Assembly: GCA_030748635.1 (NCBI GenBank)
Contig: JASMLP010000001.1
Span: 13,986 to 77,985, forward strand
Length of the DNA: 64,000 nucleotides
Direction of reading: 5' to 3'
From: Planctomycetota bacterium
Lineage (GTDB): Bacteria; Planctomycetota; JACQVV01; JASMLP01
Shown here piece after piece: positions 1-64,000 of this stretch (the first letter of the stretch is position 1; the number at the start of each line of letters is the position of its first letter). Both the position numbers and the translations under genes were made by a program. Below the pieces are notes generated by a model, which was not told the DNA's origin, searched no databases, and worked only from the letters and a program-made list of their open reading frames with translations.

Positions 1-273
1 TCCCGGTGACGACGGGTCGTCCCGATAATTCGGTGACTCGAAGAGAGAGCATCATCAGCCGAAGAAACTACCCGAGCCGAATGCAGTATCCGTTTTGCAG
101 CGCAAGCCATGGCCCGAGCCTGATCGTGATCTACCCAACCAGATCCAACGGGGTCGACCACCACCAGATGCGCAAACCCCATATTCAGAAGCGCACGAGC
201 CGACGAGCCGACATTCCCGGGATGCTCGGGCTCCACCAGAACGAATTCCACCACTCCGGCGGTCGTCACAAAG

Positions 274-1668
274 CTACTCCTGTTCCTCCAGAACATAGGG
301 ACACAGACACCAGGTATCACGATCCCGAAACAGACGAAGAACATGCTCACGACTCGAACCATTTTTCGATTGCAGTCGGACACGAATCTCGGCCCCGGCA
401 CCCTCGAGAGCCACATTCACGATCTTTTCTGATGTCCACCGCTCACCGAGTTCACCGAGAAGACAAAGAGCGTAATAGATCCGAATACTCGACTCATCAA
501 TCTTCGAATCAGGGCCGAAAATTCTCATCAAATATCGACTCTGAATCCAATCTCCAGATTCTTCTTCGAGGAAGATATCGACCTCCTCGTGGCGCTCTTC
601 CTTCGACAAGCCCTCCCCCTCGAGTTCTTCCCAACGAATCCAGGCGGAATCCCGATACATCTCGAACTCCGGGGACATATCGTGCCCATAGAAGGGGGCG
701 ATATGCTCACCGGCCACCTTCAAATGGCCTTCTCGTAGTGCGGACAGAAAAGAAAGTGCGATCTTGCCTACCCGATCACGCTCTCCCTTCTCTTCCTCCT
801 GTCGAATCTTCAACTTTTTCAGAGGTTCACGGAGTCGATCCAGGGTCACGGCAAACGCCATTCCCTGGCGTTCCGCCCCGACCATGCTCACGATACCGAT
901 CGCTTCTCCATGAGCATTCAACAGAGGGCCCCCACTATTCCCCAAATTGATCGGCACATCGACCTGAATATAGGGGATTCCCGCAAAGAGGCGTCTTCGG
1001 TGACTGATAATGCCGTGACTGAATGTGTGGAGAAGCGGTTCCTCACCGACATCGGGATGACCCAGGGTATACACCGAATCTCCAGACCGATACATGTCTT
1101 CGGGTACCAGAGGAATACCTGAACGGAGGTGTCGACGCCCCGTATCCAACACCACCGAATCGGCGCGAGAGTCCGCATAGAGAAGTCGGAACCCGGTTCC
1201 GGTCTGCTGTTCGAAGCTACCATCTTCCTTCAGGACGAAAAAAGTCAAAGTCCATCGTTTCCACGGAACAGGACCCGAGATGACATGAAAATTGGACAGC
1301 GCTTTTCGCCCATCTCCGATCAAAAAACCACTTCCCCATCCATCTTTCGCCTCGATGGTGATCACTCGAGGTGACACCGCATCATGAACATCACGACCCC
1401 GAAGTATCGGTCGTCCCTGAAGCTGAAGAGCGATATATCCCTCGTCCCCCAACGGTTCGGAAACGCTTCGAGCAGGAGCGAGATCGGAACCGGATCCGGA
1501 AAAATGTAGAAGCCGCGCCTGAAAACCCAGATAAAAGGTGGCGAAGAACAAGGAGAGAAAAAGAAACGATTTGAAGTACCGCATGGGGATTATCATGAAC
1601 CACCCTCTAGGACTGGTCAATGGAAGCTCTAAGCGCATTCCCCTACACTGCGATTCGAGATCTATCAA
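274..1668 (-). CDS. Trypsin-like (S1/HtrA-type) serine protease with N-terminal TM/signal segment and a C-terminal helical extension; probable true start near 1596 or 1584
   Basis: The motifs GSGFLIGDG...HV and [23 protein letters not shown] are typical of DegP/HtrA-class S1 proteases, and there is a hydrophobic N-terminus ([15 protein letters not shown]). The ORF is long and uninterrupted. Confidence 0.7.
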
Positions 1669-1670
1669 TC

Positions 1671-3695
1671 ATGCCACCTTTTCAACTCGTTTCACCCTAT
1701 GAGCCTCGTGGCGATCAATCGAGCGCCATCCATTCTCTGGTCCAGGATATCCAGAAGGGGAAATCCTCCTACCACACACTGCTTGGAGTCACCGGTAGCG
1801 GCAAAACATTCACCATGGCCAATGTCATCGAACGCCTGAAACTTCCCACGCTCGTACTCACTCACAACAAGACTCTGGCCGCCCAACTCTACAGCGAATT
1901 TCGTGACTTCTTTCCAGAAAACGCGGTGGAATATTTCGTCAGTTATTACGACTACTACCAACCCGAAGCCTATATACCCCAGCGAGACATCTACATCGAG
2001 AAGGATGCCTCGATCAACGAAAATCTGGACCGCCTCCGACTCGCAGCCACCAGCGCCCTTCTGACCCGAGAAGATGTAGTCATCGTATCGAGTGTTTCCT
2101 GTATTTACGGCCTCGGTTCCCCCTCGGACTACTCCAAGATGCTCGTTCGAATCGAAACCGGCGATGAGATGGATCGAGACGAACTCCTCGAAAAATTCGT
2201 CCTGATGCAATATGAACGTGGAGATGTCGATTTCCGCCGAGGGACCTTCCGAGTGCGTGGTGATGTGGTCGAAATCTTCCCCTCTTACCAGCAAGAGCAA
2301 TCGCTACGGATCGAATTCTTCGGCGATGAAATCGAATCCCTTCTGGAAGTGGATCCGCTTACCGGAGAGGTGCTCCAGGAGTTAGGCGCGATCACAGTCT
2401 TTCCAGCCAAGCATTTCGTACTCCCTCAGGAAAAGATCCAGAAAGCCGTCAGGAGCATTGAAGACGAACTTCTGCAGCATTTACAAACCCTCCGCTCTCA
2501 GGGGAAGCTTCTGGAGGCGCAACGCCTCGAGGCAAGAACCCGATACGACCTGGAAATGCTTCAGGAAGTCGGAAACTGTAAAGGGATCGAAAACTACTCT
2601 CGTCACCTGACCGGTCGAGCTCCCGGCGAGCGCCCAGATTGCCTTCTGGATTACTTTCAAGGGCCTTTCTTGACTATTCTCGATGAAAGCCATGTGACGG
2701 TTCCCCAGATCGGGGGCATGTTTGCAGGGGACCGGAGCCGGAAGAACACCCTGGTCGAGCACGGTTTCAGGCTTCCCTCAGCGCTGGACAATCGCCCCCT
2801 CTCTTTTCAGGAGTGGGAATCCGTTACCGGAACCACTCTCTTCGTCAGCGCCACACCCAATGATTATGAATTAAAACGCTGTGAAGGAGTCGTGGTTGAG
2901 CAGATCATCCGGCCCACCGGTCTCGTTGACCCGGTCATCCGGATAGAACCGGCAACCAACCAGGTTCCACACCTCATCACTGAAATACGCAAGCGCCGAG
3001 ATCTAAGCGAACGGGTCCTGGTTACCACACTGACCAAGAGACTCTCCGAAGACCTCTCTCTCTACCTGACAGAACAGGGACTCCGAGTACAATATCTACA
3101 CTCGGAGTTAGATGCCTTCGAGCGGGTCGAGATTCTCGAAGCCCTAAGGAGAGGAGAGTTTGAATGTGTCGTTGGAATCAATCTGCTCCGGGAGGGCCTC
3201 GACCTGCCCGAAGTGAGCCTGGTGGCAATTCTCGATGCTGACAAAGAAGGATTTTTACGTTCACAAACCAGTCTCATTCAAACCATCGGCCGCTGCGCTC
3301 GCCACGTAAACGCCGAGGTGATCCTGTATGCAGACCGCATGACCGGATCGATGCAACGAGCCATCGACGAGACCGAACGACGCAGGCAGATCCAGTTGAA
3401 TCACAACAAGATTCACGGAATTACTCCCCAATCGGTGGAAAAAGCTTTCAAACAGACCATCACCTACGAAGCGGAAGCCCACAAGGTGGTCCGGCGTGCC
3501 GTTAGCCCCGACCGGGACGACCGCAAACGAACAGCTGTACTCGAAGAACTCGAAAGAGAGATGCAGCAAGCCGCCAAGCACCTCGAATTCGAACGGGCCG
3601 CGGCACTTCGAGATCGTATCTTCGAGCTACGCAATCATCATCCAGCCACAAACAAGAAGCCGCCAGCTAGAAAACGAAGACGACGACGATCTTGA
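1671..3695 (+). CDS. uvrB: Excinuclease ABC subunit B (UvrB); the ORF opens at 1620 but the conserved N-terminus starts at [16 protein letters not shown]
   Basis: UvrB hallmarks [25 protein letters not shown] and [33 protein letters not shown], plus a C-terminal UvrB/UvrC interaction helix. Confidence 0.95.
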
Positions 3696-3977
3696 CTCAC
3701 CAGCAACCAAGATTTCATTACAAGGCGGAATTCCACCCCCTCTTGACGTGACATTTCACGCCGGGCATTTACCAAACTTGTGCCCCCTATATATATGAAA
3801 CTACATTTGCGTATTTTCTCCGAACGTGTAAAATCACCCCTCATTGTCTCGAGAAAGGTACGGTAACGGAGGACAGGGCTGGAGAAGAGAAAGCGGAAGT
3901 CCGGGTACTTCCCGGCGACCCGGCTTTCAGTGGACCGGCCAAGGCGGCACGAATGAAAACCGCCTAACAGCCAGGCA

Positions 3978-4005
3978 CGAATATGCACAAATACGTGCAC
4001 ATTCG
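3978..4005. promoter_or_regulatory. Imperfect 11-bp inverted repeat CGAATATGCAC-N6-GTGCACATTCG, with TGCAC/GTGCA half-sites resembling an NtrC-type enhancer (UAS)
   Basis: Dyad read directly from the sequence. It lies about 95-120 bp upstream of the sigma-54-like -24/-12 element at 4097-4112. Confidence 0.4.
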
Positions 4006-4096
4006 AACGGGCTCGTTCACTCCCCTCCTCAGCCGATTACCACAAAACAACCTTAAATCATTGATAAACAATAACTTAAAATAAAAAAACAGCCTT

Positions 4097-4112
4097 TGGC
4101 ATTGGTATTGCT
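4097..4112 (+). promoter_or_regulatory. Sigma-54 (RpoN) type promoter TGGCAT-N5-TTGCT, with GG and GC spaced exactly as in the consensus TGGCAC-N5-TTGCW
   Basis: The sequence tggcattggtattgct has GG at 4098-4099 and GC at 4110-4111. The region is AT-rich, and the probable start codon is at 4169. Confidence 0.55.
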
Positions 4113-4132
4113 CTAAGCACAATTCACGAATT

Positions 4133-5989
4133 TTGCCATTTCATTCGGTACCCTGGGGGAACGTTCAAATGATTCGCATCCGTCCTGTCCTTCTAACTCT
4201 TCTAACCATCGCTTTCCTGCTGCCCGCAGGCTCGATGGTCACCGCCCAAGACAACAACTCGGTACTTTCGCAGAAACGGCAGAAACTTCTCGACCGTTTC
4301 AAAACCGCTGACGAAGCCGAGCGCAATCAGATTCTGAGGGAGCTCATCCAGCTCAAACTCGAGGAAGAACGCCGCAAAGGCCGCACACTCGACACCCATA
4401 ATCGCCTCCCCTCAGCCGATGAGATTTCGAGGCACTTTGAGCCCAGCACCATCGATAGCATGCTCAACCCGGTACCGATCTCCAACTCTCTCGGGCTTGG
4501 AGGCGCACTGGCCGAAGACGGAGAGCTCTCCGACCGCGACATCCAGAAGCTGATCGGACTCGCTGCCAAAGATGGCATCACCGAAGAAGAAAAAGAGCAG
4601 CTTCGCCAGGTCGCCGAAGTCTACGAAGACGTCATGTCCGACGAAACCAAGGAGCAACTCGCCAAGGCCACCGGCGAAGAAGACACCGAATACAAGCTCA
4701 ACTCCGAAAAAGACACCTGGACCTCCACCTACTGGCCCATGGCCGGAAGTGGAATCGACGACAAGGGAAGAGCGACCAAGAATCTCTGGGCCGAAGGTGG
4801 CGCCATGACCAAGCTCGACAAAGTCATCGAATCCCGCACCGGCACCCCCGGAAACGCGTACGAAACCGAAAGTCGTCCCGCCCTCAACTGGCTCATCGAC
4901 GAACCCAAAGGATTCTGGATCGCCAACAGCACTCTGAGCGAGAAGGATGCCGAGCGGACCACTGGCGTCGACCTCAACCGAAACGGCAAGATCGATCCCG
5001 ATGTCGAATGGGATTTCATCGATTCTCGCGGAAATTTCGGTGAAGACGGCAAGATGGATGGCACCATGGGCGTCGGCTGGTGGGGTCGCTGCAACAACGT
5101 GGGTGTCGCCGGAACCCTCTTTGACGAGCCCAAACGGGCCGTGACCCTCGACGGACAGACCTTCAGCGCTGAAGAGATCAAAGGCCTTCTCGCCGTCTAC
5201 AGCGACACCGTCAACGAAGCCAAGGGAACCGAATTCGTCGGCAACCGTTTCGACGATCAACCCGATTTCCTGGTCACCAAGGACGGCAAGCAGTTGCGCG
5301 GCATCATCGAGAATGCCGGAGAACTCAACTTCAACTCCACCGACATGACTCGCGCCAACAACCCCCGTCTCGCCGACTACATGATCCTGGACAGCAAGGG
5401 CATCGGCGAAGATAAGGAAATCCGCTTCCGCGACCTCACGACCGGTGAAGTCACCACCTACAAGTCCAGCGAAATCGAACTCGTGGCCAAGGAAGACAAA
5501 AGCCAGGACACCGAAGCGGTTGTTTTTCACAACACCATGACCGAATGGCTGGCCGACGGTCGCGCTGGCGTCCTCGAAATGGATCCGAGCAGCCATGTCT
5601 GGAACTACAACTTCGAAAGCGCCGACGTCAAAGAGAGCAAAACGGCTCCTTACTGGGCCTCTGACCGCGAAAAGCTCGCCGGTTACAACGGCCCTCCGGG
5701 AGACGGCGAACTGACCTACGTCGACGCAACCGTCAAGTACGACGGCGGGGGCAAAACCCAACGCTACAAGTACTGGCTCGAAAAGGACGAAAACGGCAAC
5801 GTTGTGAACAGCGGCTGGGCCAGCAAGAACGTGGACTTCATGTGGCGCGCCAACGAGTCCGAAGTCGACTGGAGCCGCGAGGTTCCGGGTCACCCGAGCC
5901 TCAACGGTGAAATCCTCAAAGAACTCTACGAGAAAAGCACTGCCGAAGAAGCTCCGGATGCTGCCGAAGTCTCTGACGACAACGAATAA
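4133..5989 (+). CDS. Secreted protein of unknown function, paralogue A of a tandem three-gene family; likely start at 4169 (MIRIRPVLLTLLTIAFLLPAGSMVTAQ)
   Basis: Signal peptide, then a coiled-coil-like region. Conserved blocks shared with 7003-8802 and 8847-10619: NLWA.GGAM.K.D.VIE.RTG.PG.AYETE.RPALNWL, the Ca-loop-like DLNRNGKIDPDVEWDF, GTMGVGWWGRCNNVG.AGTLF and GSHVWNYNFESA. Confidence 0.85.
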   Translation: MPFHSVPWGNVQMIRIRPVLLTLLTIAFLLPAGSMVTAQDNNSVLSQKRQKLLDRFKTADEAERNQILRELIQLKLEEERRKGRTLDTHNRLPSADEISRHFEPSTIDSMLNPVPISNSLGLGGALAEDGELSDRDIQKLIGLAAKDGITEEEKEQLRQVAEVYEDVMSDETKEQLAKATGEEDTEYKLNSEKDTWTSTYWPMAGSGIDDKGRATKNLWAEGGAMTKLDKVIESRTGTPGNAYETESRPALNWLIDEPKGFWIANSTLSEKDAERTTGVDLNRNGKIDPDVEWDFIDSRGNFGEDGKMDGTMGVGWWGRCNNVGVAGTLFDEPKRAVTLDGQTFSAEEIKGLLAVYSDTVNEAKGTEFVGNRFDDQPDFLVTKDGKQLRGIIENAGELNFNSTDMTRANNPRLADYMILDSKGIGEDKEIRFRDLTTGEVTTYKSSEIELVAKEDKSQDTEAVVFHNTMTEWLADGRAGVLEMDPSSHVWNYNFESADVKESKTAPYWASDREKLAGYNGPPGDGELTYVDATVKYDGGGKTQRYKYWLEKDENGNVVNSGWASKNVDFMWRANESEVDWSREVPGHPSLNGEILKELYEKSTAEEAPDAAEVSDDNE

Positions 5990-6028
5990 AGAGCACCCAA
6001 ACACTCCAAACATCGGAGAAATCAAGAC

Positions 6029-6625
6029 ATGAAACCACTCACTATCCTCACGGCGATTCTTCTCGCCTTCTCCTCCACCGCGTTCTCCCAAGATGCGCTC
6101 AAGGAGATCGACAACCCACTCCAGGATGCCCGCGAAGGGGACACCGTCGAATACTCGATCGAGAGCGTCCTGCTCGACAGCCCGGTCGGAAAGAACGAGA
6201 AACGGACCAACACATCCTCGCTCTCGGTCGTGGAAATCGATCGTCAGCTCGTCAAGCTCGAGGTCAAAAGCGACATCCGAGAAGGCTCGCAGACGATCAG
6301 CTTGACCAGTCGGGGAAGCATCGCCGACCTGCTCACCGGCGCCTACCAAGACGTCAACATCTCATCGAGTTCGGTCACCGAAGAAACCGTCGAATTCGAG
6401 GGGAAGAGCTACGTGTGCAAGGTCATTCACCTCAAGTTCACCGCAAAAACCAAACATATGGGCATGACGGTCCCCGTCAAGGTCGACCAGAAAGTCTGGT
6501 ATTCCAATGAGATCCCGGTCCATGGCCAGTTCAAATCGGTTATCGATATGGAAATGACCATCCTCGGCGACAAGAAGACGCACTTTCAGACCACCACCAC
6601 TCTCAAGTCTTTCACCGAGGGGTAG
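6029..6625 (+). CDS. Small secreted protein (198 aa) of unknown function
   Basis: N-terminal signal peptide MKPLTILTAILLAFSSTAFSQ. Coding-like composition. Followed directly by a perfect hairpin terminator. Confidence 0.6.
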   Translation: MKPLTILTAILLAFSSTAFSQDALKEIDNPLQDAREGDTVEYSIESVLLDSPVGKNEKRTNTSSLSVVEIDRQLVKLEVKSDIREGSQTISLTSRGSIADLLTGAYQDVNISSSSVTEETVEFEGKSYVCKVIHLKFTAKTKHMGMTVPVKVDQKVWYSNEIPVHGQFKSVIDMEMTILGDKKTHFQTTTTLKSFTEG

Positions 6626-6646
6626 TCCGCAAAACGAGTCAAAGCG

Positions 6647-6680
6647 ATGGGCACCGGATCCCGGTGCCCATTTTCTTCAT
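6647..6680 (+). terminator. Rho-independent terminator ATGGGCACCGG-atc-CCGGTGCCCAT followed by TTTTCTTCAT
   Basis: Perfect 11-bp palindrome with a 3-nt loop and a downstream T-rich run, 20 nt after the stop codon of 6029-6625. Confidence 0.7.
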
Positions 6681-6753
6681 CTCAACAACTAAAGACCTTC
6701 ACCCGGATGAAAACCACTCCTGACTCACACGGGTCACCAACCAAGGAGCCCCG

Positions 6754-6918
6754 ATGAAGTACCCAGCCCTACAATCCAAGCGTGCCGGCGCCGGCATGAC
6801 CGAGTACATCATCATCGTCATTCTCATTGCGATCGCTCTTATCGTGGTCGTGACCAATTTTGGTTACCGACTTCAGGATAAAGGCGCCGAAGCCACGATC
6901 GAGGTCCAAAAGCTCTAA
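6754..6918 (+). CDS. Flp/Fap-family (type IVb, Tad-type) prepilin, 54 aa; below the 60-aa cut-off of the supplied ORF track
   Basis: MKYPALQSKRAGAGMTEYIIIVILIAIALIVVVTNFGYRLQDKGAEATIEVQKL contains the Flp processing motif G/AGMTEY (E at +5, Y at +6) followed by a hydrophobic helix. A strong SD (AAGGAG) sits 5 nt upstream of the ATG. Confidence 0.65.
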   Translation: MKYPALQSKRAGAGMTEYIIIVILIAIALIVVVTNFGYRLQDKGAEATIEVQKL

Positions 6919-7002
6919 GAACGGCTTTTACTCGGCTCGCGCTCTCTCCCGATTCATCCCCGATACGGGGACACTCTCGCCAGATAGCAGGTAAATCACA
7001 AC

Positions 7003-8802
7003 ATGAAGCTTCCAAAATCTCTCATTCAACCGTTCCTTCTCACGCTCGCGCTGAGCTTCGGGTGCCTCTTCCCGAACTCGGTCCAAGCTCAACAAGAAGA
7101 AGACAATGCTGAAGAACTCCGAAATCGCCGCCGGGAGCTGCTCAAGAAATTCGAGCGCTCCGACAGCAACTCATTCCGGGAACAGATCTACAAATATCTG
7201 ATCCGAATGCGGCTCAACGACAAGATCCGGGATCGAGCCAATTCGGACTACCTCCCCTCCGCCAGTGAAGTGGACGGATGGTTCGGGTGGGTTCCGGTTT
7301 CGAGCGCACTCGGACTGGGAGGCGCGCTCGCCAATGACGGGGACCTGAATGAGCGAGACATCCAGAAAGTCATCGGCCTCGTAGCCAAAGACGGAATCAC
7401 CCCCGAGGAGAAAGAGGACCTCCTCGACATCTACGACATGTACGGCGACACCATGACCACCGAGTCCCTCGAAGTCATGGAAGAGTTGATCGAAGGCGGT
7501 GACGATGAATCCAAGTACAAGCTGACCTCCAAGAATCCGACCTGGACCTCCACCTACTTCCCGATGGCCGGTAGCGGCATCGACGATGAAGGGGATTCCC
7601 AGGACAACCTCTGGGCCAAAGACGGCGCCATGCACAAGCTCGATAGCGTCATCGAGGAACGCACCGGCACTCGTGGCACCGCCTATGAAACCGAAAGCCG
7701 CCCCGCTCTGAACTGGCTTATCGGCGAGAAAAAGGGCTACTGGGTAGCCAACAGTCGGCTGAGCGAAAAAGACGCTGAACGGACCACCGGAGTCGACCTC
7801 AACCGAAACGGCAAGATCGATCCCGATGTCGAATGGGACTTCATCGATTCACGCGGCAACTTCGGCGAAGACGGCAAGAAGGACGGCACCATGGGCGTCG
7901 GCTGGTGGGGACGTTGCAACAACGTCGGGATCGCCGGCACACTATTCAAAGAGCCGAAGAAAGATGTCACCCTCAACGGCGTCACATTCACCGCGACCGA
8001 GATCAAAGGGCTTTTGTCTGTTTACAGCGACACGATCCTCAACTCCAAAGGCTCCGAATTCGAAGGCAGTCGTTACGACGACCGGCCCGATGAACTCGTC
8101 ACTCGAGACGGGAAACGCCTCTCGGGAGTGATTGAAAATGCTCGCGAACTTGACCTCGACGGCGAGGGCATGAAACGTTCGACCAACTACAGACACGGCG
8201 GAGACTACATCATTCTCGATGGCGACGCCCTGGAAGACCGAGGCAAAGACATTCGCTTCCGCGATCTCGCTACTGGCGAAGTCACCACCTATAAGCCCGA
8301 AGAGGTTCGCAGTGTGGCCAAGGAAGACTCCAAGCAGGACATCGAAGCCCGAGTCTTCCACAACAACATGACCGAATGGCTGGCGGACGGCCGGTCGGGT
8401 GTCCTCGAAATGGACCCGGGCAGCCATGTATGGAACTACAACTTCGAAAGCGCCGACATCCACGAAACCAAAACCCGCCCCCACTGGGCTCCGGAAGACC
8501 GTAAAGATCTACGCGGTTATGACGGCCCTCCGGGAGACGGCGAGATCACCTACGTTGAAGCGAGAATGCGGTATGACGGTGGAGGAAGCTCTCAGACCTA
8601 CCGCTACTGGATCGAGAAGAATCGCAGCGGCACAGTCGTCAACAGCGGCTGGAGCAGTAAGAACCCGGACTTCATGTGGCGAGCCAAGGAATCTGAAGTC
8701 GATTGGAGCCGCAAGGTTCCCGGCCACCCGAGCCTCGATGGTAACATCCTGCGTGAACTCTACGAAAAAAGCACCGCAGAAGATTCCTCCGACAACCAGT
8801 AA
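7003..8802 (+). CDS. Secreted protein of unknown function, paralogue B of the tandem family
   Basis: Signal peptide MKLPKSLIQPFLLTLALSFGCLFPNSVQA and the same conserved blocks as paralogue A. A 47-nt stretch (7794-7840) is identical at the DNA level to 4967-5013. Confidence 0.85.
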   Translation: MKLPKSLIQPFLLTLALSFGCLFPNSVQAQQEEDNAEELRNRRRELLKKFERSDSNSFREQIYKYLIRMRLNDKIRDRANSDYLPSASEVDGWFGWVPVSSALGLGGALANDGDLNERDIQKVIGLVAKDGITPEEKEDLLDIYDMYGDTMTTESLEVMEELIEGGDDESKYKLTSKNPTWTSTYFPMAGSGIDDEGDSQDNLWAKDGAMHKLDSVIEERTGTRGTAYETESRPALNWLIGEKKGYWVANSRLSEKDAERTTGVDLNRNGKIDPDVEWDFIDSRGNFGEDGKKDGTMGVGWWGRCNNVGIAGTLFKEPKKDVTLNGVTFTATEIKGLLSVYSDTILNSKGSEFEGSRYDDRPDELVTRDGKRLSGVIENARELDLDGEGMKRSTNYRHGGDYIILDGDALEDRGKDIRFRDLATGEVTTYKPEEVRSVAKEDSKQDIEARVFHNNMTEWLADGRSGVLEMDPGSHVWNYNFESADIHETKTRPHWAPEDRKDLRGYDGPPGDGEITYVEARMRYDGGGSSQTYRYWIEKNRSGTVVNSGWSSKNPDFMWRAKESEVDWSRKVPGHPSLDGNILRELYEKSTAEDSSDNQ

Positions 8803-8846
8803 CCCTTCCACTCCCGGCCCCCGTCACCTAATCACGAGACAAGATC

Positions 8847-10619
8847 ATGAAACGTAAGCGCCTAACAAGCAGATCCCGGCTCATCACGCTCTCATGCCTC
8901 GCCGCCACTCTCTGGAGCTTCCCGGCTCTGGGGCAAGAGCCGGAACTCGACGCGGCCACCAACGAGGCGTTGCGCGCGGAGAGAGAACGACTTATTGAGC
9001 GTTTCAATGCCACCGATTCTCGTTCCGAACGGCGAGCGATTCTCGAAGAACTCATCAAAATGAAGATGGACGACCGCGATCTGGACGTCGATGGACGGAT
9101 CCCCACCGCAGATGAAATTTCCGACTGGACGGGGACGATCGGGGTTTCCAACGCACTCGGCCTGGGAGCTCGCCTGGCCGACGATGGACGCCTGACTAAC
9201 CGCGACTTCCAGAACATCGCCGCTTTGGTTGCCAAAGACGGGGTTTCCAAGGAGGAGAAAAAAAGTCTCGCGGAACTAGTCGACCTCTACGGCGACACCA
9301 TGGGCAAAAGAACCCGGCGTCAATTCCGGAGCCTGATGCGCGACCGTTCATCCGCCTACACCGTTCGGACGAAGAACAAAACCTGGACTTCCAGCTACTT
9401 CCCGATGGCTGGCTGGAGCGCCAGCGACGAGGGATCTGCAAATCGCAACCTCTGGGCCAAAGACGGGGCCATGGCCAAAGTCGACAAGGTCATCGAGGCG
9501 CGCACCGGAGAGCCGGGAACAGCCCTCGAAACCGAACGTCGTCCCGCACTCAACTGGCTGGTCGACAAACCCACCGGCTATTACGTCCCCAGTTCGACGA
9601 TCCGGGAAAATGACGCGGAACGAACCACCGGAGTCGACTTCAACGGGAACGGTAAAATTGAAGACAACATCGAATGGGATTTCCTCGATTCACGCGGCAA
9701 CTTCGGCGAAGACGGAGAGAAGGACGGCACGATGAGTGTTGGCTGGTGGGGTCGTTGCAACAACGTAGGAATTGCCGGCACGCTGTTCAAAGAGCCCAAG
9801 AAGTCGGTTACCGTCGACGGAGTCACCTTCAGCGCAACCGAAATCAAGGGATTGCTGGCTGTCTACAGCGACACCATCGTCGATGCCAAGGGATCCGAAT
9901 TCCACGGCAACCGTTATGACGACCAACCCGACGTCATCGTAACCAAAGACGGGAAGGTCCACCGGGGAACCATCGAAAACGCTGGAGAACTGGACTTCTA
10001 TACCAACGGGATGTTCCGCCCCGGTCACCCTTCATGGAGTGACTTCACCATCCTCGACGCGAATGAACTCAAGCGTCAAGGCAAGGACATTGAATTCCGA
10101 AACATCGAAACCGGTGAAACCGAAACATTCAAGATTGACGACCTCAACCTCATCGGACGTGAAGACAAAAAACAAGACACCGAACCCATCGTGTTCCACA
10201 ACAACATGACCGAATGGTTGGCTGATGGTCGGGGCGGAGTACTCGAGATGGACCCGGGCAGCCATGTCTGGAACTACAACTTTGAAAGTGCCAACGTTCG
10301 GGAATCCACCCGCCGTCCCCGCTGGGCCCCACGCAAGAAAGAAGACCTCGTCGGATTCAACGGTCCTCCCGGAGAAGGTGAAATCACCTACGTATCAGCA
10401 CGCGTCAAATACAACGGGGGGGGTGGTACCCAAAACTACCGATACTGGATCGAACGAGATGAGGAAGGTAAAGTCCTCAACAGCGGCTGGATGAGCAAAA
10501 ACCCCGACTTCATGTGGCGCGCCAAGGAGACCAAGGTCGACTGGTCACGCGAAGTCCCCGGCCACCCCAGCCTCGACCCCGCGCTCATCAAAGAACTCTA
10601 CGAGAAGAGCACCGACTGA
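8847..10619 (+). CDS. Secreted protein of unknown function, paralogue C of the tandem family
   Basis: Signal peptide, and the same Cys (WWGRCNNVGIAGTLF) and His (GSHVWNYNFESA) blocks. Ca-loop variant DFNGNGKIEDNIEWDF. Confidence 0.85.
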   Translation: MKRKRLTSRSRLITLSCLAATLWSFPALGQEPELDAATNEALRAERERLIERFNATDSRSERRAILEELIKMKMDDRDLDVDGRIPTADEISDWTGTIGVSNALGLGARLADDGRLTNRDFQNIAALVAKDGVSKEEKKSLAELVDLYGDTMGKRTRRQFRSLMRDRSSAYTVRTKNKTWTSSYFPMAGWSASDEGSANRNLWAKDGAMAKVDKVIEARTGEPGTALETERRPALNWLVDKPTGYYVPSSTIRENDAERTTGVDFNGNGKIEDNIEWDFLDSRGNFGEDGEKDGTMSVGWWGRCNNVGIAGTLFKEPKKSVTVDGVTFSATEIKGLLAVYSDTIVDAKGSEFHGNRYDDQPDVIVTKDGKVHRGTIENAGELDFYTNGMFRPGHPSWSDFTILDANELKRQGKDIEFRNIETGETETFKIDDLNLIGREDKKQDTEPIVFHNNMTEWLADGRGGVLEMDPGSHVWNYNFESANVRESTRRPRWAPRKKEDLVGFNGPPGEGEITYVSARVKYNGGGGTQNYRYWIERDEEGKVLNSGWMSKNPDFMWRAKETKVDWSREVPGHPSLDPALIKELYEKSTD

Positions 10620-10671
10620 CCCCCCCCAGAACCGGGCTGTCAACAGTCCGGTCTCAGTCGCCTCTTCTCCT

Positions 10672-10702
10672 GGGCGGTCTATCCAGACCGCCCTCTTTTT
10701 TT
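10672..10702 (+). terminator. Rho-independent terminator GGGCGGTCT-atcc-AGACCGCCC followed by TCTTTTTTTG
   Basis: Perfect 9-bp GC-rich stem with a 4-nt loop, followed by a T7 run, 50 nt after the paralogue C stop codon. Confidence 0.8.
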
Positions 10703-10850
10703 GTCTGATCAACACGGTCACAGACAAAAGCGGGCGAACGGGTGGATCCCACCAAATCTGTAAACCAGGACCAGGGACGCCCAAACATCACGGCAATACC
10801 TTTGAATGAGCTCAGCCGACTTCGAGCTGCCTTTCGTTCCTCAACGAGGA

Positions 10851-13800
10851 CTACACCCGCTTGAGCACCGTAAGCGTCATGTCGTCATGCTGTTCCGCAT
10901 CCCCAACAAACCCCTCGATATCCTCGAACACCGACTCCACGAGTTCCCCCACATCCTTGGCTACATGACGCTTCAAGCTCTCCTTTAGACGATCGACCTC
11001 GAACATGGCCTCTTCGGAGTTGAGAGCTTCGCTGCATCCGTCGGTATAGAGCAACACCACATCACCTGGACTCAGATCGAGCTGTTTTTCCTGAATCATA
11101 TCGCCCACCTCGTCCTTGATCCCCAAGACGACTCCCCCGGCAGGGATCGCCTCGACAGTTTCGGTTTGAGAACGGTAGACCAGGAGATTTTCATGGCCAG
11201 CACCGGTATAGCAAATCGACTCTCCATCCCAGCGGACCAATAGCATCGACATGAAAACGAACGGTTCTGTATTCGCCTTCAGAATCCGGTTGGCCTCCAG
11301 CAAAACATCCCGGGTCGAAAGGTTCGACTCTGAAAGATGATGGAGCAACACCCGAGCCATCACCATCACCAACCCCGCCGGAACCCCCTTTCCACTGACA
11401 TCACCGATACAACTGAGGAGAGACTTCTGATCTTCTGAGAGGAGAAAGTCGTAGTAGTCGCCTCCGACCTTGCCTGCCGGGACCATCTTCCCATAGACCT
11501 CGAGACCGGCGATCTGAGGAATAACCTTGGGAAGCAGATTGGCTTGAATTCGACTGGCGATATTCAACTCCTGCTCAATCTTTTGCTTTTCCACCAACTC
11601 TTCGTAAAGAAACGCATTTTCCAGAGCGATGGCAACCTGATCGGCGAAGGCGACCAGAAGATCGAGGTCCCGGTCGGTAAACAGATCCTGGATAGATGGA
11701 TTGTCTACATACATCGCGCCGATAGTCTTGCCCTTCAAGGTGAAGGGGACGCAAAGGATACTCTTCAAACGCAAATTGCGAATCGACTCGGCCTGGAATT
11801 CCCCGTCCGCTTGCGCATCCGAGGTAAGCACCGGGTCTCCAGTCCGAATAACCTTGTGGACGATCGAGGTGCTCACCTCGAATTCAGGGTGATCGATCTG
11901 CTCTTTTTCCAGATTCCTCGCCGCCTTGAAAACAAACCCTTCATTTTCATCGCGGAGCATGAGAAAACCGCGCTCCGCGCGAATAACCTCCACCACGAGA
12001 TCCAAGACCATTTGAAACAATCGCTCACTATCTAGTGTGCTATTGATCACCTTGGTTACTTTTTGCAAAGCGAGAAGTCCAGTGCGCTCATCTCTGAGTT
12101 CTTCAACTTCGGCCAAAAGTGACTGATTCTTCCCCTCCAAAGCTTGCAGCTTTTGGGCCAAGGCCTCCTCGGAATCACGAATCCTTCTCTCGACATCCAG
12201 AATGAGTTCTTCAGCATTCATTAGCTTTACCTCGGCACGAATTCCTTCCAAAATATCATTAAAACTATCGGTAACCTCTAACTGAAGAGATCCGATTTCA
12301 TCGGAAAGGGCTCGCGAACGATCAGCCAGATCGAAGCGATGGTAGATCTCTTCTCGAGCCTTGAGAGACTCGCCCAAGAGCATCTGAGCCTTGCCGAGAA
12401 GATGATCTGCGCCCGCATCCTCAAAAATATCCCGGGCCTTTCGAAGATGATTGACCGCACTTTTTAGATATCCCCGATCACCCGCTTTTTCGGTCTCGAG
12501 CAAAAATCCCCCGTAGGCCAGATGAGTCCGTCCTTCCTCGAAGCGAGATCGAGTTCGGCCGAGCAAGACCAAGCTGGCCACGAAATGCTCAACCGCTTCA
12601 AGCCGGTAATTGTTAGCGATGCAAAAGAGTGCGTATTTTCGATACAAGATCCCCTGAAGGTTCTTCAAGTCCAGATCCTTCGATCGATCGAGGGCCTTGT
12701 TCAGAGTTTTGAGAGCCAGGCCGTGATTCCCCAACTTGATCAGAACATCCACGACACCGCTATAGACGGTTCCCAAAAGCCACTTCATCTGAACATCACG
12801 AAGCGTTTTTTCGGCCATAGCAAAAGAGGTCTTGGCCTTGCGATAAAGCCCCTCATCAGCAAACGCTTCACCCAAGTGGATGTAACAGATCCCAACAGCC
12901 CAAGGAACACGTGTGTCCTTGAATGTACGCATCGACTTGACCAGATATTCAACCGCCCTGGAAGCCTGCCCCTTCTTGACCAGGAGACGCCCAAGATTCA
13001 AACCACAGTAGGCTTCCGAAGATTTTCGTCCCATTTCCTGACTGCGCTCGATGGCCTGTTCATAGACCTCCTGAGCTCGGTCCAAGCGTCCATCCCACTC
13101 GAAAATCTGACCGATTCGGGCCTCGATCTCGACCATGTAAACACGGTCTCCAGTGAACTGGGCATGATAAAGCGCGTCCTCGAGAAATTTGTACGTAACC
13201 TCGAGGTCCCCATAGTGAAGATGAACACGCGCGATCCCGGCACTGATCCGTGACCTAAGATACCCCTCCCCTTCGGGGGGCAGTAGATCCAACGCGCGCT
13301 CCAGGTAGTTGATCGAGGTCGAAAACCGTCCCTGGAAAAAGTGGATGTCACCCAGATTTCCATAAATCGAGGCCAACAAGATCTCTCGGCCCGTACCTCG
13401 AACCAGTTCCAACGCCTCTTGAGCATAACGCTCACTCCGTCCGAGTTGACCTCGAGCCAGATAGATCCGTGAAATATGGTTAAGGACATCGGGGCGAACC
13501 TGCTGATCCTTGGACTCTTCCAGGAGACGCTTGAAACAACGCAAGGCTTCGTTGTACTGGTGTTTCCTGAAGTGCGCATAACCTAGGCCCTGAAGCGACT
13601 GATCCCGACTGTTTTCGGTTAGACCCGAACCAGTCAACGCTCGATTGTAAAACCGAATCGCTCGATCAAAATCGCCACCACGATTGTAAAGACTCCCGAG
13701 CTTTCCTTGGATCAATGCTCGACGCTCATCATCGCCAAGAGCCTCCGCGACCTCGATCCCTGTTTCGTAATAAGATGCCGCCCTCTGAGTCAGATAAGCC

Positions 13801-15950
13801 TTACGAAAACGATCGCCCAGATCGATGTACACATCCACAGCTCGATCTGGCCGACGGCTTCCACGATAGTGATGTGCCAGATTTTCAAGTTCAGACTCCT
13901 CCTGCTCGCCTTCTCGCCCCTCGAGATACGTCGCAATTCGATCGTGCAGCTTTTGCAAAGCCCGTCCCTTCGCATCCCAGGGACATAAATCCCTCAGTTG
14001 GGGAAAGACAGATCGATACTGAAGTCCTTCTGGCATCGAAATGGATTCGCACAGTTCAGCGCTCTCCAGATTTCCCAGAACAACTTTTGCCTGCGATTCT
14101 TTCAAACGTGTGATCTTCATGAGAAGGCCCAGATCACAGAGCGATCCGACCAGCGCCAAAGCCGACAACATCAACCGATCTTTCTTCTCCAGTTCCAACA
14201 CCCTATCTGGCAGTGAATTTTCGGAACGCAGAGGGCGCCTGATCTTCCGGACATCATCGACTTCGATCTGCCATTCACCACCCCGACGATAGATAAGTCC
14301 GTCCTCGGCAAGCCCATACATCGTTTCTTCGGCCAGAGCCGGATTCCCATCGGACAGTTCGGAAATCGCTTCGGGCAAGAACCCTGTGATCTCCTTCTGG
14401 TAAATCATGGATCCCAGAAAACTTCTCAAATCCTCTTGGCTCAACGGACCGATGTCGATTTCTTCCAGTATTCCCAGCGCTCTCCATTTCGGCAGAAACA
14501 ACTCGACTGGATGCTCTTTTCCTCCCCGAGGAAGTGGCCACGTACTCGAGGCCAGGAGCAATACCGGCCGATCAACCACCGCCTCTACCAGTTGCAAAAG
14601 AGTGTCGAAGTCCTCCTCCCCAAGCCGATCCAGATCATCGAGCAGGAGAACCACTGGCTGAGATTCAGAGAGGTAGGAGAAAAGACCCACCAGTTCGTGC
14701 GCCAAACGCTCCGGCGAAATATCTCCCTCTGGGCAAATACCTGACATCCAGGACCGCCGCCCCAATTCCGGCAGAAAATGAACCAGAGTTCCTCCCCATC
14801 GAGACGCGATTTCCGGCATCTGGTCCGGATTAGCCTGTTCGACATGAAGCAAACATTCCTGCGCCAAAATCACCAGCGACTCGAAAGGAGCCTCATGATG
14901 CTCAGAGCAGGAAACATGGGCAAGAATGACCGGCTCAGCGACCCACTCACCTCGGACCTCTTCCAGAATCCGAGTTTTCCCTACTCCGGTAACTCCCCGA
15001 ACCAGAACTCCTCGACAAGCCCCGCGTCGACACGAGACAAACGACTCTCGAATTTTGGCAAGAAGTGATTCACGACCCACAAAGCGGGGTCGATAGAGAT
15101 ACCGAGCCCCTTTTTCCGTACGGATGGCTGCGATTTCCGATCGTCCCGAAAGCTGTACCAGGTCCATCAGAAGTTCTTGTGCCGTCTGGTATCGATCTGC
15201 CGGGTCTTTCTCCAGGCAACGCAGGAGAATGCTCTCAAATCCTGGTGTCACATCCCGGTTGTACTTGGAGGGGGCAACCGCCTTGCTCTCGAGTTGCTTC
15301 ATCACAGCAGCCATCAGATCCCTGGATGTAAACGGCAGGCGCCCGGTGGCCAACTGATAAAACGTGACGCCGATACTGTAGATATCCGCTCGAGGATCGA
15401 CATCGAAACCCTTGATCAACTCGGGAGCCATGTATTCGATCGATCCCGCGATGTTGCTCTCACTGTCGTGAATCGATCGAGCCAAGTCGTGGGTCAAAGC
15501 GAAACCAAAATCCATCAACTTCACCGTCCCATCCGGAGTCACCCGGATATTCGCCGGCTTGAGGTCCCGATGAATGATTCCCTCGCAGTGGAAGTAATCG
15601 AGAGTTCGACAGATATCAGTCGCGATATCGATTACCCGCGGAATTCCTTCCTCGCCCAACTCTTCGTCCAGCCCTTTCCCGGGAACATACTCCATCGTGA
15701 AGTAGTTGCTGCCAAAATCGTACACCTTCACAATCCCTGGATGATCCAGTCGCGAAAGAGCCTCGAATTCCTCTCGAAGCCTCTGGAGATCTTTCTCTCG
15801 CTGAAGATCTTCTCGCAGCAACTTCAGGGCAATAGACTCCCCTTTCTGGCGATCGTGCACCAGATAGACAGTCCCCATTCCTCCCTCACCGAGAGTCCTT
15901 AATATTTCGTAACGGTCTTCGATAATCTGGCTTCGAGTCGATGTAGACAC
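10851..15950 (-). CDS. Giant multidomain signalling protein: N-terminal Ser/Thr protein kinase, then AAA/NB-ARC-like P-loop ATPase, TPR array, coiled coil, GAF domain and a C-terminal PP2C (SpoIIE-type) phosphatase
   Basis: Kinase motifs GEGGMGTVY, HRDLKPANI, DFG and APE. P-loop GVTGVGKT. Multiple TPR-like helices. A GAF-like region. The C-terminus carries the PP2C/SpoIIE metal-binding blocks GDVSGKGVPAG and YTDGCSEA. Confidence 0.85.
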   Translation of the reverse strand: MSTSTRSQIIEDRYEILRTLGEGGMGTVYLVHDRQKGESIALKLLREDLQREKDLQRLREEFEALSRLDHPGIVKVYDFGSNYFTMEYVPGKGLDEELGEEGIPRVIDIATDICRTLDYFHCEGIIHRDLKPANIRVTPDGTVKLMDFGFALTHDLARSIHDSESNIAGSIEYMAPELIKGFDVDPRADIYSIGVTFYQLATGRLPFTSRDLMAAVMKQLESKAVAPSKYNRDVTPGFESILLRCLEKDPADRYQTAQELLMDLVQLSGRSEIAAIRTEKGARYLYRPRFVGRESLLAKIRESFVSCRRGACRGVLVRGVTGVGKTRILEEVRGEWVAEPVILAHVSCSEHHEAPFESLVILAQECLLHVEQANPDQMPEIASRWGGTLVHFLPELGRRSWMSGICPEGDISPERLAHELVGLFSYLSESQPVVLLLDDLDRLGEEDFDTLLQLVEAVVDRPVLLLASSTWPLPRGGKEHPVELFLPKWRALGILEEIDIGPLSQEDLRSFLGSMIYQKEITGFLPEAISELSDGNPALAEETMYGLAEDGLIYRRGGEWQIEVDDVRKIRRPLRSENSLPDRVLELEKKDRLMLSALALVGSLCDLGLLMKITRLKESQAKVVLGNLESAELCESISMPEGLQYRSVFPQLRDLCPWDAKGRALQKLHDRIATYLEGREGEQEESELENLAHHYRGSRRPDRAVDVYIDLGDRFRKAYLTQRAASYYETGIEVAEALGDDERRALIQGKLGSLYNRGGDFDRAIRFYNRALTGSGLTENSRDQSLQGLGYAHFRKHQYNEALRCFKRLLEESKDQQVRPDVLNHISRIYLARGQLGRSERYAQEALELVRGTGREILLASIYGNLGDIHFFQGRFSTSINYLERALDLLPPEGEGYLRSRISAGIARVHLHYGDLEVTYKFLEDALYHAQFTGDRVYMVEIEARIGQIFEWDGRLDRAQEVYEQAIERSQEMGRKSSEAYCGLNLGRLLVKKGQASRAVEYLVKSMRTFKDTRVPWAVGICYIHLGEAFADEGLYRKAKTSFAMAEKTLRDVQMKWLLGTVYSGVVDVLIKLGNHGLALKTLNKALDRSKDLDLKNLQGILYRKYALFCIANNYRLEAVEHFVASLVLLGRTRSRFEEGRTHLAYGGFLLETEKAGDRGYLKSAVNHLRKARDIFEDAGADHLLGKAQMLLGESLKAREEIYHRFDLADRSRALSDEIGSLQLEVTDSFNDILEGIRAEVKLMNAEELILDVERRIRDSEEALAQKLQALEGKNQSLLAEVEELRDERTGLLALQKVTKVINSTLDSERLFQMVLDLVVEVIRAERGFLMLRDENEGFVFKAARNLEKEQIDHPEFEVSTSIVHKVIRTGDPVLTSDAQADGEFQAESIRNLRLKSILCVPFTLKGKTIGAMYVDNPSIQDLFTDRDLDLLVAFADQVAIALENAFLYEELVEKQKIEQELNIASRIQANLLPKVIPQIAGLEVYGKMVPAGKVGGDYYDFLLSEDQKSLLSCIGDVSGKGVPAGLVMVMARVLLHHLSESNLSTRDVLLEANRILKANTEPFVFMSMLLVRWDGESICYTGAGHENLLVYRSQTETVEAIPAGGVVLGIKDEVGDMIQEKQLDLSPGDVVLLYTDGCSEALNSEEAMFEVDRLKESLKRHVAKDVGELVESVFEDIEGFVGDAEQHDDMTLTVLKRV

Positions 15951-16106
15951 AGACGCCTCACCCAGACGGGCGGTCTTCCGGAAGTCCTAAAACAGCAAAG
16001 ATTTAGCAAGTCAATATAAAGCCGCATCGCCAGGCATGCAAATGCCGGAATTAGAGACCTCTTCTATCACCCCCCTTTCTGGCCTGTTCGAACCGCTTTC
16101 CCTACA

Positions 16107-16880
16107 ATGATTTTCCACACCATGATTCATATCGATCCACAGGCGAACCTCATCGAAATTTTCTCCGGAATTCAGGGAGAAGGCCTCCTCATCGGAGAGC
16201 GAATGGTCTTTGTGCGATTTACCGCCTGCAATCTCACGTGTGATTACTGTGACACCCCGATGGGACGCCCACTGGACACGGTCGTCCAAATCGAAAAGAC
16301 TCCGGGGCGTCGCGACTTTTCGACCCGGACGAACCCTCTAAAAGTCGCCGAAGTGACTCAATCCATCCGACAACTGACGCGATCAGCCGGACTCCATCGC
16401 TGGGTGACTCTGACCGGAGGAGAACCTCTCCTCTACCCGAAATTCCTCGAAGCCTTGATCCCCCATATCCAAGCCGCCGGCCTTCAGATCCAGCTCGAAA
16501 CCAACGGACATTTTCCTAAACGCCTGGAATCTGTAGGCCCAAACATCGATCTCATTGCTATGGATATCAAGGAGAAGTGCGACGGAGGTCAGCTCGAAAC
16601 CTCTCTCCGTTTCCTGGAAGTCGCCAAACTCAGCAGCCGGGTCTACCTGAAAATGGTTGTGCGACCGTCGCCAGATATTGCTCATTTTGTCCAAACAGCC
16701 CGATCCGTATCCCAAATCGACCCCAACATCCCGCTCGTACTCATGCCGGTCACCCCGTTTGGACCGATCCACTCGCCCCCAACTCCCCAGGAAATTCTCC
16801 ACCTCCAAGAACGCTTGCTTCAAGAGCATCGAGAAGTTCGAGTCATTCCTCAAACCCATAAGATCACGGGACAACTCTGA
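16107..16880 (+). CDS. queE: 7-carboxy-7-deazaguanine synthase-like radical SAM enzyme (QueE family)
   Basis: EIFSGIQGEGLLIGERMVFVRFTACNLTCDYCDT matches the QueE N-terminal block and its unusual Cx3Cx2C-type cluster motif. Size is about 250 aa. Confidence 0.7.
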   Translation: MIFHTMIHIDPQANLIEIFSGIQGEGLLIGERMVFVRFTACNLTCDYCDTPMGRPLDTVVQIEKTPGRRDFSTRTNPLKVAEVTQSIRQLTRSAGLHRWVTLTGGEPLLYPKFLEALIPHIQAAGLQIQLETNGHFPKRLESVGPNIDLIAMDIKEKCDGGQLETSLRFLEVAKLSSRVYLKMVVRPSPDIAHFVQTARSVSQIDPNIPLVLMPVTPFGPIHSPPTPQEILHLQERLLQEHREVRVIPQTHKITGQL

Positions 16881-16882
16881 CA

Positions 16883-17644
16883 GTGTCGATTTCGGTCGAA
16901 AAGCTCTACAAGGTGTTCCAAGATCCCCAACAACCCGAAGTGGCCGCGGTGGACCGAATCGAATTTCAGGTACGAGCGGGCGAAATTTTCGGCCTACTTG
17001 GCCCCAACGGAGCGGGCAAAACCACCACCCTTCGAATGCTGGCCACCCTGCTGCGCCCGACCAGCGGTTCCGCTTCCATTGCCGGACACGACCTTTGGAA
17101 AAACCCTTCTCACGTTCGAAGATCGATCGGTTACCTTTCCGCCGATTCTGGGGTCTACGACCGCTTGACTCCACGCGAAATCGTCGAACATTTCGGTCAG
17201 CTTTACGGCCTCTCTCGCAGCCAGGTACGAGACCGAACCGAAGAACTGTTCGAACATTTCTCTATGGGTGCTCATAGCGATCGATTGTGCATGCATCTTT
17301 CCTCCGGCATTCGGCAGAAAGTATCGATCATTCGATCCCTCGTTCACTCTCCCCCTGTCCTCCTGCTGGACGAACCGACTCGATCACTCGACATTCTAGT
17401 CGCTCGAACTGTAACGGACTTTATCCGACAAGCACGTCAACGTGGGTCCTGTATCCTGCTCTCCACCCACGACATGAACGAAGCTTCATCGTTGTGTGAT
17501 TCTTTTGCCATCCTTCACCGTGGACGGATCCTAGCCCAAGGCGCCACTCACGAGTTAGAAACCCGTTTCGGCGGAAAAAGCCTGGAACAGCTTTTTTTCC
17601 ACACAATCGAACACGATCGAGGCGTTCCGCGTGTTTCGAAATAG
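16883..17644 (+). CDS. ABC transporter ATP-binding protein (ABC-2/NatA type), GTG start
   Basis: Walker A GPNGAGKTTT, the ABC signature LSSGIRQK, and Walker B LLLDEP. Confidence 0.85.
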   Translation: MSISVEKLYKVFQDPQQPEVAAVDRIEFQVRAGEIFGLLGPNGAGKTTTLRMLATLLRPTSGSASIAGHDLWKNPSHVRRSIGYLSADSGVYDRLTPREIVEHFGQLYGLSRSQVRDRTEELFEHFSMGAHSDRLCMHLSSGIRQKVSIIRSLVHSPPVLLLDEPTRSLDILVARTVTDFIRQARQRGSCILLSTHDMNEASSLCDSFAILHRGRILAQGATHELETRFGGKSLEQLFFHTIEHDRGVPRVSK

Positions 17645-19745
17645 TTGGATCGTATTCCGGAGGGAACTGCTGGAAACCGTCCGCGACCGCCGGACTCTCT
17701 TCGTGATGTTCATCTTACCGGTTGTTCTCTACCCCCTACTCCTGCTCGGTCTGAGCCAAATCCTCGTTCACCAAAAACTGTCCATAAAAAAAACGACCAC
17801 CTCCATCGCTCTCAGCGGAGCTCCAGAAGATCTCGCGATCCACCTACAAACTCAATCCAGAGGACACTCCTTCCAGACACTGGACATCCCCAATCCTCGC
17901 CAGGCACTCGCGGAAGGAACCGTCAGTATCTGGATCTCATGGCAAGAAGGCGACGATCCCCCCCCCCAGTTGACCATCCATTACAGCGGAACCCGCGAAG
18001 ACTCTCGATTGGCCCAAAAACAAGTCGTTTCCCTTGTCAAAGAGTATCGACGCCAGAAAGTCGTCCACCGACTTCAAAATGAGCTAGGGACAGACGAGAG
18101 CTTATTGAGACCGTTTCAGATCGCTCGACAGAACATCGAGTCGAGCGAGCGCCAGGCAGGATTCATGCTGGGAAGAGTGCTCTCCTTGCTCCTGGTTCTC
18201 ATGTCCGTATTCTTTCCCTTCTACCCTGCCATCGACAGTGCCGCAGGAGAGAAGGAGCGAGGAACCCTCGAAACACTCCTCGTCTCCCCGGTGAAACGAA
18301 GGGAAATCGTCACCGGGAAATACGCTTCAATCTTTACCATTGCCATGGTCGGTAGCCTACTCAACCTTGCGAGTATGGGATTAACGTTCACGCACTTCAC
18401 CCACCTCGTGAATGTGATGAAGCAAGAGGCCCAGAACTCCGCCATTCTCGAATCCTCTCCCGACCCCACGACCTCGTCTGAAAAAACGACTCCGGTCGAA
18501 GATGGAATTGTAGAAGAGTACATGCAGATCAGGCTCGACTTGACACCGGCGATTTTGCTCCAGATCCTCCTCATCCTCACCCCTTTATGTGGACTCCTGT
18601 CAGCGGTCAGCCTTGCACTCTCCACGTACGCAAGAAGCTACAAGGAAGCTCAATACTACCTAACCCCACTCTCTCTGGCTGTCTTGCCGCTTGCCTTGAT
18701 CGGACTCATTCCGGGCGCTGAACTCGATGGATTCAATGCCCTCATTCCGATCACCGGGCCGGTACTTCTCTTTCAGTCTTTATTCCTGGGAAGTGCGCCT
18801 CCTCTTTTCTTCGGACTTGTTCTTGGCAGTACGATCTTCTACGGAGCCCTTTCCCTGCATATCACTCGAAAACTGTTCGAGGATGAAGAGATCCTCTTCA
18901 GAGAGGGAACGCTCTGGACCTGGCGGTTCTGGCAGTACAGTCCCCATCGAGGAAAAGCTCCCGGCCCCTCCCAAGCTTTACTACTTCTGGGCATGGCGTT
19001 TCTTTCGCTCTGGTATGTAGGCCAACCCTTGCAACTTCACCATCTCGCCTGGGGAATCGCCTTCAGCCAAATCGTACTGTTTCTCGGCGGAACCCTCGCC
19101 ATATGTCACCTCTATCGGTTCCCCATCAAAAAAACCCTTTCCTTGTACCGCCCACGAGCCATCCATCTGCTGGGGAGCCTACTTCTGGGCATCGGAGGCT
19201 TTCTCATCGGCCGTCAAGTCCTCCATGGACAGATCCTCCTCTTTCCCCAGATGCCCGAAATGATGCATCAAATGGGGAGTGATTTTTCCATTTTATTCGA
19301 ACAAGTCCCCCCGTTCGGTGTTCTGATCCTGCTCACGATTGTGCCCGCAATCTGCGAAGAAACCGTCTTTCGTGGTTTCATCCTGAATTCTTTGGTCGAT
19401 AAAAACCGTCGACCCCTCGCCGCCCTTTTTCTCTCCGCAGCGACCTTCGCTTTCTTACACCTCTCTCTGATCCGATTCCCCTTTACTTTCACTCTGGGAG
19501 TGTTTTTGGGACTTGGCGTCCTCCTTTCCGGAAGCCTCTATGTCGGTATCGTGGCCCACTTCATATCCAACGTCCTGGCCCTGGCTTCCCCACACCTTCC
19601 CATCGACTCACTCGACAATCCCAATCTCTCCTTGCCTACCTGGCTTCTTTTCCTCGCGGTGATTTTGATTCTCGTCTCCACGTTCCTTTTGAAAAGCGAC
19701 AAACGCCCGGACCCAACCGACCCGTCTTGCCCGAAGCTTACCTGA
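17631..19745 (+). CDS. Fusion of an ABC-2 family permease with a C-terminal CPBP (CAAX protease/Abi) intramembrane glutamic endopeptidase domain; GTG start overlapping the ATPase gene by 14 nt
   Basis: The N-terminal half is polytopic, with the ABC-2 permease pattern (EKERGTLETLLVSP). The C-terminal half carries all three CPBP motifs: EETVFRG, FAFLH and HFISN. Confidence 0.75.
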   Translation: MFRNSWIVFRRELLETVRDRRTLFVMFILPVVLYPLLLLGLSQILVHQKLSIKKTTTSIALSGAPEDLAIHLQTQSRGHSFQTLDIPNPRQALAEGTVSIWISWQEGDDPPPQLTIHYSGTREDSRLAQKQVVSLVKEYRRQKVVHRLQNELGTDESLLRPFQIARQNIESSERQAGFMLGRVLSLLLVLMSVFFPFYPAIDSAAGEKERGTLETLLVSPVKRREIVTGKYASIFTIAMVGSLLNLASMGLTFTHFTHLVNVMKQEAQNSAILESSPDPTTSSEKTTPVEDGIVEEYMQIRLDLTPAILLQILLILTPLCGLLSAVSLALSTYARSYKEAQYYLTPLSLAVLPLALIGLIPGAELDGFNALIPITGPVLLFQSLFLGSAPPLFFGLVLGSTIFYGALSLHITRKLFEDEEILFREGTLWTWRFWQYSPHRGKAPGPSQALLLLGMAFLSLWYVGQPLQLHHLAWGIAFSQIVLFLGGTLAICHLYRFPIKKTLSLYRPRAIHLLGSLLLGIGGFLIGRQVLHGQILLFPQMPEMMHQMGSDFSILFEQVPPFGVLILLTIVPAICEETVFRGFILNSLVDKNRRPLAALFLSAATFAFLHLSLIRFPFTFTLGVFLGLGVLLSGSLYVGIVAHFISNVLALASPHLPIDSLDNPNLSLPTWLLFLAVILILVSTFLLKSDKRPDPTDPSCPKLT

Positions 19746-20035
19746 GGAATCGAGCAGAACTCCCACGAGGACCCGGCCCCAACAAAAGCGTAAGAATATA
19801 AATAGAAACAACTTACGGATATTCGAGACTAAAAACCAGCTCGTCTGCACCCCATTTTCTGGACCCGACCCCTCGCCATGAATTCCGAAACGGATCGCTA
19901 CAGAGAACCCACCCGGCTCCGCCTCCGCCCCCGCGCCCGAGTCCAGAGGCTCCGCCGAGAGTGTCGGCACCTGGATCCAACCTCGAATTGAAAGCTTCCG
20001 AATCGCGGGTTTATCGACGCAAGTCTTTGATGTGC

Positions 20036-20065
20036 TTGACAGAATCGATTCTCCGGTGCTACGAT
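20036..20065 (+). promoter_or_regulatory. Sigma-70-like promoter TTGACA-N18-TACGAT
   Basis: A consensus -35 hexamer and a near-consensus -10 hexamer lie about 35 bp upstream of the 20100 start codon. Confidence 0.45.
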
Positions 20066-20099
20066 CCCGCCTTTTATCGATCCAGCCGAGGGAATTTAG

Positions 20100-21830
20100 A
20101 TGCAACAGCGGCTCAGCGCACTGCTCATCGCGCTTTCGACCGTCCTGGTAACCGTCTGCTCTGCCGACGAAAGCTTCATTACGCCCAAGGAATTGAAGCG
20201 TGGAGACCGGGGATACGGTCTTTCGGTTTTCGAAGGAACCCGGATCGAAAAATTTGACGTTGAAGTCATCGATGTAATCGAAAAGTCACTTCCTTCTCAG
20301 GACATGGTTCTGATCAGAATCTCTCGACACGGAGAGGGATTTGATGTGGCTCGCTCCGGCGTCATCGCCGGCATGAGTGGCAGTCCGATCTACATCCGAG
20401 GGAGATTGCTCGGCGCACTAGCTTACGGCTGGGGATTCCAGAAAGGATCCACCGCGGGAGTCACTCCCATTTCCAACATGATCGCGGATATGAATCGACC
20501 TCTGGAAAAAGCGTCCGGTACTCCCAGGCCCATTCACTGGGGTGAATCCTCCATTCGCCCTTGCGTCACCCCGATTCTGATATCCGGAGCGTCGCCTCAC
20601 ACGCTCTCCCAATTTCGAAAACAGTTCGAACAGCACGGATTCTTGCCTGTTCTCGGCGGTGGCAATGCGGCAAAACCCAACGCAAACGACAAACGAGTTC
20701 GTCTCGAACCAGGGTCGGCCATCGGCGTAAATTTAATGACTGGCGACATGTCCTTCACAGCCATTGGAACCGTCACTCACGTCGACAAGGTCTCCGGAAA
20801 AGTCCTCGCCTTTGGTCATCCCTTCTTCCAGGCGGGACCGGTACAACTCCCGATGACAACAGCCCGAGTCCACACTGTCATCGAGAGCCTCTCTTCTTCG
20901 TTCAAGCTTGGAAGCAGCATCCAGAGCGTTGGCACCCTGATCGCCGACCGGCAAGCTTCGATCGTTGGCCAGGTCGGAGAATCGCCCAAAATGATTCCGA
21001 TCGAGTTCACCGTTCGCAACCAGATGACCCAGGCCAAAAATACGTACCGCTGCCAGGTGGTAGATCATCATTTATGGACCTCCATCCTGATCAACATGGC
21101 TCTGAGCAATTTCGCCAATGCTGCCGACCCGTCTTTTGGCCCGAACACCAAGACGGTTCGGATGAGTTTACGTTTTCGAGGACATGAGCCTATCGAGTTC
21201 CAGGACACCTTCTCGGGCAGCCTATCCACCTTCTCCTCCAGGCTCCTCTCTCCCCTTTCCGCCCTGCTCAACAATCCTTTCAAACGAGTTCACCTGGAAG
21301 GAGCGGAGGTCAGCATGGAACTGGCCCACGAAAACCGAGCGGCGCAAATCACCTCCATCCTTCTTCAGGATCGTGAAGTAGAAGATGGCCAGACCGTTTA
21401 CTTTCGAGTGGTCCTGGAGGGCTATGACCGGAAACCCTATGTCGCGAAGATGTCGGTTCCCATCCCCCGTAATCTCCCCCCGGGTCGCTACACACTCCAA
21501 GTCTCCGGTGGTCACCAGAGTTCTCCCAATCTCCCTCGCCCACGATCCATCGAAGATCTCGTGCGATTGATTCATTCCGTGGGTAAAGGACAACAAATTG
21601 TCGCCTCCCTAAAAATCCCAAAAATGACTCTTTATCACCAAAGCAAACCGTTCAAAGATCTGCCTCCGTCCGTGCTAGGAACCTTACTCGCCTCCAACCG
21701 ATCCGCCGATCTCCAGATTCAAACAGATCAGGTTGTCCGAACCATTGACACGCCGCTGGTCGTTTCCGGTCGAGCATCCATCACCCTCGATGTCCGAGAA
21801 AGTACACATCAACATGCAACTCCTCGCTAA
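20100..21830 (+). CDS. Secreted protein with a serine-hydrolase-like GMSGSPIY motif (possibly a peptidase S55/SpoIVB-related fold); function uncertain
   Basis: Signal peptide MQQRLSALLIALSTVLVTVCSA. The GMSGSP motif resembles the S55/S7-type nucleophile elbow, but the motif order relative to His/Asp could not be confirmed. Confidence 0.4.
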   Translation: MQQRLSALLIALSTVLVTVCSADESFITPKELKRGDRGYGLSVFEGTRIEKFDVEVIDVIEKSLPSQDMVLIRISRHGEGFDVARSGVIAGMSGSPIYIRGRLLGALAYGWGFQKGSTAGVTPISNMIADMNRPLEKASGTPRPIHWGESSIRPCVTPILISGASPHTLSQFRKQFEQHGFLPVLGGGNAAKPNANDKRVRLEPGSAIGVNLMTGDMSFTAIGTVTHVDKVSGKVLAFGHPFFQAGPVQLPMTTARVHTVIESLSSSFKLGSSIQSVGTLIADRQASIVGQVGESPKMIPIEFTVRNQMTQAKNTYRCQVVDHHLWTSILINMALSNFANAADPSFGPNTKTVRMSLRFRGHEPIEFQDTFSGSLSTFSSRLLSPLSALLNNPFKRVHLEGAEVSMELAHENRAAQITSILLQDREVEDGQTVYFRVVLEGYDRKPYVAKMSVPIPRNLPPGRYTLQVSGGHQSSPNLPRPRSIEDLVRLIHSVGKGQQIVASLKIPKMTLYHQSKPFKDLPPSVLGTLLASNRSADLQIQTDQVVRTIDTPLVVSGRASITLDVRESTHQHATPR

Positions 21831-23895
21831 CCCTCTCAAACGGTTTCTGATTCTCCTGGTCGCTCTGGTGAGCTTTTCTCACTCCAGTGAAGCGACAGCC
21901 ACTCGAGTCTGGGAAAATAGCACCGCTCGGGATTTCTCGAGAGGTTCTTTTCTCGGATCTATTCTTTCTTCACGCGGAACCGTACTGCTGGGTCGAACCA
22001 CCACTCCTCTCAACACCGGAGAAACAGCCATCTGGTCGAGTTGTGTCGACTCGAAAGGCCGCATCTATCTGGGAACCGGTCATCGTGGTCGTCTATTTCT
22101 TTTGGAAAACGGGACGCTAAGAAAGATTCTCGAAACCGACTCCCTGATGATCTCCTCACTGGTCGTGGGTCCAAAAGACGAAGTCTACGCCTCAACGGTT
22201 CCGGGTGGAAAAATCTACAAGATTCTCCCTGATGGATCTTCCAAGCTCTTCGCCCGTCTCCCCGACCCCTATGTCTGGGCTCTTCACCAGATGGGTGACT
22301 CTCTCTATGCGGGCACCGGTCCGGAAGGGGTCATTTATCGTGTCGACTCCAAAGGTGCAGCCACCCCATTTTTCGACTCCCGAGAAAAGAATATTTTATC
22401 GCTCGCTTCCGACTCCAAGGGCCGAATCCTGGCAGGAACCGACCCCAACGGCCTGCTCCTCGCCCTCGAACCTACGGGTGAAGCCCGTATTCTTGCAGAC
22501 CTCGAAGAGACCGAAATCCGCCGGATCGGAGTCCGTGGCGATGACATCTATCTGGCAGCCAACAAAGCCAATGAATTTGATAACAGCAAATTCGTCCAGA
22601 CATTGGCCAAGGAGATTCGAAAAGAAGAAACCTCGGGAAAAGCGGCGGACCGGAAAGTACTTGTCGAGCGCCTGCTTTCTGCTGCCATTTACCAACTTTC
22701 TCCGGATGGACGACTGGAGCAGTGGCTCTCTCTGCCCAAAAACTTTGTGGGTGACCTCCTGATTCTCGATTCCGGAAACACCTATATCGGAACGGGAGTA
22801 GATGGTCGCGTCTACCGATTGGTCAAACCCGATCACCAAGTTCTCGAACACGAATTCGAAGAAGCCCAGATTTTGAGCCTGATCGCGCAGGGCGGACGAC
22901 TTTCTCATATTGGAACTGGCAACATCGCCCGAATTCACACTCGAGAAGCCACCCCTGCCAGCAAAGCCTCCTATCTCTCAGAAGTCCACGACGCTCTATT
23001 CCCTGCCCGCTGGGGACGGGTATCCATCGTCTCCGAAGGCCCACTGGCGATCCAATTCCGCTCCGGGAATACAAAGCGCCCCGGCAAATTATGGTCTCGG
23101 TGGTCCGCTCCCTCGACTCAGCAAGAACTCAACATCACGGCTCCTCCCGGTCGCTATCTGCAATACCGGGTGACCTGGCCCCAAGGGGGGCCCGGCCAAC
23201 TCCATTCGGTTCGGGTTCGATACGCAACGCTCAATCAACGCCCCCAGATCGAGGAATTCTCCGCCATCGAGGTCAAGAACCCGGACAAGAACCCCAGCTC
23301 ACGCCTGGCTCGAAAAAAACCGGAGAACGGGAACATCTCACTCACATGGAAAGCTTCCGATCCGAATGAAGACTCTCTGGTTTCCCGACTTTATTACCGT
23401 ACCCTCGGCAACTCCCGCTGGACTCCTCTGAACCGACTCCGTGCTTTGACCGAACCCAAGTTTACCTGGCCGACTCAAACCGTTCCCGATGGATGGTATC
23501 TGCTCAAACTCGAGATCTCCGACGAACAGGACAACCCTGGTAATTCCCACTTGAAGACCGAAGCCATCTCCTCTCCCATTCTGATCGATAACCATCGACC
23601 GACCGTCGAATCCATCCAGTTCAATTGGATGCGAGATGGCGGTCAATCAAGAAGTATGGTCCAGGTCACCGGAGTCGCTCTCGACGATCATTCCTCGATC
23701 ACCCGAGTCGAGTACTCCATCGACGCGGGTCCCTGGAAAACCGCTGCCGTGAAAGACAACCTGTATGACCAGCAGCGAGAAGACTTTCTTTTCGATATCC
23801 GAGAGATCGAACCCGGTTTTCACGCTCTGACTCTTCGAGTCTGGGATGCCGCAGGAAATTTCACCATCGTACAGCAAGCCATGCAGGCTCCATGA
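21814..23895 (+). CDS. Secreted beta-propeller repeat protein (Reg_prop-like YxGTxxG repeats) with C-terminal Ig-like (FN3/Y_Y_Y-type) domains; ORF opens at 21733, likely start MQLLANPLKRFLILLVALVSFSHSSEA
   Basis: Repeated motifs IYLGTGHRGRLF, LYAGTGPEGVIY and ILAGTDPNGLL. The C-terminus has a GxW...Y signature typical of Y_Y_Y Ig-like domains. Confidence 0.55.
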   Translation: MQLLANPLKRFLILLVALVSFSHSSEATATRVWENSTARDFSRGSFLGSILSSRGTVLLGRTTTPLNTGETAIWSSCVDSKGRIYLGTGHRGRLFLLENGTLRKILETDSLMISSLVVGPKDEVYASTVPGGKIYKILPDGSSKLFARLPDPYVWALHQMGDSLYAGTGPEGVIYRVDSKGAATPFFDSREKNILSLASDSKGRILAGTDPNGLLLALEPTGEARILADLEETEIRRIGVRGDDIYLAANKANEFDNSKFVQTLAKEIRKEETSGKAADRKVLVERLLSAAIYQLSPDGRLEQWLSLPKNFVGDLLILDSGNTYIGTGVDGRVYRLVKPDHQVLEHEFEEAQILSLIAQGGRLSHIGTGNIARIHTREATPASKASYLSEVHDALFPARWGRVSIVSEGPLAIQFRSGNTKRPGKLWSRWSAPSTQQELNITAPPGRYLQYRVTWPQGGPGQLHSVRVRYATLNQRPQIEEFSAIEVKNPDKNPSSRLARKKPENGNISLTWKASDPNEDSLVSRLYYRTLGNSRWTPLNRLRALTEPKFTWPTQTVPDGWYLLKLEISDEQDNPGNSHLKTEAISSPILIDNHRPTVESIQFNWMRDGGQSRSMVQVTGVALDDHSSITRVEYSIDAGPWKTAAVKDNLYDQQREDFLFDIREIEPGFHALTLRVWDAAGNFTIVQQAMQAP

Positions 23896-25325
23896 CCTCT
23901 CCCCCCTACCAAACGCCGCTCGTTACCCGTTATGGCGGGAAGGAGATGGCCCAACTCTTCTCCGAAACCAAGCGGATTTGCACCTGGAGGCGCGTCTGGA
24001 TCGCGCTGGCAGAAGCTCAGCATGAACTCGGCCTTGCCACGATTCGGCGCGAAGATATTGAATGTCTGCAAAGTGCCGTCGAAAAGATCGATTGGAATCG
24101 CATCCAGGAGTTGGAAAAGGAAACTCGTCACGATGTCATGGCCCACGTCAAAGCCTATGGGGAAGTCTGTCCTCAAGCTGCGGGTATCCTCCACCTGGGA
24201 GCGACCTCCGCCTTTGTCACTGACAACGCGGATCTCATCCTTTTTCGTGAAGCTCTGAAAATCATCCGAGTCCGCCTCGCCCATGTCATGTCCGAGCTGG
24301 CAGACTTTGCCCGCGAATACCGAGACCACCCGACCCTGGGCCGAACCCACTATCAACCCGCTCAGCCAACCACCGTCGGCAAACGGGCCACCCTGTGGCT
24401 TGCCGATCTTTTACTGGACTGGGATGACCTCACCACGCTCATCGACGGACTTCTCCTTCGCGGAGCCAAGGGGACGACCGGAACCCAAGATTCCTTTCTC
24501 AAACTCTTCGAGGGAGACGCAGATCGGGTCGAGGAGTTGGACCAAAAGATCACCGAGAAACTCGGATTTCCGGGCAGCTTCCCCGTGGTTGGCCAAACCT
24601 ATCCCCGCAAGATCGATAGCAGGATTTTTTCCGTCCTCTCCGGACTGGCCCAAAGCGCGGCGAAATTTGCCGGTGATATCCGGATCCTCTCCGCTCTGGG
24701 CGAGATGGACGAACCGATGGGAGTTCAGCAAGTCGGCTCAAGCGCCATGCCGTACAAACGGAACCCGATGCGTAGCGAACGAATCAGTTCGATTGCCCGC
24801 CTGATTCTCTCTCTGTCCCTCAACGGCCCCATGACGGCCATGCTCCAGGGATTTGAACGAACTCTCGATGACAGCGCGAATCGCCGCATCGCTCTCCCGG
24901 AAGCGTTTTTGGCCACCGATGGCATTCTTCGACTCTACGGTAACATCGTACGCGGTTTGGAAGTTCACAACGCCCAGATCCGTTCTCACCTGGAATCGAC
25001 AATTCCGTTCCTGGCCAGCGAGGAAGTTCTGGCCGCGGGTGTCGCCGCCGGAGGCGATCGACAGGTTCTCCATGAAGGGCTACGCACGCACGCACGCGCC
25101 GCCTCCGAAGAGATGCGTTCAGGAAAGTCGAACGACTTTTTTTCTCGCATCGGGGCCGACCCTGAATTTAACCAAACCCAAGAATCTCTGGAGGCTCTCG
25201 CGCAGCCAGAACGGTTCATCGGACGATCTCCCGCTCAGGTCGATCGTTTTCTCTCGAGGGATGTCCTTCCTCGAATCCAACCTTTTTTAGAACAACAAAC
25301 TTCAACATTCGACATCGATGTCTGA
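23892..25325 (+). CDS. purB: Adenylosuccinate lyase
   Basis: Fumarate-lyase signature GSSAMPYKRNPMRSE, and an N-terminus LVTRYGGKEMAQLFSE typical of PurB. 4-nt overlap with the upstream gene. Confidence 0.9.
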   Translation: MTSPPYQTPLVTRYGGKEMAQLFSETKRICTWRRVWIALAEAQHELGLATIRREDIECLQSAVEKIDWNRIQELEKETRHDVMAHVKAYGEVCPQAAGILHLGATSAFVTDNADLILFREALKIIRVRLAHVMSELADFAREYRDHPTLGRTHYQPAQPTTVGKRATLWLADLLLDWDDLTTLIDGLLLRGAKGTTGTQDSFLKLFEGDADRVEELDQKITEKLGFPGSFPVVGQTYPRKIDSRIFSVLSGLAQSAAKFAGDIRILSALGEMDEPMGVQQVGSSAMPYKRNPMRSERISSIARLILSLSLNGPMTAMLQGFERTLDDSANRRIALPEAFLATDGILRLYGNIVRGLEVHNAQIRSHLESTIPFLASEEVLAAGVAAGGDRQVLHEGLRTHARAASEEMRSGKSNDFFSRIGADPEFNQTQESLEALAQPERFIGRSPAQVDRFLSRDVLPRIQPFLEQQTSTFDIDV

Positions 25326-25448
25326 TGATCTACGATACGAATCTTACGGTTCGACCGATACCGCTCCCGGAGCGGCTCGAACCGAATTACATGCCTCCGA
25401 CGCACGGATCGCCGCACACCGGCGTCGGAACATCGAAAGGAGACACGC

Positions 25449-26756
25449 ATGAGTAAACGAGTCATTATCATGGGAGCGGCCGGCAAGGACTTTCACGTGT
25501 TCAACACGGTTTACAAGAGCCGAATCGATTACGAAGTCGTTTGCTTCACGGCTGCCCAGATTCCCAACATCCAGGACAGAGTGTACCCCACTCGTCTCGC
25601 AGGCGATCGTTACGCGGAAGGCATTCCGATCCATTCCGAAGATGATCTCGCCGGCCTCATCCGCGAGTACAACGTAGACGAAGTTGTCTTTGCCTACTCG
25701 GATGTCAGCTACGATTTCATCGAGCAGTGTGAAACCGCTGTCCAGCACGCCGGGGCCGAATTCACCCTGGCGCCAGTCAACCCCATCATGATCCCCTCCC
25801 TCAAGCCGGTTATCGCCGTCACCGCCGTACGAACCGGATGTGGTAAGAGTCAGACCACTCGTTATCTGGCCAATCTTCTTCGGGACAAAGGGCGCCGTGT
25901 CGCGATCGTTCGCCACCCAATGCCTTACGGAGAACTCGCCAGTCAAGAAATTCAGAAGTTCAAAGAACTCGAAGATCTCGAGCGGCACCAGTGCTCTATC
26001 GAAGAGATGGAAGAATACGAACCCCACTTGCTCAACGGCCATGTAGTTTTCGCTGGAGTGGATTACTGCAGAATTCTTTTGGAGGCGGAAAAAGAAGCCG
26101 ACATCATCATCTGGGATGGCGGCAACAACGATGTCCCATTTTTCAGGCCAGACATCTGGATCTGCGTCAGCGACCCTCACCGTCCCGGTCACGAACATCA
26201 CTATTATCCCGGCAAGATCAACTTCGAACGGTGCAACATCATACTCATCAACAAGTGTGACACCGCCATCGCAGCCAACATCGACACCGTTGTGGAAAAC
26301 GCCAAATCATTCAACCCGAACGCGCGAGTGATCAAGACCAACAGTCCCTACAAAGCCAGCGATCCCGGATTGATCAAAGACGCCAAAGTCTTGGTCATCG
26401 AAGACGGCCCCACGGTCACTCACGGCGAGATGAAGTTCGGTGCCGGTTTCCTCGCAGCAAAGGACCATGGAGCCCGAGAGGTCATCGATCCCAGAAGCTT
26501 CGCCGTTGGATCCATCGCCGAAGTCTACGCCAAATACCCGGATATCGGCCTGGTTTTGCCCGCTATCGGTTACGGGAAAGAGCAGATCGAAGACTTACAG
26601 CAAACGATCAAGAACAGTAAGTGCGAGGTGGTTGTCATGGCCACCCCCGTCGATCTCAGTCGGTTCATCGATGTCGAGCAACCCATTGTCCGGGTAACCT
26701 ATGAACTCGATGAAGGAGATTCACCCGTCCTCGACGAGGTACTCAAAGACCTCTGA
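25449..26756 (+). CDS. P-loop NTPase-like protein, possibly cyclic 2,3-diphosphoglycerate synthetase-like (DUF-type GTPase); function uncertain
   Basis: An N-terminal Rossmann-like segment (VIIMGAAGKDFH) and a Walker-A-like RTGCGKSQTT loop. This is a weak recollection of the cDPGS family. Confidence 0.3.
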   Translation: MSKRVIIMGAAGKDFHVFNTVYKSRIDYEVVCFTAAQIPNIQDRVYPTRLAGDRYAEGIPIHSEDDLAGLIREYNVDEVVFAYSDVSYDFIEQCETAVQHAGAEFTLAPVNPIMIPSLKPVIAVTAVRTGCGKSQTTRYLANLLRDKGRRVAIVRHPMPYGELASQEIQKFKELEDLERHQCSIEEMEEYEPHLLNGHVVFAGVDYCRILLEAEKEADIIIWDGGNNDVPFFRPDIWICVSDPHRPGHEHHYYPGKINFERCNIILINKCDTAIAANIDTVVENAKSFNPNARVIKTNSPYKASDPGLIKDAKVLVIEDGPTVTHGEMKFGAGFLAAKDHGAREVIDPRSFAVGSIAEVYAKYPDIGLVLPAIGYGKEQIEDLQQTIKNSKCEVVVMATPVDLSRFIDVEQPIVRVTYELDEGDSPVLDEVLKDL

Positions 26757-26784
26757 TCACGAGAAACCCAATCCTTGATATTCT

Positions 26785-26822
26785 GGCCCTCGAATCCACA
26801 TCGGACCGAGGGCCATTTTTTA
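26785..26822 (+). terminator. Rho-independent terminator GGCCCTCG-loop-CGAGGGCC followed by ATTTTTT, between convergent genes
   Basis: 8-bp GC-rich stem with a 14-nt loop and a T6 run, 29 nt after the stop at 26756. Confidence 0.6.
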
Positions 26823-26844
26823 GGCCGAACGATCGATCAGCCGA

Positions 26845-28512
26845 TCAGTACTGAATCGAGCCGCCACCGACAAATTCCCGAAGCAGGGAGGTCAGTGGAA
26901 CCAGGTCCCGCGTGATCGGGAGGAAGAAAGAGAGGAATCGTAGCATTCGTCGAGCCTCCGGATAATTTTCATCATCCGGTGTGATTTGCCGAAGAAGCGG
27001 CTCCGCAAATGTTTTGAGAACCGCCAACTCATAGAGCAAAGCGGAATTGAACATGACCTGAGCCGATTCCTGAAAAGGGAAGATATGGCGCTCTTCCCCA
27101 CGCCGAACCGACCCCCACCTCTTCAGGGTTTCGCTGGCCGTATACCCTCGATAACGATGGTCTCGAACGATACGCCGGATGAGACGTACATTGGTTGTCG
27201 GAACTCGGTTGTGGTGATCGATATTCAACTGAGTCAAGGCGCTGATATAAATCTCGAATTTGAGTTCCTTTGGAATGGACGGGGAAAGACGTGGATTCAG
27301 CGCGTGGATTCCCTCGAGAACGAGGACGAAATCCGGTCCCAGTTCCATGGTGTCGCCACGAAACTCCTTACGTCCCTCACGAAAAGAGTAGTGAGGCAAC
27401 TCTACCGTCTCTCCACGCAAAAGAGCCGATAGGTGTTGGTCCAGAAGAGTCAGATCGAGCGCATCGGGAGACTCGAAGTCGTATTCTCCATTTTCATCTC
27501 GAGGATTATCTTTTCGATCCACGAAATAGTTATCCAACTCTAACGATTTCACCGGACAGCCGTTGAGCCGCAAATGAGTACTCACCCGCTTGGCAAACGT
27601 CGTTTTCCCGGAAGAGGAAGGGCCGGCGATCAAAACCACACGCGGCTGAGGCCGCAGAGAAACGACATGATCGGCCACTCGAGCCACTCGTTTTTCCTGC
27701 AGCGCCTCCGCGATATGTATGAGTTCGTGCAAATCCCCAGAAGCGATCACCTCATTCAACTGCCCAACCGTCTCGATTCCCAGAAGGGCACCCCAGCGCT
27801 CCTGGTCCCGAAGCATCTGTAACAACCGGGGTTGCTGAACGAGAGGAGCTACCGTGGATGAATCGCTCGGCTGGGGAAAACGCAGCAAAAAACCGGGGGG
27901 GTGATTGGTCAATTCGAATGTGCTCAGAGCTCCAGTCGATGGCAAAAGAGGACCGTAAAAATAGTCCAGATGGCCATCCAGTTCGACCAACTCCACCGTG
28001 GACGTTGCCAGATATCGAAGAAGCCGGATCTTGTCCGAATCCCCTGATCTCCCAAAAGCGACCAGAGCTTCATCCACATGCATTTCACGCAAAACGATGG
28101 GGAGATCCGAATGAATAATCTCCCACACCCGACTCCTTACAGACGAAATTTCATCCTTACTGAGAGGTCGGGATATATGGCAGTAGTACCCACTTTGCAA
28201 AGCGTGCTCGACCCGCAAGGTCTCTTCGGGAAAAAGGTCGGCCAAAGCCCGTATGAGGACCAGGCAGAGAGAACGTCGATAGGCTCGCAATCCCTCGATA
28301 TGCTCGATCCCGACAAATTCGAGACGCACATCTCGATGCAAAGGGCGTGTCAAGGGGACCGGCATGCGATCGACCAAAGCCACACAAAACCCATCCGAAG
28401 AGACCGTTCCTTCGGCCAGAATTTCGACTGGACGTGTACCATCAGCAACATGGCGTACGTCGCCACCAGCCAGCGAAACTTTCAGTTGATCGGATGTGGA
28501 CCAGTTTTTCAT
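26845..28512 (-). CDS. Uridine kinase/phosphoribulokinase-family P-loop kinase with an N-terminal TGS plus ThrRS/AlaRS-SAD-like extension; ORF extends to 28650, likely start at 28512 (MKNWST...)
   Basis: PRK/UK block AGPSSSGKTTFAKRV...LELDNYF in the C-terminal half. N-terminal KVSLAGGDVRHVADGTRPVEILAEG resembles a TGS domain. Confidence 0.6.
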   Translation of the reverse strand: MKNWSTSDQLKVSLAGGDVRHVADGTRPVEILAEGTVSSDGFCVALVDRMPVPLTRPLHRDVRLEFVGIEHIEGLRAYRRSLCLVLIRALADLFPEETLRVEHALQSGYYCHISRPLSKDEISSVRSRVWEIIHSDLPIVLREMHVDEALVAFGRSGDSDKIRLLRYLATSTVELVELDGHLDYFYGPLLPSTGALSTFELTNHPPGFLLRFPQPSDSSTVAPLVQQPRLLQMLRDQERWGALLGIETVGQLNEVIASGDLHELIHIAEALQEKRVARVADHVVSLRPQPRVVLIAGPSSSGKTTFAKRVSTHLRLNGCPVKSLELDNYFVDRKDNPRDENGEYDFESPDALDLTLLDQHLSALLRGETVELPHYSFREGRKEFRGDTMELGPDFVLVLEGIHALNPRLSPSIPKELKFEIYISALTQLNIDHHNRVPTTNVRLIRRIVRDHRYRGYTASETLKRWGSVRRGEERHIFPFQESAQVMFNSALLYELAVLKTFAEPLLRQITPDDENYPEARRMLRFLSFFLPITRDLVPLTSLLREFVGGGSIQY

Positions 28513-28591
28513 GAATCTCCTAAGCGACAAGCGAGGATACCGACCCTTCTTAGGCTTGGAAAGCTTCGATCTGAGGACTAGAATCCTTCCC

Positions 28592-29491
28592 ATGAGTGAC
28601 ACCCAAAACCGCGCCTTCCTCGTAGCAGACATGGAGGGCATTACAGGCATTTATCGACAGCGTCAGGTCCATACCGGCACGGAGATGTGGCGAAATGCCT
28701 TACCCCACTACCGAGAAGATGTATTCGCCGCCGCGCGCGGGTTTCTGGCGGCAGGCGCCCGCAAGGTATTGGTTCGGGATACTCATGACACCATGCAAAA
28801 CCTTCGGGGTCGCTCGATGCACCCGGATATCCAACTTCTTGCCGGCTTCCGTTCCGGTCCTCCCACAGCCTGGGGACCGATTCCTACGAGCCGTGTGGCA
28901 GGACTGATTGGCGCTCATGTCGCCGCCAGTTCATCGGTCGGTTTTTTTCCTCACACTCTCTGGGCGGTCTACAGCCGAGTCGAGTTGGACGGATCCGCCG
29001 TGGCAGAGGTGGATCTTCTCATTCGGCTCCTTTCAACTCAGCAAATACCTGTCGGCATGATCAGTGGAGACATTCACATTCTCGAATGGACAGCAGAACG
29101 ATACCCATGGATTGAGGGAGTTCCCATCGAAAAAGCAGAGTCTCCCAATACCGACTCGAAACAGAAGCAACTCTTCGAAAATCAACGAAACCAACTGCAG
29201 GAAACAGCCCAAAACTGTTGGAAGCGAGCTTCAACCCTCCCCCTGGTCCAGCACCAAGGTAACGCGACTCTGAAGTTGACCTGCAAGTCCAATTCGCTGG
29301 CCAAACGAGTTGCCCTGAGTTGGAAAATCCCTCGCGATGGCAACACCTTGATCCTGGAAGCGGAAAACTTTATCGAGGCCTTCGAAGCGTTCTTTCGGGT
29401 AACGTTTTTCAATCCCTATACTTACCGTTTACGGCGTCCACTCCTGGCTCTATTGACCAATTTCCACCGATTCCGCCATCGCCTCTGGTAA
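28592..29491 (+). CDS. Peptidase M55 (D-aminopeptidase DppA) family protein; ORF opens at 28496, likely start MSDTQNRAF
   Basis: The ADMEGITG motif near the N-terminus is characteristic of the M55 DppA family. Confidence 0.55.
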   Translation: MSDTQNRAFLVADMEGITGIYRQRQVHTGTEMWRNALPHYREDVFAAARGFLAAGARKVLVRDTHDTMQNLRGRSMHPDIQLLAGFRSGPPTAWGPIPTSRVAGLIGAHVAASSSVGFFPHTLWAVYSRVELDGSAVAEVDLLIRLLSTQQIPVGMISGDIHILEWTAERYPWIEGVPIEKAESPNTDSKQKQLFENQRNQLQETAQNCWKRASTLPLVQHQGNATLKLTCKSNSLAKRVALSWKIPRDGNTLILEAENFIEAFEAFFRVTFFNPYTYRLRRPLLALLTNFHRFRHRLW

Positions 29492-29497
29492 CACCTC

Positions 29498-30643
29498 ATG
29501 ATCTACCTCGACAACAACGCCACAACCCCGCTGGATCCTGCGGTTTTCGAAGCCATGACCCCCTTTCTGTCCACCCATTTTGGAAATCCCTCCTCGAACA
29601 ACAATCTGGGTCGATATGCGCGTCGATCTCTGGAAGATGCTCGTGAACGAGTCGCCCATACCCTGGGAGCTCACCCCACGGAGATCAGCTTCAACTCCGG
29701 CGGTACCGAAGGAGATAATCACGCTCTTCTGGGTAGCACCTTATTTCACCCCGATTCTCCTCCTCCGGGAACGATTCTCATCAGTCAGGTGGAACATCCG
29801 GCGATCGAAGAGCCGGCCAGGCGACTCGAAGTCCGAGGGTACCGAATCGATCGAATTCCAGTGGGCCCCGATGGGTGTGTCCGTATCTCAGACTTCGAGT
29901 CAGCCCTCGAAACCGACCCGAATATACGCCTGGTCAGCCTGATGCTTGCCAACAATGAGACCGGGGCGATTCAACCGGTCCGAGAAGTCAGTCAGCTTTG
30001 CAAAGAGCGTGGCATCCCGATTCATACCGACGCGGTCAATGCGGCGGGAAAAATTCCGGTGCGAGTCGACAATCTGAATATCGACCTGCTGACTCTCTCA
30101 GGCCACAAATTCCACGGCCCCAAAGGGGCCGGGATTCTCTATCGACGGTCCACCTGTTCTCTCGGCTCTCTGATGTCCGGTGGCGATCAGGAGGGGGCTC
30201 TCCGACCGGGTACAGAAAATGTTGCTCACGCCGCAGGTCTTGCTGTCGCACTTGAAAATGCGACGAAAAACCTGTCGGGCAATATCGAACGGATGAAGCG
30301 TCAATGTCAGTACCTGATGAAACAGATCGCCGCGATTCACCCCTCAGCTCGCCCGTCACTCTCCCCCGGCCCGGCCCTTCCCAACACGCTCTCTCTTTTG
30401 ATACCTGGCCACTCCTCCGCTTCACTGGTACAGAAACTCGACCAGAAAGGGGTCGCGGTGAGTGCGGGCGCGGCCTGTCACGCGGGAAAAACAGTGGCCA
30501 CTAGCCGGATCTTGGTCGCCTGTGGACTTTCTGAAACCGAAGCCAATCAAACCTTGAGAATTAGTTTATCTAGAGAAACTACCGATCAGGAACTGAAGCG
30601 AGCCATCGACGGTTTTCGTAGCGTTTTAGCAGCGACATGCTGA
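29498..30643 (+). CDS. Cysteine desulfurase (NifS/IscS family, class V aminotransferase)
   Basis: N-terminal IYLDNNATTPLDP, PLP-lysine region SGHKFHGPKGAGILY, and an active-site Cys region near AGAACHAG. Confidence 0.85.
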   Translation: MIYLDNNATTPLDPAVFEAMTPFLSTHFGNPSSNNNLGRYARRSLEDARERVAHTLGAHPTEISFNSGGTEGDNHALLGSTLFHPDSPPPGTILISQVEHPAIEEPARRLEVRGYRIDRIPVGPDGCVRISDFESALETDPNIRLVSLMLANNETGAIQPVREVSQLCKERGIPIHTDAVNAAGKIPVRVDNLNIDLLTLSGHKFHGPKGAGILYRRSTCSLGSLMSGGDQEGALRPGTENVAHAAGLAVALENATKNLSGNIERMKRQCQYLMKQIAAIHPSARPSLSPGPALPNTLSLLIPGHSSASLVQKLDQKGVAVSAGAACHAGKTVATSRILVACGLSETEANQTLRISLSRETTDQELKRAIDGFRSVLAATC

Positions 30644-30650
30644 CTCGATT

Positions 30651-31202
30651 TTAGAGTCGCCCCTCAGCCCTCTCCAGCAATCGCATAAGCTCCCCCTCCG
30701 GATCGAGGCCTTCGCGTGCCGATCGACGAAATTCCTTCAAGTCGAGCCCCTGGGCTGTTTCGTAATCGACCGAGGTCAACCCCATTTCCAACCGGTCCAC
30801 CTGCGCGACCAGTCGCGCCTCCTCAGTTTCCCCGGCCACCCACTCCTCGAACAGAGCACGCCAATGCTCTCCCGCCTCACCAGACCCGACAATCTTTGCT
30901 AACGCCTCCCGCTCCTCTTCATTCTTCTTCTCACGGGTCAATCCCGCCTCTCCGAGAATACGATCTCCGGTATGAGACTCCGCCAGATCATGAACCAAAG
31001 CCAATTCCACGATCCTTTCAACGTTCAGTCCCAAACGCCGCCCGAGATAGGCCCCAATCCAAACCACTCGAAATGAATGATCGGCTACAGATTCCGGTGA
31101 AGACACCGCTTTCCGCACCCATCCCGTTCTCTCGATACGTTTGAGTTTCCCCACCGCGTCGAAAAGATCCAGCATCTCATCGAATGTTCTGGACACCACC
31201 AT
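30651..31202 (-). CDS. HD-domain phosphohydrolase (YfbR-like 5'-nucleotidase family)
   Basis: HD motifs HSFRVVWIG...LVHDLAESHTGD. Confidence 0.75.
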   Translation of the reverse strand: MVVSRTFDEMLDLFDAVGKLKRIERTGWVRKAVSSPESVADHSFRVVWIGAYLGRRLGLNVERIVELALVHDLAESHTGDRILGEAGLTREKKNEEEREALAKIVGSGEAGEHWRALFEEWVAGETEEARLVAQVDRLEMGLTSVDYETAQGLDLKEFRRSAREGLDPEGELMRLLERAEGRL

Positions 31203-31228
31203 CTCCTGAATTCAAGAAGAAGGAGGGA

Positions 31229-31256
31229 CCGGACTCCGGCCGAAACCGGAGTCCGG
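31229..31256 (-). terminator. Perfect 11-bp inverted repeat CCGGACTCCGG-ccgaaa-CCGGAGTCCGG, a possible terminator for the minus-strand gene ending at 31396
   Basis: Perfect stem seen in the sequence. On the minus strand it is followed by the pyrimidine/T-rich run tccctccttcttctt. Confidence 0.4.
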
Positions 31257-31395
31257 GAGATAGAGAGAGCACTTCAGACTGAAGAGCCTCTAGGGAAATG
31301 AGATGAGGAGGGCTGTTGAGGTGGGATATTGGCCTCCTTCACAACGGAGCCACTCTGACTCATCTTCGCGATCGATCGATAGGGCTGAAACAACC

Positions 31396-32067
31396 TCATC
31401 GATTCTTCACAAAGTAAGCAGAGCTAAATTGTTGACGACCTTCATAGGTCATGCTTCGAATTCGATCTTTGAGCAAACGCGCATGTCGACTTCTCGGTGA
31501 ATCGAAACTACCGATATCGATGACCCAGTATCGTCCGGATGTTCGACACCGAATACCTTCGATTCCCTCATCTTCAAGCCGCTCGGCAATATCACGAACG
31601 ATCTTTTCAGTACTTGGATTTCTCGGAAGAGCGATGATCCGGAGTTGATAAGGCCCAGACCGGGAATCAGAATCCCGAGTCGGCGACAGATCCTCTACCG
31701 GCAAGGAGGTGGACGGACTCGAGTCCTCCCGACTTTCCAAGCGCCCCCGGAGCCTGGCAACTTCTTCGTGGTAAGCCAGAATGCCCTTTTCCTTTTCGTT
31801 TAGAGTGTGATCCCGTTCCGCCACTTTTTGCTGAAGCGACTCCAACTCATCCGTCTTCTCGACAAGACGACGATGAAGCAGGATCCTCTCCGACTCGAGT
31901 TTCTGGTTCCGCTGCTGTAAACGAGCGTTTTCCTCTTCGAGACGAAGTATTCGTTGAATATCTTGCTGTGACGTTTGTCCCGTAACTGCAGATCGAACGG
32001 ATGATTTCTGAGCGCATCCCACAACCAGCAATACCAAGGTCAAACTCCCCACGGACAGGCGCATCAC
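31396..32067 (-). CDS. Lipoprotein with coiled-coil region and a C-terminal SPOR-like domain (putative)
   Basis: Lipobox LLVVGC. A heptad-rich central region. The C-terminal ~80 aa has a SPOR-like hydrophobic pattern (YQLRIIAL...YWVIDIGSF). Confidence 0.45.
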   Translation of the reverse strand: MMRLSVGSLTLVLLVVGCAQKSSVRSAVTGQTSQQDIQRILRLEEENARLQQRNQKLESERILLHRRLVEKTDELESLQQKVAERDHTLNEKEKGILAYHEEVARLRGRLESREDSSPSTSLPVEDLSPTRDSDSRSGPYQLRIIALPRNPSTEKIVRDIAERLEDEGIEGIRCRTSGRYWVIDIGSFDSPRSRHARLLKDRIRSMTYEGRQQFSSAYFVKNR

Positions 32068-32336
32068 TTTCGGTTATCTCCCTGAGCCTCCCTGTCGATC
32101 CCAGCGGGTCCAGTGGAATAGATTTCCATAGACACAAGATCTGGTATACCAACCACATCTTGATACCACTGCGTAAAATTGTACTAGTGATGGTAGACAT
32201 GTCAACACCATGTGTTCGAAATTTCACACCAGAACTTGATCAGTTCTTCACATGAAACCGCTTCGAACCGGGGGTGGCATCGCGTCCACTCCCTCCGTGC
32301 CCACCCATCACTCGCCGACTCCGAACAAGCCGTCGC

Positions 32337-32876
32337 TCAAAGAAACCGTTCGAGAAAGACGAACAGTGTACGCTCGACCAAAACCGCAAACAGGTTGGCA
32401 ATCGGTATCGCGACCCAGACCCTCTTGGGCCGTGAAGGCTGAAAAAGAAGAACCAAAAGAAGCGGTTCGAACAACACGGAAAAGAGTAACGGCGCGACCA
32501 CATGACCGACGACCCCATCACTGGAAATGTCGATCGACGAAACGGCCCAGGTAATTGGTGTAGGTAACAGATAGGAGTTTGGCTGCACGGAAAAAAAGAC
32601 ACATCCCAGCAGCATGCTCAGGACCTGAACCACCAAGAGAGACTTCAGAGCGCGAGGAATATTCCGCACGGTTTGTCGATAAAACAGATATTTAACAACC
32701 AGATTGACTCCCACAATCCAGACTCCAAATCGCACGCCGTGCCGAATCTGGTCGTACAACTGCTCCGCTTGCTGAGCCTGCAGCAAAGAGGAACACAAGC
32801 CCCCTATCAAAACTCCAAAAAAGATGGGCCTGACTGGCAACGACGTCCTTTTTTTCCCCTCTCTCATGAGTGTCAT
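32337..32876 (-). CDS. Integral membrane protein of unknown function
   Basis: Several hydrophobic helices; coding-like ORF. Confidence 0.4.
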   Translation of the reverse strand: MTLMREGKKRTSLPVRPIFFGVLIGGLCSSLLQAQQAEQLYDQIRHGVRFGVWIVGVNLVVKYLFYRQTVRNIPRALKSLLVVQVLSMLLGCVFFSVQPNSYLLPTPITWAVSSIDISSDGVVGHVVAPLLFSVLFEPLLLVLLFQPSRPKRVWVAIPIANLFAVLVERTLFVFLERFL

Positions 32877-33066
32877 GCTATCGACTCATAACCAAAGAAG
32901 CATCTTCTCTTCGCCCAAAAGGGCATCCTGGAATCCCCCCACATAAATCCCGAATCACCATTCCGCTCCCAGGAGCCCTATCACGCATTCGAAAACTTCA
33001 CTCCCAAGAACAGAACGTCGAGATGATCCGAATAAATCGCACACAGGGAAACCCCTCCAAAATCGA

Positions 33067-34368
33067 TCATTCTTTACGAAAGCGCTTTCGCAAAGAACTC
33101 CACCATCGAGTATGTTTTCGCCCAACTGGGGCCAAGCTCTCCACCTCAACTTCCTCCTGCTGGGCGAGAAGGATCGCTTGCTCAAACTCCCCTCCATCCG
33201 CATATCGATCCTCTGGAGAGTGGCGAGTTGCATGGAAACACACTCGAGCGAGGCCGGAGTCGACACGACTCTCTTCTCCTCCCGGCTCATAGCCGTCCTG
33301 AGAGAGGATAAACCGAACCGCCTCCAGCGGCGTACGACCCTGGTGAGGCAGTCGCCCCCTCAACGAGTAGTAGAGCATAATCCCCAGCGCATACACATCC
33401 GATGCCGGCCCCACTCGCTCCATTTCCCCCTCCAACTGTTCGGGAGACATATAACTGGGCGTTCCTATCTTCTGCCCCATCTGAGTCAAAACCGTTGAAC
33501 CGTCGATCTCTTTGGCCAGCCCGAAGTCCGTCACCCGAGGGCTCTGTTCCCCATCCAAGAGCACATTCGCCGGCTTGAGATCTCGGTGAACAACCCCCTG
33601 ATCGTGGGCTGCCCCAACTCCCGAAGCGATTCCACGAATGATCTCGACCGCCTCAACCCGATCAAAAGAGCCCGCAAGATACGAGTCAAAATTGTGACCT
33701 TCCAGGTATTCCAAGACGAGAAAAGGAGGCTGAGAACGCATATCAAAGTCGACCACTTCCACAATATGCTCATGCTTCAAGCTGGAAAGAAGGCGCGCTT
33801 CACGTTCGAATCGTTTAATCAAAATTTCATCGTCCCGATCGAACCGAAGGACCTTCAAAGCAACCGATCGGTCGTGCTTGGGATCTCGCGCCAAATACAC
33901 CTCACCCACCGCGCCCATTCCCAAGACCCACTGCGGCTCATAGTGCCCGATTCGAGCAGGAATACTTCTCTCCCTCGCCTGCGTAGGCTTCTCTTCCCGC
34001 ACTGTCTCGTCATTCTTCAGGCTGGAAGTAACCTCGATCAACTCGTAATTCATCCCACATTCACGACAGACTTGCCCACTACCATCGCCCCCCACAAGCG
34101 TTCTGCCGCAACCCAAGCAGCCAAGCAGATGGCCATTCGACTTTTTCAGAAGCCGAACCAGATCCTCAACCATCAACGATTTACGCCGGAACAACACCTG
34201 ATGCAAAAGTATGGGACGCCCAGCATCCTTGCGACGTTGCCATTCTCCCAACGCGCCAGCGAGAATCTCCGCGGAGACAATCCGCTCCCGCAACAAGACT
34301 GCCGAGAGGTGTTCAACCCCAGATTCTTCGATGTTATTCACGACCCCAGTGTTGTCTTCCAGGAACAA
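33067..34368 (-). CDS. Ser/Thr protein kinase with an N-terminal Cys4 zinc-ribbon-like segment
   Basis: CLGCG...CRECG, then kinase motifs HRDLKPANVLL, DFG and SPE. Confidence 0.85.
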   Translation of the reverse strand: MFLEDNTGVVNNIEESGVEHLSAVLLRERIVSAEILAGALGEWQRRKDAGRPILLHQVLFRRKSLMVEDLVRLLKKSNGHLLGCLGCGRTLVGGDGSGQVCRECGMNYELIEVTSSLKNDETVREEKPTQARERSIPARIGHYEPQWVLGMGAVGEVYLARDPKHDRSVALKVLRFDRDDEILIKRFEREARLLSSLKHEHIVEVVDFDMRSQPPFLVLEYLEGHNFDSYLAGSFDRVEAVEIIRGIASGVGAAHDQGVVHRDLKPANVLLDGEQSPRVTDFGLAKEIDGSTVLTQMGQKIGTPSYMSPEQLEGEMERVGPASDVYALGIMLYYSLRGRLPHQGRTPLEAVRFILSQDGYEPGGEESRVDSGLARVCFHATRHSPEDRYADGGEFEQAILLAQQEEVEVESLAPVGRKHTRWWSSLRKRFRKE

Positions 34369-34405
34369 ATTTCAAGAACACAACCATTTTCCTCGATGCC
34401 TCCAT

Positions 34406-35764
34406 TCACCCAGAATGCTCAATTTGCCAGAATCCTCCTCCTCCCCACCCCTTCTCCGGCCACGACATCACCCCTCGAAGAAAACGAAATTCCGGCGCTT
34501 CAGCGACCACGGATCGAACCAACCCCTCGTTTTCCTCCTCCTCTAAGCTGCAAGTCGAGTAAGTCAGTACACCGCCAGAAGCCAACCGAGTTAACGCCAC
34601 GCGCAACAGTTTTCTCTGGCTCTCGATCAACGTCCTCAACGACTCCCCATGAAATCGCCATCGCGCCTCAGCTCGACGCGCCAGAACCCCCGTATTCGAA
34701 CAAGGTACATCCAGCAAAATGCGATCAAACGTCTCTTCCTCCCGAAATGGCAAGGAAGACACATCAGCGCACAAGACGATCACCCCGGAAAAACCGAGGC
34801 GTTTCAGCCCCGAGGCGATCTTCCGGGTTCGCTTCAAGTCACGATCAACCGCCACGACCCCCTCTCCTCCAGCGATTTCAGCCAAATGGGCTGTTTTACC
34901 TCCTGGCGCGGCGCACAATTCGAGAATCCTCTGTCCTGGCCGGACATTTGCGGCTGGGACCACTTGGGCCTGGGTCGGATCCTGAACCACGAACCACCCC
35001 TCCTGATAACCGGGATAATTCCGAGGATCCCCCCCTTTGGCCACGAACCATGTCCCGACCTCTGGCCCCGGAGTCAGTGAAAGGCCCTGAGATTCGAACG
35101 CCTCCCGAAACCGTTCCGGCTCCACTCGCCCCGAAACCTGACGAAGCGAGAGAGCAGGACGGCGGTTTCCGGCCAGCAAAAACACTTCCGTCCGCTCCCG
35201 TCCATGACGGGACAACCAGCGATCCACCAAGAATCGAGGATGAGAGTGTATAGCCGCTAAATATCCGCCCAGATCGGTTTCCGGATCCGGAAAGACTGCG
35301 CGATCAAAAAAAAGAGTCGTCCCGTCAAATCGAGAGAAGCCAAAGCGTGGATCGTTCGAGCCCCCCCCTCCCCCTCTTTTCAAGGAGTCCGATATCCGCC
35401 TCAGCATCGCATTGACATATCCAGATGCCCGACGACGAGAGCTCTTCTTGACCAATTGTACCGTTTCGTGAACTGCCGCATGCACAGGGATTCGATCACA
35501 AAAAAGTAACTGATAAAGCCCCAGTCGGACCACTTCATGAACAAATCGGTCCAGTTTTTCCAGCGGCCTTTTGGAAAACACTTTTGCCACCGAATCGATC
35601 GTTCCACGCATTCGAACCGTTCCCAGAGTCAACTCTCTAGCCAGCCGCCGATCCACGGGAGACAAGTCAGATTTGGCCAGAAATCGATCCAGGATTTCCT
35701 CGACAAACTCCCGGCCGGGAACCTTCAAAAGAGAAGAAAGTGCGATCCCGCGAGGCCCCTTCAC
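34406..35764 (-). CDS. rsmB: 16S rRNA (cytosine967-C5)-methyltransferase RsmB/Sun, with NusB-like N-domain
   Basis: SAM-MTase motifs ILELCAAPGGKT and FDRILLDVPCSNTGV. Confidence 0.85.
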   Translation of the reverse strand: MKGPRGIALSSLLKVPGREFVEEILDRFLAKSDLSPVDRRLARELTLGTVRMRGTIDSVAKVFSKRPLEKLDRFVHEVVRLGLYQLLFCDRIPVHAAVHETVQLVKKSSRRRASGYVNAMLRRISDSLKRGGGGGSNDPRFGFSRFDGTTLFFDRAVFPDPETDLGGYLAAIHSHPRFLVDRWLSRHGRERTEVFLLAGNRRPALSLRQVSGRVEPERFREAFESQGLSLTPGPEVGTWFVAKGGDPRNYPGYQEGWFVVQDPTQAQVVPAANVRPGQRILELCAAPGGKTAHLAEIAGGEGVVAVDRDLKRTRKIASGLKRLGFSGVIVLCADVSSLPFREEETFDRILLDVPCSNTGVLARRAEARWRFHGESLRTLIESQRKLLRVALTRLASGGVLTYSTCSLEEEENEGLVRSVVAEAPEFRFLRGVMSWPEKGWGGGGFWQIEHSG

Positions 35765-35813
35765 AGTAACCGCCCTCCACCATCTTCAAAGCGCTTGGAT
35801 ACGTTCATTCTAT

Positions 35814-37283
35814 TTACCGCAATATTTTCATGCGAAACAAAGGGAAGTAGGTCCAGAATGCCCTGCCGACGATGTTTTCTCTAGGCACCGTGACAATATA
35901 GGGAATCTCCCAGCCTTGGTGCCTATATTTTGACCGAGAGACGAGGCCCTCTCGCAGCTCGGTGGGCAGATCCAGGTCCGAAGGAATCCGCGCTCCCTCT
36001 GGATTCTCCAACCGAGATACCGACAAACTTCTCATTACACCATTCACATCGTAAAAATGAATAGATTCCTCTCCTCCGGATTGGACGCGGCGGACGGGAT
36101 TCATCGGATTCCCTACCTCCTTATCTACCACCGCTAAAAAACGCCCTTTTGAATCCAGATACCGGAAACGGCGAATCTGCCATTTCCGACTATCCTGTGA
36201 ATTGGGACTATTATCTCCCAGCACCAGGAATCGCCCATGAGGGACCGATAACACCCGATTTTCGGCCAGTAACCCGATCCCGGTGTAGTGGATATCCCGA
36301 TCGATCGCCAACCGTTCCACTCGGCCCTCACAACCGTTCAGACCGAAAGATATCTGAACATCCTCGGTCCACCGATACGCTCCCTCATAGGAGCGATCGA
36401 GCAAAATTTCAGCCGCCAAAACACCCTTCACATGAACGCGAACGATCCCATCACATTGCTCCAACTGAACGCTTACCTTCTGCCCGGCACCCAACTGCCC
36501 ATCCACTTTTTTTCGAAGAATCTTCATCTCGTCTTCGTACTGAACCGTGAGTTCCCCCTCTCCGACACCGACCGGAAGCTCCAGACGAACTCGCTTTTTC
36601 ATTCGCTGGGGCCTTTCACGAACCGAGGGTCCATCCAGAACGTCCTCCAACTGCAGCCACAGAGTTCCATCACCCCGAGCCAAAAATAGAAATCCGACCC
36701 GAAGATCCGAGACAGGGACCGGATCCAAAACTTTCGACTCCCCCTCCTTCCAGTAATCGCTCGTCACCCCGGCCGGATGGATATACCGAATAGACTCCCC
36801 CCGACGAATCGATAATGCCTGGAGGGAATCGGTCTCGAATTCCCCGCCTTCCCAGAACTGATCCGCCCCCTCCTTCGACCACGATGGGGGATATACAGGC
36901 AACCAAAAGGCCTCCTGGACACGAGAGGACTTGCTCACCAAGGTGCCGTTGGCATAGATATCGCCACGCCGAATTCTAATTTCCTCACCCGGCATCCCCA
37001 CGATCCGCTTGACAAAGTATCGAGATCGATTCATCGGATATCTGAAAACCACCACATCCCAGCGCCGAAGAGGGTCAAACCGGTGAGACAAACGATCGAC
37101 CAGGATCCGATCTCGATCCCGATCTCCACCGACCAGGGTCGGTTCCATCGAACTGCTGGGGATTTGAAACGTTCCCAGCAAGAAGGTGGTCAAGATCAGA
37201 AAAAATATCGAGGCGAAGATAAAACTGTCGATCCACTCGCGAAACGAGCGAGGCTTCCTGACATCATTTTTCGGCGACTCCAT
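35814..37283 (-). CDS. lepB: Signal peptidase I (S26, LepB) paralogue with a ~300-aa insertion between boxes D and E
   Basis: TM anchor. Box B SSSMEPTL, box D FVKRIVGMPGEEI, and box E GDNSPNSQDSRKW. Confidence 0.8.
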   Translation of the reverse strand: MESPKNDVRKPRSFREWIDSFIFASIFFLILTTFLLGTFQIPSSSMEPTLVGGDRDRDRILVDRLSHRFDPLRRWDVVVFRYPMNRSRYFVKRIVGMPGEEIRIRRGDIYANGTLVSKSSRVQEAFWLPVYPPSWSKEGADQFWEGGEFETDSLQALSIRRGESIRYIHPAGVTSDYWKEGESKVLDPVPVSDLRVGFLFLARGDGTLWLQLEDVLDGPSVRERPQRMKKRVRLELPVGVGEGELTVQYEDEMKILRKKVDGQLGAGQKVSVQLEQCDGIVRVHVKGVLAAEILLDRSYEGAYRWTEDVQISFGLNGCEGRVERLAIDRDIHYTGIGLLAENRVLSVPHGRFLVLGDNSPNSQDSRKWQIRRFRYLDSKGRFLAVVDKEVGNPMNPVRRVQSGGEESIHFYDVNGVMRSLSVSRLENPEGARIPSDLDLPTELREGLVSRSKYRHQGWEIPYIVTVPRENIVGRAFWTYFPLFRMKILR

Positions 37284-37292
37284 TCCGGCCGA

Positions 37293-39044
37293 TTACCGGA
37301 TTACCCGGGCCCGAGGGGCCGGCCAAAAAGCCAGAAAAGCCCGACCGATAATGTTGGCTCGTGGAACCGTAACAATCGAGGGAACCTCTTGCGCCTGCGC
37401 GCGCTCCCGAGGTGTCAGTGATTGCCCCGATTGCAACCGGTGAATCCATCGACTCACACGAGGTACCAATGAAAAATGTTCCACTGGAGGCATCTCTTCT
37501 CGCCCCCGCCGACCGTAAACGGTAAACCGTTGATACTGCCCATCAAATCCGTACTGCCCAGCTTCGTACCAGACCTCTTCCCGCAAATGACCCTCTCGAT
37601 CCAGCTTGAATACTCGACCCAAAGCGTTGTCATAATCAGGAATAAGTTCTCCTTCCTTGCGCTGAAGCTCAGAAACTCGAAGCTTACGCCACGCCCCATC
37701 GATATCGTAGAAAATCCGGGCATTGTTTTCCCGTCGGACCGGGTTATTCACCGGATCGGTTTCCATATCCACAACTCCTAGCGGACGTGGATTCAACCCC
37801 GAAGTGTTCCGCACAAAGCGACGAATTTGCCACTTCCGACTATCCCTGGAATTGGGGCTATTGTCTCCCAAAACCAGATACTGTCCATCTGGAACCCGAT
37901 AACCGAAACCGTCAGCCAGAAGACTCTCGCTGGTGTAATGAATGTCACGATCCAGAGATAACCCCTTGAAGCGAGCCTCGGTCGAACGAACTCCAAACCA
38001 GACCGAACTGGATCGGGTCAAACGATACGAACTGGCGTAGTCCGGAGAGTGAATCAGTTCGCCCACGCGCTCTCCGTCCAGATCCACTCCGAACACCCCA
38101 TCAACCCACGAAAGAGCAACCTCGACGAAACGCCCAGGAGAAACCGTATTTGACAACATGATGGTTTGTACCGGTTTCAACTCATTTTCATTTCGCCCCT
38201 CGCGCACTTCCAGCAAGCCCGACCCCTCTCCATCGCCTAGCCGCAAGAAAAACTGCCGGGCCAGTCTTCCCGGAGCGCCCGAGTCTTCGGGAGCTTCGAG
38301 CGTCTCTTCGATAGCCGCCTCGAACACTCCCGAGGAGTTCAGCGACATCTCAAACCCCAGCTTCAAGTCAGAAACGTTGCGCAAGAGATAGGGAATGACC
38401 GGATTTTTCCCCTCACGCCAATAGTCATTGGTAATCCTCTTGGCAAACCGAACCTGGCTTCCTGGCGAAACGGATAACGCGTCGATCCGATCTTCCTCGA
38501 ATTGCCCACCGGTCCAGTACCGGGAGGGACTCCAGGTCGACTTCCCCCCAGACTCTTTGGAAAAACGTGGCGGATACACCGCGGTCCAGAGAGATCGTTG
38601 AGCGCGGTCCGTTTTACGAACCAGAGTCTCATCTGCGTAAACATTTCCTCGACGCAAACGAATATTTTCACCGGGGAGCCCGATCAGTCGCTTGATGAAG
38701 TTCCGGTTCCGATTCATCGGATACTTGAAAACGATGACATCCCACCGTTCCGGTTCTTTGACCAGATAAGCCAAACGATTGACGAGAATCCGATGCCCCT
38801 TGAGAGGATGAGGGTCTCCAATCAGAGTCGGCTCCATCGAACCGCTGGGGATTGTAAAAGTCTCGATGACAAAATTGCGTAAGACGAGGACGAGAACCAC
38901 GGCAAAAAATAGAGCTTCGAGATTTTCTCGTAACCATCCCCGAGATTTCTCTCCAGAAGAAGAGCTCGATTCGGAAGTGGAGGCGGACTCTTGACCCGAC
39001 TTTTCGGCCGACTTTTCGGTTTTGTCTTTTTTCTTTTGCGCCAT
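37293..39044 (-). CDS. lepB: Signal peptidase I (S26, LepB) paralogue with a ~380-aa insertion; tandem duplicate of 35814-37283
   Basis: Box B SGSMEPTL, box D FIKRLIGLPGENI, and box E GDNSPNSRDSRKW. Acidic/Ser-rich N-terminal tail. Confidence 0.8.
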   Translation of the reverse strand: MAQKKKDKTEKSAEKSGQESASTSESSSSSGEKSRGWLRENLEALFFAVVLVLVLRNFVIETFTIPSGSMEPTLIGDPHPLKGHRILVNRLAYLVKEPERWDVIVFKYPMNRNRNFIKRLIGLPGENIRLRRGNVYADETLVRKTDRAQRSLWTAVYPPRFSKESGGKSTWSPSRYWTGGQFEEDRIDALSVSPGSQVRFAKRITNDYWREGKNPVIPYLLRNVSDLKLGFEMSLNSSGVFEAAIEETLEAPEDSGAPGRLARQFFLRLGDGEGSGLLEVREGRNENELKPVQTIMLSNTVSPGRFVEVALSWVDGVFGVDLDGERVGELIHSPDYASSYRLTRSSSVWFGVRSTEARFKGLSLDRDIHYTSESLLADGFGYRVPDGQYLVLGDNSPNSRDSRKWQIRRFVRNTSGLNPRPLGVVDMETDPVNNPVRRENNARIFYDIDGAWRKLRVSELQRKEGELIPDYDNALGRVFKLDREGHLREEVWYEAGQYGFDGQYQRFTVYGRRGREEMPPVEHFSLVPRVSRWIHRLQSGQSLTPRERAQAQEVPSIVTVPRANIIGRAFLAFWPAPRARVIR

Positions 39045-39066
39045 GATCTTTCGTGAAGACGAAAGT

Positions 39067-40020
39067 CTACCTGAAGCGATCCCCCGGTGCGACCGATCGT
39101 CCCCTCAGAAACGACTCGACGCTCATATCCCTCTTCCCCGCCGGTTTCACCCGAAAAACCCGGAGAAAACCGGATCCTGTCGCGATGGACAAAGCTCCTC
39201 CCTCGGTGTCGAGCACTCTACCGACCTCTTCGGAGCGATTCACTTCACCCGAAGCTTCGCTTTCGGCCTCGAGAAAAATCAAACGCAAAGGTGAAGCCCC
39301 TTCCTGATGAAGTTCGGAAAAAGCCCCTGGCCATGGGGTCATCGCCCGGATATGCCGAACGAGGAAAGAGGCCTCCTCGCCCCACGGTATACGTCCCTGT
39401 GATTTGACCAATGTCCGACAGATAGTCGCCCGCTCCTCATCCTGATCCACCCAGGAAAGCGAGTTCATTTCGAAACGCGGCAAACATTCCGCCAGAAGCT
39501 TTCCACCCAGCTCTGCCAATCGGCTCTCCAGTTCACCGGCATTTTCTTTTTGGGCGATTGCCACTTTTTGCTGCGCGAGCATCGGCCCCGCATCCAGCCG
39601 ACGGACCAAACGAAAAACCGTAACCCCCGTCGACTCCTCTCCCGCGAGAATAGCTGCCTGAATGGGAGAAGCACCCCGATGAGCCGGCAAGAGGGAGAAG
39701 TGCAGATTGATCGCCCCGTGAACAGGTACATTCAGAAATGCGTCGGTAAAGATCTGCCCGTAAGCCACAACGACCAGCAGATCGGGAGCCAGGGTCGTCC
39801 ATGTATCCTGAAAAGCTGGATCGGAAGCCTTTTCCGGCTTGAGAAGAGGAATCCCCAGCTCCTCGGCTCGAATCGCGACCGCAGAGGGGACCAGATGACG
39901 CCCCCGCCCTCGTCGCCGGTCGGGTTGAGTCAAAACGGCCAAAGGCGAGTATCCCGCCGAACAGAGGGCATCAAGAGAGGGAACCGCGCTCTGTGGAGTT
40001 CCGGCAAAAACGATCTTCAT
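39067..40020 (-). CDS. fmt: Methionyl-tRNA formyltransferase
   Basis: IVFAGTP N-terminus, and INLHFSLLPAHRGASPIQAAIL with the formyltransferase catalytic His/Asp region. Confidence 0.9.
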   Translation of the reverse strand: MKIVFAGTPQSAVPSLDALCSAGYSPLAVLTQPDRRRGRGRHLVPSAVAIRAEELGIPLLKPEKASDPAFQDTWTTLAPDLLVVVAYGQIFTDAFLNVPVHGAINLHFSLLPAHRGASPIQAAILAGEESTGVTVFRLVRRLDAGPMLAQQKVAIAQKENAGELESRLAELGGKLLAECLPRFEMNSLSWVDQDEERATICRTLVKSQGRIPWGEEASFLVRHIRAMTPWPGAFSELHQEGASPLRLIFLEAESEASGEVNRSEEVGRVLDTEGGALSIATGSGFLRVFRVKPAGKRDMSVESFLRGRSVAPGDRFR

Positions 40021-41096
40021 GTCCAGAGACCATAAGCCCGTGAAACCTCATCACCAGCAAATTCGACCGCTGCTGTGCCGTCAGCCACAAGACGAGCACG
40101 TTCTTCCCAGGTACGCCCAACTCGTTCCGAAAGGGTCATATGAGCGGTCGCGATTTCACTGTTGGCGCACCAAAGACGCCGACCATCCGGATCCCGATAT
40201 TCCACCAGGACCGTATCCTCCTTCTTGGCTCGGAAGCATCCCTCCAGGCGATGGGTACGAGACCGAGCGCAGAATTCCCACTCCGGTAGAGGTCCCGGTC
40301 GACCCCGATTCCGAAGCGCGCTATACCAAGTATTGAAAGCATACTGTTTCTCATCGAGACGGAGGAAAGACGCGCTCAGAGGCCACGACCGAAACGGTCC
40401 AAAAGCGACCTGCCCGGTCAATCCCTCGAAAACCCCGACTCCACCATCCGTAAAATGATTCACATGCCCCCAGGTCCATTTCCACGCATGACAAGTCCCC
40501 CACAGATGCGTCTGACCTCCTGGGACCTCTCTCAACTCCACCCTTTGATCTCCGATCCGCAAAAAACCGCTAATCTGGAGGTCAAGATGTGGAGACAACA
40601 CCTTGGTTCGAGGGAAAAAACCGCGATACAACGATGGAGGGAGATGCAGAAAGGGGTGAGTAGAATCCGTTCCCCACTCCAACTCCCACTGAACCGGAGG
40701 CCCTCCCTCCGGCTCCAGGTTTCCGGCGGTTCCACTCATCGTCAACTCGGAATCGCTGATCTTGACCCGAAAGGGATTGTCCTCGAACGAAAAAGCCTCC
40801 AGAGGATAATCGGCCTTCCAGGATCCGGTTCTTGTCGGATCCCGCCGATCAAAAAAACTACACCAGACGCTGACCTTCGGTTCATCTTTACGATTCGAGT
40901 CAGAGGGTATATCCATCGTAAAACGGATCCACGCTCCCTGCCCGGAATCCGGATCCACCCAGGTCAAATACCAGACCTCATAATGACCTTTCCGAGGGTC
41001 GTAGCAAGGCCAGGCCGGACGATTCATTCCCTCTGAATCGAGATCGCCTTTTTGGGCTATATGAGCCGGATGTACAGACACTCTATCTCCGCTCAC
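40017..41096 (-). CDS. Hypothetical protein (Trp-rich, beta-rich), unknown function
   Basis: Long ORF embedded in the operon and 4-nt overlapped with fmt. No motif recognised. Confidence 0.5.
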   Translation of the reverse strand: MSGDRVSVHPAHIAQKGDLDSEGMNRPAWPCYDPRKGHYEVWYLTWVDPDSGQGAWIRFTMDIPSDSNRKDEPKVSVWCSFFDRRDPTRTGSWKADYPLEAFSFEDNPFRVKISDSELTMSGTAGNLEPEGGPPVQWELEWGTDSTHPFLHLPPSLYRGFFPRTKVLSPHLDLQISGFLRIGDQRVELREVPGGQTHLWGTCHAWKWTWGHVNHFTDGGVGVFEGLTGQVAFGPFRSWPLSASFLRLDEKQYAFNTWYSALRNRGRPGPLPEWEFCARSRTHRLEGCFRAKKEDTVLVEYRDPDGRRLWCANSEIATAHMTLSERVGRTWEERARLVADGTAAVEFAGDEVSRAYGLWT

Positions 41097-41107
41097 AATG
41101 ACCTCGG

Positions 41108-42307
41108 TTACACGGACCGAGCCGGATCACAAAGGTCGAGAAAGGTCGTGTCTCCTTCTGGAATGGTTTCCCCTCCCCGAGCACAGGCGAGGTAAACCTT
41201 GGCGCCAGAATGTTTCGGGTCGATCGACAAAGCTCGATCAAAGTCAGCGATCGCGGCATCAAAACTCCCCGACTTGAGGAGAGCGATACCCTGAAAAAAG
41301 TAATTATCCGGATTACCTCGATCTCGACCGTGGGCCCGAGCCGCGAGAGAAATCGCCTCTTCAGCGTTTCCCAGGACAATCTGAATCGCGGTAAGACAAC
41401 GAAGCAAAACAGCATCTTGCTCCTCCGGAGATTCCTGAGAAAGCAACTGATAAGCTTCCTCAAAGTTTCGATTGGAAAGCTCCTGAAGCCCCCGAGCACG
41501 CCTGGACATTTCCCCCGCGGAGCTTTCACCAGCTCCGGAAAGACCGGTCATTTCGAAGTGCTCACCCAGATAGATTTTGCGAACCCTCTGATCCGCGATG
41601 AGAACTTCCGGCGGGCCCTGAACCAAAATATTCCCCGCATTGATAATGTAGCTTCGCTCGGTGACCTGAAGAGTTTCTCTCACACTGTGATCGGTGAGCA
41701 AAATCCCGATCCCTCGGTCTTTCAACCGACGCAAAATCTGCTGGATATCAGCAACAACAATCGGATCAATTCCAGCGAAGGGCTCATCCAGCATGATAAT
41801 TCGAGGTTGAGAAACCATGGCCCGAGTAATTTCCAGACGTCGAGTCTCCCCCCCGGAAAGATCCTGCGCCTTGCTCCGAGCCAGATGACTGAGATCCAAC
41901 TCGTCAAGGAGTTCACCGAGTCGCTTCATCCGCACCGGACGGGATAATCCCTGTGTCTCCAGAATGGCCAGGATGTTATCCCGAACCGTGAGCCGCCCGA
42001 AAACACACCGCTCTTGAGGCAAATACCCAATCCCCATTCGGGCCCGACGGTACATCGGTTCACTCTGGATTGTGCGCCCATCGAAACAGACTTCACCTCC
42101 ATTGGGCTCAACCAGTCCTACAGTCATTCGAAAGGTCGTCGTTTTTCCAGCACCATTGGGCCCCAGAAGACCCACGATTTCTCCTTCGGCAACCTCCAGA
42201 CTCACCCCATCCACAACACGACGTTTGCCGTAAATCTTGACCAGTTCTTTACATTCAAGCATGACTCCACCCAACCTCCAACCAGAGATGGAGACCCTTT
42301 TTCCCAC
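41108..42307 (-). CDS. lptB: LptB-like ABC ATP-binding protein fused to a C-terminal TPR extension; likely start at 42262 (MLECKELVKIY)
   Basis: GPNGAGKTTTF, LSGGETRRLEITRAM (LptB-type signature), DEPFAGIDP and DHSV. The last ~150 aa contain TPR-like repeats. Confidence 0.7.
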   Translation of the reverse strand: MGKRVSISGWRLGGVMLECKELVKIYGKRRVVDGVSLEVAEGEIVGLLGPNGAGKTTTFRMTVGLVEPNGGEVCFDGRTIQSEPMYRRARMGIGYLPQERCVFGRLTVRDNILAILETQGLSRPVRMKRLGELLDELDLSHLARSKAQDLSGGETRRLEITRAMVSQPRIIMLDEPFAGIDPIVVADIQQILRRLKDRGIGILLTDHSVRETLQVTERSYIINAGNILVQGPPEVLIADQRVRKIYLGEHFEMTGLSGAGESSAGEMSRRARGLQELSNRNFEEAYQLLSQESPEEQDAVLLRCLTAIQIVLGNAEEAISLAARAHGRDRGNPDNYFFQGIALLKSGSFDAAIADFDRALSIDPKHSGAKVYLACARGGETIPEGDTTFLDLCDPARSV

Positions 42308-42346
42308 CCGGAACCGATCGCCGCCTCGTCTGACTGCCTCGATCCG

Positions 42347-44140
42347 TCATGAATCCTCACCCGAAAGAACAGCCAGAAAAGCTTCCTGAGGAATCGACAC
42401 CCTCCCTATAGACTTCATGCGTCTCTTACCTTCTTTTTGCTTTTCCATGAGCTTGCGCTTACGACTCACGTCACCACCATAACATTTAGCGACAACATTC
42501 TTCGAAAGAGCCCGAATATTCTCACGAGCCACGATTTTCCCACCGATCGCGGCCTGGATCGCAATCTGAAAGAGATGCCTGGGAATCTGCTCACGCAGCG
42601 CCTTGAGAATCGTCCTTCCCTTACGATCCGCCTTTTCCCGGTGGACGATAATCGAAAGTGCGTCGACCTCATCACCCGCGACCAGTATGCGAAGCTTGAC
42701 CAGATCAGAAGCCCGGTACCCGATGAGTTCATAGTCCATCGTTCCGTATCCGCTAGTAAGCGACTTCAGGCGATCGAAAAAATCGTAAAGGATCTCGGCC
42801 AGAGGCACTTCATACCGAAGAAGCACCCTCTCCGGAGAAAGATACTCTGTTGAACGATACTCCCCTCTTCGGGTTTCCAGCAGTTTCATCAACCCCCCGA
42901 TATCCTTGGATGGCAAGATCAACGAGAGATTGACAAAAGGTTCGGTGAATTCTTGAATCTGGTGTGTATCGGGAAGATCTGCTGGACGATGGACCACCAC
43001 TTTCTCCCCGGAGCGAAGAACCACCTTGTATGTGACATTCGGAGCCGTCTGGACCAACTCAAGATTCGACTCTCTCTCCAGGCGCTCTTGAACGATTTCC
43101 ATATGCAGCAATCCGAGAAAGCCGCATCGAAAGCCGAACCCGAGGGCCGGAGAAGATTCGGGCTGAAAACTAAAACTGCTATCGTTCAGACTGAGTTTTT
43201 CCAGGGCCCCCCGTAAAGAATGAAACTCGGTCCCTTGAGCGGGGTAGAGACCACAAAAAACCATGGGCTTCGGTTCGATGTAACCTGGCAACGATTCCAC
43301 CGTTTCATGTCGATCGTGACGAGTAATCGTATCACCGACAATGACATCCTTGATTGTCTTGATCCCGGCAATACAGTAACCCACCTCCCCGGCTCCAAGC
43401 TTGTCCGTGGACACCATATCGGGGCGAAACTTTCCGATCTCCACAACATCCCAGCTACTGCGAGTACCGATCATTCGGATGCGATCCCCTTTGCGAAGAA
43501 CTCCATCGACAATTCTCACATAGACAATGACTCCTCTAAATTCGTCGTATTCCGAATCGAAGATCAGCGCGCGTAGGGGGGAATCCTCTCCCTTCGGAGG
43601 CGGAACACGCCGAACGACATGTTCGATCAACTTCTCGCACCCTAGCCCAGTCTTGGCGCTAATCGAATGGACCTCATCCGGATCAAATCCGAGACTCTGC
43701 TCGAGTTCGGTCAACACCTGATCCACCTGAGCTGTTGGCAGATCGATCTTGTTCAACACCGGAATGATTTCCAGTTCGGCCTCCATGGCCAGATACACAT
43801 TGGTCATTGTCTGAGCCTGAATCCCCTGAGCGGCATCAACCACCAGAAGGGCGCCTTCACAGGCCGAAAGGCTTCTGCTGACCTCATAGCTAAAGTCGAC
43901 GTGGCCAGGAGTATCGATCAGATTCAGCTGATAAACCTCCCCCTCGATCGCAACCTCGATCTCCACCGCTTTGGCCTTGATCGTAATTCCACGCTCACGC
44001 TCCAGATCCATATCGTCGAGCATCTGATTCCGAAGCTTCCTCGGATCGACGAATCCGGACATTTCGAGCAAACGATCGGCCAGGGTACTTTTCCCGTGGT
44101 CGATGTGAGCGATGATGCAAAAGTTTCTGATCGATTCCAT
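42347..44140 (-). CDS. lepA: Elongation factor 4 (LepA)
   Basis: IRNFCIIAHIDHGKST, and the LepA-specific C-terminal domain (GGDVSRKRKLMEKQKEGKRRMK). Confidence 0.95.
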   Translation of the reverse strand: MESIRNFCIIAHIDHGKSTLADRLLEMSGFVDPRKLRNQMLDDMDLERERGITIKAKAVEIEVAIEGEVYQLNLIDTPGHVDFSYEVSRSLSACEGALLVVDAAQGIQAQTMTNVYLAMEAELEIIPVLNKIDLPTAQVDQVLTELEQSLGFDPDEVHSISAKTGLGCEKLIEHVVRRVPPPKGEDSPLRALIFDSEYDEFRGVIVYVRIVDGVLRKGDRIRMIGTRSSWDVVEIGKFRPDMVSTDKLGAGEVGYCIAGIKTIKDVIVGDTITRHDRHETVESLPGYIEPKPMVFCGLYPAQGTEFHSLRGALEKLSLNDSSFSFQPESSPALGFGFRCGFLGLLHMEIVQERLERESNLELVQTAPNVTYKVVLRSGEKVVVHRPADLPDTHQIQEFTEPFVNLSLILPSKDIGGLMKLLETRRGEYRSTEYLSPERVLLRYEVPLAEILYDFFDRLKSLTSGYGTMDYELIGYRASDLVKLRILVAGDEVDALSIIVHREKADRKGRTILKALREQIPRHLFQIAIQAAIGGKIVARENIRALSKNVVAKCYGGDVSRKRKLMEKQKEGKRRMKSIGRVSIPQEAFLAVLSGEDS

Positions 44141-44251
44141 GCGTGTCGAATTGTACGAACTGTCGGGGGCCGGGTCGATGGACCATAAATTCCCCGACCG
44201 ACCCAGAACTACTTTACGGCCTCAAACGTCAAGACTGAAGGTCATCCAGAA

Positions 44252-44285
44252 CAAAAAAAGGGCCCCGGAAATTCTTCCGAGACCC
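44252..44285 (-). terminator. Weak hairpin plus T7 run on the minus strand downstream of the HU gene
   Basis: The minus strand reads CGGAAgaatTTCCGgggcccTTTTTTTg. Short stem, so low stability. Confidence 0.3.
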
Positions 44286-44324
44286 TGAATTTCTTGGCGA
44301 AAACTCGCGCAAACAAAAAAGATG

Positions 44325-44603
44325 TTATTGCACCGAGCCACTCAACGCCTTGGCCGCCTTGAAAGCAACCACCTTGTGAGCCGGAACGGTAATCGGCTCG
44401 CGAGTCTTGGGGTTGATACAGTTACGAGCCGAACGCAAACGCACTTCGAAGGTTCCAAAGCCGTTGATCCGGATCTTTTCTTCTCCGGATGCTAGACTCG
44501 ACTGGATGGCTCCAAGCACTGCTGTCAAAGCAGTTTCCGCCGTTGCCTTCGAAAAGTCTGAATTTGTCCGAACGATCTGTTCTACTAGTTCCGCCTTCGT
44601 CAT
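44325..44603 (-). CDS. HU/IHF-family nucleoid-associated DNA-binding protein; ORF opens at 44696 but the conserved start is MTKAELVEQI
   Basis: MTKAELVE...GFGTFEVRLRSARNCINPKTREPITVPAHKVVAFKAAKAL matches the HU fold including the arm region. Confidence 0.85.
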   Translation of the reverse strand: MTKAELVEQIVRTNSDFSKATAETALTAVLGAIQSSLASGEEKIRINGFGTFEVRLRSARNCINPKTREPITVPAHKVVAFKAAKALSGSVQ

Positions 44604-44752
44604 ACCTTCTTTCTCCTTCCTTAACAGGATGTGATGTCCTTGATTTCGATGGCCGTGAACCATCGTTTTCCCGTCCTCCGGGCTGGTCATCCACAAAGGA
44701 TGACCCTCAAGACTTCATCATGTAGGTACCCCAGGAATCGGGGTGAGTCAAA

Positions 44753-46927
44753 TTGAAGGCAGACATTTTCCCCCGACCTTACGTCTTCTTGGCCCACCTG
44801 AAGACCCCATCCGCGATGTGGTATCCTGACTTCATGGGAAAACAAACCCACTCCACTCCTGTCCCCTCTCAGAATCCCCAATCCAGTCGAGAACACCTTG
44901 AACTGGTCATAGATCACGCTCCCATCGCCCTCTTCTCGATCGACAACCAGGGCATCATCACCGGAGCCGAAGGAGCGGGCCTAGCCCCTTTGGGAATGAC
45001 CCCGGAGGAACTCAAAGGGCAATCCGTCTGGAAACTCTACGAACACTCTCCCCAGATCCTCGAGAATATTCGCCGAACACTCGCTGGAGAATCTTTCGTC
45101 GAAAAAGTTCAAATCAAACATGGACCCGGTGCCGGCCAGCATTACCTGACCCGATACACTCCCCAACGCAACCAGCATGGGGAAGTCGAAAGCATCGTCG
45201 GTGTTGCCCTGAACATCAGTTCGTTCCAGGAAGTTAAGAAAGAACTCACCCAAAGCAACCAACAGTACCAACTCCTCTTCGACAACATCCCCACTCCCAT
45301 GTGGATCTGTGAACTGAATTCTTTTTCGATTCTAGCGGTCAATCAATCCGCCCTCGACACTTACGGCTATACCCGAGAAGAATTCCTGAATATGAATTTT
45401 CTCGATCTCCATCCACAGGAAGATTGGGCCCTGATCGAGGAGCAACTTCTACAGGCCACGGATCAGTTTGGAAAAAGCCTTCCCTGGAAACATCGCCGTG
45501 AAGATGGTTCTTTCATCGATATCGAAATTACCGCTGGATCGACGAAACACAACCTCCAGCGAGCGCGCATCATCATGGGGATCGACACCACCGAACAACT
45601 CCGCGCTCAACGCAAAGCGTGGTATCACTCCTATCACGACATCTTGACCGGTCTTCCAAACCGAACACTCTTTGTCGACCGCTTGCAAATTGCCCTTGCG
45701 CGAGCCACTCGACACGAAGAGCAATTGGCTGTTCTTTTCCTCGATCTGGATCGATTCAAAAACATCAACGACACTCTCGGTCATGCGGTAGGAGATGACC
45801 TATTGAGAGTCATTTCCAGTCGTGTCAGCGACGCGCTCCGAGAAGACGACACGGTGGCCCGCTTAGGGGGTGACGACTTCATGATCCTTATCTCCGAACT
45901 CGAACAAGTTGAAGACGCTGTGTCCGTCGGAGAGAAGTTACTCGAAGTCATATCCGAGCCCTGCACCCTCGAGGGACGAGAACTTCGAGTCACTGGAACT
46001 GTGGGCATTGCCATTTTCCCCAACGATGGAATCGAACCCGAAACACTCATGAAAAAAGCCGATACCGCGATGAATCGGGGGAAAGAGCAGGGACGAGGCA
46101 ACGTCCAACTCTACACGCTCGGCATGAATGTTCGAGCCTTCGAACACCTGGTGATGGAAAACAGTTTGCATCGAGCCATCGAAAAGGATCAGTTGATACT
46201 CCACTATCAACCCCAGATAGAGGTCCAATCAGGCCGCATTATCGGTGTTGAAGCTCTTGTCCGCTGGGCCCATCCTGAACTGGGTATCATCCCCCCCTTG
46301 AAATTTATCCCCGTAGCCGAAGAAACCGGACAGATCGTCCTGATCGGGGAGTGGATTCTCCGAGAAGCGTGCAAACGTTTCCGGGCCTGGCAAAAAATCG
46401 GCATCCAACCCCGAAGAATCGGCGTCAATCTATCCGCCAGGCAATTTCATGCATCTAATCTCGTAAGCCGCATCGTACATTGCCTCGATGAAAACCGGTT
46501 GGATCCGAAGTGCCTGGGACTGGAAATCACAGAAACCACTGCGATGCAGGATGCCGATTACACCCGGAATATACTTCGTGAACTAGCCGACATGGGCATT
46601 CACCTATCCATTGACGACTTTGGCACCGGATACTCATCCCTCTCCTATCTCAAGAAGTTCCCCATCCACTCGCTGAAAATCGATCAATCCTTCGTCCGGG
46701 ACCTCCATAATGACCCCAACGATGCTGCCATCGCGACCGCAATCATCGCTCTCGCGAAAAGCCTCGACCTGAAAGTGTTTGCCGAAGGTGTTTCGACCGC
46801 AGAACAGTTCGAGTATCTGAAAATAGCAGGATGCAATTTCATGCAAGGCAATCTGTTCAGCGAGCCCCTCTCGACCGAAACCGTCGAGGCTCTACTCAGT
46901 AGCGGCAAGAAATCCTGGATCCCCTGA
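44753..46927 (+). CDS. PAS-PAS-GGDEF-EAL signalling protein. The GGDEF motif is degenerate (GGDDF) and the EAL domain is intact, so it is probably a c-di-GMP phosphodiesterase
   Basis: GGDDF in place of GG[DE]EF. EAL motifs EALVRW, DDFGTGYSSL and KIDQSFV are present. The start could be an internal Met (44816 or 44834). Confidence 0.8.
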   Translation: MKADIFPRPYVFLAHLKTPSAMWYPDFMGKQTHSTPVPSQNPQSSREHLELVIDHAPIALFSIDNQGIITGAEGAGLAPLGMTPEELKGQSVWKLYEHSPQILENIRRTLAGESFVEKVQIKHGPGAGQHYLTRYTPQRNQHGEVESIVGVALNISSFQEVKKELTQSNQQYQLLFDNIPTPMWICELNSFSILAVNQSALDTYGYTREEFLNMNFLDLHPQEDWALIEEQLLQATDQFGKSLPWKHRREDGSFIDIEITAGSTKHNLQRARIIMGIDTTEQLRAQRKAWYHSYHDILTGLPNRTLFVDRLQIALARATRHEEQLAVLFLDLDRFKNINDTLGHAVGDDLLRVISSRVSDALREDDTVARLGGDDFMILISELEQVEDAVSVGEKLLEVISEPCTLEGRELRVTGTVGIAIFPNDGIEPETLMKKADTAMNRGKEQGRGNVQLYTLGMNVRAFEHLVMENSLHRAIEKDQLILHYQPQIEVQSGRIIGVEALVRWAHPELGIIPPLKFIPVAEETGQIVLIGEWILREACKRFRAWQKIGIQPRRIGVNLSARQFHASNLVSRIVHCLDENRLDPKCLGLEITETTAMQDADYTRNILRELADMGIHLSIDDFGTGYSSLSYLKKFPIHSLKIDQSFVRDLHNDPNDAAIATAIIALAKSLDLKVFAEGVSTAEQFEYLKIAGCNFMQGNLFSEPLSTETVEALLSSGKKSWIP

Positions 46928-46941
46928 CACGAATTCTCCCC

Positions 46942-47829
46942 GTGACGGTTCCGCCCCCCCCCTCCACTCCCTACCTGGTCGTCCTTGGCACGGCCCAGGA
47001 CGGCGGCATTCCTCAACCCGCGTGTACAAAGAAGTGTTGTCGAAATAAGCGAAGCAATTCCTCCCTGCAGCGGCGCATCAGTTGCATGGGGATTATCGAT
47101 CCATCCTCGGGCCAAAGATGGATGATCGATAGCACCCCCGACTTTCCCCAACAAATCGATCACCTCTTATCGTGTGATCCTTCCTCGGATATGAAATCGA
47201 TGCGTGGGATCTTCCTCACCCACAGCCACATGGGACACGTCTCCGGCCTGGTCCACCTCGGCCCGGAAAGCCTCAACACAAACTCCTTGCCCCTTTACGC
47301 AACTCCCAAGTTGCACGACTGGATAGAAAGTGGACCCCCGTGGAAAAATCTTCTGAGAAACAGCCACACTCTTCGAAAAGAAATCGTTCCCGAGCAAACG
47401 ATAGAACTCACCCCTGAGATCCGATTGAAAGCGATCTGTGTTCCCCATCGAGACGAATACGCTGAAACGCTGGCTTTTCGGATCGAAGGCCCCCACCGTT
47501 GCGCCCTGTATCTTCCCGATATCGATAGCTGGAAGCATCTAGATCCACCGATAGAAGATCATGTCACAGCTGTCGACCGGGCTTATCTCGACGGAACGTT
47601 CTTCGATACCAATGAACTTCCCGGTCGCCCGATCTCCGAGGTACCCCATCCCACCCTATGTGAGTCCATGACGGAGTTCGATTCTCTTTCTCTCGAACAC
47701 CGATCGCGAATTCACTTCCTACACCTGAACCACACCAACCCTGTCCTGGACCCCCAGTCCACCGAATCCAAAACTTTGCGAGAAGCCGGATTCAAAATCG
47801 CGGAAGACGGAGAAATCTTTACGCTCTGA
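46942..47829 (+). CDS. MBL-fold metallo-hydrolase, PqqB-like
   Basis: N-terminus LVVLGTAQDGGIPQPACTKKCC resembles the PqqB LGSAAGGGFPQWNCNC block. THSHMGH metal-binding motif. Confidence 0.5.
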   Translation: MTVPPPPSTPYLVVLGTAQDGGIPQPACTKKCCRNKRSNSSLQRRISCMGIIDPSSGQRWMIDSTPDFPQQIDHLLSCDPSSDMKSMRGIFLTHSHMGHVSGLVHLGPESLNTNSLPLYATPKLHDWIESGPPWKNLLRNSHTLRKEIVPEQTIELTPEIRLKAICVPHRDEYAETLAFRIEGPHRCALYLPDIDSWKHLDPPIEDHVTAVDRAYLDGTFFDTNELPGRPISEVPHPTLCESMTEFDSLSLEHRSRIHFLHLNHTNPVLDPQSTESKTLREAGFKIAEDGEIFTL

Positions 47830-47859
47830 ATCCATCGATCATCAAACCCTGGCGCGTGT

Positions 47860-48960
47860 TCAACACGTGACTCCCAGAAGGCACTCGTAATTCTCTTCTT
47901 TCAAAGCCTCAGCCATCCAGGATTCGAAGAGAATCGGCTCTCCAGGGCCCTGTTCCAGAAAACTCCGATACGGCTCGAGTATCCACTCAACCACCCCCTC
48001 CAAACCGTCTCCGGTGTGAGCCGAAATCGGCAAGAAAGATTCTTCTGGACGGGAGTCTGCTCGATCACACTTGGATGCAATCCTCAAAACCCTGGGACCT
48101 TCCCCCCTGGACTCCACGAACTCCAGCCAATTTCTCTCACCACTGGAGAGAAGACGAGTCGAGTCCGAGAGGAAAAGAACATGATCGGCTTTTTCGACGC
48201 TTTCACGAGCGCGACCGATCCCTTTGGATTCCACCCCTTCGTTCGAAACCTCTCGATATCCCGCGGTATCGACAATTTCAAACGCCAAGGGCCCAAGAGT
48301 CGCCACCGATCGAACGACATCCCGAGTCGTTCCTGGAAGAGCGTTCACCAGCACTCGATCCCGCCCCAACAACCGATTAACGAGAGTACTTTTGCCTACA
48401 TTTGCTCCACCAGCCAACACAACCTGCGGGGGGTGAATCAGCGCTCGTCCGTAGGTCAAGGAACCGAGAAGGGAGCCGATTCCTTCCCGACTTTCGATGG
48501 CCTGAGCCAAAACCCCCCGAGATTGAGCCAACAGCACCCGAGCCGCCCAACGAGTTTGAACCCGTGAAAGAGCGAGACAAGCGGCCACGGTCACGGGAGC
48601 CACCCCTGAATACCGGGCTTGTTCACGAAACCAATCCGGAGCCGAAACGACATCCACCCCCACTCGACGCAAAAGATCTCGGGTTCTGCGACGCACAGCC
48701 AGCCCCCCATGCCCGTTGATCTCGAAAATCGAATGACCCCCCATCTCCTTCGAAAGTCCTCGCCGGCAGAGAACTTCATCCACCCTTTCGCCCGTATCGA
48801 CATCGATCAAAAAACCGTATTTCAACTCCCCCGATTCAGGAATCGCCCCTTCGAAAATCTCCCCGATCACCGACGCGGCGTCCCCACCACTCACGACGAC
48901 AACACCGATCCCACCCGCGCCCGCAGGTGTCAAAAACGAGGCCTGGACAGAAACCTTCAT
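47860..48960 (-). CDS. MnmE (TrmE)-like GTPase lacking the C-terminal helical segment and Cys-containing tail
   Basis: MnmE-like N-domain (GGIGVVVVSG). G motifs GGANVGKST, GTTRD and DTAG. Only ~36 aa follow the G domain, and there is no C-terminal CxGK motif. Confidence 0.55.
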   Translation of the reverse strand: MKVSVQASFLTPAGAGGIGVVVVSGGDAASVIGEIFEGAIPESGELKYGFLIDVDTGERVDEVLCRRGLSKEMGGHSIFEINGHGGLAVRRRTRDLLRRVGVDVVSAPDWFREQARYSGVAPVTVAACLALSRVQTRWAARVLLAQSRGVLAQAIESREGIGSLLGSLTYGRALIHPPQVVLAGGANVGKSTLVNRLLGRDRVLVNALPGTTRDVVRSVATLGPLAFEIVDTAGYREVSNEGVESKGIGRARESVEKADHVLFLSDSTRLLSSGERNWLEFVESRGEGPRVLRIASKCDRADSRPEESFLPISAHTGDGLEGVVEWILEPYRSFLEQGPGEPILFESWMAEALKEENYECLLGVTC

Positions 48961-49691
48961 GGCATCTCGTCGTCGAGGCGACGCAACCCCTCGAGAACGA
49001 GGTGAGGGACCACGGAGTCGATTCGGTCACTGACCGCCGCAACCGTCTGGGCATCCCCCCCCGTGGCGATAACCTGGACCTGTCCACCGCACCGATTTTC
49101 CGCTTCGCGAGTGAGGCGATCGAGAGTTCCAACCGCCCCCCACAAAACACCCGCTTGAATCGCTTCCTCCGTTCGAACTGCAAATGGTGACACCTCTGGA
49201 GACAGACTCACTTCTGGCAAAAGACTCGTATCTCGTGCCAGAGCCCGAATACCAAGCCCCAACCCCGGTGCGATCATCCCCCCCAAAAAAGTCCCATCGG
49301 ACTGAACCAGGTTGTAGGTAGCCGCTGTGCCGAAATCCACAATCAAGGTATCTCCACCGCTACGCTTCCATCCAGCAAAAGCCCCCAGCAAACGATCCAC
49401 TCCGACGGCATCGGGAGGATCACAAACGTTGGTCAGTGACCCGATTTGGGCTCCGCTTTCCACCACCCGAACCGGACAACCTGCCTGCAAGCGAATCTGC
49501 TCGAAGAGTTCTCCATCCAGATCGGGCCGAACCGAAGCGTATAGAATACGAGAAGGCTCTTCCCAGTCGACGGGCACCTGAAGAGTCTCTTCAGACTGAA
49601 ACCGATGGGTCTGCAACGGGACTTCGAGCGAATCCCCCCAACTTGCCATCGCCACGCGAGTATTCCCCGTACACACAGTCCAGACCGTCAA
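48957..49691 (-). CDS. coaX: Type III pantothenate kinase (CoaX)
   Basis: CTGNTRVAMA, IVDFGTAATYN and GGMIAPGLG are CoaX/ASKHA motifs. 4-nt overlap with the downstream GTPase gene. Confidence 0.8.
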   Translation of the reverse strand: MTVWTVCTGNTRVAMASWGDSLEVPLQTHRFQSEETLQVPVDWEEPSRILYASVRPDLDGELFEQIRLQAGCPVRVVESGAQIGSLTNVCDPPDAVGVDRLLGAFAGWKRSGGDTLIVDFGTAATYNLVQSDGTFLGGMIAPGLGLGIRALARDTSLLPEVSLSPEVSPFAVRTEEAIQAGVLWGAVGTLDRLTREAENRCGGQVQVIATGGDAQTVAAVSDRIDSVVPHLVLEGLRRLDDEMP

Positions 49692-49725
49692 AACAGTCCC
49701 CCTCCCGAAAACATGGATTCTCGAC

Positions 49726-50751
49726 CTAGGGAGAAAACTGAAACTGAATCTGCATTCGTCTTCCGGAACGCTCGACCTCGATCACGGCGGAAGAAGCGGT
49801 CGTGTTTTCTTCCATGATCCGATAAAAGTCATCCACGCTCGTAACCGGTTGCCCCATGATTTTGCGCACGATATCCTTGTTCCGAAATCCGTATCGGTAG
49901 GCGAGAGTTGACGAACCCGCGTCCTGCAGTTGCAACCCCAAGATCTCACCACTCTTCTGGTCTTGAAGCACCGCCAATTTCACCTCACTGAGGTACTGTT
50001 GCCGGTTCTCGTAGGCATCTTCCCAATCTGCCCGACCGATTTGCCAGCGGTTTGGAGCCAGTTTACGAGTCTGATTATCCTTGGGCCTACCCCCCATCGA
50101 TGAACTCCGAGAAGGGCCAGAACCGACCGAAGAGCTACGCCCTGGACCCCGACTGGGTCTGCGACCAGTCCCCTCGGAACCGGACTTCCCGTTCGTCCCT
50201 TCCAAGCCACCAGATAGCGGAGTGTACGTGACAAACCGCTTTTCCTTCCCATCGATCTCGAAATAGGCACCGGCTCGATTCATATCCTTGACGACACTGA
50301 TCAGTTTCACCCGCCTCCCGTCGGAGAGGAGAAACGGCTTGGCAGCAAATACATACTGGTGAATTCGCTGCTGCCCCATTCCCTCATCACCCCCACCGGG
50401 AGCGGCCCCGGTGTATTCAAAAACGATGTGGCGCAACTTCTCGCTTCCGGCACTGTTGAGTTCCAGAATTTTAATCGGCAAATTCTTAGGCAACTCCTTA
50501 CGAACGACTTCGCGCACCTCTGGCTTTACGGCGACCGGCTTGGGCACCCAACTCCAACAAACCCCAAAAGTCTGCTCGAAATCTCTTTGCGTCATCGCTT
50601 GACGCTGTTTCGCCTGGATCAACGGGCGCTCCTCAGGTGTTTTCGTCTGCGGCTTTTCCTGGAGGAACATGTTTCCACCTATTCCACCCAACCCCAAAAA
50701 GAGGATCACATTGAAAACACGCAACCCTTTTTGGGCATCGCCAATTCGCAT
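49726..50751 (-). CDS. Membrane-anchored protein with a GspC/PDZ-like C-terminus; paralogue of 50917-51519
   Basis: N-terminal TM segment. Block FGVCWSWVPKP...ILELNS...HIVFEY shared with its neighbour. PDZ-like C-terminus. Confidence 0.5.
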   Translation of the reverse strand: MRIGDAQKGLRVFNVILFLGLGGIGGNMFLQEKPQTKTPEERPLIQAKQRQAMTQRDFEQTFGVCWSWVPKPVAVKPEVREVVRKELPKNLPIKILELNSAGSEKLRHIVFEYTGAAPGGGDEGMGQQRIHQYVFAAKPFLLSDGRRVKLISVVKDMNRAGAYFEIDGKEKRFVTYTPLSGGLEGTNGKSGSEGTGRRPSRGPGRSSSVGSGPSRSSSMGGRPKDNQTRKLAPNRWQIGRADWEDAYENRQQYLSEVKLAVLQDQKSGEILGLQLQDAGSSTLAYRYGFRNKDIVRKIMGQPVTSVDDFYRIMEENTTASSAVIEVERSGRRMQIQFQFSP

Positions 50752-50916
50752 AAGAAACCTTTCCCGACAAGTAAACCTGAAATCGATGGAGAAAGAACCT
50801 TCAGGTTCATTCTACGCAACCAGACCAAAAAGGAACAACCACCCACCGCAAAGATCCGGGATCAGATCGATGAGGAAGCCCTGATCCATGAACGATATCC
50901 GGCCATAAGTCCTCTA

Positions 50917-51519
50917 CTAACCCCCACTTTTCTTCTTCCCCAAGGCAAAATAGGGGATGAATTCACGTCGAGTCGTCAGAGTTTCTTTCGTATCCAGACT
51001 GTCGAGAACCTCGAACCAGACCCCCATCTCCTTGTCGTTCTTGACAACCTGTAGAACCCGAACCAGTTGACGGGTCCCGATCAGGAAGGCCCGAGCATGC
51101 CCTACGAACTGATGAACCTGCTGATGCTCCATCTTCCCCTCAGCGAATCCAGGTATGGTCCCCCGATATTCGAATACCACATGGGACAGAGACTGATTGG
51201 GCGACTCATTCAACTCCAGAATTCGGATACTCTGATGCAATGGCGGCATGAACGGCTTCGAAACAGAAACAGGAAGCGTCTCACCTTCCAAGCTCTCGGG
51301 CTTGGGAACCCAGTTCCAACACACCCCATAGCGACTCACAAATTCTTCTTTTTCATCGGCAAAACGATTCACGCGAAGCTCTGGAGGAGCGGGGGCGCTG
51401 GGTGGAGATCGGAAAATCGGCACCCGGGCCCGGGCGACCTGTAAGGCAACCGCAAAAACGGCAACTACCAGTCCCAAGTTGGAAAGTCCCACCAATCGAC
51501 GCGCTTGCCGAAGAGTCAT
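50917..51519 (-). CDS. Membrane-anchored paralogue of 49726-50751 (shorter, lacks the PDZ-like tail)
   Basis: Shared block YGVCWNWVPKP...ILELNESP...HVVFEY. N-terminal TM segment. Confidence 0.5.
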   Translation of the reverse strand: MTLRQARRLVGLSNLGLVVAVFAVALQVARARVPIFRSPPSAPAPPELRVNRFADEKEEFVSRYGVCWNWVPKPESLEGETLPVSVSKPFMPPLHQSIRILELNESPNQSLSHVVFEYRGTIPGFAEGKMEHQQVHQFVGHARAFLIGTRQLVRVLQVVKNDKEMGVWFEVLDSLDTKETLTTRREFIPYFALGKKKSGG

Positions 51520-51758
51520 CGCGCCCCTACCGATAAGACTCGGGTCATCGTTGCCGGCAAACCGAACGGGGAGACTCTCTTCTCCACGATAACTCCAGCC
51601 TCATTCACCCGAAACTCCGGGTAGCCGAATGAGGGGTTTCTCGCTTCTCGAGGCCGACCTCGCAAATTACACAAATGAGCCATGCTATAGATATGATAGG
51701 ATGGAATTCGGTTCGAGTCACAAAACTACCCAAAAAGTCTTTCATCAGAAGAAATCCC

Positions 51759-52448
51759 ATGGTTCGTTTCTTACGCCACCTCTTCGTGATTTTCGCGGCT
51801 TCTTCTGTCTTTTTGGCCCCACCCCGAGTTCACGCCCAAACCCCGGATCCTCCGGCCAAGATCGAACTGGTCCAGAAACTACACACTCTCAAAATAAGCC
51901 TGGATTTCCAGGATATCCCCATAGAAGAAGCGATCGCCTTCATCGCCGAACTCACCGATACCAATCTGGTTCTGGACCCGAAAATATTCCTCAAAATCCC
52001 CCGGGAACGACTTCGAGTCCATCTGGTCGTTCGCGACCTCCCCGCGTGGGACGCCCTCTCGCTTCTTCTGAATATTCACGGATTGCAAGCTTCCTTTCGA
52101 CGGGGTGTCCTTTTCATCTCGACTCCAACCCGGATTCTCGGAAAACCCAAAGTTGTCGTGTACGACATTCGCGACCTACTTCTTTCCATTCGGGACTTTC
52201 CTGGGCCCCAGATCCGCCTGAAAGACGCCTCTCAGGACAACCCAACCGGGCCCTTGTTTGGAGAGCCCGAAGAATCCTCCTCGCCGGATTCACCCGGCGA
52301 CATCGTCGATCTCGTGAAAATGCATACCGGAGGAAGCACCTGGGAAAACAGACGGATCTCTATCTCGAGCCTGGGTGGACACCTGATCGTGGTGCAATAC
52401 GCTTCGGTCCACAAGGAGATCCAAGCCCTGCTCCAAAAACTCCGATAA
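51759..52448 (+). CDS. Secreted protein with a secretin-N/STN-like domain; ORF opens at 51675, likely start MVRFLRHLFVIFAASSVFLA
   Basis: Signal peptide. ISLDFQDIPIEEAIAFIAELTDTNLVLDP...VHLVVRDLPAWDALSLLLNIHGL is typical of secretin/TonB N-terminal short domains. Confidence 0.5.
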   Translation: MVRFLRHLFVIFAASSVFLAPPRVHAQTPDPPAKIELVQKLHTLKISLDFQDIPIEEAIAFIAELTDTNLVLDPKIFLKIPRERLRVHLVVRDLPAWDALSLLLNIHGLQASFRRGVLFISTPTRILGKPKVVVYDIRDLLLSIRDFPGPQIRLKDASQDNPTGPLFGEPEESSSPDSPGDIVDLVKMHTGGSTWENRRISISSLGGHLIVVQYASVHKEIQALLQKLR

Positions 52449-52472
52449 TCCCCGGCGTCGGAAGAAAACGAA

Positions 52473-53081
52473 TCAGTCCAGACGCTCCATCCAGACCAGA
52501 ATCTCCTTTCCGGCACGATTCGGAAAGCTGTCCCGGGGCACCTCGACCAAAGGAAACGAAAAATGTTTTCCAAATCGACGACGAATTTCTGCCTCCGTGG
52601 TCGTAAAGGGAGGACCCCCATCCTTTCCGTGGGCATAAAACACCCCGATCAAACTACCGCCAGGCCGGAGTAACCTCAAAACAGCCTCTACATATTCATC
52701 ACGACGTTTGGGATCGATAGCACAAAACAGAGTGTGTTCGACACACACATCGAATCGTTCTCCGGTATCGAGGAAGGTGAAAAAATCCGCAACCCGCCAG
52801 TCAACCGTACTGTCGGGGTAGGTTTTCTGAGCGTGGACCGTCGCAAGGGGAGCAAAATCGATAGCCACCACATCGTGCCCATCTTGATCCAGGTGAACAG
52901 CCTCATGACCTCGGCCACAACCCGGCACCAGAATTCGGGCCGGAGCCATGGACTGCTCGGCCAAAAATCTCACCAGAGGCGGAGAGGGTCCTCCCTTGTC
53001 CCAGGGCAACGAACCGTCCGCGTAAAGATCATTCCACCTTTCAGGTGTTGAGGGTTTCGAGAGCGGTCCTACATCCTTCAT
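52473..53081 (-). CDS. Thiopurine S-methyltransferase-like class I SAM-dependent methyltransferase; ORF extends to 53273, likely start MKDVGPL
   Basis: TPMT N-terminal block W..LY...SLPWDKGGPSPPL, and SAM motif VPGCGRGHEAVHL. Confidence 0.6.
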   Translation of the reverse strand: MKDVGPLSKPSTPERWNDLYADGSLPWDKGGPSPPLVRFLAEQSMAPARILVPGCGRGHEAVHLDQDGHDVVAIDFAPLATVHAQKTYPDSTVDWRVADFFTFLDTGERFDVCVEHTLFCAIDPKRRDEYVEAVLRLLRPGGSLIGVFYAHGKDGGPPFTTTEAEIRRRFGKHFSFPLVEVPRDSFPNRAGKEILVWMERLD

Positions 53082-53147
53082 CGACCCATTGTACAATACC
53101 CAGCCGAGGCACTCCCCTCTTCTGTCCCCCAATGATCGGAAACTCCA

Positions 53148-54533
53148 ATGAGCCTGATCTCCTCCTATCTCTCCACTCGAACCGAATGTTCGTGTGGCGC
53201 TCTTCACGAGATCACCACCCAACAGGTCGATATCGGCCCAGAAGTGATCCAGAACCTCGGAGCGGCATACCAAACGTGCTTTTCCGTACCCGCAGGAGAA
53301 ATCACTCTCTTCGCCGACCGGAACACCTTTGAAGTCGCTGGGCCGCAGGCGCTGGAGTCGCTGTCAACAAGCGGGCTCGATTGCCGAGTTGTGATTCTGG
53401 AGCCGGAATCCGGCCATCAGGATGTCGAGGCAACCGCAGACCGAGTTGACGAAGTCGAGAAGAATATCGATCCCAGCGGTTTCCCTCCAATTGCCATCGG
53501 ATCCGGAACCGTTGGCGATCTGGTCAAACTCGCCGCTTTTCGAGCCGGTCTTCCTTATGCGATGGTCGGCACAGCTCTTTCGATGAACGGGTACGCCTCC
53601 GGTATTGCAGCCATCCTGGAGGATGGTCTCAAGAAAACAATTTCTTGCCAGCAAGCCTCTCTCATCCTCCTCGACTCCTCTATATTGTTAACGGCTCCCC
53701 CAGATATGACCGCCGCCGGCGTAGGCGACCTGCTTTCCAAGCCGGTATCTCACGCTGACTGGACTCTCGCCTCCTGGGTACGCGACACCCCATACTGCCC
53801 GGCTTCCATCCATCCGGTATCCGATGCGACTCACCAGGTGATCGATCGAGTCGATGCCATCGCCGCAAAAGACCCGTCCGCTCTCTCCGCCCTTTCAGAA
53901 TCTCTCGTACTTTCCGGCTTCTCCATGGCACTGGCCGGATCAAGCAGTCCGGCATCGGGTGGCGAACACCTCATCAGCCACTATCTCGACATGGAGCAGC
54001 ACGCGCAAAACCAACCGATCCGAGCCTTCCACGGCTTTCAGGTCGCCCTGGGGACTCGACTGTCCCTCGAACTGTATCGCCGACTGCGTGATATCGACCC
54101 CAAAACAATCGATATCGAATCCGCTCTTTCTGAGCATCCTCCGACATATGAAGCCCTTCGAAATCGAATCGAACGGGATCACGCGCACCTTCCCCCACCC
54201 ATCCGTGAATGTATTCAAGAAGAGTCCAAAGCCGGATGGATTTCCACCGAAGAGAAAAGAGAAGAACTCGAAAAGATCCGAGATCTCTGGGATCCGATGT
54301 GGGAGCGACTCGAACCGATCCTCGAGGATTCACACCGGATTGCTCACGCACAAGGCGTCGTCGGATGCCCCAGAACACCCGAAGAGGCTGGAATCCCTCG
54401 CCCAGACCTCCGACGAGCCCTCCTCCTGAGCGCGGACATGCGCAACCGATACACCATTCTCCATTTCTGCCGCGATCTGGGCCTCCTCTCCCGCTGGAGT
54501 GAAAACATCCTGGAAACGGTCTTCCCGGACTGA
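53148..54533 (+). CDS. sn-Glycerol-1-phosphate dehydrogenase (AraM/EgsA)-like iron-ADH/DHQS-superfamily protein with a ~100-aa C-terminal extension
   Basis: GSGTVGDLVKLAAF...AMVGTALSMNGYASG matches the G1PDH GGG..D.AK...TAASMDG blocks. Confidence 0.6.
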   Translation: MSLISSYLSTRTECSCGALHEITTQQVDIGPEVIQNLGAAYQTCFSVPAGEITLFADRNTFEVAGPQALESLSTSGLDCRVVILEPESGHQDVEATADRVDEVEKNIDPSGFPPIAIGSGTVGDLVKLAAFRAGLPYAMVGTALSMNGYASGIAAILEDGLKKTISCQQASLILLDSSILLTAPPDMTAAGVGDLLSKPVSHADWTLASWVRDTPYCPASIHPVSDATHQVIDRVDAIAAKDPSALSALSESLVLSGFSMALAGSSSPASGGEHLISHYLDMEQHAQNQPIRAFHGFQVALGTRLSLELYRRLRDIDPKTIDIESALSEHPPTYEALRNRIERDHAHLPPPIRECIQEESKAGWISTEEKREELEKIRDLWDPMWERLEPILEDSHRIAHAQGVVGCPRTPEEAGIPRPDLRRALLLSADMRNRYTILHFCRDLGLLSRWSENILETVFPD

Positions 54534-54599
54534 GAGTCTCAGTCGATACGCTTACTGAATATCAACCAGCTATTTCAACCTCAACTTGCCCCCACCCCC

Positions 54600-56945
54600 A
54601 TGCGCCTGCACTGCCCACACTGTCAGAACCGATTCGAACGAAGCCATCTTCACGCAGACGAATCGATCGCTTGCCCTCGCTGTGACAAGTCCTTCGAACT
54701 CTCGAGCAAAGATACGATTCTCTATGTGAGCCAGGGGGAAGAACACTCCCCAGGATCTGAACCCGAGCCTCCTCTCCCCTTCCTGAGCCTCTCCTCCGGG
54801 CAACAACTAGGCGGCTTTGTCCTGGAAAATAAGATCGGCGAAGGAGGAATGGGGATCGTCTACCGCGCCCAACAACTCTCCCTGAGCAAACCGGTGGCCG
54901 TCAAAATCCTTCCGGCCCATCTTTCCGAGAATCCCGAATTTGTTCAACGATTCAACCGAGAAGCCCAAGCTCTCGCCGCATTGAGCCACCCCAACATCGT
55001 CTCGATCATCGACAAAGGTTTGGACCGAGGCCATTACTACTTTGCCATGGAACTGATCGATGGAGTCAACCTGAGAACTTTCATGGATCAGAGTCCACTG
55101 GAAATCGATCCGATCCTCTCGATCGTTCAGCAGATCTGTTCCGCCCTGGATTACGCTCATGACCAAGGACTCGTTCACCGAGATATCAAACCGGAAAACA
55201 TCCTGATCGATCGTGAGCAAAGGCTGAAACTGGCCGACTTCGGTCTCTCCAAGATTGTTCACGGAGAGACCGCAATTCTTCCGATCACCCGAAGCCACGT
55301 CACCGTAGGTACTGTCGAATATATGGCTCCAGAACAACGGCACCGTTCCAGAGATGTCGACCATCAGGCCGACATCTTTTCACTGGGGGTCATCCTCTAC
55401 GAGATGCTGACCGGTGAGCTACCGTTAGGCCGCTTCGAAGGACCCTCCACGTTCGCCCCTCTTCCCCAAGCCATCGACTCGGTGGTTCTCAAATGCCTTG
55501 ATCAAGACCCATCCCTCCGCTACCAGAAAGCCGGTGATGTCTACAAAGAGTTGCAGCAGGTATCTCACGAAAAATTCACAGATCGATCCAAACCCGGAAA
55601 AACTTCCCGCAACCGATCGAGCGATCGAGGCTGGACCTCCTGGATCTCCCGCCACAGTACCGGTCTGATTGTCACGATTTCATTCCTGGCTCTGGCACCT
55701 CCCTTACTCCCACTCTGGATTTTTATCTGGTCGATCAGCGCCGCGATTCAGCGAGTCCGCAATCGGCCCCCCAGGTCTCCTTCGACTCCGGCGTCGCCTG
55801 AAACCGAGAAAAACACCAAGACACTCCCCTTGGCCTATATGGCGCTGGCACTCTCTCTTGTTTTAGGAGGCCTCTCGATTCTCATAGGACTTTGGGAATC
55901 AATTATTTACGAAAATTTTATCGAATTGGACAGCCAGCAGATGATGCGAGGTCTTCTGTTCATCGCGTTCGCCTCGATCCCAGGAATCGGCCTGGTCCTC
56001 ATGTCCAGTTCCGCCATCCGTCATGCCAAAGCAACGCAACGGCCCGGTCGATGGATTGGCCGAATGGCCTTCTTCATCGGCCTCGCTTATCTCGCCCAAC
56101 TCTCCGCCCTTTGGACTGAAATGCGTGATGAATTCGACCACTGGACACGAGTCGAAACCCAATTAAAACAAGACATCAACGCATCGCTTCGATATCTGGA
56201 AGAAATACAGAAGAACCCACACAGTCGTCGGGCTCCCCGACTCACCCGTCAACTAGTCGCTGTCGATCCAACCACCGCCCCCACTCTTCTCGAGGCTGAT
56301 CTCCCCGCGGATGCGCGAGTAGCGGTCATCCGTGGCCTGGCCGGAAGTTCCGATCCGCTCGCGCTCTCCCTGCTAGAAACATCTGACCCCACCTCCTGGC
56401 CCGAATCGGTCCGGATCGCTTGGCTGGAATCACTCCACCGACTTCCAGCAGAACGAGCGATCAGCCAGATTCAATCCATCCTGAAGTCCCTGCAAACTAA
56501 CGCTGAATTTCAGGCAACCACCCTTCAGCTTGCCGCACTTCACAATCGTTCTACCCGAGCCCAAACCGTGATGATAGAGATTCTTCGTACTCGGGACCTT
56601 CGCTTCGCTCATCTCGTCGGCGAAAGCCTTCTCCAACTCGAAGGAGCCACGATCGTTCAGGCCTGGGCAGATATGGCTCAGGAAAACCGACTCGATCTCT
56701 CCTTACGAAAAAGAACTATGATCGCCCTCGCCCAAAGAAGTGACTGGGAATCGCTTCAAGCTCTGGTAGCTCTTCTCGAAGATCCGGATGCCGTCATCCG
56801 CGCCTCAGCTCTCGCCGCCCTGGAAACTCTCTACGGAACTCGACTCGGTTTTCAGCCATCTCTTTCACCAGACGTCGACTCCAACCGCAATGCGTTGAAA
56901 CAGTGGCAAGAACGGATCGAACAAAAGCGAAGTCGGCAAAACTGA
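54600..56945 (+). CDS. Ser/Thr protein kinase with N-terminal zinc ribbon, TM segments and C-terminal HEAT/ARM-like repeats
   Basis: CPHC...CPRC, then GEGGMGIVY, HRDIKPENILI, DFG and APE. Two hydrophobic segments follow the kinase. Confidence 0.85.
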   Translation: MRLHCPHCQNRFERSHLHADESIACPRCDKSFELSSKDTILYVSQGEEHSPGSEPEPPLPFLSLSSGQQLGGFVLENKIGEGGMGIVYRAQQLSLSKPVAVKILPAHLSENPEFVQRFNREAQALAALSHPNIVSIIDKGLDRGHYYFAMELIDGVNLRTFMDQSPLEIDPILSIVQQICSALDYAHDQGLVHRDIKPENILIDREQRLKLADFGLSKIVHGETAILPITRSHVTVGTVEYMAPEQRHRSRDVDHQADIFSLGVILYEMLTGELPLGRFEGPSTFAPLPQAIDSVVLKCLDQDPSLRYQKAGDVYKELQQVSHEKFTDRSKPGKTSRNRSSDRGWTSWISRHSTGLIVTISFLALAPPLLPLWIFIWSISAAIQRVRNRPPRSPSTPASPETEKNTKTLPLAYMALALSLVLGGLSILIGLWESIIYENFIELDSQQMMRGLLFIAFASIPGIGLVLMSSSAIRHAKATQRPGRWIGRMAFFIGLAYLAQLSALWTEMRDEFDHWTRVETQLKQDINASLRYLEEIQKNPHSRRAPRLTRQLVAVDPTTAPTLLEADLPADARVAVIRGLAGSSDPLALSLLETSDPTSWPESVRIAWLESLHRLPAERAISQIQSILKSLQTNAEFQATTLQLAALHNRSTRAQTVMIEILRTRDLRFAHLVGESLLQLEGATIVQAWADMAQENRLDLSLRKRTMIALAQRSDWESLQALVALLEDPDAVIRASALAALETLYGTRLGFQPSLSPDVDSNRNALKQWQERIEQKRSRQN

Positions 56946-56970
56946 TTTTTGGATACCCACCCGGCTGGGT

Positions 56971-57480
56971 TCAGCGACCTTCATCCATTTCCCGAACGCG
57001 CTCGGCTTCGTTGGAAAGTTCAAGATCCATTTTCACAGCCTGTAGACGTCGATTCAGTTGCTCTCGATATTTTCCCGAGTTGGGAATATCTCCCCGCAAC
57101 CGCCCGCTTTGGAGGCATCGCTTCGCCCGCTGAAAGTAGGCCAGAGCTTTCTGCACTTCTCCCCGCTTCCAGGCCGTCTGCCCCAAAAGATCACAGACCT
57201 CGGCAGTTTCTCCCTCCTGAGCTAAAACCTTCTCGAAAAGCGCTTCGGCGGGATCCCAGTCTCCCTTCTCCAAGAGTTCAACCCCCTGATCAAAAAGAGT
57301 CAGCGGCTCTCTTTTTTCCTGAATCTTAGGGCCACTTTTCTCGGGTGGAGAGCTATTGGATGAAAATGTGCGGACTACCGAGGTCGAGTCATCCTCCATC
57401 TCATGAACCGTATACCGATGACAACCGAGGGCACACCCCACAAAAACGACCAGCACCCAACACACGCTTTCCCACTTCAT
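56971..57480 (-). CDS. TPR-repeat lipoprotein
   Basis: Lipobox VFVGC, TPR-like helices. Confidence 0.5.
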   Translation of the reverse strand: MKWESVCWVLVVFVGCALGCHRYTVHEMEDDSTSVVRTFSSNSSPPEKSGPKIQEKREPLTLFDQGVELLEKGDWDPAEALFEKVLAQEGETAEVCDLLGQTAWKRGEVQKALAYFQRAKRCLQSGRLRGDIPNSGKYREQLNRRLQAVKMDLELSNEAERVREMDEGR

Positions 57481-57533
57481 GACTGCTCAGTGTACCGACT
57501 GCTTGACAACTCACCCAGCCTTTAACTACCCCA

Positions 57534-62208
<4,675 letters not shown>

Positions 62209-62256
62209 GCGGATAGTGCGTAACCCACCCCCTTCTTCGATTTCAAAGACGAACTT

Positions 62257-63945
62257 TCAGCGCTTTTTGGTCACTCGCCCATTCGCACCTTTCTTCTTGA
62301 AGAGAGCCAAAATCTCTTCCCCATATTTGCGAGAAACCCCCTTGAGCACCGGAACAATCATCCGTTCACTCAAGTCCTCTGCATCATCTTCATCGATTCC
62401 CTTGACAACCACCAGCAGGCCGACCACTTGCTTGCGAACATCCTCGTCCTGAATCTTCTGGAGAAATAGGCTATAAGCCCCATCCTCTTTTTCTGGTAGA
62501 TCCAGATCTGAATCCACGGCTACGGGAGCCGGGTCAGAGTCGACCAGATTCTCATCGTCCACCGCAATAATCTCATCCGAGAGTTCACCTTTTTCCTGAT
62601 AATCGGAGCTCTCCTTCTTTTTCCGACCTTTCTTTTTCCGACTTTTTTTGGCGTCCTTCGGGATCTTGGGCTTGTAGTCCCGGGCTCTCCCGGTCCAAGG
62701 CTCGAGTTCATCTGAGTGCTCTATGGAAAGAGGCTCCACCGATTCGATTTCTGCTGAATCGCTGAGATCAAAATTATCTTCGGTAATCGCGTCCTCGTCC
62801 CAGGAGGTATCCGTATCCGAAATATCCAGATCTTTCGAAACATCGACCGCATCGGAAGTACCTTCCAGATCGTCAAAATCCAGATCCTCATCACTTTCCA
62901 GGTCGACGACATCCGAGATGTCTCCCAGATCCTCAACCTCCGAAATGTCTCCCAGATCCTCGACCTCCGAAATGTCTCCTAGATCCATAATATCCGAAAT
63001 GTCGTCCAGGTCTTCCACCTCCGAAATCTCGTCCAGGTCTTCCACCTCCGAAATCTCGTCCAGGTCTTCCACCTCCGAAATCTCGCCCAGATCTACCACC
63101 TCCGAGATGTCGCCCAGGTCTTCCACCTCCGAGATGTCGCCCAGGTCTTCCACCTCCGAAATCTCTCCCAGAACATCTGAAGAGTCATCGCCCAAAATCT
63201 CCTCGATTCCGTCAAACGATGTCAGATCTTCATCATCCTCATCCATCTCACCGACATCGATCACACTATCCAGTTCGATATCGGAGTCTTCGCTGACATC
63301 AGAAAGAATCCCGCTGTCAAACTCCTCAACATCCTCTACCGCACTCTCCATGCGAATCCCGTCGAGATCCTCCTCGAAACTCACCTCGGTTTCGACAGCC
63401 ATATTCTCCAGATCTCCCACCTCTATCGATGGATCGGAGTCGAGATCCCCGTCATCGAGACTCTCCGCTTCCAGCACCTCCTCCTCATCAAGGCTCTCCG
63501 CTTCCAACACCTCCTCCTCATCGAGGCTCTCCGCCTCCAGCGCCTCCTCCTCATCGAGACTCTCCGCCTCCAGCGCCTCCTCCTCATCGAGACTCTCCGC
63601 CTCCAGCGCCTCCTCCTCATCGAGACTCTCCGCCTCCAACGCCTCCTCCTCATCGAGGCTCTCCGCCTCCAACGCCTCCTCCTCATCGAGGCTCTCCGCC
63701 TCCAACGCCTCTCCCTCATCGAGGCTCTCTTCAGCCATGCCGGGAGAGGAGGGCTCAGGTGCCGAGGAATCAACATCCTCATCTGCCACCGATGCGGCGT
63801 CTACCGGAGACGCGCTCGTCGGTACAACCTGCTGAATAATGAATTCCGCGCCACAACAAGGGCAGCTGAAATTGAAACGAATTTCGTGTCCATCAGAGGA
63901 AGCCACAGGAGCAGATGCCTCGACGCCAGTTGCAGTCTCCGTCAT
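62257..63945 (-). CDS. Highly acidic repeat protein: N-terminal C4 zinc ribbon, two long Asp/Glu-rich tandem-repeat arrays, and a C-terminal ribosomal L7/L12 C-terminal-domain-like fold
   Basis: CPCCGAEF...CP ribbon. (EEALEAESLDEE)n and (ISEVEDLGD)n repeats. The C-terminus QVVGLLVVVKGIDEDDAEDLSERMIVPVLKGVSRKYGEEILALFKKKGA aligns with L7/L12 CTD ([50 protein letters not shown]). Confidence 0.7.
   Translation of the reverse strand: MTETATGVEASAPVASSDGHEIRFNFSCPCCGAEFIIQQVVPTSASPVDAASVADEDVDSSAPEPSSPGMAEESLDEGEALEAESLDEEEALEAESLDEEEALEAESLDEEEALEAESLDEEEALEAESLDEEEALEAESLDEEEVLEAESLDEEEVLEAESLDDGDLDSDPSIEVGDLENMAVETEVSFEEDLDGIRMESAVEDVEEFDSGILSDVSEDSDIELDSVIDVGEMDEDDEDLTSFDGIEEILGDDSSDVLGEISEVEDLGDISEVEDLGDISEVVDLGEISEVEDLDEISEVEDLDEISEVEDLDDISDIMDLGDISEVEDLGDISEVEDLGDISDVVDLESDEDLDFDDLEGTSDAVDVSKDLDISDTDTSWDEDAITEDNFDLSDSAEIESVEPLSIEHSDELEPWTGRARDYKPKIPKDAKKSRKKKGRKKKESSDYQEKGELSDEIIAVDDENLVDSDPAPVAVDSDLDLPEKEDGAYSLFLQKIQDEDVRKQVVGLLVVVKGIDEDDAEDLSERMIVPVLKGVSRKYGEEILALFKKKGANGRVTKKR
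62905..63175. repeat. In-frame 30-bp tandem repeat array (~9 copies; unit cacctccgaaatctcgtccaggtcttc on the + strand), encoding (I/M)SEVEDLGD on the minus strand
   Basis: Direct reading shows consecutive near-identical 30-mers differing by single nucleotides. Confidence 0.9.
63455..63735. repeat. In-frame 36-bp tandem repeat array (~8 copies; unit ctcctcctcatcgaggctctccgcctccagcgc on the + strand), encoding EEALEAESLDEE on the minus strand
   Basis: Consecutive near-perfect 36-mers seen directly in the sequence. Confidence 0.9.
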
Positions 63946-64000
63946 ATCTACCTCATCATGAAAAACCGATTACGACCAGAAGTTGGTGCCAATCTCGATT

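What the first reader, a model, noticed from the sequence alone, without database searches (positions are those of the whole stretch)
3978..4112. Near-consensus sigma-54 promoter with an NtrC-like upstream dyad controlling the paralogue array
TGGCAT-N5-TTGCT (4097-4112) matches the RpoN -24/-12 consensus, including the invariant GG/GC at the correct 10-bp register. About 100 bp upstream, CGAATATGCAC-N6-GTGCACATTCG (3978-4005) is an 11-bp dyad whose TGCAC/GTGCA half-sites resemble enhancer-binding-protein (NtrC-type) sites. An AT-rich tract that could bend DNA lies in between. A housekeeping sigma-70 promoter would be the default, so this implies regulated expression that depends on an activator ATPase.
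Basis: seen in the sequence. Interest (0 to 1): 0.6.

Follow-up and report, generated by a model that had tools for sequence, protein, structure and literature searches.

The report
Conserved sigma-54 promoter with upstream enhancer
A textbook-style sigma-54 promoter, with a conserved pair of activator-binding sites about 105 bp upstream, sits in front of a secreted transglutaminase-like gene in an uncultured planctomycete; it looks real, but it is an ordinary kind of switch on an unusual set of genes.

Summary
TGGCAT-N5-TTGCT lies at 4097-4112. It is the only such match in 64 kb and the top hit of a sigma-54 weight matrix. The dyad CGAATATGCAC-N6-GTGCACATTCG lies at 3978-4005, with 10 of 11 positions complementary. 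An AT-rich tract with phased A-runs lies between them.

Those upstream regions are otherwise unalignable, yet each keeps three things:
- the only GGCAY-N5-TTGC of its locus, 52-57 nt before the start codon;
- a TGCWC-N6-GTGCR dyad 104-107 bp upstream of the -24 GG;
- a second, weaker dyad 19-20 bp further downstream.

The dyad occurs nowhere else in 275 kb examined.

The gene served encodes a secreted GP42-type transglutaminase-like protein. It is followed by a 198-aa secreted protein.

"Controls the paralogue array" is only partly supported. A strong terminator hairpin at 6646-6672 separates that gene pair from the Flp pilin gene and paralogues 2 and 3.

"NtrC-like" holds for the half-sites only. 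The spacer is one base shorter than in the NtrC box.

No rpoN or activator gene was found in about 74 kb, so whether this genome has them remains untested.

Verdict: a new member of a known kind, of modest interest.

The parts
3984..3999 (.). Enhancer site 1: TGCAC-AAATAC-GTGCA. Its centre is about -131 from the predicted start of transcription.
   Evidence: Sequence. The only match in the window. The same dyad lies 104-107 bp upstream of the -24 GG in L001 and L002, and nowhere else in 275 kb.
4004..4019 (.). Enhancer site 2 (weaker): CGAAC-GGGCTC-GTTCA. It has the same N6 geometry and lies 20 bp downstream of site 1.
   Evidence: Sequence. It aligns with second sites 19 bp from site 1 in L001 (TGCTC-N6-GTGCG, 5755-5770) and L002 (CGATC-N6-GTGCA, 4287-4302). 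Inferred, and weaker than site 1.
4040..4092 (.). AT-rich tract likely to bend. A-runs start at 4044, 4055, 4066 and 4078 (about 11 bp apart), followed by A7 at 4083-4089. An IHF-consensus match TATCAATGATTTA lies at 4054-4066 on the minus strand.
   Evidence: GC 22-25%. The IHF pattern is one of four in 64 kb, against 1.2 expected. A similar block, CCTTAAAyC..TT..AACAAT, lies at the same offset (-37 from GG) in L002 but not in L001.
4096..4112 (+). Sigma-54 type promoter TTGGCATTGGTATTGCT, with -24 GG at 4098-4099 and -12 GC at 4110-4111.
   Evidence: 14.9 bits, top of the window. The core is conserved at L001 5847-5860 and L002 4380-4393.
4123..4168 (+). Predicted transcription start (about 4123) and a 46-nt leader. 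A Shine-Dalgarno GGGGG lies at 4155-4159.
   Evidence: Inferred from the rule that the start lies about 12 nt after the -12 C. The leader is unstructured (z = +1.65) and has no Rfam match. The -12 element ends 57, 56 and 52 nt before the start codon in the three loci.
4169..5989 (+). Paralogue 1: a secreted GP42-type transglutaminase-like protein, 606 aa, with a signal peptide.
   Evidence: Pfam PF16683. AlphaFold model with pLDDT 87. The only significant PDB fold match is the Phytophthora sojae GP42 transglutaminase 3TW5, E = 5.8e-8. Cys308 of the WWGxC motif is invariant in 54 homologues.
6029..6625 (+). A 198-aa secreted protein of unknown function, the conserved partner of the transglutaminase-like gene.
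   Evidence: No Pfam or NCBIfam match. It follows the homologous gene in L002 and L004. Only two relatives were found among 5.8 billion proteins.
6646..6681 (+). Intrinsic-terminator-like hairpin GAUGGGCACCGG-AUC-CCGGUGCCCAUU followed by UUCUUCAU.
   Evidence: Free energy -26.5 kcal/mol, z = -6.0.
6754..6918 (+). Flp/Fap-type pilin gene (54 aa).
   Evidence: Pfam PF04964, E = 3.9e-6 but below the curated cut-off. The gene order transglutaminase-like, 198-aa gene, flp is conserved in L002 and L004.
7003..8802 (+). Paralogue 2 (599 aa, 63% identical to paralogue 1). It has no promoter module of its own.
   Evidence: No sigma-54 site or dyad lies upstream.
8847..10619 (+). Paralogue 3 (590 aa), starting 44 nt after paralogue 2.
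10672..10700 (+). Terminator-like hairpin plus a T-run, closing the array.
   Evidence: Free energy -18.3 kcal/mol, z = -5.8.

Best explanation
Proposed mechanism: RNA polymerase carrying sigma-54 binds TTGGCAT-N5-TTGCT at 4096-4112 as a closed complex. An activator ATPase (a bacterial enhancer-binding protein) binds as dimers to two adjacent dyads of consensus TGCACG-N4-CGTGCA, at 3984-3999 and 4004-4019, which is 107 and 87 bp upstream of the -24 GG. The intervening AT-rich, A-tract-phased DNA bends and brings the activator to the polymerase; an IHF/HU-like protein may help. ATP hydrolysis then opens the promoter. Transcription starts near 4123.

The transcript covers a secreted GP42-type transglutaminase-like protein and a 198-aa secreted partner. 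Some read-through of the hairpin at 6646-6672 may extend it to the Flp pilin gene and paralogues 2 and 3.

Shown: presence of the elements, their statistical rarity, and their positional conservation.
Inferred: sigma-54 dependence, the start site, the looping, and the identity and signal of the activator.
For: 1. The motif is unique in 64 kb, against 0.04 expected. It is the top weight-matrix hit at 14.9 bits, within the range of the compiled seed promoters.
2. It lies in a 473-bp intergenic region, on the coding strand, 57 nt before an ATG that has a Shine-Dalgarno sequence and a signal peptide.
3. At two related genes in another Planctomycetota MAG, GGCAY-N5-TTGC occurs exactly once per locus: L001 5847-5860 (0.06 expected) and L002 4380-4393 (0.10 expected). 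Both are on the coding strand, 56 and 52 nt before the start codon. The proteins are 52-56% identical to the window protein and 63% to each other.
4. The dyad TGCWC-N6-GTGCR is found only upstream of these three genes in 275 kb. Its centre lies 107, 104 and 105 bp from the GG. A second dyad follows at 19-20 bp in each locus.
5. Anchored on the GG, three-way identity of the flanks is 9.5%, and GGCA and TTGC are the only invariant blocks.
6. The upstream neighbours differ in all three loci: uvrB, an alpha/beta hydrolase and a DtxR-family regulator. The module therefore travels with the gene.
7. The per-locus chance of both elements falling at those offsets is about 1e-8. These patterns were defined after seeing the sequences, so this figure is optimistic.
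8. rpoN and about 9-21 activator genes per genome are reported for cultured Planctomycetota (PMC2754498; PMC12316311).
Against: - No rpoN and no gene with a sigma-54 activator domain lies in the window or in 10 kb beyond it.
- The L002 site scores only 6.1 bits on the matrix, because it has C at -26 and G at -11.
- The conservation rests on three loci from two genomes. No further close relatives with upstream DNA could be found.
- A sigma-70-like TTGGCA-16-CACAAT overlaps the site.
- There are no transcript data.
Confidence: 0.8

Rival explanations
1. The promoter is an ordinary sigma-70 type (TTGGCA, 16 nt, CACAAT; 4096-4123). The conserved dyads are operators of a conventional repressor or activator.
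For: The consensus scan reports this pair with 9 of 12 matches. On its own, conservation of the dyads does not say which sigma factor is used.
Against: The -10-like hexamer is not conserved: the corresponding positions read TAACTG-like in L002 and TAAATC/TTTTCA in L001. GGCA and TTGC, at exact sigma-54 spacing, are invariant. Operators centred 105 bp upstream of a promoter are typical of enhancers and unusual for sigma-70 regulators. The scan found 3 such sigma-70-like sites against 1.9 expected in shuffles.
Confidence: 0.07
2. The sigma-54 promoter is real, but the dyads bind a different protein, such as a repressor or nucleoid protein. The activator would then act without DNA binding, or from sites elsewhere.
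For: Activators lacking a DNA-binding domain are known (my own knowledge: FlgR of Helicobacter, CtcC of Chlamydia, the latter from the same superphylum). No cognate activator gene is adjacent.
Against: The distance to the -24 element is fixed at 104-107 bp. The sites come as a tandem pair spaced about two helical turns apart. The half-sites resemble those of NtrC. All three features fit the classical enhancer layout.
Confidence: 0.08
3. Chance resemblance: neither element is functional.
For: The relaxed core GGCAYN5TTGC is expected 0.62 times per 64 kb. Coding sequence alone produces high-scoring false sites, for example the codons for SNLWAK and WWGRCN inside these same genes.
Against: Both elements recur at the same offsets in three loci whose surrounding DNA has diverged to background identity.
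Confidence: 0.03

Closest known systems
glnAp2-type sigma-54 promoters with NtrC enhancer sites (Enterobacteria)
   Same: A -24 GG / -12 GC promoter. Tandem dyad sites with TGCAC/GTGCA pentamers roughly 85-110 bp upstream of the -24 element (about 110-130 bp upstream of the predicted start). Activation at a distance.
   Different: The pentamers are 6 nt apart, not 7 as in TGCACCA-N3-TGGTGCA (PMC8743547). The two sites are 19-20 bp apart, not about three helical turns as recalled for glnAp2 (my own knowledge). The genes served have nothing to do with nitrogen. The phylum is Planctomycetota.
IHF-assisted sigma-54 promoters (nifH of Klebsiella, Pu of Pseudomonas putida; from my own knowledge)
   Same: A bend-prone AT-rich segment between enhancer and promoter. 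In the window, an exact WATCAANNNNTTR match is centred near -63.
   Different: The IHF core is not conserved in L002 and is absent in L001. Phased A-tracts could bend the DNA without any protein. Presence of IHF in this organism was not tested.
Sigma-54 / PilR control of type IV pilin genes (Pseudomonas, Myxococcus) and predicted sigma-54 control of pseudopilin genes (COG2165) in Planctomycetia and Myxococcia (PMC12316311)
   Same: Sigma-54 serving cell-surface or fibre genes. Here a Flp pilin gene lies in the same conserved cassette.
   Different: The promoter sits in front of the transglutaminase-like gene, not the pilin gene, and a terminator-like hairpin lies between them in the window. 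The pilin is of the Flp/Tad type. The PilR site motif, as I recall it, is different.

Membership tests
Sigma-54 (RpoN) dependent promoter | GG and GC doublets separated by exactly 10 bp, within TGGCAC-N5-TTGCW | tested here: met
   TGGCAT-N5-TTGCT at 4097-4112.
Sigma-54 (RpoN) dependent promoter | Weight-matrix score in the range of validated promoters and above the genomic background | tested here: met
   14.9 bits, rank 1 of 127,964 positions. Training leave-one-out lower quartile 13.8, median 15.8. L001 scores 13.8 and L002 only 6.1.
Sigma-54 (RpoN) dependent promoter | Conserved at orthologous or paralogous genes | tested here: met
   A single core match per locus, 52-57 nt before the start codon, in three loci.
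Sigma-54 (RpoN) dependent promoter | rpoN present in the genome | not testable with these tools
   Not in the 64-kb window or 10 kb beyond it. The rest of the MAG could not be reached. At phylum level, rpoN is reported in Rhodopirellula baltica (RB6491) and in the other Planctomycetia and Phycisphaerae genomes seen in the RpoN table excerpts.
Sigma-54 (RpoN) dependent promoter | Transcription start about 12 nt after the -12 C; no transcription without an activator ATPase | not testable with these tools
   Needs 5' RACE or dRNA-seq, and genetics.
Enhancer (upstream activating sequence) of a bacterial enhancer-binding protein | Dyad-symmetric site(s) roughly 80-150 bp upstream of the -24 element, usually in pairs | tested here: met
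   Sites centred 107 and 87 bp from the GG. The same layout holds in L001 (104 and 85) and L002 (105 and 86).
Enhancer (upstream activating sequence) of a bacterial enhancer-binding protein | A cognate activator gene that binds the site | tested here: inconclusive
   No GAFTGA motif or Sigma54_activat-type protein in the window, L001, L002 or the flank. The gene could lie elsewhere in the genome.
NtrC box | 17-bp palindrome TGCACCA-N3-TGGTGCA (pentamers 7 nt apart) | tested here: not met
   The pentamers are 6 nt apart in all six sites. No N7 version exists in the window.
IHF binding site | WATCAANNNNTTR in an AT-rich context between enhancer and promoter | tested here: inconclusive
   Exact match at 4054-4066 on the minus strand. 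Not conserved in L001 or L002.
GP42-type transglutaminase (Pfam PF16683), for the gene served | GP42 fold and a conserved catalytic cysteine | tested here: met
   PF16683 above its cut-off. Fold match to 3TW5, E = 5.8e-8, TM 0.61 over the target. Invariant Cys308, Asp472 and His476. Enzyme activity not tested.

The most novel reading that the evidence does not exclude
The module defines a previously unrecognised activator regulon in a rare planctomycete lineage. Sigma-54 would switch on a secreted GP42-type transglutaminase, its 198-aa partner and a Flp-type pilin as one surface-remodelling cassette, for example by covalently cross-linking Flp fibres or an adhesive matrix. The dyad TGCACG-N4-CGTGCA would be the recognition site of a new activator specificity class.
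Probability: 0.15. Interest if true: 0.55.

Novelty: new member of a known kind. Interest (0 to 1): 0.33.

Why it matters
Almost nothing about promoter use in Planctomycetota has been tested by experiment. This module is a ready-made, phylogenetically supported test case. It offers a sigma-54 promoter, a defined 16-bp enhancer motif that could be used to fish out its activator and regulon, and a link between sigma-54 and a bacterial relative of the oomycete GP42 transglutaminase that travels with a Flp pilin gene. This fits the published idea that sigma-54 mainly governs the cell exterior (PMC3162934). It does not change how sigma-54 is understood.

Tried and rejected
- More relatives with upstream DNA. 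The two closest metagenome contigs (L004, L005) begin 19 and 5 nt before the gene. The metagenome scan returned only 33-49% identical relatives. Those for which a source organism is known from the protein search are Myxococcota; the rest are unclassified. All of them lack both elements. The 198-aa partner has only two database relatives, both on short contigs.\n- Looking for rpoN or an activator gene. Motif and Pfam scans of the whole window were negative. Walking off the window gained 10 kb on one side, with an ECF sigma factor but no activator. The other side gained nothing.\n- Other high-scoring sigma-54-like sites, all rejected. 12162(-) lies inside the kinase gene. 30016(-) and 28354(-) lack the GG. 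CTTGGCCCAsAGGTTGC is the reverse complement of codons for SNLWAK, and CTGGTGGGGnCGTTGCA encodes WWGRCN.\n- A riboswitch or structured leader. None was found.\n- The dyad as an RNA terminator of uvrB. Rejected: it lies 283 nt after the uvrB stop, has no T-run, and only the DNA core is conserved.\n- A LexA/Cheo-box reading of CGAAC-N6-GTTC. Rejected, because the spacer is wrong and the site lies downstream of uvrB.\n- Published resources. The iPro54 supplement and the Barrios 1999 paper are not held. The file labelled as the promoter matrix of PMC12316311 holds protein motifs, so the matrix was rebuilt from the paper's S2 Table.\n- A sequence search of the PDB found nothing. The fold search did.

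Full report
**1. What is in the sequence**

- TGGCAT is at 4097-4102 and TTGCT at 4108-4112. That puts GG at 4098-4099 and GC at 4110-4111, the sigma-54 register.
- CGAATATGCAC (3978-3988) and GTGCACATTCG (3995-4005) form a dyad with a 6-nt spacer. It is 10 of 11 complementary.
- Between them, GC drops to 22-25% across 4040-4099, in a window that averages 54%.
- In that stretch A-runs start at 4044, 4055, 4066 and 4078, about 11 bp apart. An A7 run follows at 4083-4089.
- TATCAATGATTTA on the minus strand at 4054-4066 matches the IHF consensus WATCAANNNNTTR. It is one of four matches in 64 kb, against 1.2 expected.

**2. Is it more than chance within the window?**

- TGGCAYN5TTGCW occurs once in 64 kb on both strands, against 0.04 expected.
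- I built a 19-position weight matrix from 51 promoters of the published seed compilation. These were 23 classical E. coli promoters and 28 Desulfomicrobium RegPrecise entries, taken from the S2 Table of PMC12316311. The paper describes the compilation as experimentally validated, but RegPrecise entries are largely comparative-genomic reconstructions, so the reference set is mixed.
- The site scores 14.9 bits, first of 127,964 positions. Leave-one-out scores of the training promoters have a lower quartile of 13.8 and a median of 15.8.
- The other scores of 10 or more are not credible promoters. One lies inside the kinase gene (12162, minus strand). Two lack the GG. Others are by-products of conserved codons.
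- The core dyad TGCWC-N6-GTGCR occurs at one place, against 0.26 expected.

**3. Gene context**

The window comes from a Planctomycetota MAG; the genes carry locus tags QF752_00095, _00110 and _00115.
- Upstream lies uvrB (1620-3695, plus strand), followed by a 473-bp intergenic region.
- The gene served starts at ATG 4169. It has a GGGGG Shine-Dalgarno sequence and a signal peptide.
- It encodes a 606-aa protein that matches Pfam PF16683.
- Its AlphaFold model has pLDDT 87. The only significant match among solved structures is the Phytophthora sojae GP42 transglutaminase 3TW5, with E = 5.8e-8.
- Cys308, in the WWGxC motif, is invariant across 54 homologues.
- Next comes a 198-aa secreted protein with no family (6029-6625).
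- A terminator-like hairpin follows at 6646-6672, with -26.5 kcal/mol and z = -6.
- After it lie a 54-aa Flp-type pilin gene (6754-6918), paralogue 2 (7003-8802) and paralogue 3 (8847-10619).
- A second terminator closes the array at 10672-10693.
- A 1699-aa kinase-AAA-TPR-GAF-PP2C protein converges from the minus strand.

**4. The comparative test**

This is the main evidence. One other Planctomycetota MAG (JACQVV01, about 69% GC) carries two unlinked relatives, L001 and L002. Their proteins are 52-56% identical to the window protein and 63% identical to each other.

*Promoter*
- The core GGCAY-N5-TTGC occurs exactly once in each locus: L001 5847-5860 (0.06 expected) and L002 4380-4393 (0.10 expected).
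- In all three loci it lies on the coding strand. The -12 element ends 57, 56 and 52 nt before the start codon.
- L001 reads GGGGCACGCCAGTTGCT and scores 13.8 bits. The next best site in that locus scores 8.2.
- L002 reads GCGGCATGGATGTTGCG and scores only 6.1 bits, because of C at -26 and G at -11.

*Dyads*
- An alignment of the upstream regions brought out the dyad: TGCAC-AAATAC-GTGCA in the window, TGCTC-GAAAAC-GTGCA in L001, and TGCAC-GCGACC-GTGCG in L002.
- The distance from the dyad centre to the GG is 107, 104 and 105 bp.
- Each locus has a second dyad with the same N6 geometry, 19-20 bp downstream:
  - window: CGAAC-GGGCTC-GTTCA (4004-4019);
  - L001: TGCTC-ACGCTC-GTGCG (5755-5770);
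  - L002: CGATC-GGAAAC-GTGCA (4287-4302).
- The consensus of the six sites is close to TGCACG-N4-CGTGCA.
- The pattern occurs nowhere else in the 275 kb of window and loci held at that point.

*Independence of the surrounding DNA*
- Anchored on the GG, three-way identity of the surrounding 210 nt is 9.5%. GGCA and TTGC are the only invariant blocks.
- The upstream neighbours differ: uvrB, an alpha/beta hydrolase whose 3' end actually contains the L001 dyads, and a DtxR-family regulator. The module therefore belongs to the downstream gene.
- From base composition, the per-locus chance of both elements at those offsets is about 1e-8. The degenerate patterns were fitted after seeing the sequences, so this figure is optimistic, but the conclusion does not depend on it.

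*More distant relatives*

Homologues that are 33-49% identical and lack the N-terminal extension have neither element. Those with a named source are Myxococcota.

**5. Which genes does the promoter control?**

- The order transglutaminase-like gene, 198-aa gene, flp is conserved in L002 and L004.
- In L002 the three genes are separated by only 35-42 nt and no hairpin, so flp is probably co-transcribed there.
- In the window and in L004 a strong hairpin stands between the 198-aa gene and flp.
- L004 also has a TTGTCG-18-TATGAT candidate promoter before flp (read).
- No sigma-54 site, dyad or sigma-70-like site lies between 6626 and 7002 in the window.
- Control of paralogue 1 and its partner is therefore well founded. 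Control of flp and paralogues 2 and 3 would need read-through and remains open.

**6. Mechanism**

The layout is the classical one: two activator sites, a bendable segment, and a -24/-12 promoter.
- Enhancer sites are centred near -131 and -111, the AT tract near -63, and the predicted start near 4123.
- I infer that dimers of an enhancer-binding ATPase occupy the two dyads and assemble into the active oligomer. They then contact the sigma-54 holoenzyme by DNA looping and drive open-complex formation.
- The 46-nt leader is unstructured and matches no RNA family, so control appears to be at initiation.
- The activator and its signal are unknown.

**7. Comparison with what is known**

- The half-sites are those of the NtrC box TGCACCA-N3-TGGTGCA (PMC8743547), but the spacer is one base shorter in all six sites. 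Membership of the NtrC box therefore fails, although the element probably works in the same way.
- The IHF match is exact in the window but not conserved, so it is left as inconclusive.
- Sigma-54 is established in the phylum. Rhodopirellula baltica has rpoN (RB6491) (PMC2754498).
- A 2025 survey lists RpoN proteins for R. baltica and the other Planctomycetia and Phycisphaerae genomes seen in its table excerpts. It also gives 20 activator genes in R. baltica and class means of about 21.5 and 9.4 (PMC12316311; column meanings inferred).
- That survey predicts sigma-54 control of pseudopilin, secretion, stress and regulator genes in Planctomycetia. The passages I read mention neither this family nor this enhancer motif.

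**8. What remains untested**

- No rpoN or activator gene lies in the 64-kb window or in a further 10 kb. Attempts to walk further failed.
- The conservation of the -24/-12 element in two genomes is indirect evidence that sigma-54 is in use.
- There are no transcript data.

**9. Verdict**

The sigma-54-plus-enhancer interpretation is well supported in silico (confidence about 0.8). The reach over the whole paralogue array and the NtrC label are overstated. This is a new member of a known kind. It is useful as a defined regulatory handle in a poorly studied phylum and as a pointer to an odd conserved cassette of a GP42-like transglutaminase, a 198-aa partner and a Flp pilin. It is not surprising to a specialist.

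Noticed in passing
window 4169-10619; L002 4445-7183; L004 20-2753: A conserved cassette: a secreted GP42-type transglutaminase-like gene, a 198-aa secreted protein and a Flp pilin gene. The 198-aa protein has only two relatives among 5.8 billion database proteins. No tad/cpa pilus assembly genes lie in the 64-kb window.
   Followed up: partly
window 6646-6672; L004 2553-2593: Strong hairpins lie between the 198-aa gene and flp in two of the three cassettes, but not in L002. L004 also has TTGTCG-18-TATGAT before flp. The pilin gene may therefore have its own promoter or be controlled by attenuation.
   Followed up: partly
L008 about 4981, L010 about 2625, L015 about 4421 (minus strand): GAGGCACGACGGTTGCT, a sigma-54-like -24/-12 element, lies about 50 nt upstream of a pseudopilin gene (T2SSG/N_methyl). 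That gene is next to a more distant transglutaminase-like homologue (protein P0036; close relatives in the protein search are annotated Myxococcota).
   Followed up: no
window 5077, 7902, 9743 (plus strand); 9460 (minus strand); several loci: Conserved codons imitate sigma-54 promoters. WWGRCN gives CTGGTGGGGnCGTTGCA. The reverse complement of SNLWAK gives CTTGGCCCAsAGGTTGC, which scores up to 13 bits. This is a trap for weight-matrix scans.
   Followed up: yes
window 10851-15950 (minus strand), 33067-34368 (minus strand), 54600-56945 (plus strand): Three Ser/Thr kinase genes lie in 64 kb. One is a 1699-aa kinase-AAA_16-TPR-GAF-PP2C (SpoIIE) protein that converges on the paralogue array. It could be a signalling input, but it is not a sigma-54 activator.
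   Followed up: partly
window 60721-62208 and 44753-46927: A second, unrelated transglutaminase-superfamily protein (Transglut_core) follows the DNA ligase gene. There is also a PAS-GGDEF-EAL cyclic-di-GMP protein.
   Followed up: no
window 3946-3954 and 3974-3982: A direct repeat GGCACGAAT, 28 bp apart, lies just upstream of and overlapping the left arm of the dyad. It is not conserved in L001 or L002, and its meaning is unknown.
   Followed up: no
L039 16310-16861 and 14053-16152 (about 5-9 kb upstream of the window start): An ECF sigma factor gene lies next to a 699-aa protein with no Pfam match, possibly its anti-sigma partner.
   Followed up: no

Follow-up and report, generated by a model that had tools for sequence, protein, structure and literature searches.

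Sequence and ORF analysis of the window, a 64-kb stretch of DNA from a marine Planctomycetota MAG, revealed one uninterrupted reading frame of 1,699 codons on the minus strand. The gene is monocistronic, convergent with the gene at 8847–10619(+) and divergent from that at 16107–16880(+), and a scan for promoters and terminators around it gave nothing above chance. Pfam profiles placed Pkinase, AAA_16, TPR, GAF_2 and SpoIIE domains along the protein in the same order that the initial annotation had proposed. The features are collected in Table 1.

Table 1. Features of the gene and its product, with positions in the window and residues of the 1,699-aa protein.
Feature	Position	Strand	Residues	Remarks
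Complete ORF	10851–15950	minus	1–1699	1,699 aa + stop, GTG start
Shine-Dalgarno-like GGTGAGG	15956–15962	minus		Read directly from the sequence; 5 nt upstream of GTG
Hanks-type Ser/Thr kinase	15171–15911	minus	14–260	Pfam Pkinase
STAND nucleotide-binding oligomerization module (NOD)	13971–15125	minus	~276–660	P-loop NBD (AAA_16), helical domain, winged helix
Walker A, GVTGVGKT	14973–14996	minus	319–326
Walker B, VVLLLDDLD	14628–14654	minus	433–441	Beta-strand in model
TPR/MalT-like helical-repeat sensor	12351–13970	minus	~661–1200	About 27 helices in model
Long continuous helix	12039–12215	minus	1246–1304	Leads into GAF; candidate dimerizing coiled coil
GAF domain	11619–12035	minus	1306–1444
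GAF-to-PP2C linker helix	11535–11675	minus	1426–1472	47 residues in model
SpoIIE/RsbU-type PPM (PP2C) phosphatase	10857–11426	minus	1509–1698	Pfam SpoIIE; fold from about residue 1483

The public gene call (P0001, 1,675 aa) starts at Met25, which removes the kinase N-terminus ahead of the G-loop. The GTG at 15950 is the better start, since the Shine-Dalgarno-like sequence lies just upstream of it and most of residues 1–24 have counterparts in homologues, whose N-termini align there, in PknB (alignment from residues 8–9) and in the Pkinase profile (from residue 14). An identical protein with unchanged neighbors was found on independent JGI and Logan contigs, so that the gene has been assembled independently at least twice, and the orthologues are collinear with the query over every domain junction in the alignment. 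Thus, an assembly chimera or a frameshift fusion was excluded, and the single long polypeptide first described is present as such.

The neighborhood is of a housekeeping kind (UvrB, LepA, LigA, Fmt, RsmB, signal peptidases and PurB-like genes), and the 64-kb window showed neither defence genes nor integrases or other genes of mobile elements. No neighbor was common to the three orthologue loci that we compared; an ABC-2 transporter near both the window gene and the orthologue P0002 was taken as a coincidence. A partner-switching module, with STAS and RsbW-like genes adjoining the phosphatase, was seen neither here nor at the orthologues: the window contained no ORF for a STAS, RsbW or SiaB/C-type partner or a HATPase_c anti-sigma protein, and no STAS or RsbW-like genes lay beside the orthologues at the three loci. 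No transmembrane segment or signal peptide was found in the protein. We set aside a membrane-receptor reading, as the sole hydrophobic peak (residues 593–611) corresponds to a helix of the winged-helix region that is buried in the model.

The N-terminal domain matched Pkinase with an E-value of 7.7e-50 (170 bits against a cut-off of 31.7), and its top PDB sequence match was PknB (E 5e-50), with which every motif aligned. These motifs comprise the G-loop GEGGMG, Lys43 (IALK), Glu61, HRDLKPAN with Asp129 and Asn134, the DFG Asp147 and APE. The Lys and the HRD Asp, which the initial annotation had singled out for checking, are therefore both there, and by its motifs the kinase is predicted to be catalytically intact. 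The activation loop contains Thr153, Ser159, Ser163, Ser165 and Ser170.

The P-loop NTPase that follows, recognized earlier from its GVTGVGKT sequence, matched AAA_16 at residues 289–465 (E 6.6e-17, 62.9 bits against a cut-off of 32.6). Of the 25 family members aligned, 22 keep the Walker A Lys, and Gly535 and Pro537 (GNP, a GxP-like motif) and His669 (LHD) in the NOD are family-invariant. TPR_12, TPR_MalT and related Pfam models matched at about residues 700–1110. An AlphaFold monomer model of residues 276–1200 had a pLDDT of 92.1, and when it was compared with the PDB by Foldseek, the top fold match was PH0952 (6mfv; E 8e-13, 783 aligned columns), with Cdc6/Orc1 and Apaf-1 also among the matches. 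When the NOD sequence alone was searched against the PDB with phmmer, nothing significant came up, and the similarity surfaced through the model and Foldseek. The query thus shares with PH0952 and MalT the Walker A and B motifs, the order of NBD, helical domain, winged helix and TPR, and the TPR_MalT match, whereas the effector of PH0952 and MalT is a DNA-binding domain and their sequence similarity to the query is below phmmer detection. The STAND layout is present, with the NBD followed by the helical domain, the winged helix and the repeat sensor, and the fold resembles that of solved STANDs, as expected from the earlier description of a STAND-like ATPase with a TPR solenoid.

The AlphaFold monomer model of residues 1190–1699 (pLDDT 90.2) consists of a helix, the GAF domain, the 47-residue helix and the PP2C domain. 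For the coiled coil of the initial annotation, the helical part was borne out by a confidently modelled helix of 59 residues with a moderate heptad bias (65% of the a/d positions are hydrophobic, compared with 41% overall), and the pairing of such helices as a coiled coil is a candidate feature. The GAF domain that had been proposed was recovered by profile (GAF_2 at residues 1306–1444, E 1.2e-20 and 74.6 bits; GAF model, 68.8 bits), by PDB sequence matches that include the PmGH and PDE5 GAF domains, and by fold matches that include the Lcd1 GAF and 4mcw. The NKFDE cNMP motif is absent from the GAF sequence when this is read directly.

The C-terminal region matched SpoIIE with an E-value of 2.5e-41 (142 bits against a cut-off of 25). 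Its metal motifs, placed by alignment to SiaA and RssB, are GGDYYD (D1498, D1501), GDVSGKG (D1517), YTDG (D1637) and HDDMT (D1689, D1690). With the profile match, the PPM fold and all six Asp ligands in place, the region is the PP2C domain that the initial annotation had assumed, and judged by its motifs the phosphatase should be catalytically intact. The closest solved folds were RssB and SiaA (TM-scores of about 0.8 to the target), SpoIIE and the RsbU domain of Rv1364c (3ke6). PstP, Stp, PppA and tPphA, which represent the phosphatase type normally paired with Hanks kinases, were outranked by the SpoIIE/RsbU/SiaA/RssB-type neighbors in the structural ranking. The phosphatase is of the partner-switching type, not of the type that normally accompanies a Hanks kinase. 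Stand-alone GAF–PP2C proteins are 38–51% identical to the C-terminal 420 residues.

To compare the two enzymes across the family, same-architecture proteins were aligned with MAFFT. The PP2C metal motifs were invariant in all 25 of these proteins, while the HRD Asp of the kinase was lost in eight of 23, most of which also lack the G-loop, Lys or DFG Asp. In a neighbor-joining tree of the NOD, most of these predicted pseudokinases form one clade. Both enzymes are intact by motifs in all five members of the query's own clade (the query, P0132, P0002, P0003 and P0133), in which the kinases are 39–48% identical. The kinases of non-PP2C proteins built on the same chassis were intact in 78 of 78 cases, a sample drawn with a kinase-containing query and hence biased against pseudokinases. 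Compared with the three closest orthologues, the query showed 52–60% identity in the GAF domain, 53–58% in the PP2C domain and 55–76% in the linker helix, the most conserved segment, but 25–36% in the NOD and 31–34% in the TPR sensor, which is the fastest-diverging part. As a pattern of sequence identity, this fits a constrained output combined with lineage-specific sensing.

The domains upstream of the phosphatase are not peculiar to it. Among the best 120 full-length matches, 85 matched the NOD and 76 the GAF domain, and about 76 carried kinase, NOD, TPR and GAF at near-identical positions with differing outputs: a histidine kinase (HisKA/HATPase) in the place of the PP2C (about 19), a sigma-54 AAA+ activator (about 42), GGDEF (about 6), HD-GYP (4), GerE (1) and SpoIIE (5). 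The spacing from NOD to GAF was 790–1,110 residues in 70 of 71 homologues, and the GAF-terminal helix (consensus AIENA.LY) is kept across output types. Kinase–NOD–TPR homologues of the PknK type without a C-terminal output also occur (P0017, P0093, P0117 and P0120). In the NOD tree, which has very deep branches and carries no support values, the members with a PP2C output are spread over several clades and intermingled with other output types. These comparisons indicate that the kinase–NOD–TPR–GAF part is a widespread generic chassis and that, as far as domain content tells, the PP2C is one of several exchangeable outputs.

The initial annotation had called such fusions rare and poorly characterized. 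Rarity holds in so far as only about five of the best 120 full-length matches have SpoIIE; it does not hold in absolute terms, as at least 20 further 50%-identity clusters with the query architecture were found among the best 150 matches in a search of 1.84 billion cluster representatives, and the PP2C version amounts to at least 24 clusters at 50% identity over at least five phyla. A contig profile search with the family alignment mostly returned unrelated Hanks kinases, with the patterns falling on generic kinase motifs, and just two matches, L021 (Acidobacteriota) and L079 (Ca. Eisenbacteria), extended as far as the C-terminus. The family is a recurrent one, built on a known sensor chassis with an interchangeable last domain. 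The second epithet was apt: our literature search for the exact architecture found no paper describing a kinase–STAND–TPR–GAF–PP2C protein.

Taken together, we read the gene product as a soluble STAND protein of the PknK/MalT class that integrates signals in the cytoplasm. Its conserved catalytic output would be an RsbU/SpoIIE-type PP2C, gated by the STAND module and tuned by the GAF domain, and the kinase would be a second effector or have a regulatory part. We give this reading, which starts from the observed domain identities, intact motifs, modelled folds, swappable-output chassis and conservation pattern, a probability of about 0.5. Three other explanations were weighed against it.

In the first, the self-contained phospho-switch of the initial annotation, the Hanks kinase and the PP2C antagonize each other on the same target (the protein itself, at activation-loop or linker sites, or a shared substrate), and the balance between kinase and phosphatase is set by the STAND/TPR and GAF parts, so that the protein would work as a self-resetting timer or a bistable switch. 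Both catalytic centers are intact throughout the query's clade, where the kinase is fairly well conserved, and the activation loop offers several Ser/Thr residues. There are also precedents. Rv1364c and Streptomyces OsaC are single-chain regulators that combine a kinase and an RsbU-type PP2C with PAS/GAF sensing (PMC12143880), although the kinase in them is an RsbW-type anti-sigma kinase of the GHKL family and not a Hanks kinase, they have no STAND or TPR part, and Rv1364c, unlike the query, bears its own STAS substrate domain. In Pseudomonas, a Ser/Thr phosphatase and a Hanks kinase are fused in one gene (PMC1262709, PMC12088040), but there the PP2C is N-terminal and tethered directly to the kinase, with no STAND, TPR or GAF, and is related to the Stp1 type (Krupa & Srinivasan 2005, PMC1262709). 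Against the switch, the same chassis with an intact kinase bears non-phosphatase outputs, so that the kinase is not specifically matched to the phosphatase; the eight predicted pseudokinases retain a perfect PP2C; and the fold ranking places the PP2C in the SpoIIE/RsbU subfamily. The characterized substrates of that subfamily are phosphorylated by GHKL-type kinases, not by Hanks kinases. Since the chassis carries other outputs in homologues, the PP2C would not be a dedicated antagonist of the kinase, and the two enzymes are probably not an obligatory antagonist pair. On these points the switch as originally stated is not supported, and we regard it as rather unlikely.

In the second explanation, the kinase is the main output and the GAF–PP2C tail is only an intramolecular regulator, which keeps it free of phosphate until the phosphatase is inhibited by a GAF ligand. 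The model for this is M. tuberculosis PknK, which like the query is cytoplasmic and soluble, with a Hanks kinase, a MalT-like AAA_16 NTPase and TPR in the same order and a STAND-type regulatory region. PknK, at about 1,100 aa, extends no further than the TPR region and is not known to contain a coiled coil, a GAF domain or another catalytic domain. It has been classed as ‘Kinase + MalT-like’ (PMC1262709). The output-less homologues of this type and the intact kinase of the query agree with such a role. However, the invariant catalytic element across the family is the PP2C and not the kinase, conservation within the protein is highest in the GAF domain, linker and PP2C, and the stand-alone GAF–PP2C proteins, up to 51% identical to the tail, work without any kinase. 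This explanation seems improbable to us.

The third, an Avs-like antiviral STAND in which the TPR region would sense a protein of the phage and the kinase, the phosphatase or both would bring about abortive infection, is highly improbable and was set aside: the query does resemble Avs proteins in the way its effector, STAND NTPase and TPR sensor are arranged, and its kinase domain scores against PADLOC models including PD-T4-6, mad6 and PglW, but the best 25 of the 35 PADLOC matches are all generic Hanks-kinase matches within residues 1–284 with no STAND or Avs model among them, the neighborhood is a housekeeping one, and the GAF domain and the exchangeable second-messenger and transcription outputs of the relatives point to physiological signalling.

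For the STAND-gated integrator that we favor, ligand gating, oligomerization, dimer activation and the substrate are inferred from the known families. At rest, the NOD would hold ADP in a closed state maintained by its contacts to the TPR sensor, and a protein or small-molecule inducer on the TPR solenoid would permit ADP-to-ATP exchange and multimerization; TPR-STAND autoinhibition and inducer-driven multimerization have been described for PH0952 and MalT (PMC6468293). Multimerization may then allow the C-terminal helix–GAF–helix–PP2C arms to pair as parallel dimers, and the ligand state of the GAF domain could be passed through the rigid linker helix to the switch helices of the PP2C, turning the phosphatase on or off. 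RsbU is activated by dimerization of a coiled-coil linker, and control of this kind has been proposed for PPMs linked to GAF, PAS and REC domains (PMC12143880). The same multimerization would bring the N-terminal Hanks kinases together for trans-autophosphorylation, and the kinase may be a second effector of the chassis, a regulatory or scaffolding part of it, or both. The target of the phosphatase is presumably encoded elsewhere in the genome and would most likely be a phospho-Ser/Thr regulator, e.g. a STAS-type partner-switching antagonist; less likely targets are the phosphorylated kinase of the same protein and further substrates of Hanks kinases.

Because both enzymes are intact in five of five clade members, a functional coupling of kinase and phosphatase is conceivable in the query's lineage, as far as motifs can tell. 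In this clade, STAND oligomerization might activate both enzymes, the Hanks kinase and the RsbU-type phosphatase, in a single particle, where the phosphatase would reset the trans-autophosphorylated kinase or clear a STAS-like target that the kinase had phosphorylated, and the GAF ligand would set the duration of the pulse or timer. We consider this an unlikely arrangement. If it were true, the Hanks-kinase and partner-switching worlds of Ser/Thr signalling, which are otherwise separate, would be physically joined.

The STAND-gated integrator has relatives among two further groups of known proteins. RsbU, RsbP, C. difficile RsbZ (GAF-GAF-PPM) and P. aeruginosa SiaA and RssB have the phosphatase subfamily and fold of the query, and in them, as in the model of the query, a long helix joins the sensor to the PPM domain. 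They are without a Hanks kinase or STAND NTPase, unlike the query, and usually lie in partner-switching operons, which the query locus lacks. The cyanobacterial HstK-type dual kinases resemble the query in their N-terminal Hanks kinase, internal GAF domain and C-terminal second signalling enzyme (PMC2176072, PMC1262709), with the difference that their output is a histidine kinase (GAF–HisKA–HATPase_c) and that of the query is a PP2C. Histidine-kinase-output homologues of about 2,020 aa with kinase, AAA_16, TPR and GAF are among the closest homologues of the query.

Ser/Thr kinases of large size and many domains come as no surprise in Planctomycetota, and our findings on this family change no paradigm. 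The family is a natural experiment in modular signalling, in which one chassis and one conserved helix are combined with at least six different outputs. GAF, PAS and REC sensors have been proposed to be exchangeable among PPM, GGDEF and HK outputs (PMC12143880). The family extends this ‘exchangeable toolkit’, put forward for RsbU-type phosphatases, GGDEF cyclases and histidine kinases, to a STAND switch. The predicted pseudokinase clade, standing beside active-kinase lineages, could show what the kinase contributes to such hubs.

The gene under study is one minus-strand open reading frame of 1,699 codons with a GTG start and no longer alternative, and Pfam placed Pkinase, AAA_16, TPR, GAF_2 and SpoIIE models along its product in that order, as expected from the single polypeptide described in the initial annotation. 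Since an identical protein with the same neighbours was found on independent JGI and Logan contigs, and the orthologues (38–42% identity) aligned collinearly from end to end, the multidomain fusion is genuine. In the public JGI gene call, of 1,675 aa, translation starts at Met25 and the kinase lacks its N-terminal part as far as the G-loop; GGGAGGA, probably the ribosome-binding site behind that start, actually consists of codons of the G-loop. Because the Pkinase profile matches from residue 14 onwards, the PknB alignment and homologue N-termini span most of residues 1–24, and GGTGAGG precedes the GTG by 5 nt, the latter is most likely the true start. The gene is monocistronic, convergent with the last of three paralogues and divergent from a radical-SAM gene. 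Scanning the protein for a transmembrane segment and a signal peptide revealed neither.

Features of the window (nucleotides) and of the 1,699-residue protein (residues)
Feature	Position	Strand	Remarks
Paralogue 1	4133-5989	+	
ORF, 198 aa	6029-6625	+	
Flp/Fap pilin-like ORF, 54 aa	~6754-6918	+	
Paralogue 2	7003-8802	+	
Paralogue 3	8847-10619	+	
GC-rich hairpin	10672-10693		
Gene under study	10851-15950	-	GTG at 15950
JGI start (Met25)	15878	-	
Divergent cluster	16107-21830	+	
Radical-SAM protein, small	from 16107	+	257 aa
ABC ATPase	in cluster	+	
ABC-2 permease fused to CAAX/Rce1-like protease	in cluster	+	704 aa
SpoIVB-like S55 peptidase	in cluster	+	
Hanks kinase	33067-34368	-	433 aa
Signal peptidase I (S26)	35814-37283	-	489 aa
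Signal peptidase I (S26)	37293-39044	-	583 aa
PAS-PAS-GGDEF-EAL protein	44753-46927	+	724 aa
Hanks kinase with HEAT repeats	54600-56945	+	781 aa
Pkinase	res 14-260		Pfam, E 7.7e-50
AAA_16	res 289-465		Pfam, E 6.6e-17
P-loop GVTGVGKT	res 319-326		
Walker B VVLLLDD	res 433-439		
TPR models, many, including TPR_MalT	res about 700-1110		Pfam
GAF_2	res 1306-1444		Pfam, E 1.2e-20
SpoIIE	res 1509-1698		Pfam, E 2.5e-41

Exact-sequence look-ups of the neighbouring proteins returned clusters with marine members (TARA mesopelagic). Each of the three paralogues (about 590–618 aa, one orientation, within about 6.5 kb) is weakly matched by TGase_elicitor (transglutaminase elicitor), always at a corresponding internal position, and the group may encode secreted or surface proteins; no family match was found for the 198-aa ORF among them. 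The strong hairpin in the 231-nt convergent gap, whose 9-bp stem includes 7 G-C pairs and which precedes a T-run, is likely the terminator of the plus-strand gene and possibly bidirectional. The divergent cluster resembles one for peptide maturation, export or immunity. With two more intact-looking Hanks kinases, the 64 kb hold three Ser/Thr kinases in all, which is typical of Planctomycetota. The adjacent signal peptidase paralogues are unusually long, and the GGDEF-EAL protein represents cytoplasmic second-messenger signalling in the same region. GC skew was negative in all 2-kb bins (-0.03 to -0.29) and its cumulative value dropped monotonically, so the window lies inside one replichore, without origin or terminus.

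Both enzymatic domains carry complete motifs. The kinase matched M. tuberculosis PknB (E 5e-50), with the G-loop, Lys43, Glu61, HRD Asp129, Asn134, DFG Asp147 and APE all present. The C-terminal region aligned with P. aeruginosa SiaA and RssB and contains the PPM metal-binding motifs GGDYYD, DVSGKG, TDG and DDMT, and is thus the PP2C that had been proposed. Neither of the two outcomes that the initial annotation had listed as refuting it was therefore observed. The predicted P-loop was likewise located, together with a Walker B motif. Gly535/Pro537 (a GxP-like GNP) and His669 (in LHD), invariant across a five-sequence alignment, are candidate nucleotide contacts of the STAND helical and winged-helix domains. 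As NCBIfam gave sub-threshold partial matches alone (e.g. PknB-like kinase, SiaA phosphatase), the protein has no curated equivalog.

Among the 120 best full-length homologues, the STAND nucleotide-binding oligomerisation module (NOD) was common to 85 and the GAF domain to 76, and the distance from NOD start to GAF was about 790–1,110 residues in 70 of the 71 proteins having both. A tally of the Pfam columns gave sigma-54 AAA+ with HTH_8 (about 42), HisKA/HATPase_c (about 19), GGDEF (about 6), SpoIIE (5), HD/HD-GYP (4) and GerE (1) as outputs, several proteins having none. Since these varied C-terminal domains share one chassis, and the GAF-closing helix (consensus AIENA.LY) is kept regardless of the output that comes after, the protein represents one of several output variants built on a generic kinase-NOD-TPR-GAF chassis. 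The literature has described parts of it since 2005: the kinase and MalT-like combination of PknK, the kinase, TPR and GGDEF domains found together in C. thermocellum (1,826 aa), and the STK-GAF-HisK 'dual kinases' of cyanobacteria, HstK among them, which share STK-GAF but have HisK in place of PP2C (PMC1262709, PMC2176072). A literature search for the SpoIIE-output form found no paper.

When residues 500–1699 were searched against 1.84 billion cluster representatives, only the protein itself and its orthologues P0132, P0003 and P0133 gave a collinear match along the full 1,200 residues. When the best 150 matches were compared segment by segment with phmmer, 20 further proteins (1,497–2,025 residues, the majority 1,685–1,740) proved to carry kinase, GAF, PP2C and usually also NOD in this order of domains; for four of them, the five-domain architecture was confirmed with Pfam. 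Named sources were MAGs of Gemmatimonadota, Kiritimatiellia, Acidobacteriota and Lentisphaerae/Verrucomicrobia, and database annotation was merely 'SpoIIE family protein phosphatase' or 'GAF domain-containing protein'. The form suspected to be rare and poorly characterised is thus a minority output, yet recurrent and phylogenetically broad: a new, uncharacterised variant of a known chassis, and not a one-off.

When 25 proteins of this architecture were aligned, the metal motifs of PP2C proved invariant in all 25. The kinase was canonical in the query clade (the protein itself, P0132, P0002, P0003, P0133) and a few others, non-RD with the catalytic Asp retained in seven, and devoid of the HRD Asp in eight (P0137, P0170, P0189, P0192, P0203, P0205, P0206, P0233), most of which were also without G-loop, Lys or DFG Asp. 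The Pkinase profile still matched these eight, more weakly and with the N-lobe start missing, and six formed one clade in a neighbour-joining tree of the NOD; they are predicted to retain a non-catalytic Hanks domain on the STAND chassis. Where named, the eight came mostly from PVC-group MAGs (Kiritimatiellia, Lentisphaerae/Verrucomicrobia), and their PP2C motifs are perfect and their scores for AAA_16 strong. Lys/Asp/Asp was kept in 78 of 78 non-PP2C chassis proteins; as this sample was retrieved with a kinase-containing query, the count is no evidence that pseudokinases occur in the PP2C branch only.

Identity to the three closest orthologues was 52–60% for GAF, 55–76% for the linker helix, 53–58% for PP2C, 46–48% for the kinase, 31–34% for TPR and 25–36% for NOD; the output and its signalling helix are the most constrained parts and the sensor the least. 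The GAF-PP2C tail shared 55–58% identity with these orthologues, 38–51% with many stand-alone GAF-PP2C proteins of 420–660 aa and 28–43% (median 36%) with tails of other full-architecture clades. Stand-alone proteins being as close as those clades or closer, the pattern fits exchange of the tail as a cassette. The scatter of PP2C outputs among sigma-54, HK, GGDEF and GerE forms on the NOD tree, which has deep branches and no support values, is suggestive only.

An AlphaFold model of residues 276–1200, built from 57 chassis homologues, was confident (pLDDT 92.1, pTM 0.74); in it, a P-loop alpha/beta domain is followed by a helical domain, winged-helix elements with hairpins and then ~27 repeat helices. 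The nearest solved fold was PH0952 (6mfv; E 8e-13, 783 aligned columns), a STAND protein with a TPR sensor; the remaining PDB matches were Cdc6/Orc1, Apaf-1 and TPR proteins. The model of residues 1190–1699 (pLDDT 90.2) comprised a 59-residue helix (1246–1304), GAF, a 47-residue helix (1426–1472) and a PPM fold closest to RssB, SiaA, SpoIIE, the RsbU domain of Rv1364c and RsbX. PstP, Stp, PppA and tPphA, PP2Cs that partner Hanks kinases, ranked lower than the RssB/SiaA/SpoIIE group.

In the resting state, STANDs with a TPR sensor are autoinhibited monomers bound to ADP; when an inducer binds and ATP is exchanged in, they multimerise (PMC6468293). In RsbU-type PPMs, activation comes about through a helical linker that makes the phosphatase domains dimerise, and it has been proposed that such linkers allow GAF, PAS and REC sensors to be swapped between PPM, GGDEF and HK outputs (PMC12143880). 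The anatomy and conservation of the protein fit a combination of the two mechanisms. In the model that we favour, with a probability of roughly one half, a TPR-bound inducer and ATP would cause assembly, which would pair the helix-GAF-helix-PP2C arms; the GAF ligand state would be relayed to the phosphatase by the conserved 47-residue helix, and the same assembly would gather the N-terminal kinases for trans-autophosphorylation, the kinase serving as a second effector or regulatory arm. The phosphatase substrate is probably encoded away from the gene; no STAS or RsbW-like gene was found in the 64-kb window, and no conserved neighbour among the orthologue loci. On the contigs carrying P0003 (L084/L085), genes for a response regulator and for a REC-SpoIIE phosphatase (6335–8661) lie directly downstream of P0003; the latter is a second PP2C-type output, not seen in our window.

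The initial annotation proposed a self-contained, ligand-gated phospho-switch, in which kinase and phosphatase would act as antagonists. Its observation was confirmed and its interpretation partly supported: both enzymes are intact in the query clade, but we consider this explanation rather unlikely, since it is weakened by outputs that are exchangeable, by lineages with pseudokinases and by the subtype of the phosphatase. Less probable still is a kinase-centred function with the GAF-PP2C tail merely a regulator. A role as an antiviral STAND is very improbable, since the PADLOC matches listed concern the kinase only and the gene context is housekeeping. Nothing found so far contradicts current understanding. 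How a single STAND/GAF chassis can drive several kinds of output, and what a Hanks (pseudo)kinase domain adds to it, are questions that this family is well suited to address.

Follow-up and report, generated by a model that had tools for sequence, protein, structure and literature searches.

A QueE-type radical SAM gene beside an ABC-2 permease::CPBP protease unit in a Planctomycetota bacterium: most likely a lineage-specific arrangement of functionally unrelated genes

A closely packed three-gene block

An ORF map of a 64 kb stretch of Planctomycetota DNA (here called the window) places three co-directional, closely packed genes at positions 16107-19745. The first, queE (16107-16880, plus strand), starts with ATG and encodes a 257-aa QueE-type radical SAM enzyme, 7-carboxy-7-deazaguanine synthase. 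Its stop codon, TGA at 16878-16880, is followed by the dinucleotide CA and then by the GTG start codon, at 16883, of a gene for a 253-aa DrrA/NatA-like ABC ATP-binding subunit (16883-17644, plus strand), leaving a gap of 2 nt. The third gene (17631-19745, plus strand) encodes a 704-aa fusion of an ABC-2 permease with a CPBP intramembrane protease; it also begins with GTG, at 17631, and overlaps by 14 nt the end of the ATPase gene, whose stop codon TAG lies at 17642-17644. The layout given in the first-pass annotation, with its 2-nt spacing, GTG-initiated ATPase, 14-nt overlap and 704-aa fusion, is borne out at each point by reading the sequence.

Where does the unit begin and end? A divergent intergenic region (15951-16106) separates queE from the gene for a 1699-aa Ser/Thr kinase on the minus strand, and presumably contains the promoter of the three genes; consensus promoter matches in this region are not above shuffled expectation. 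The fusion gene is followed by a gap of 354 nt (19746-20099), in which the unit probably ends. The next gene (20100-21830) gives a weak SpoIVB-peptidase-like match and is preceded by a promoter-like site at 20036-20065. Promoter- and terminator-like sites around the unit are no more frequent than in shuffled sequence, so the putative operon boundaries are drawn from gene spacing, from which we also infer that queE and the two downstream genes are co-transcribed.

The window is unremarkable in G+C content, and housekeeping genes (uvrB, purB, lepA, fmt, rsmB, ligA, coaX) surround the block; its horizontal acquisition was rejected on these grounds. A search with Rfam found no riboswitch, for preQ1 or otherwise, in the whole 64 kb. 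PADLOC identified no defence system and returned only generic similarities for the radical SAM protein (pVip) and the ABC ATPase, with nothing for the fusion; an anti-phage role was dropped for this reason.

A divergent QueE and a transporter-protease fusion

Is the product of the first gene a genuine QueE? Pfam recognises Radical_SAM (E = 1e-10) and Fer4_12 domains, and the top NCBIfam matches are all QueE models. All five fall under their cut-offs, the best of them, TIGR03963, reaching 69.6 bits against an equivalog cut-off of 260.1. The top three PDB matches are the QueE structures 4NJG, 5TGS and 6NHL, with E-values of only 1e-8 to 1e-6, and the best PHROG match is 'QueE-like'. A public protein 100% identical to the window protein carries the name QueE at NCBI; in the public annotation, translation begins at M6 (nt 16122), giving 252 aa. 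A truncated MqnC/MqnE was considered as an alternative identity and rejected, since the protein has no CofH_C domain and carries the QGEG/FxR motif of QueE.

The residues expected of a QueE are in place. In the E. coli enzyme, Q13, E15 and R27 bind CPH4, C31, C35 and C38 hold the iron-sulphur cluster, and T40 is a ligand of Mg (PMC11142719). The substrate residues align with Q23, E25 and R37 of the window protein. The cluster cysteines align with C41, C45 and C48, which form the CX3CX2C motif of the [4Fe-4S]/SAM cluster; this motif and the Mg site that follows it, D49-T50, are encoded at 16227-16250 on the plus strand, and T50 is aligned with T40. T103-GGEP matches the SAM-site residues of the E. 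coli enzyme. Across 47 homologues these positions vary little or not at all, the three cysteines being strictly invariant. The protein thus retains all the residues that were checked for the substrate, cluster, Mg and SAM sites of QueE, and from its sequence it looks like an ordinary CDG synthase.

The scores of the window QueE fall well short of all the QueE equivalog cut-offs in NCBIfam, and it is therefore assigned to a separate subfamily that is not covered by existing QueE models. Members are found in Planctomycetota, Armatimonadota, Geobacterales, some Firmicutes and phages; to our knowledge, none has been characterised biochemically. All current curated QueE models miss the subfamily, and pipelines relying on them would therefore under-call it.

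The first-pass annotation had pointed out that queE is not accompanied by queC, queD or folE. This holds throughout the window, where a domain scan of ORFs of at least 150 aa detected no QueC, PTPS/QueD, GTP cyclohydrolase I, TGT, QueA or QueF domain. In many bacteria queE is not clustered with the rest of the que genes. Scattered queE genes are normal in this phylum too: for two further QueEs from Planctomycetota the next gene is der, encoding a GTPase, and there are no que genes nearby. Other relatives keep the expected company. A bacterial homologue 41% identical to the window QueE overlaps an upstream PTPS/QueD gene, and on a phage contig a QueE of 48% identity is placed after QueC-like and DpdA/TGT-like genes. 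The phage protein falls with the window QueE in one clade of a neighbour-joining (NJ) tree.

It is conceivable, albeit unlikely, that the window protein is a QueE-like paralogue acting on a different substrate, which was recruited to the ABC/CPBP system within one subclade. The low equivalog scores and the modest E-values to solved structures would suit such a paralogue. However, the contact residues for CPH4, Mg, cluster and SAM have all been kept, and members of the same clade and family occur in QueC/DpdA and QueD contexts. Moreover, great sequence divergence among QueE orthologues is known not to prevent them from replacing one another in function (PMC11142719).

The second gene product is an ABC ATPase. 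It matches Pfam ABC_tran (E = 1e-30) and the drrA subfamily model TIGR01188 (250 bits), and its translation contains Walker A (GPNGAGKT), signature (LSSG), Walker B (LLLDEP) and H-loop (STHD) motifs. Sub-threshold NCBIfam matches include ATPase models for lantibiotic protection and daunorubicin resistance.

The 704-aa protein belongs to a family that already has a name. It scores 577.6 bits (cut-off 435, E = 4e-173) against NF041647, 'ABC transporter permease subunit/CPBP intramembrane protease', the match spanning residues 2-652 of the protein and model positions 2-632 out of 636. Pfam finds ABC2_membrane_2/3 (E = 5e-20 and 5e-18) and Rce1-like CPBP (E = 2e-17) domains. Together with alignments and an AlphaFold model of the whole fusion (pLDDT 88.8), these delimit a permease domain of the type V exporter fold at aa 1-422 (17631-18896, plus strand) and, with NF041647 as a further guide, an Rce1-like glutamic intramembrane protease domain at aa 446-688 (18966-19694, plus strand). 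Six TM helices are modelled for the permease, the first two of them separated by a beta-rich extracytoplasmic domain (aa ~57-168), and about eight for the CPBP part. The closest PDB folds (ABCH-9C, NosY, ABCA7 and PmtCD) are all weak matches, with Foldseek E >= 0.01, which is in part an effect of the multidomain query. Homologues are labelled 'sodium transport system permease' by JGI.

The CPBP domain was described in the first-pass annotation as complete, and so it appears: EETVFRG (aa 576-582), FAFLH (aa 606-610) and HFISN (aa 643-647) are present in the translation, corresponding to the EExxxR, FxxxH and HxxxN motifs at nt 19356-19376, 19446-19460 and 19557-19571, and the catalytic residues are intact. 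E576, E577, R581, H610, H643 and N647 are invariant in an alignment of 76 family members, and in the permease domain the motif D202-x2-AGEKERGT is likewise invariant. The GTG start is backed by invariant R18 and D19, both of which would probably be lost with the later start of the 679-aa public gene call (P0121). NCBIfam also gives weak matches, all far below cut-off, to MroQ and two CTERM-sorting proteases, MrtS and MrtJ. The literature searched contained no experimental study of the ABC-2::CPBP fusion family.

Distribution of the two parts and of their linkage

Fusions of the NF041647 type are widespread, with more than 1290 matching protein clusters and at least 580 species genomes from many phyla. 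A homologous ATPase is encoded directly upstream in 76 of 80 other representative genomes, and a QueE lies within 6 kb of the pair in none of the 80 (tblastn and a QueE-clade HMM). The ATPase and the fusion thus form an autonomous, widespread unit that has no universal third partner. Its surroundings vary with lineage and include mqn (menaquinone) genes, trmD, and glmS/M42-peptidase genes, among others. In other Planctomycetota, a radical SAM gene of the MqnC/MqnE type precedes the same ABC pair.

How far is the linkage with queE conserved? The queE-ABC-CPBP block was found in three lineages: that of the window, with two further copies 92-100% identical to it, and those of loci L001/L002 and L101. 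The QueEs of these lineages are 39-52% identical, and the flanks of the block show no other match to the window flanks. The linked QueEs form one clade of the NJ tree, which was computed without support values. In three sister lineages (L093, L095 and the MAG GCA_016209595.1) the block is absent; there, the gene after QueE is a different one, non-ABC and with a weak GT87 match, and a separate contig carries the ABC/CPBP pair. A scan of metagenomes with the window QueE yielded only two loci, one of which is a 92% identical copy from the same organism. The linkage is therefore restricted to one small Planctomycetota subclade, within which it has been kept in three divergent lineages and lost from three sister lineages.

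The retention of a gene block despite turnover of its flanks is usually read as selection for co-expression. As the block has outlasted the rearrangements around it, its parts may be connected in function or regulation.

Interpretation and comparison with known systems

The reading we prefer, with a probability of about 70%, is that a short operon joins two functionally independent things, a genuine QueE and an ABC/CPBP machine, as a block inherited from the ancestor of the subclade and with no shared pathway. Most likely, then, this is an ordinary lineage-specific arrangement of functionally unrelated genes and not a new pathway. QueE would convert 6-carboxy-5,6,7,8-tetrahydropterin to 7-carboxy-7-deazaguanine, toward preQ0 and queuosine in tRNA. 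The other two genes would specify a self-contained membrane machine, probably containing a dimer of each subunit, in which a NatA/DrrA-like ATPase drives a type V (ABC-2) permease bearing a C-terminal CPBP protease that is predicted to be active. ATP hydrolysis may move a membrane-embedded or envelope peptide, or a lipid-linked substrate, which the attached protease would either cleave or be kept away from. The adjacency of queE to this machine would have arisen once, in the ancestor of the subclade, and been passed on as a co-transcribed unit; we infer that there is no functional coupling between the two parts. Both parts are of known kinds, since the fusion falls within a family that has a name and the radical SAM protein is an orthodox, though divergent, QueE. 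The first-pass annotation had offered coincidental adjacency as its fallback, and this fits best, except that the adjacency is not confined to one genome and is kept by three divergent lineages while their flanks differ.

Could selection nevertheless be holding the block together? Because it survives in three lineages with such divergent QueEs and otherwise unrelated flanks, cooperation between QueE and the ABC/CPBP machine can be proposed, with QueE as a moonlighting regulator or partner, or the machine as a pump for a 7-deazapurine-derived product; the chances of this appear slim. A regulatory version has a precedent. E. coli QueE is a proven moonlighter, being induced by PhoQ/PhoP under antimicrobial-peptide stress and blocking division independently of catalysis (PMC11142719). 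By analogy, QueE and the ABC/CPBP proteins might be co-expressed in one stress response, or QueE might bind or modulate the membrane complex, and the conservation of the block in one subclade despite flank turnover would be in keeping with this. However, the E. coli function maps to an enterobacteria-specific region, and the orthologues of P. aeruginosa and B. subtilis do not have this function (PMC11142719); the linkage has also been lost in the sister lineages, and such coupling is improbable here.

The first-pass annotation proposed the export of, or self-protection against, a modified nucleobase or peptide product, and this is not supported. In its small-molecule form, the QueE-like enzyme would make a 7-deazapurine or a related radical SAM product that the ABC/CPBP machine exports or protects against. 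The close and overlapping spacing of the genes and the survival of the block among unrelated flanks speak for it, but it is very unlikely. There are no queD, folE or queC genes in the window to supply the substrate or process CDG, and no DpdA gene nearby. The ABC/CPBP pair does without QueE in all 80 of the other genomes, its other-lineage copies sit in unrelated housekeeping operons, and the genes are separated in the sister lineages. Furthermore, the canonical CPH4-binding residues are retained, and QueEs of the same clade work within ordinary preQ0 clusters. A permease fused to a protease suggests that the substrate is a peptide or protein rather than a nucleobase, and PADLOC defence hits are absent.

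Least probable of all is a RiPP- or bacteriocin-type cluster, in which the radical SAM protein modifies a peptide, the CPBP protease matures it and the ABC transporter exports it or confers immunity. CPBP proteins do include bacteriocin-immunity and peptide-maturation enzymes, and this idea can draw on those roles, on the weak matches to MroQ, MrtS and MrtJ and on the lantibiotic-protection and daunorubicin-resistance hits of the ATPase; yet within its 257 aa the radical SAM protein has only Radical_SAM and Fer4_12, with no SPASM, twitch or RiPP-recognition domain (RRE) by Pfam and NCBIfam, its signature is the QueE substrate motif, no precursor-like gene was found in the 64 kb window nor any credible small precursor ORF in the 156-nt upstream and 354-nt downstream gaps, and the block lies among housekeeping genes, as the pair does elsewhere beside mqn, trmD and glmS.

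An operon that combines a divergent, orthodox QueE with one representative of a known transporter-protease family carries little weight as it stands. The fusion family itself, found in many phyla and hundreds of species and apparently unstudied, is of broader interest, as an ATP-driven type V exporter joined to an intramembrane glutamic protease would be a mechanistically interesting machine. If the lineage-specific linkage were functional, it would provide a second example of a QueE role beyond queuosine synthesis.

How do the parts compare with known systems? The window protein is ~20-30% identical to the QueEs of Burkholderia multivorans (4NJG), B. subtilis (5TGS) and E. coli (6NHL). It shares with them the N-terminal substrate motif E-x-F-x3-QGEG ... 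F-x-R, the CDT Mg site, the TGGEP and ETNG motifs and a size of ~250 aa, and it has the CX3CX2C cluster in common with the enzymes from B. subtilis and E. coli. Its gene is putatively co-operonic with an ABC transporter instead of with que genes. Phage and bacterial Dpd-type 7-deazaguanine DNA-modification clusters contain a relative, in the phage QueC-like/DpdA-like/QueE cluster, but combine DpdA with preQ0 genes, whereas the scanned ORFs of the window have no TGT or QueC domain and the window lacks further dpd genes as well as any features of a phage or island.

Among exporters, the ATPase is most similar to the DrrA/NatA subfamily. As in NatAB/DrrAB-type ABC-2 (type V) exporters, with which the fold neighbours ABCH-9C, NosFY, ABCA and PmtCD are counted here, the permease has six TM helices and a large extracytoplasmic domain after TM1; it differs from them in having a whole intramembrane protease fused on. 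The protease in turn has the EExxxR, FxxxH and HxxxN motifs and the bundle of about eight helices of the CPBP/Rce1 family, although none of the characterised proteases (Rce1, MroQ, myxosortase and other Mrt CTERM-sorting proteases, bacteriocin 'Abi' immunity proteins) is joined to an ABC permease. The closest counterparts are the other members of NF041647, which have the same two-domain architecture, invariant motifs and upstream partner ATPase. What sets the window's clade apart from them is an additional stretch, acidic and rich in Ser/Thr (aa ~253-300), inserted in an extracytoplasmic loop, and it is only in this Planctomycetota subclade that queE stands in front of the unit.

The three-gene block and its surroundings

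Three co-directional genes are found on the plus strand in the ORF map and translations: queE (16107-16880; ATG start, 257 aa), an ABC ATPase gene (16883-17644; GTG start, 253 aa), and a gene in which an ABC-2 permease is fused to a CPBP (Rce1-like) intramembrane protease (17631-19745; GTG start, 704 aa). Read directly from the DNA, the queE stop codon TGA (16878-16880) is followed by 'CA' and then by the GTG of the ATPase gene, and the GTG of the fusion gene lies 14 nt ahead of the ATPase gene end. The coordinates, GTG start of the ATPase, 2-nt spacing, 14-nt overlap, and 704-aa length described in the first-pass annotation are all borne out, as is its remark that queE is not accompanied by queC, queD, or folE; neither these genes nor DpdA were found among the ORFs scanned in the 64-kb window. 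On the 5' side, a divergent gap of 156 nt separates queE from a minus-strand gene (10851-15950) for a 1699-aa signalling protein with Ser/Thr kinase, AAA_16 STAND-type ATPase, TPR array, GAF, and SpoIIE/PP2C phosphatase domains, and 354 nt separate the fusion gene from the next gene on its 3' side. The base composition of the block is no different from the remainder of the window.

Elsewhere in the window, three plus-strand genes close together (4133-5989 and the adjacent pair 7003-8802 and 8847-10619) encode paralogues some 600 aa long, all of which match TGase_elicitor (transglutaminase-elicitor) weakly. Two adjacent minus-strand genes (35814-37283 and 37293-39044) encode unusually long signal peptidase I (S26) paralogues of 489 and 583 aa, in which only the N-terminal 120-150 residues or so fit the family profile. 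A 399-aa ABC ATPase domain protein with C-terminal TPR repeats is encoded at 41108-42307 on the minus strand; its neighbour at 40017-41096 has no Pfam match.

Identity of the radical SAM gene

Is the first gene of the block a true QueE? Its Pfam domains are Radical_SAM and Fer4_12 only, with no SPASM or twitch domain. The top NCBIfam matches are all QueE models, but at 50-70 bits they fall below cut-offs of 200-300, and thus the curated models do not cover this subfamily. An identical (100%) public protein from a Planctomycetota MAG carries the name QueE, and hundreds of homologues at 37-53% identity occur in many phyla. The top three solved-structure matches are the QueE structures 4NJG, 5TGS, and 6NHL. 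In the structure-match alignments, Q23, E25, and R37 align with Q13, E15, and R27 of E. coli QueE, which bind the substrate; C41, C45, and C48 align with the cluster residues C31, C35, and C38; and T50 aligns with the Mg ligand T40 (PMC11142719). T103-GGEP spans the GGE-type SAM motif, and the substrate, cluster, Mg, and SAM positions are invariant or nearly so among 47 homologues.

Genomic context within the family supports the same function. At one locus, a 41% identical homologue overlaps the PTPS/QueD gene upstream of it (L010), and on a phage contig, L003, a 48% identical homologue is found directly 3' of QueC-like and DpdA/TGT-like genes. Judged from its sequence and from the context of its relatives, the first gene is a QueE. 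Planctomycetota queE genes may well lie away from the rest of the que set: in two others the gene is followed by der, encoding a GTPase. E. coli queE, too, stands apart from queC. As a by-product, the recognition of a QueE subfamily missed by curated models may be useful.

The ABC/CPBP pair and its partners

With the NCBIfam model NF041647, 'ABC transporter permease subunit/CPBP intramembrane protease', whose cut-off is 435 bits, the fusion protein scores 577.6; Pfam assigns it ABC2_membrane_2/3 and Rce1-like domains. The first-pass description of an ABC-2 permease joined to a complete CPBP protease holds: in an alignment of 76 members the CPBP residues E576, E577, R581, H610, H643, and N647, which belong to the motifs quoted in that annotation, are invariant, as is the permease motif D202-x2-AGEKERGT. 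R18 and D19 are also invariant, in support of initiation at the GTG codon. From this alignment AlphaFold gives a confident model (pLDDT 88.8, pTM 0.85) with an elbow helix at the N-terminus, six TM helices in the permease with a beta-rich extracytoplasmic domain after TM1 (aa ~57-168), a flexible linker (~423-445), and a CPBP bundle of eight helices; a hydropathy scan agrees with the helix positions. Foldseek matches in the PDB are weak (E >= 0.01) and are all type V ABC exporters (ABCH-9C, NosY, ABCA7, and PmtCD). The ATPase is closest to the DrrA/NatA subfamily, and its Walker A, signature, Walker B, and H-loop motifs are intact.

Two variations are seen among the fusion and its relatives. 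In the window protein and its closest relatives (P0122, P0123, P0124, and P0131), the loop that follows TM3 contains an insertion (aa ~253-305) that is acidic and rich in Ser, Thr, and Pro; it is specific to this clade and absent from the remainder of the family. In the model the insertion is of low confidence, with a poorly ordered stretch at ~275-305. Some relatives of 950-1070 aa (P0126, P0127, P0156, and P0180) have WD40/beta-propeller Pfam matches besides ABC-2 and CPBP, which points to variants bearing an additional propeller domain, probably an extracytoplasmic one.

When the family alignment was scanned against one genome per species, the fusion was found in at least 580 genomes, from Planctomycetota, Bacillota, Gemmatimonadota, Acidobacteriota, Cloacimonadota, Zixibacteria, Myxococcota, and other phyla. 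In 76 of the best 80 loci, the fusion gene has its cognate ATPase immediately upstream, and clustering of the neighbours of these 80 revealed no universal third partner. Contexts are instead lineage-specific: Lachnospiraceae have trmD upstream, Cloacimonadota have an M42 peptidase and glmS nearby, and other Bacillota have either a second CPBP gene or a GH25 lysozyme. A CofH_C-type radical SAM (MqnC/E-like) and an MqnA/D-like gene are upstream, and an amidohydrolase is downstream, in at least seven Planctomycetota. The pair is therefore a self-contained unit, often appended to unrelated housekeeping operons, and is a known, autonomous module. This widespread exporter-protease fusion family is apparently unstudied, and its description may be useful.

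The CofH_C-linked loci form a set of their own (L020:2995-9508, L063, L066, L077, L079, L086, and L088), in which the pair is directly 3' of the radical SAM gene on the same strand. An MqnA/D-like (VitK2_biosynth) gene is further upstream in five of them. Seven loci, only partly the same as these and with Kuenenia among them, have the amidohydrolase 3' of the pair. These neighbours place the pair in an apparent futalosine-pathway menaquinone operon, and a link between the pump-protease pair and quinone biosynthesis may exist.

Reach and meaning of the queE linkage

How far does the linkage extend? Besides the window organism, including copies at 100% (L011) and 92% (L096) identity, the block is found at L001/L002 (QueE 52%, ATPase 54%, fusion 39% identical; 4-nt overlap between queE and the ATPase gene) and at L101 (39%, 48%, and 33-37%; 45-nt gap). 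By tblastx, the three genes are the sole matches to the window in L001 and L101, whose flanks match no part of the 64 kb. The fusion loci that come next in similarity lack the block: upstream of the pair is a giant gene in L093 (fusion 37% identical) and a BatA/VWA gene on the other strand in L095 (36%), and in MAG GCA_016209595.1 a 52%-identical QueE precedes a non-ABC gene with a weak GT87 match, while the ABC/CPBP pair (fusion 41%) is on another contig. Outside the Planctomycetota subclade that carries the block, tblastn and a QueE-clade HMM found no QueE beside the pair, with 0/80 of the best fusion loci having one within 6 kb. In a neighbour-joining tree without support values, linked QueEs, the unlinked QueEs of block-less relatives, and the phage QueE fall in one clade, that of the window protein. 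The simplest reading is a single origin in the ancestor of a Planctomycetota subclade, followed by vertical inheritance and loss in some descendants.

The phage-like contig L003 carries a row of QueC-like, DpdA/TGT-like, QueE, and PAPS-reductase-like genes (6342-9970), as well as terminase, DUF932, and PD-(D/E)XK matches. Together with the place of its QueE in the window protein's clade, this gene content suggests a 7-deazaguanine DNA-modifying phage that exchanged queE with the window's Planctomycetota group.

An operon of convenience is the favoured explanation: an ordinary queE would share its promoter with the ABC/CPBP membrane machine, itself autonomous. That the two are truly tied, by regulation or by moonlighting, is unlikely but keeps a small share of the probability, because the block has survived extensive rearrangement with QueEs 39-52% identical, a pattern that usually points to selection for co-expression. 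E. coli QueE, which acts in the antimicrobial-peptide stress response, offers a precedent, although its moonlighting maps to an enterobacteria-specific region (PMC11142719). The first-pass annotation had proposed that a modified nucleobase or peptide product could be exported or guarded against, or else that the adjacency is coincidental. It is mainly the latter that survives; the former is unsupported, since queC, queD, folE, and DpdA genes in the window, a riboswitch, a defence-system signature, a SPASM/twitch domain, a precursor ORF in the 156-nt and 354-nt flanking gaps, and linkage outside the subclade were all looked for and are missing. Metabolite export by the ABC/CPBP machine, a RiPP role for the block, and a non-CDG substrate for the first gene would each be less probable still than a moonlighting tie.

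The observation itself is thus confirmed and its interpretation partly supported, and the components of the block belong to known kinds: a QueE, and an NF041647 fusion with its ATPase.
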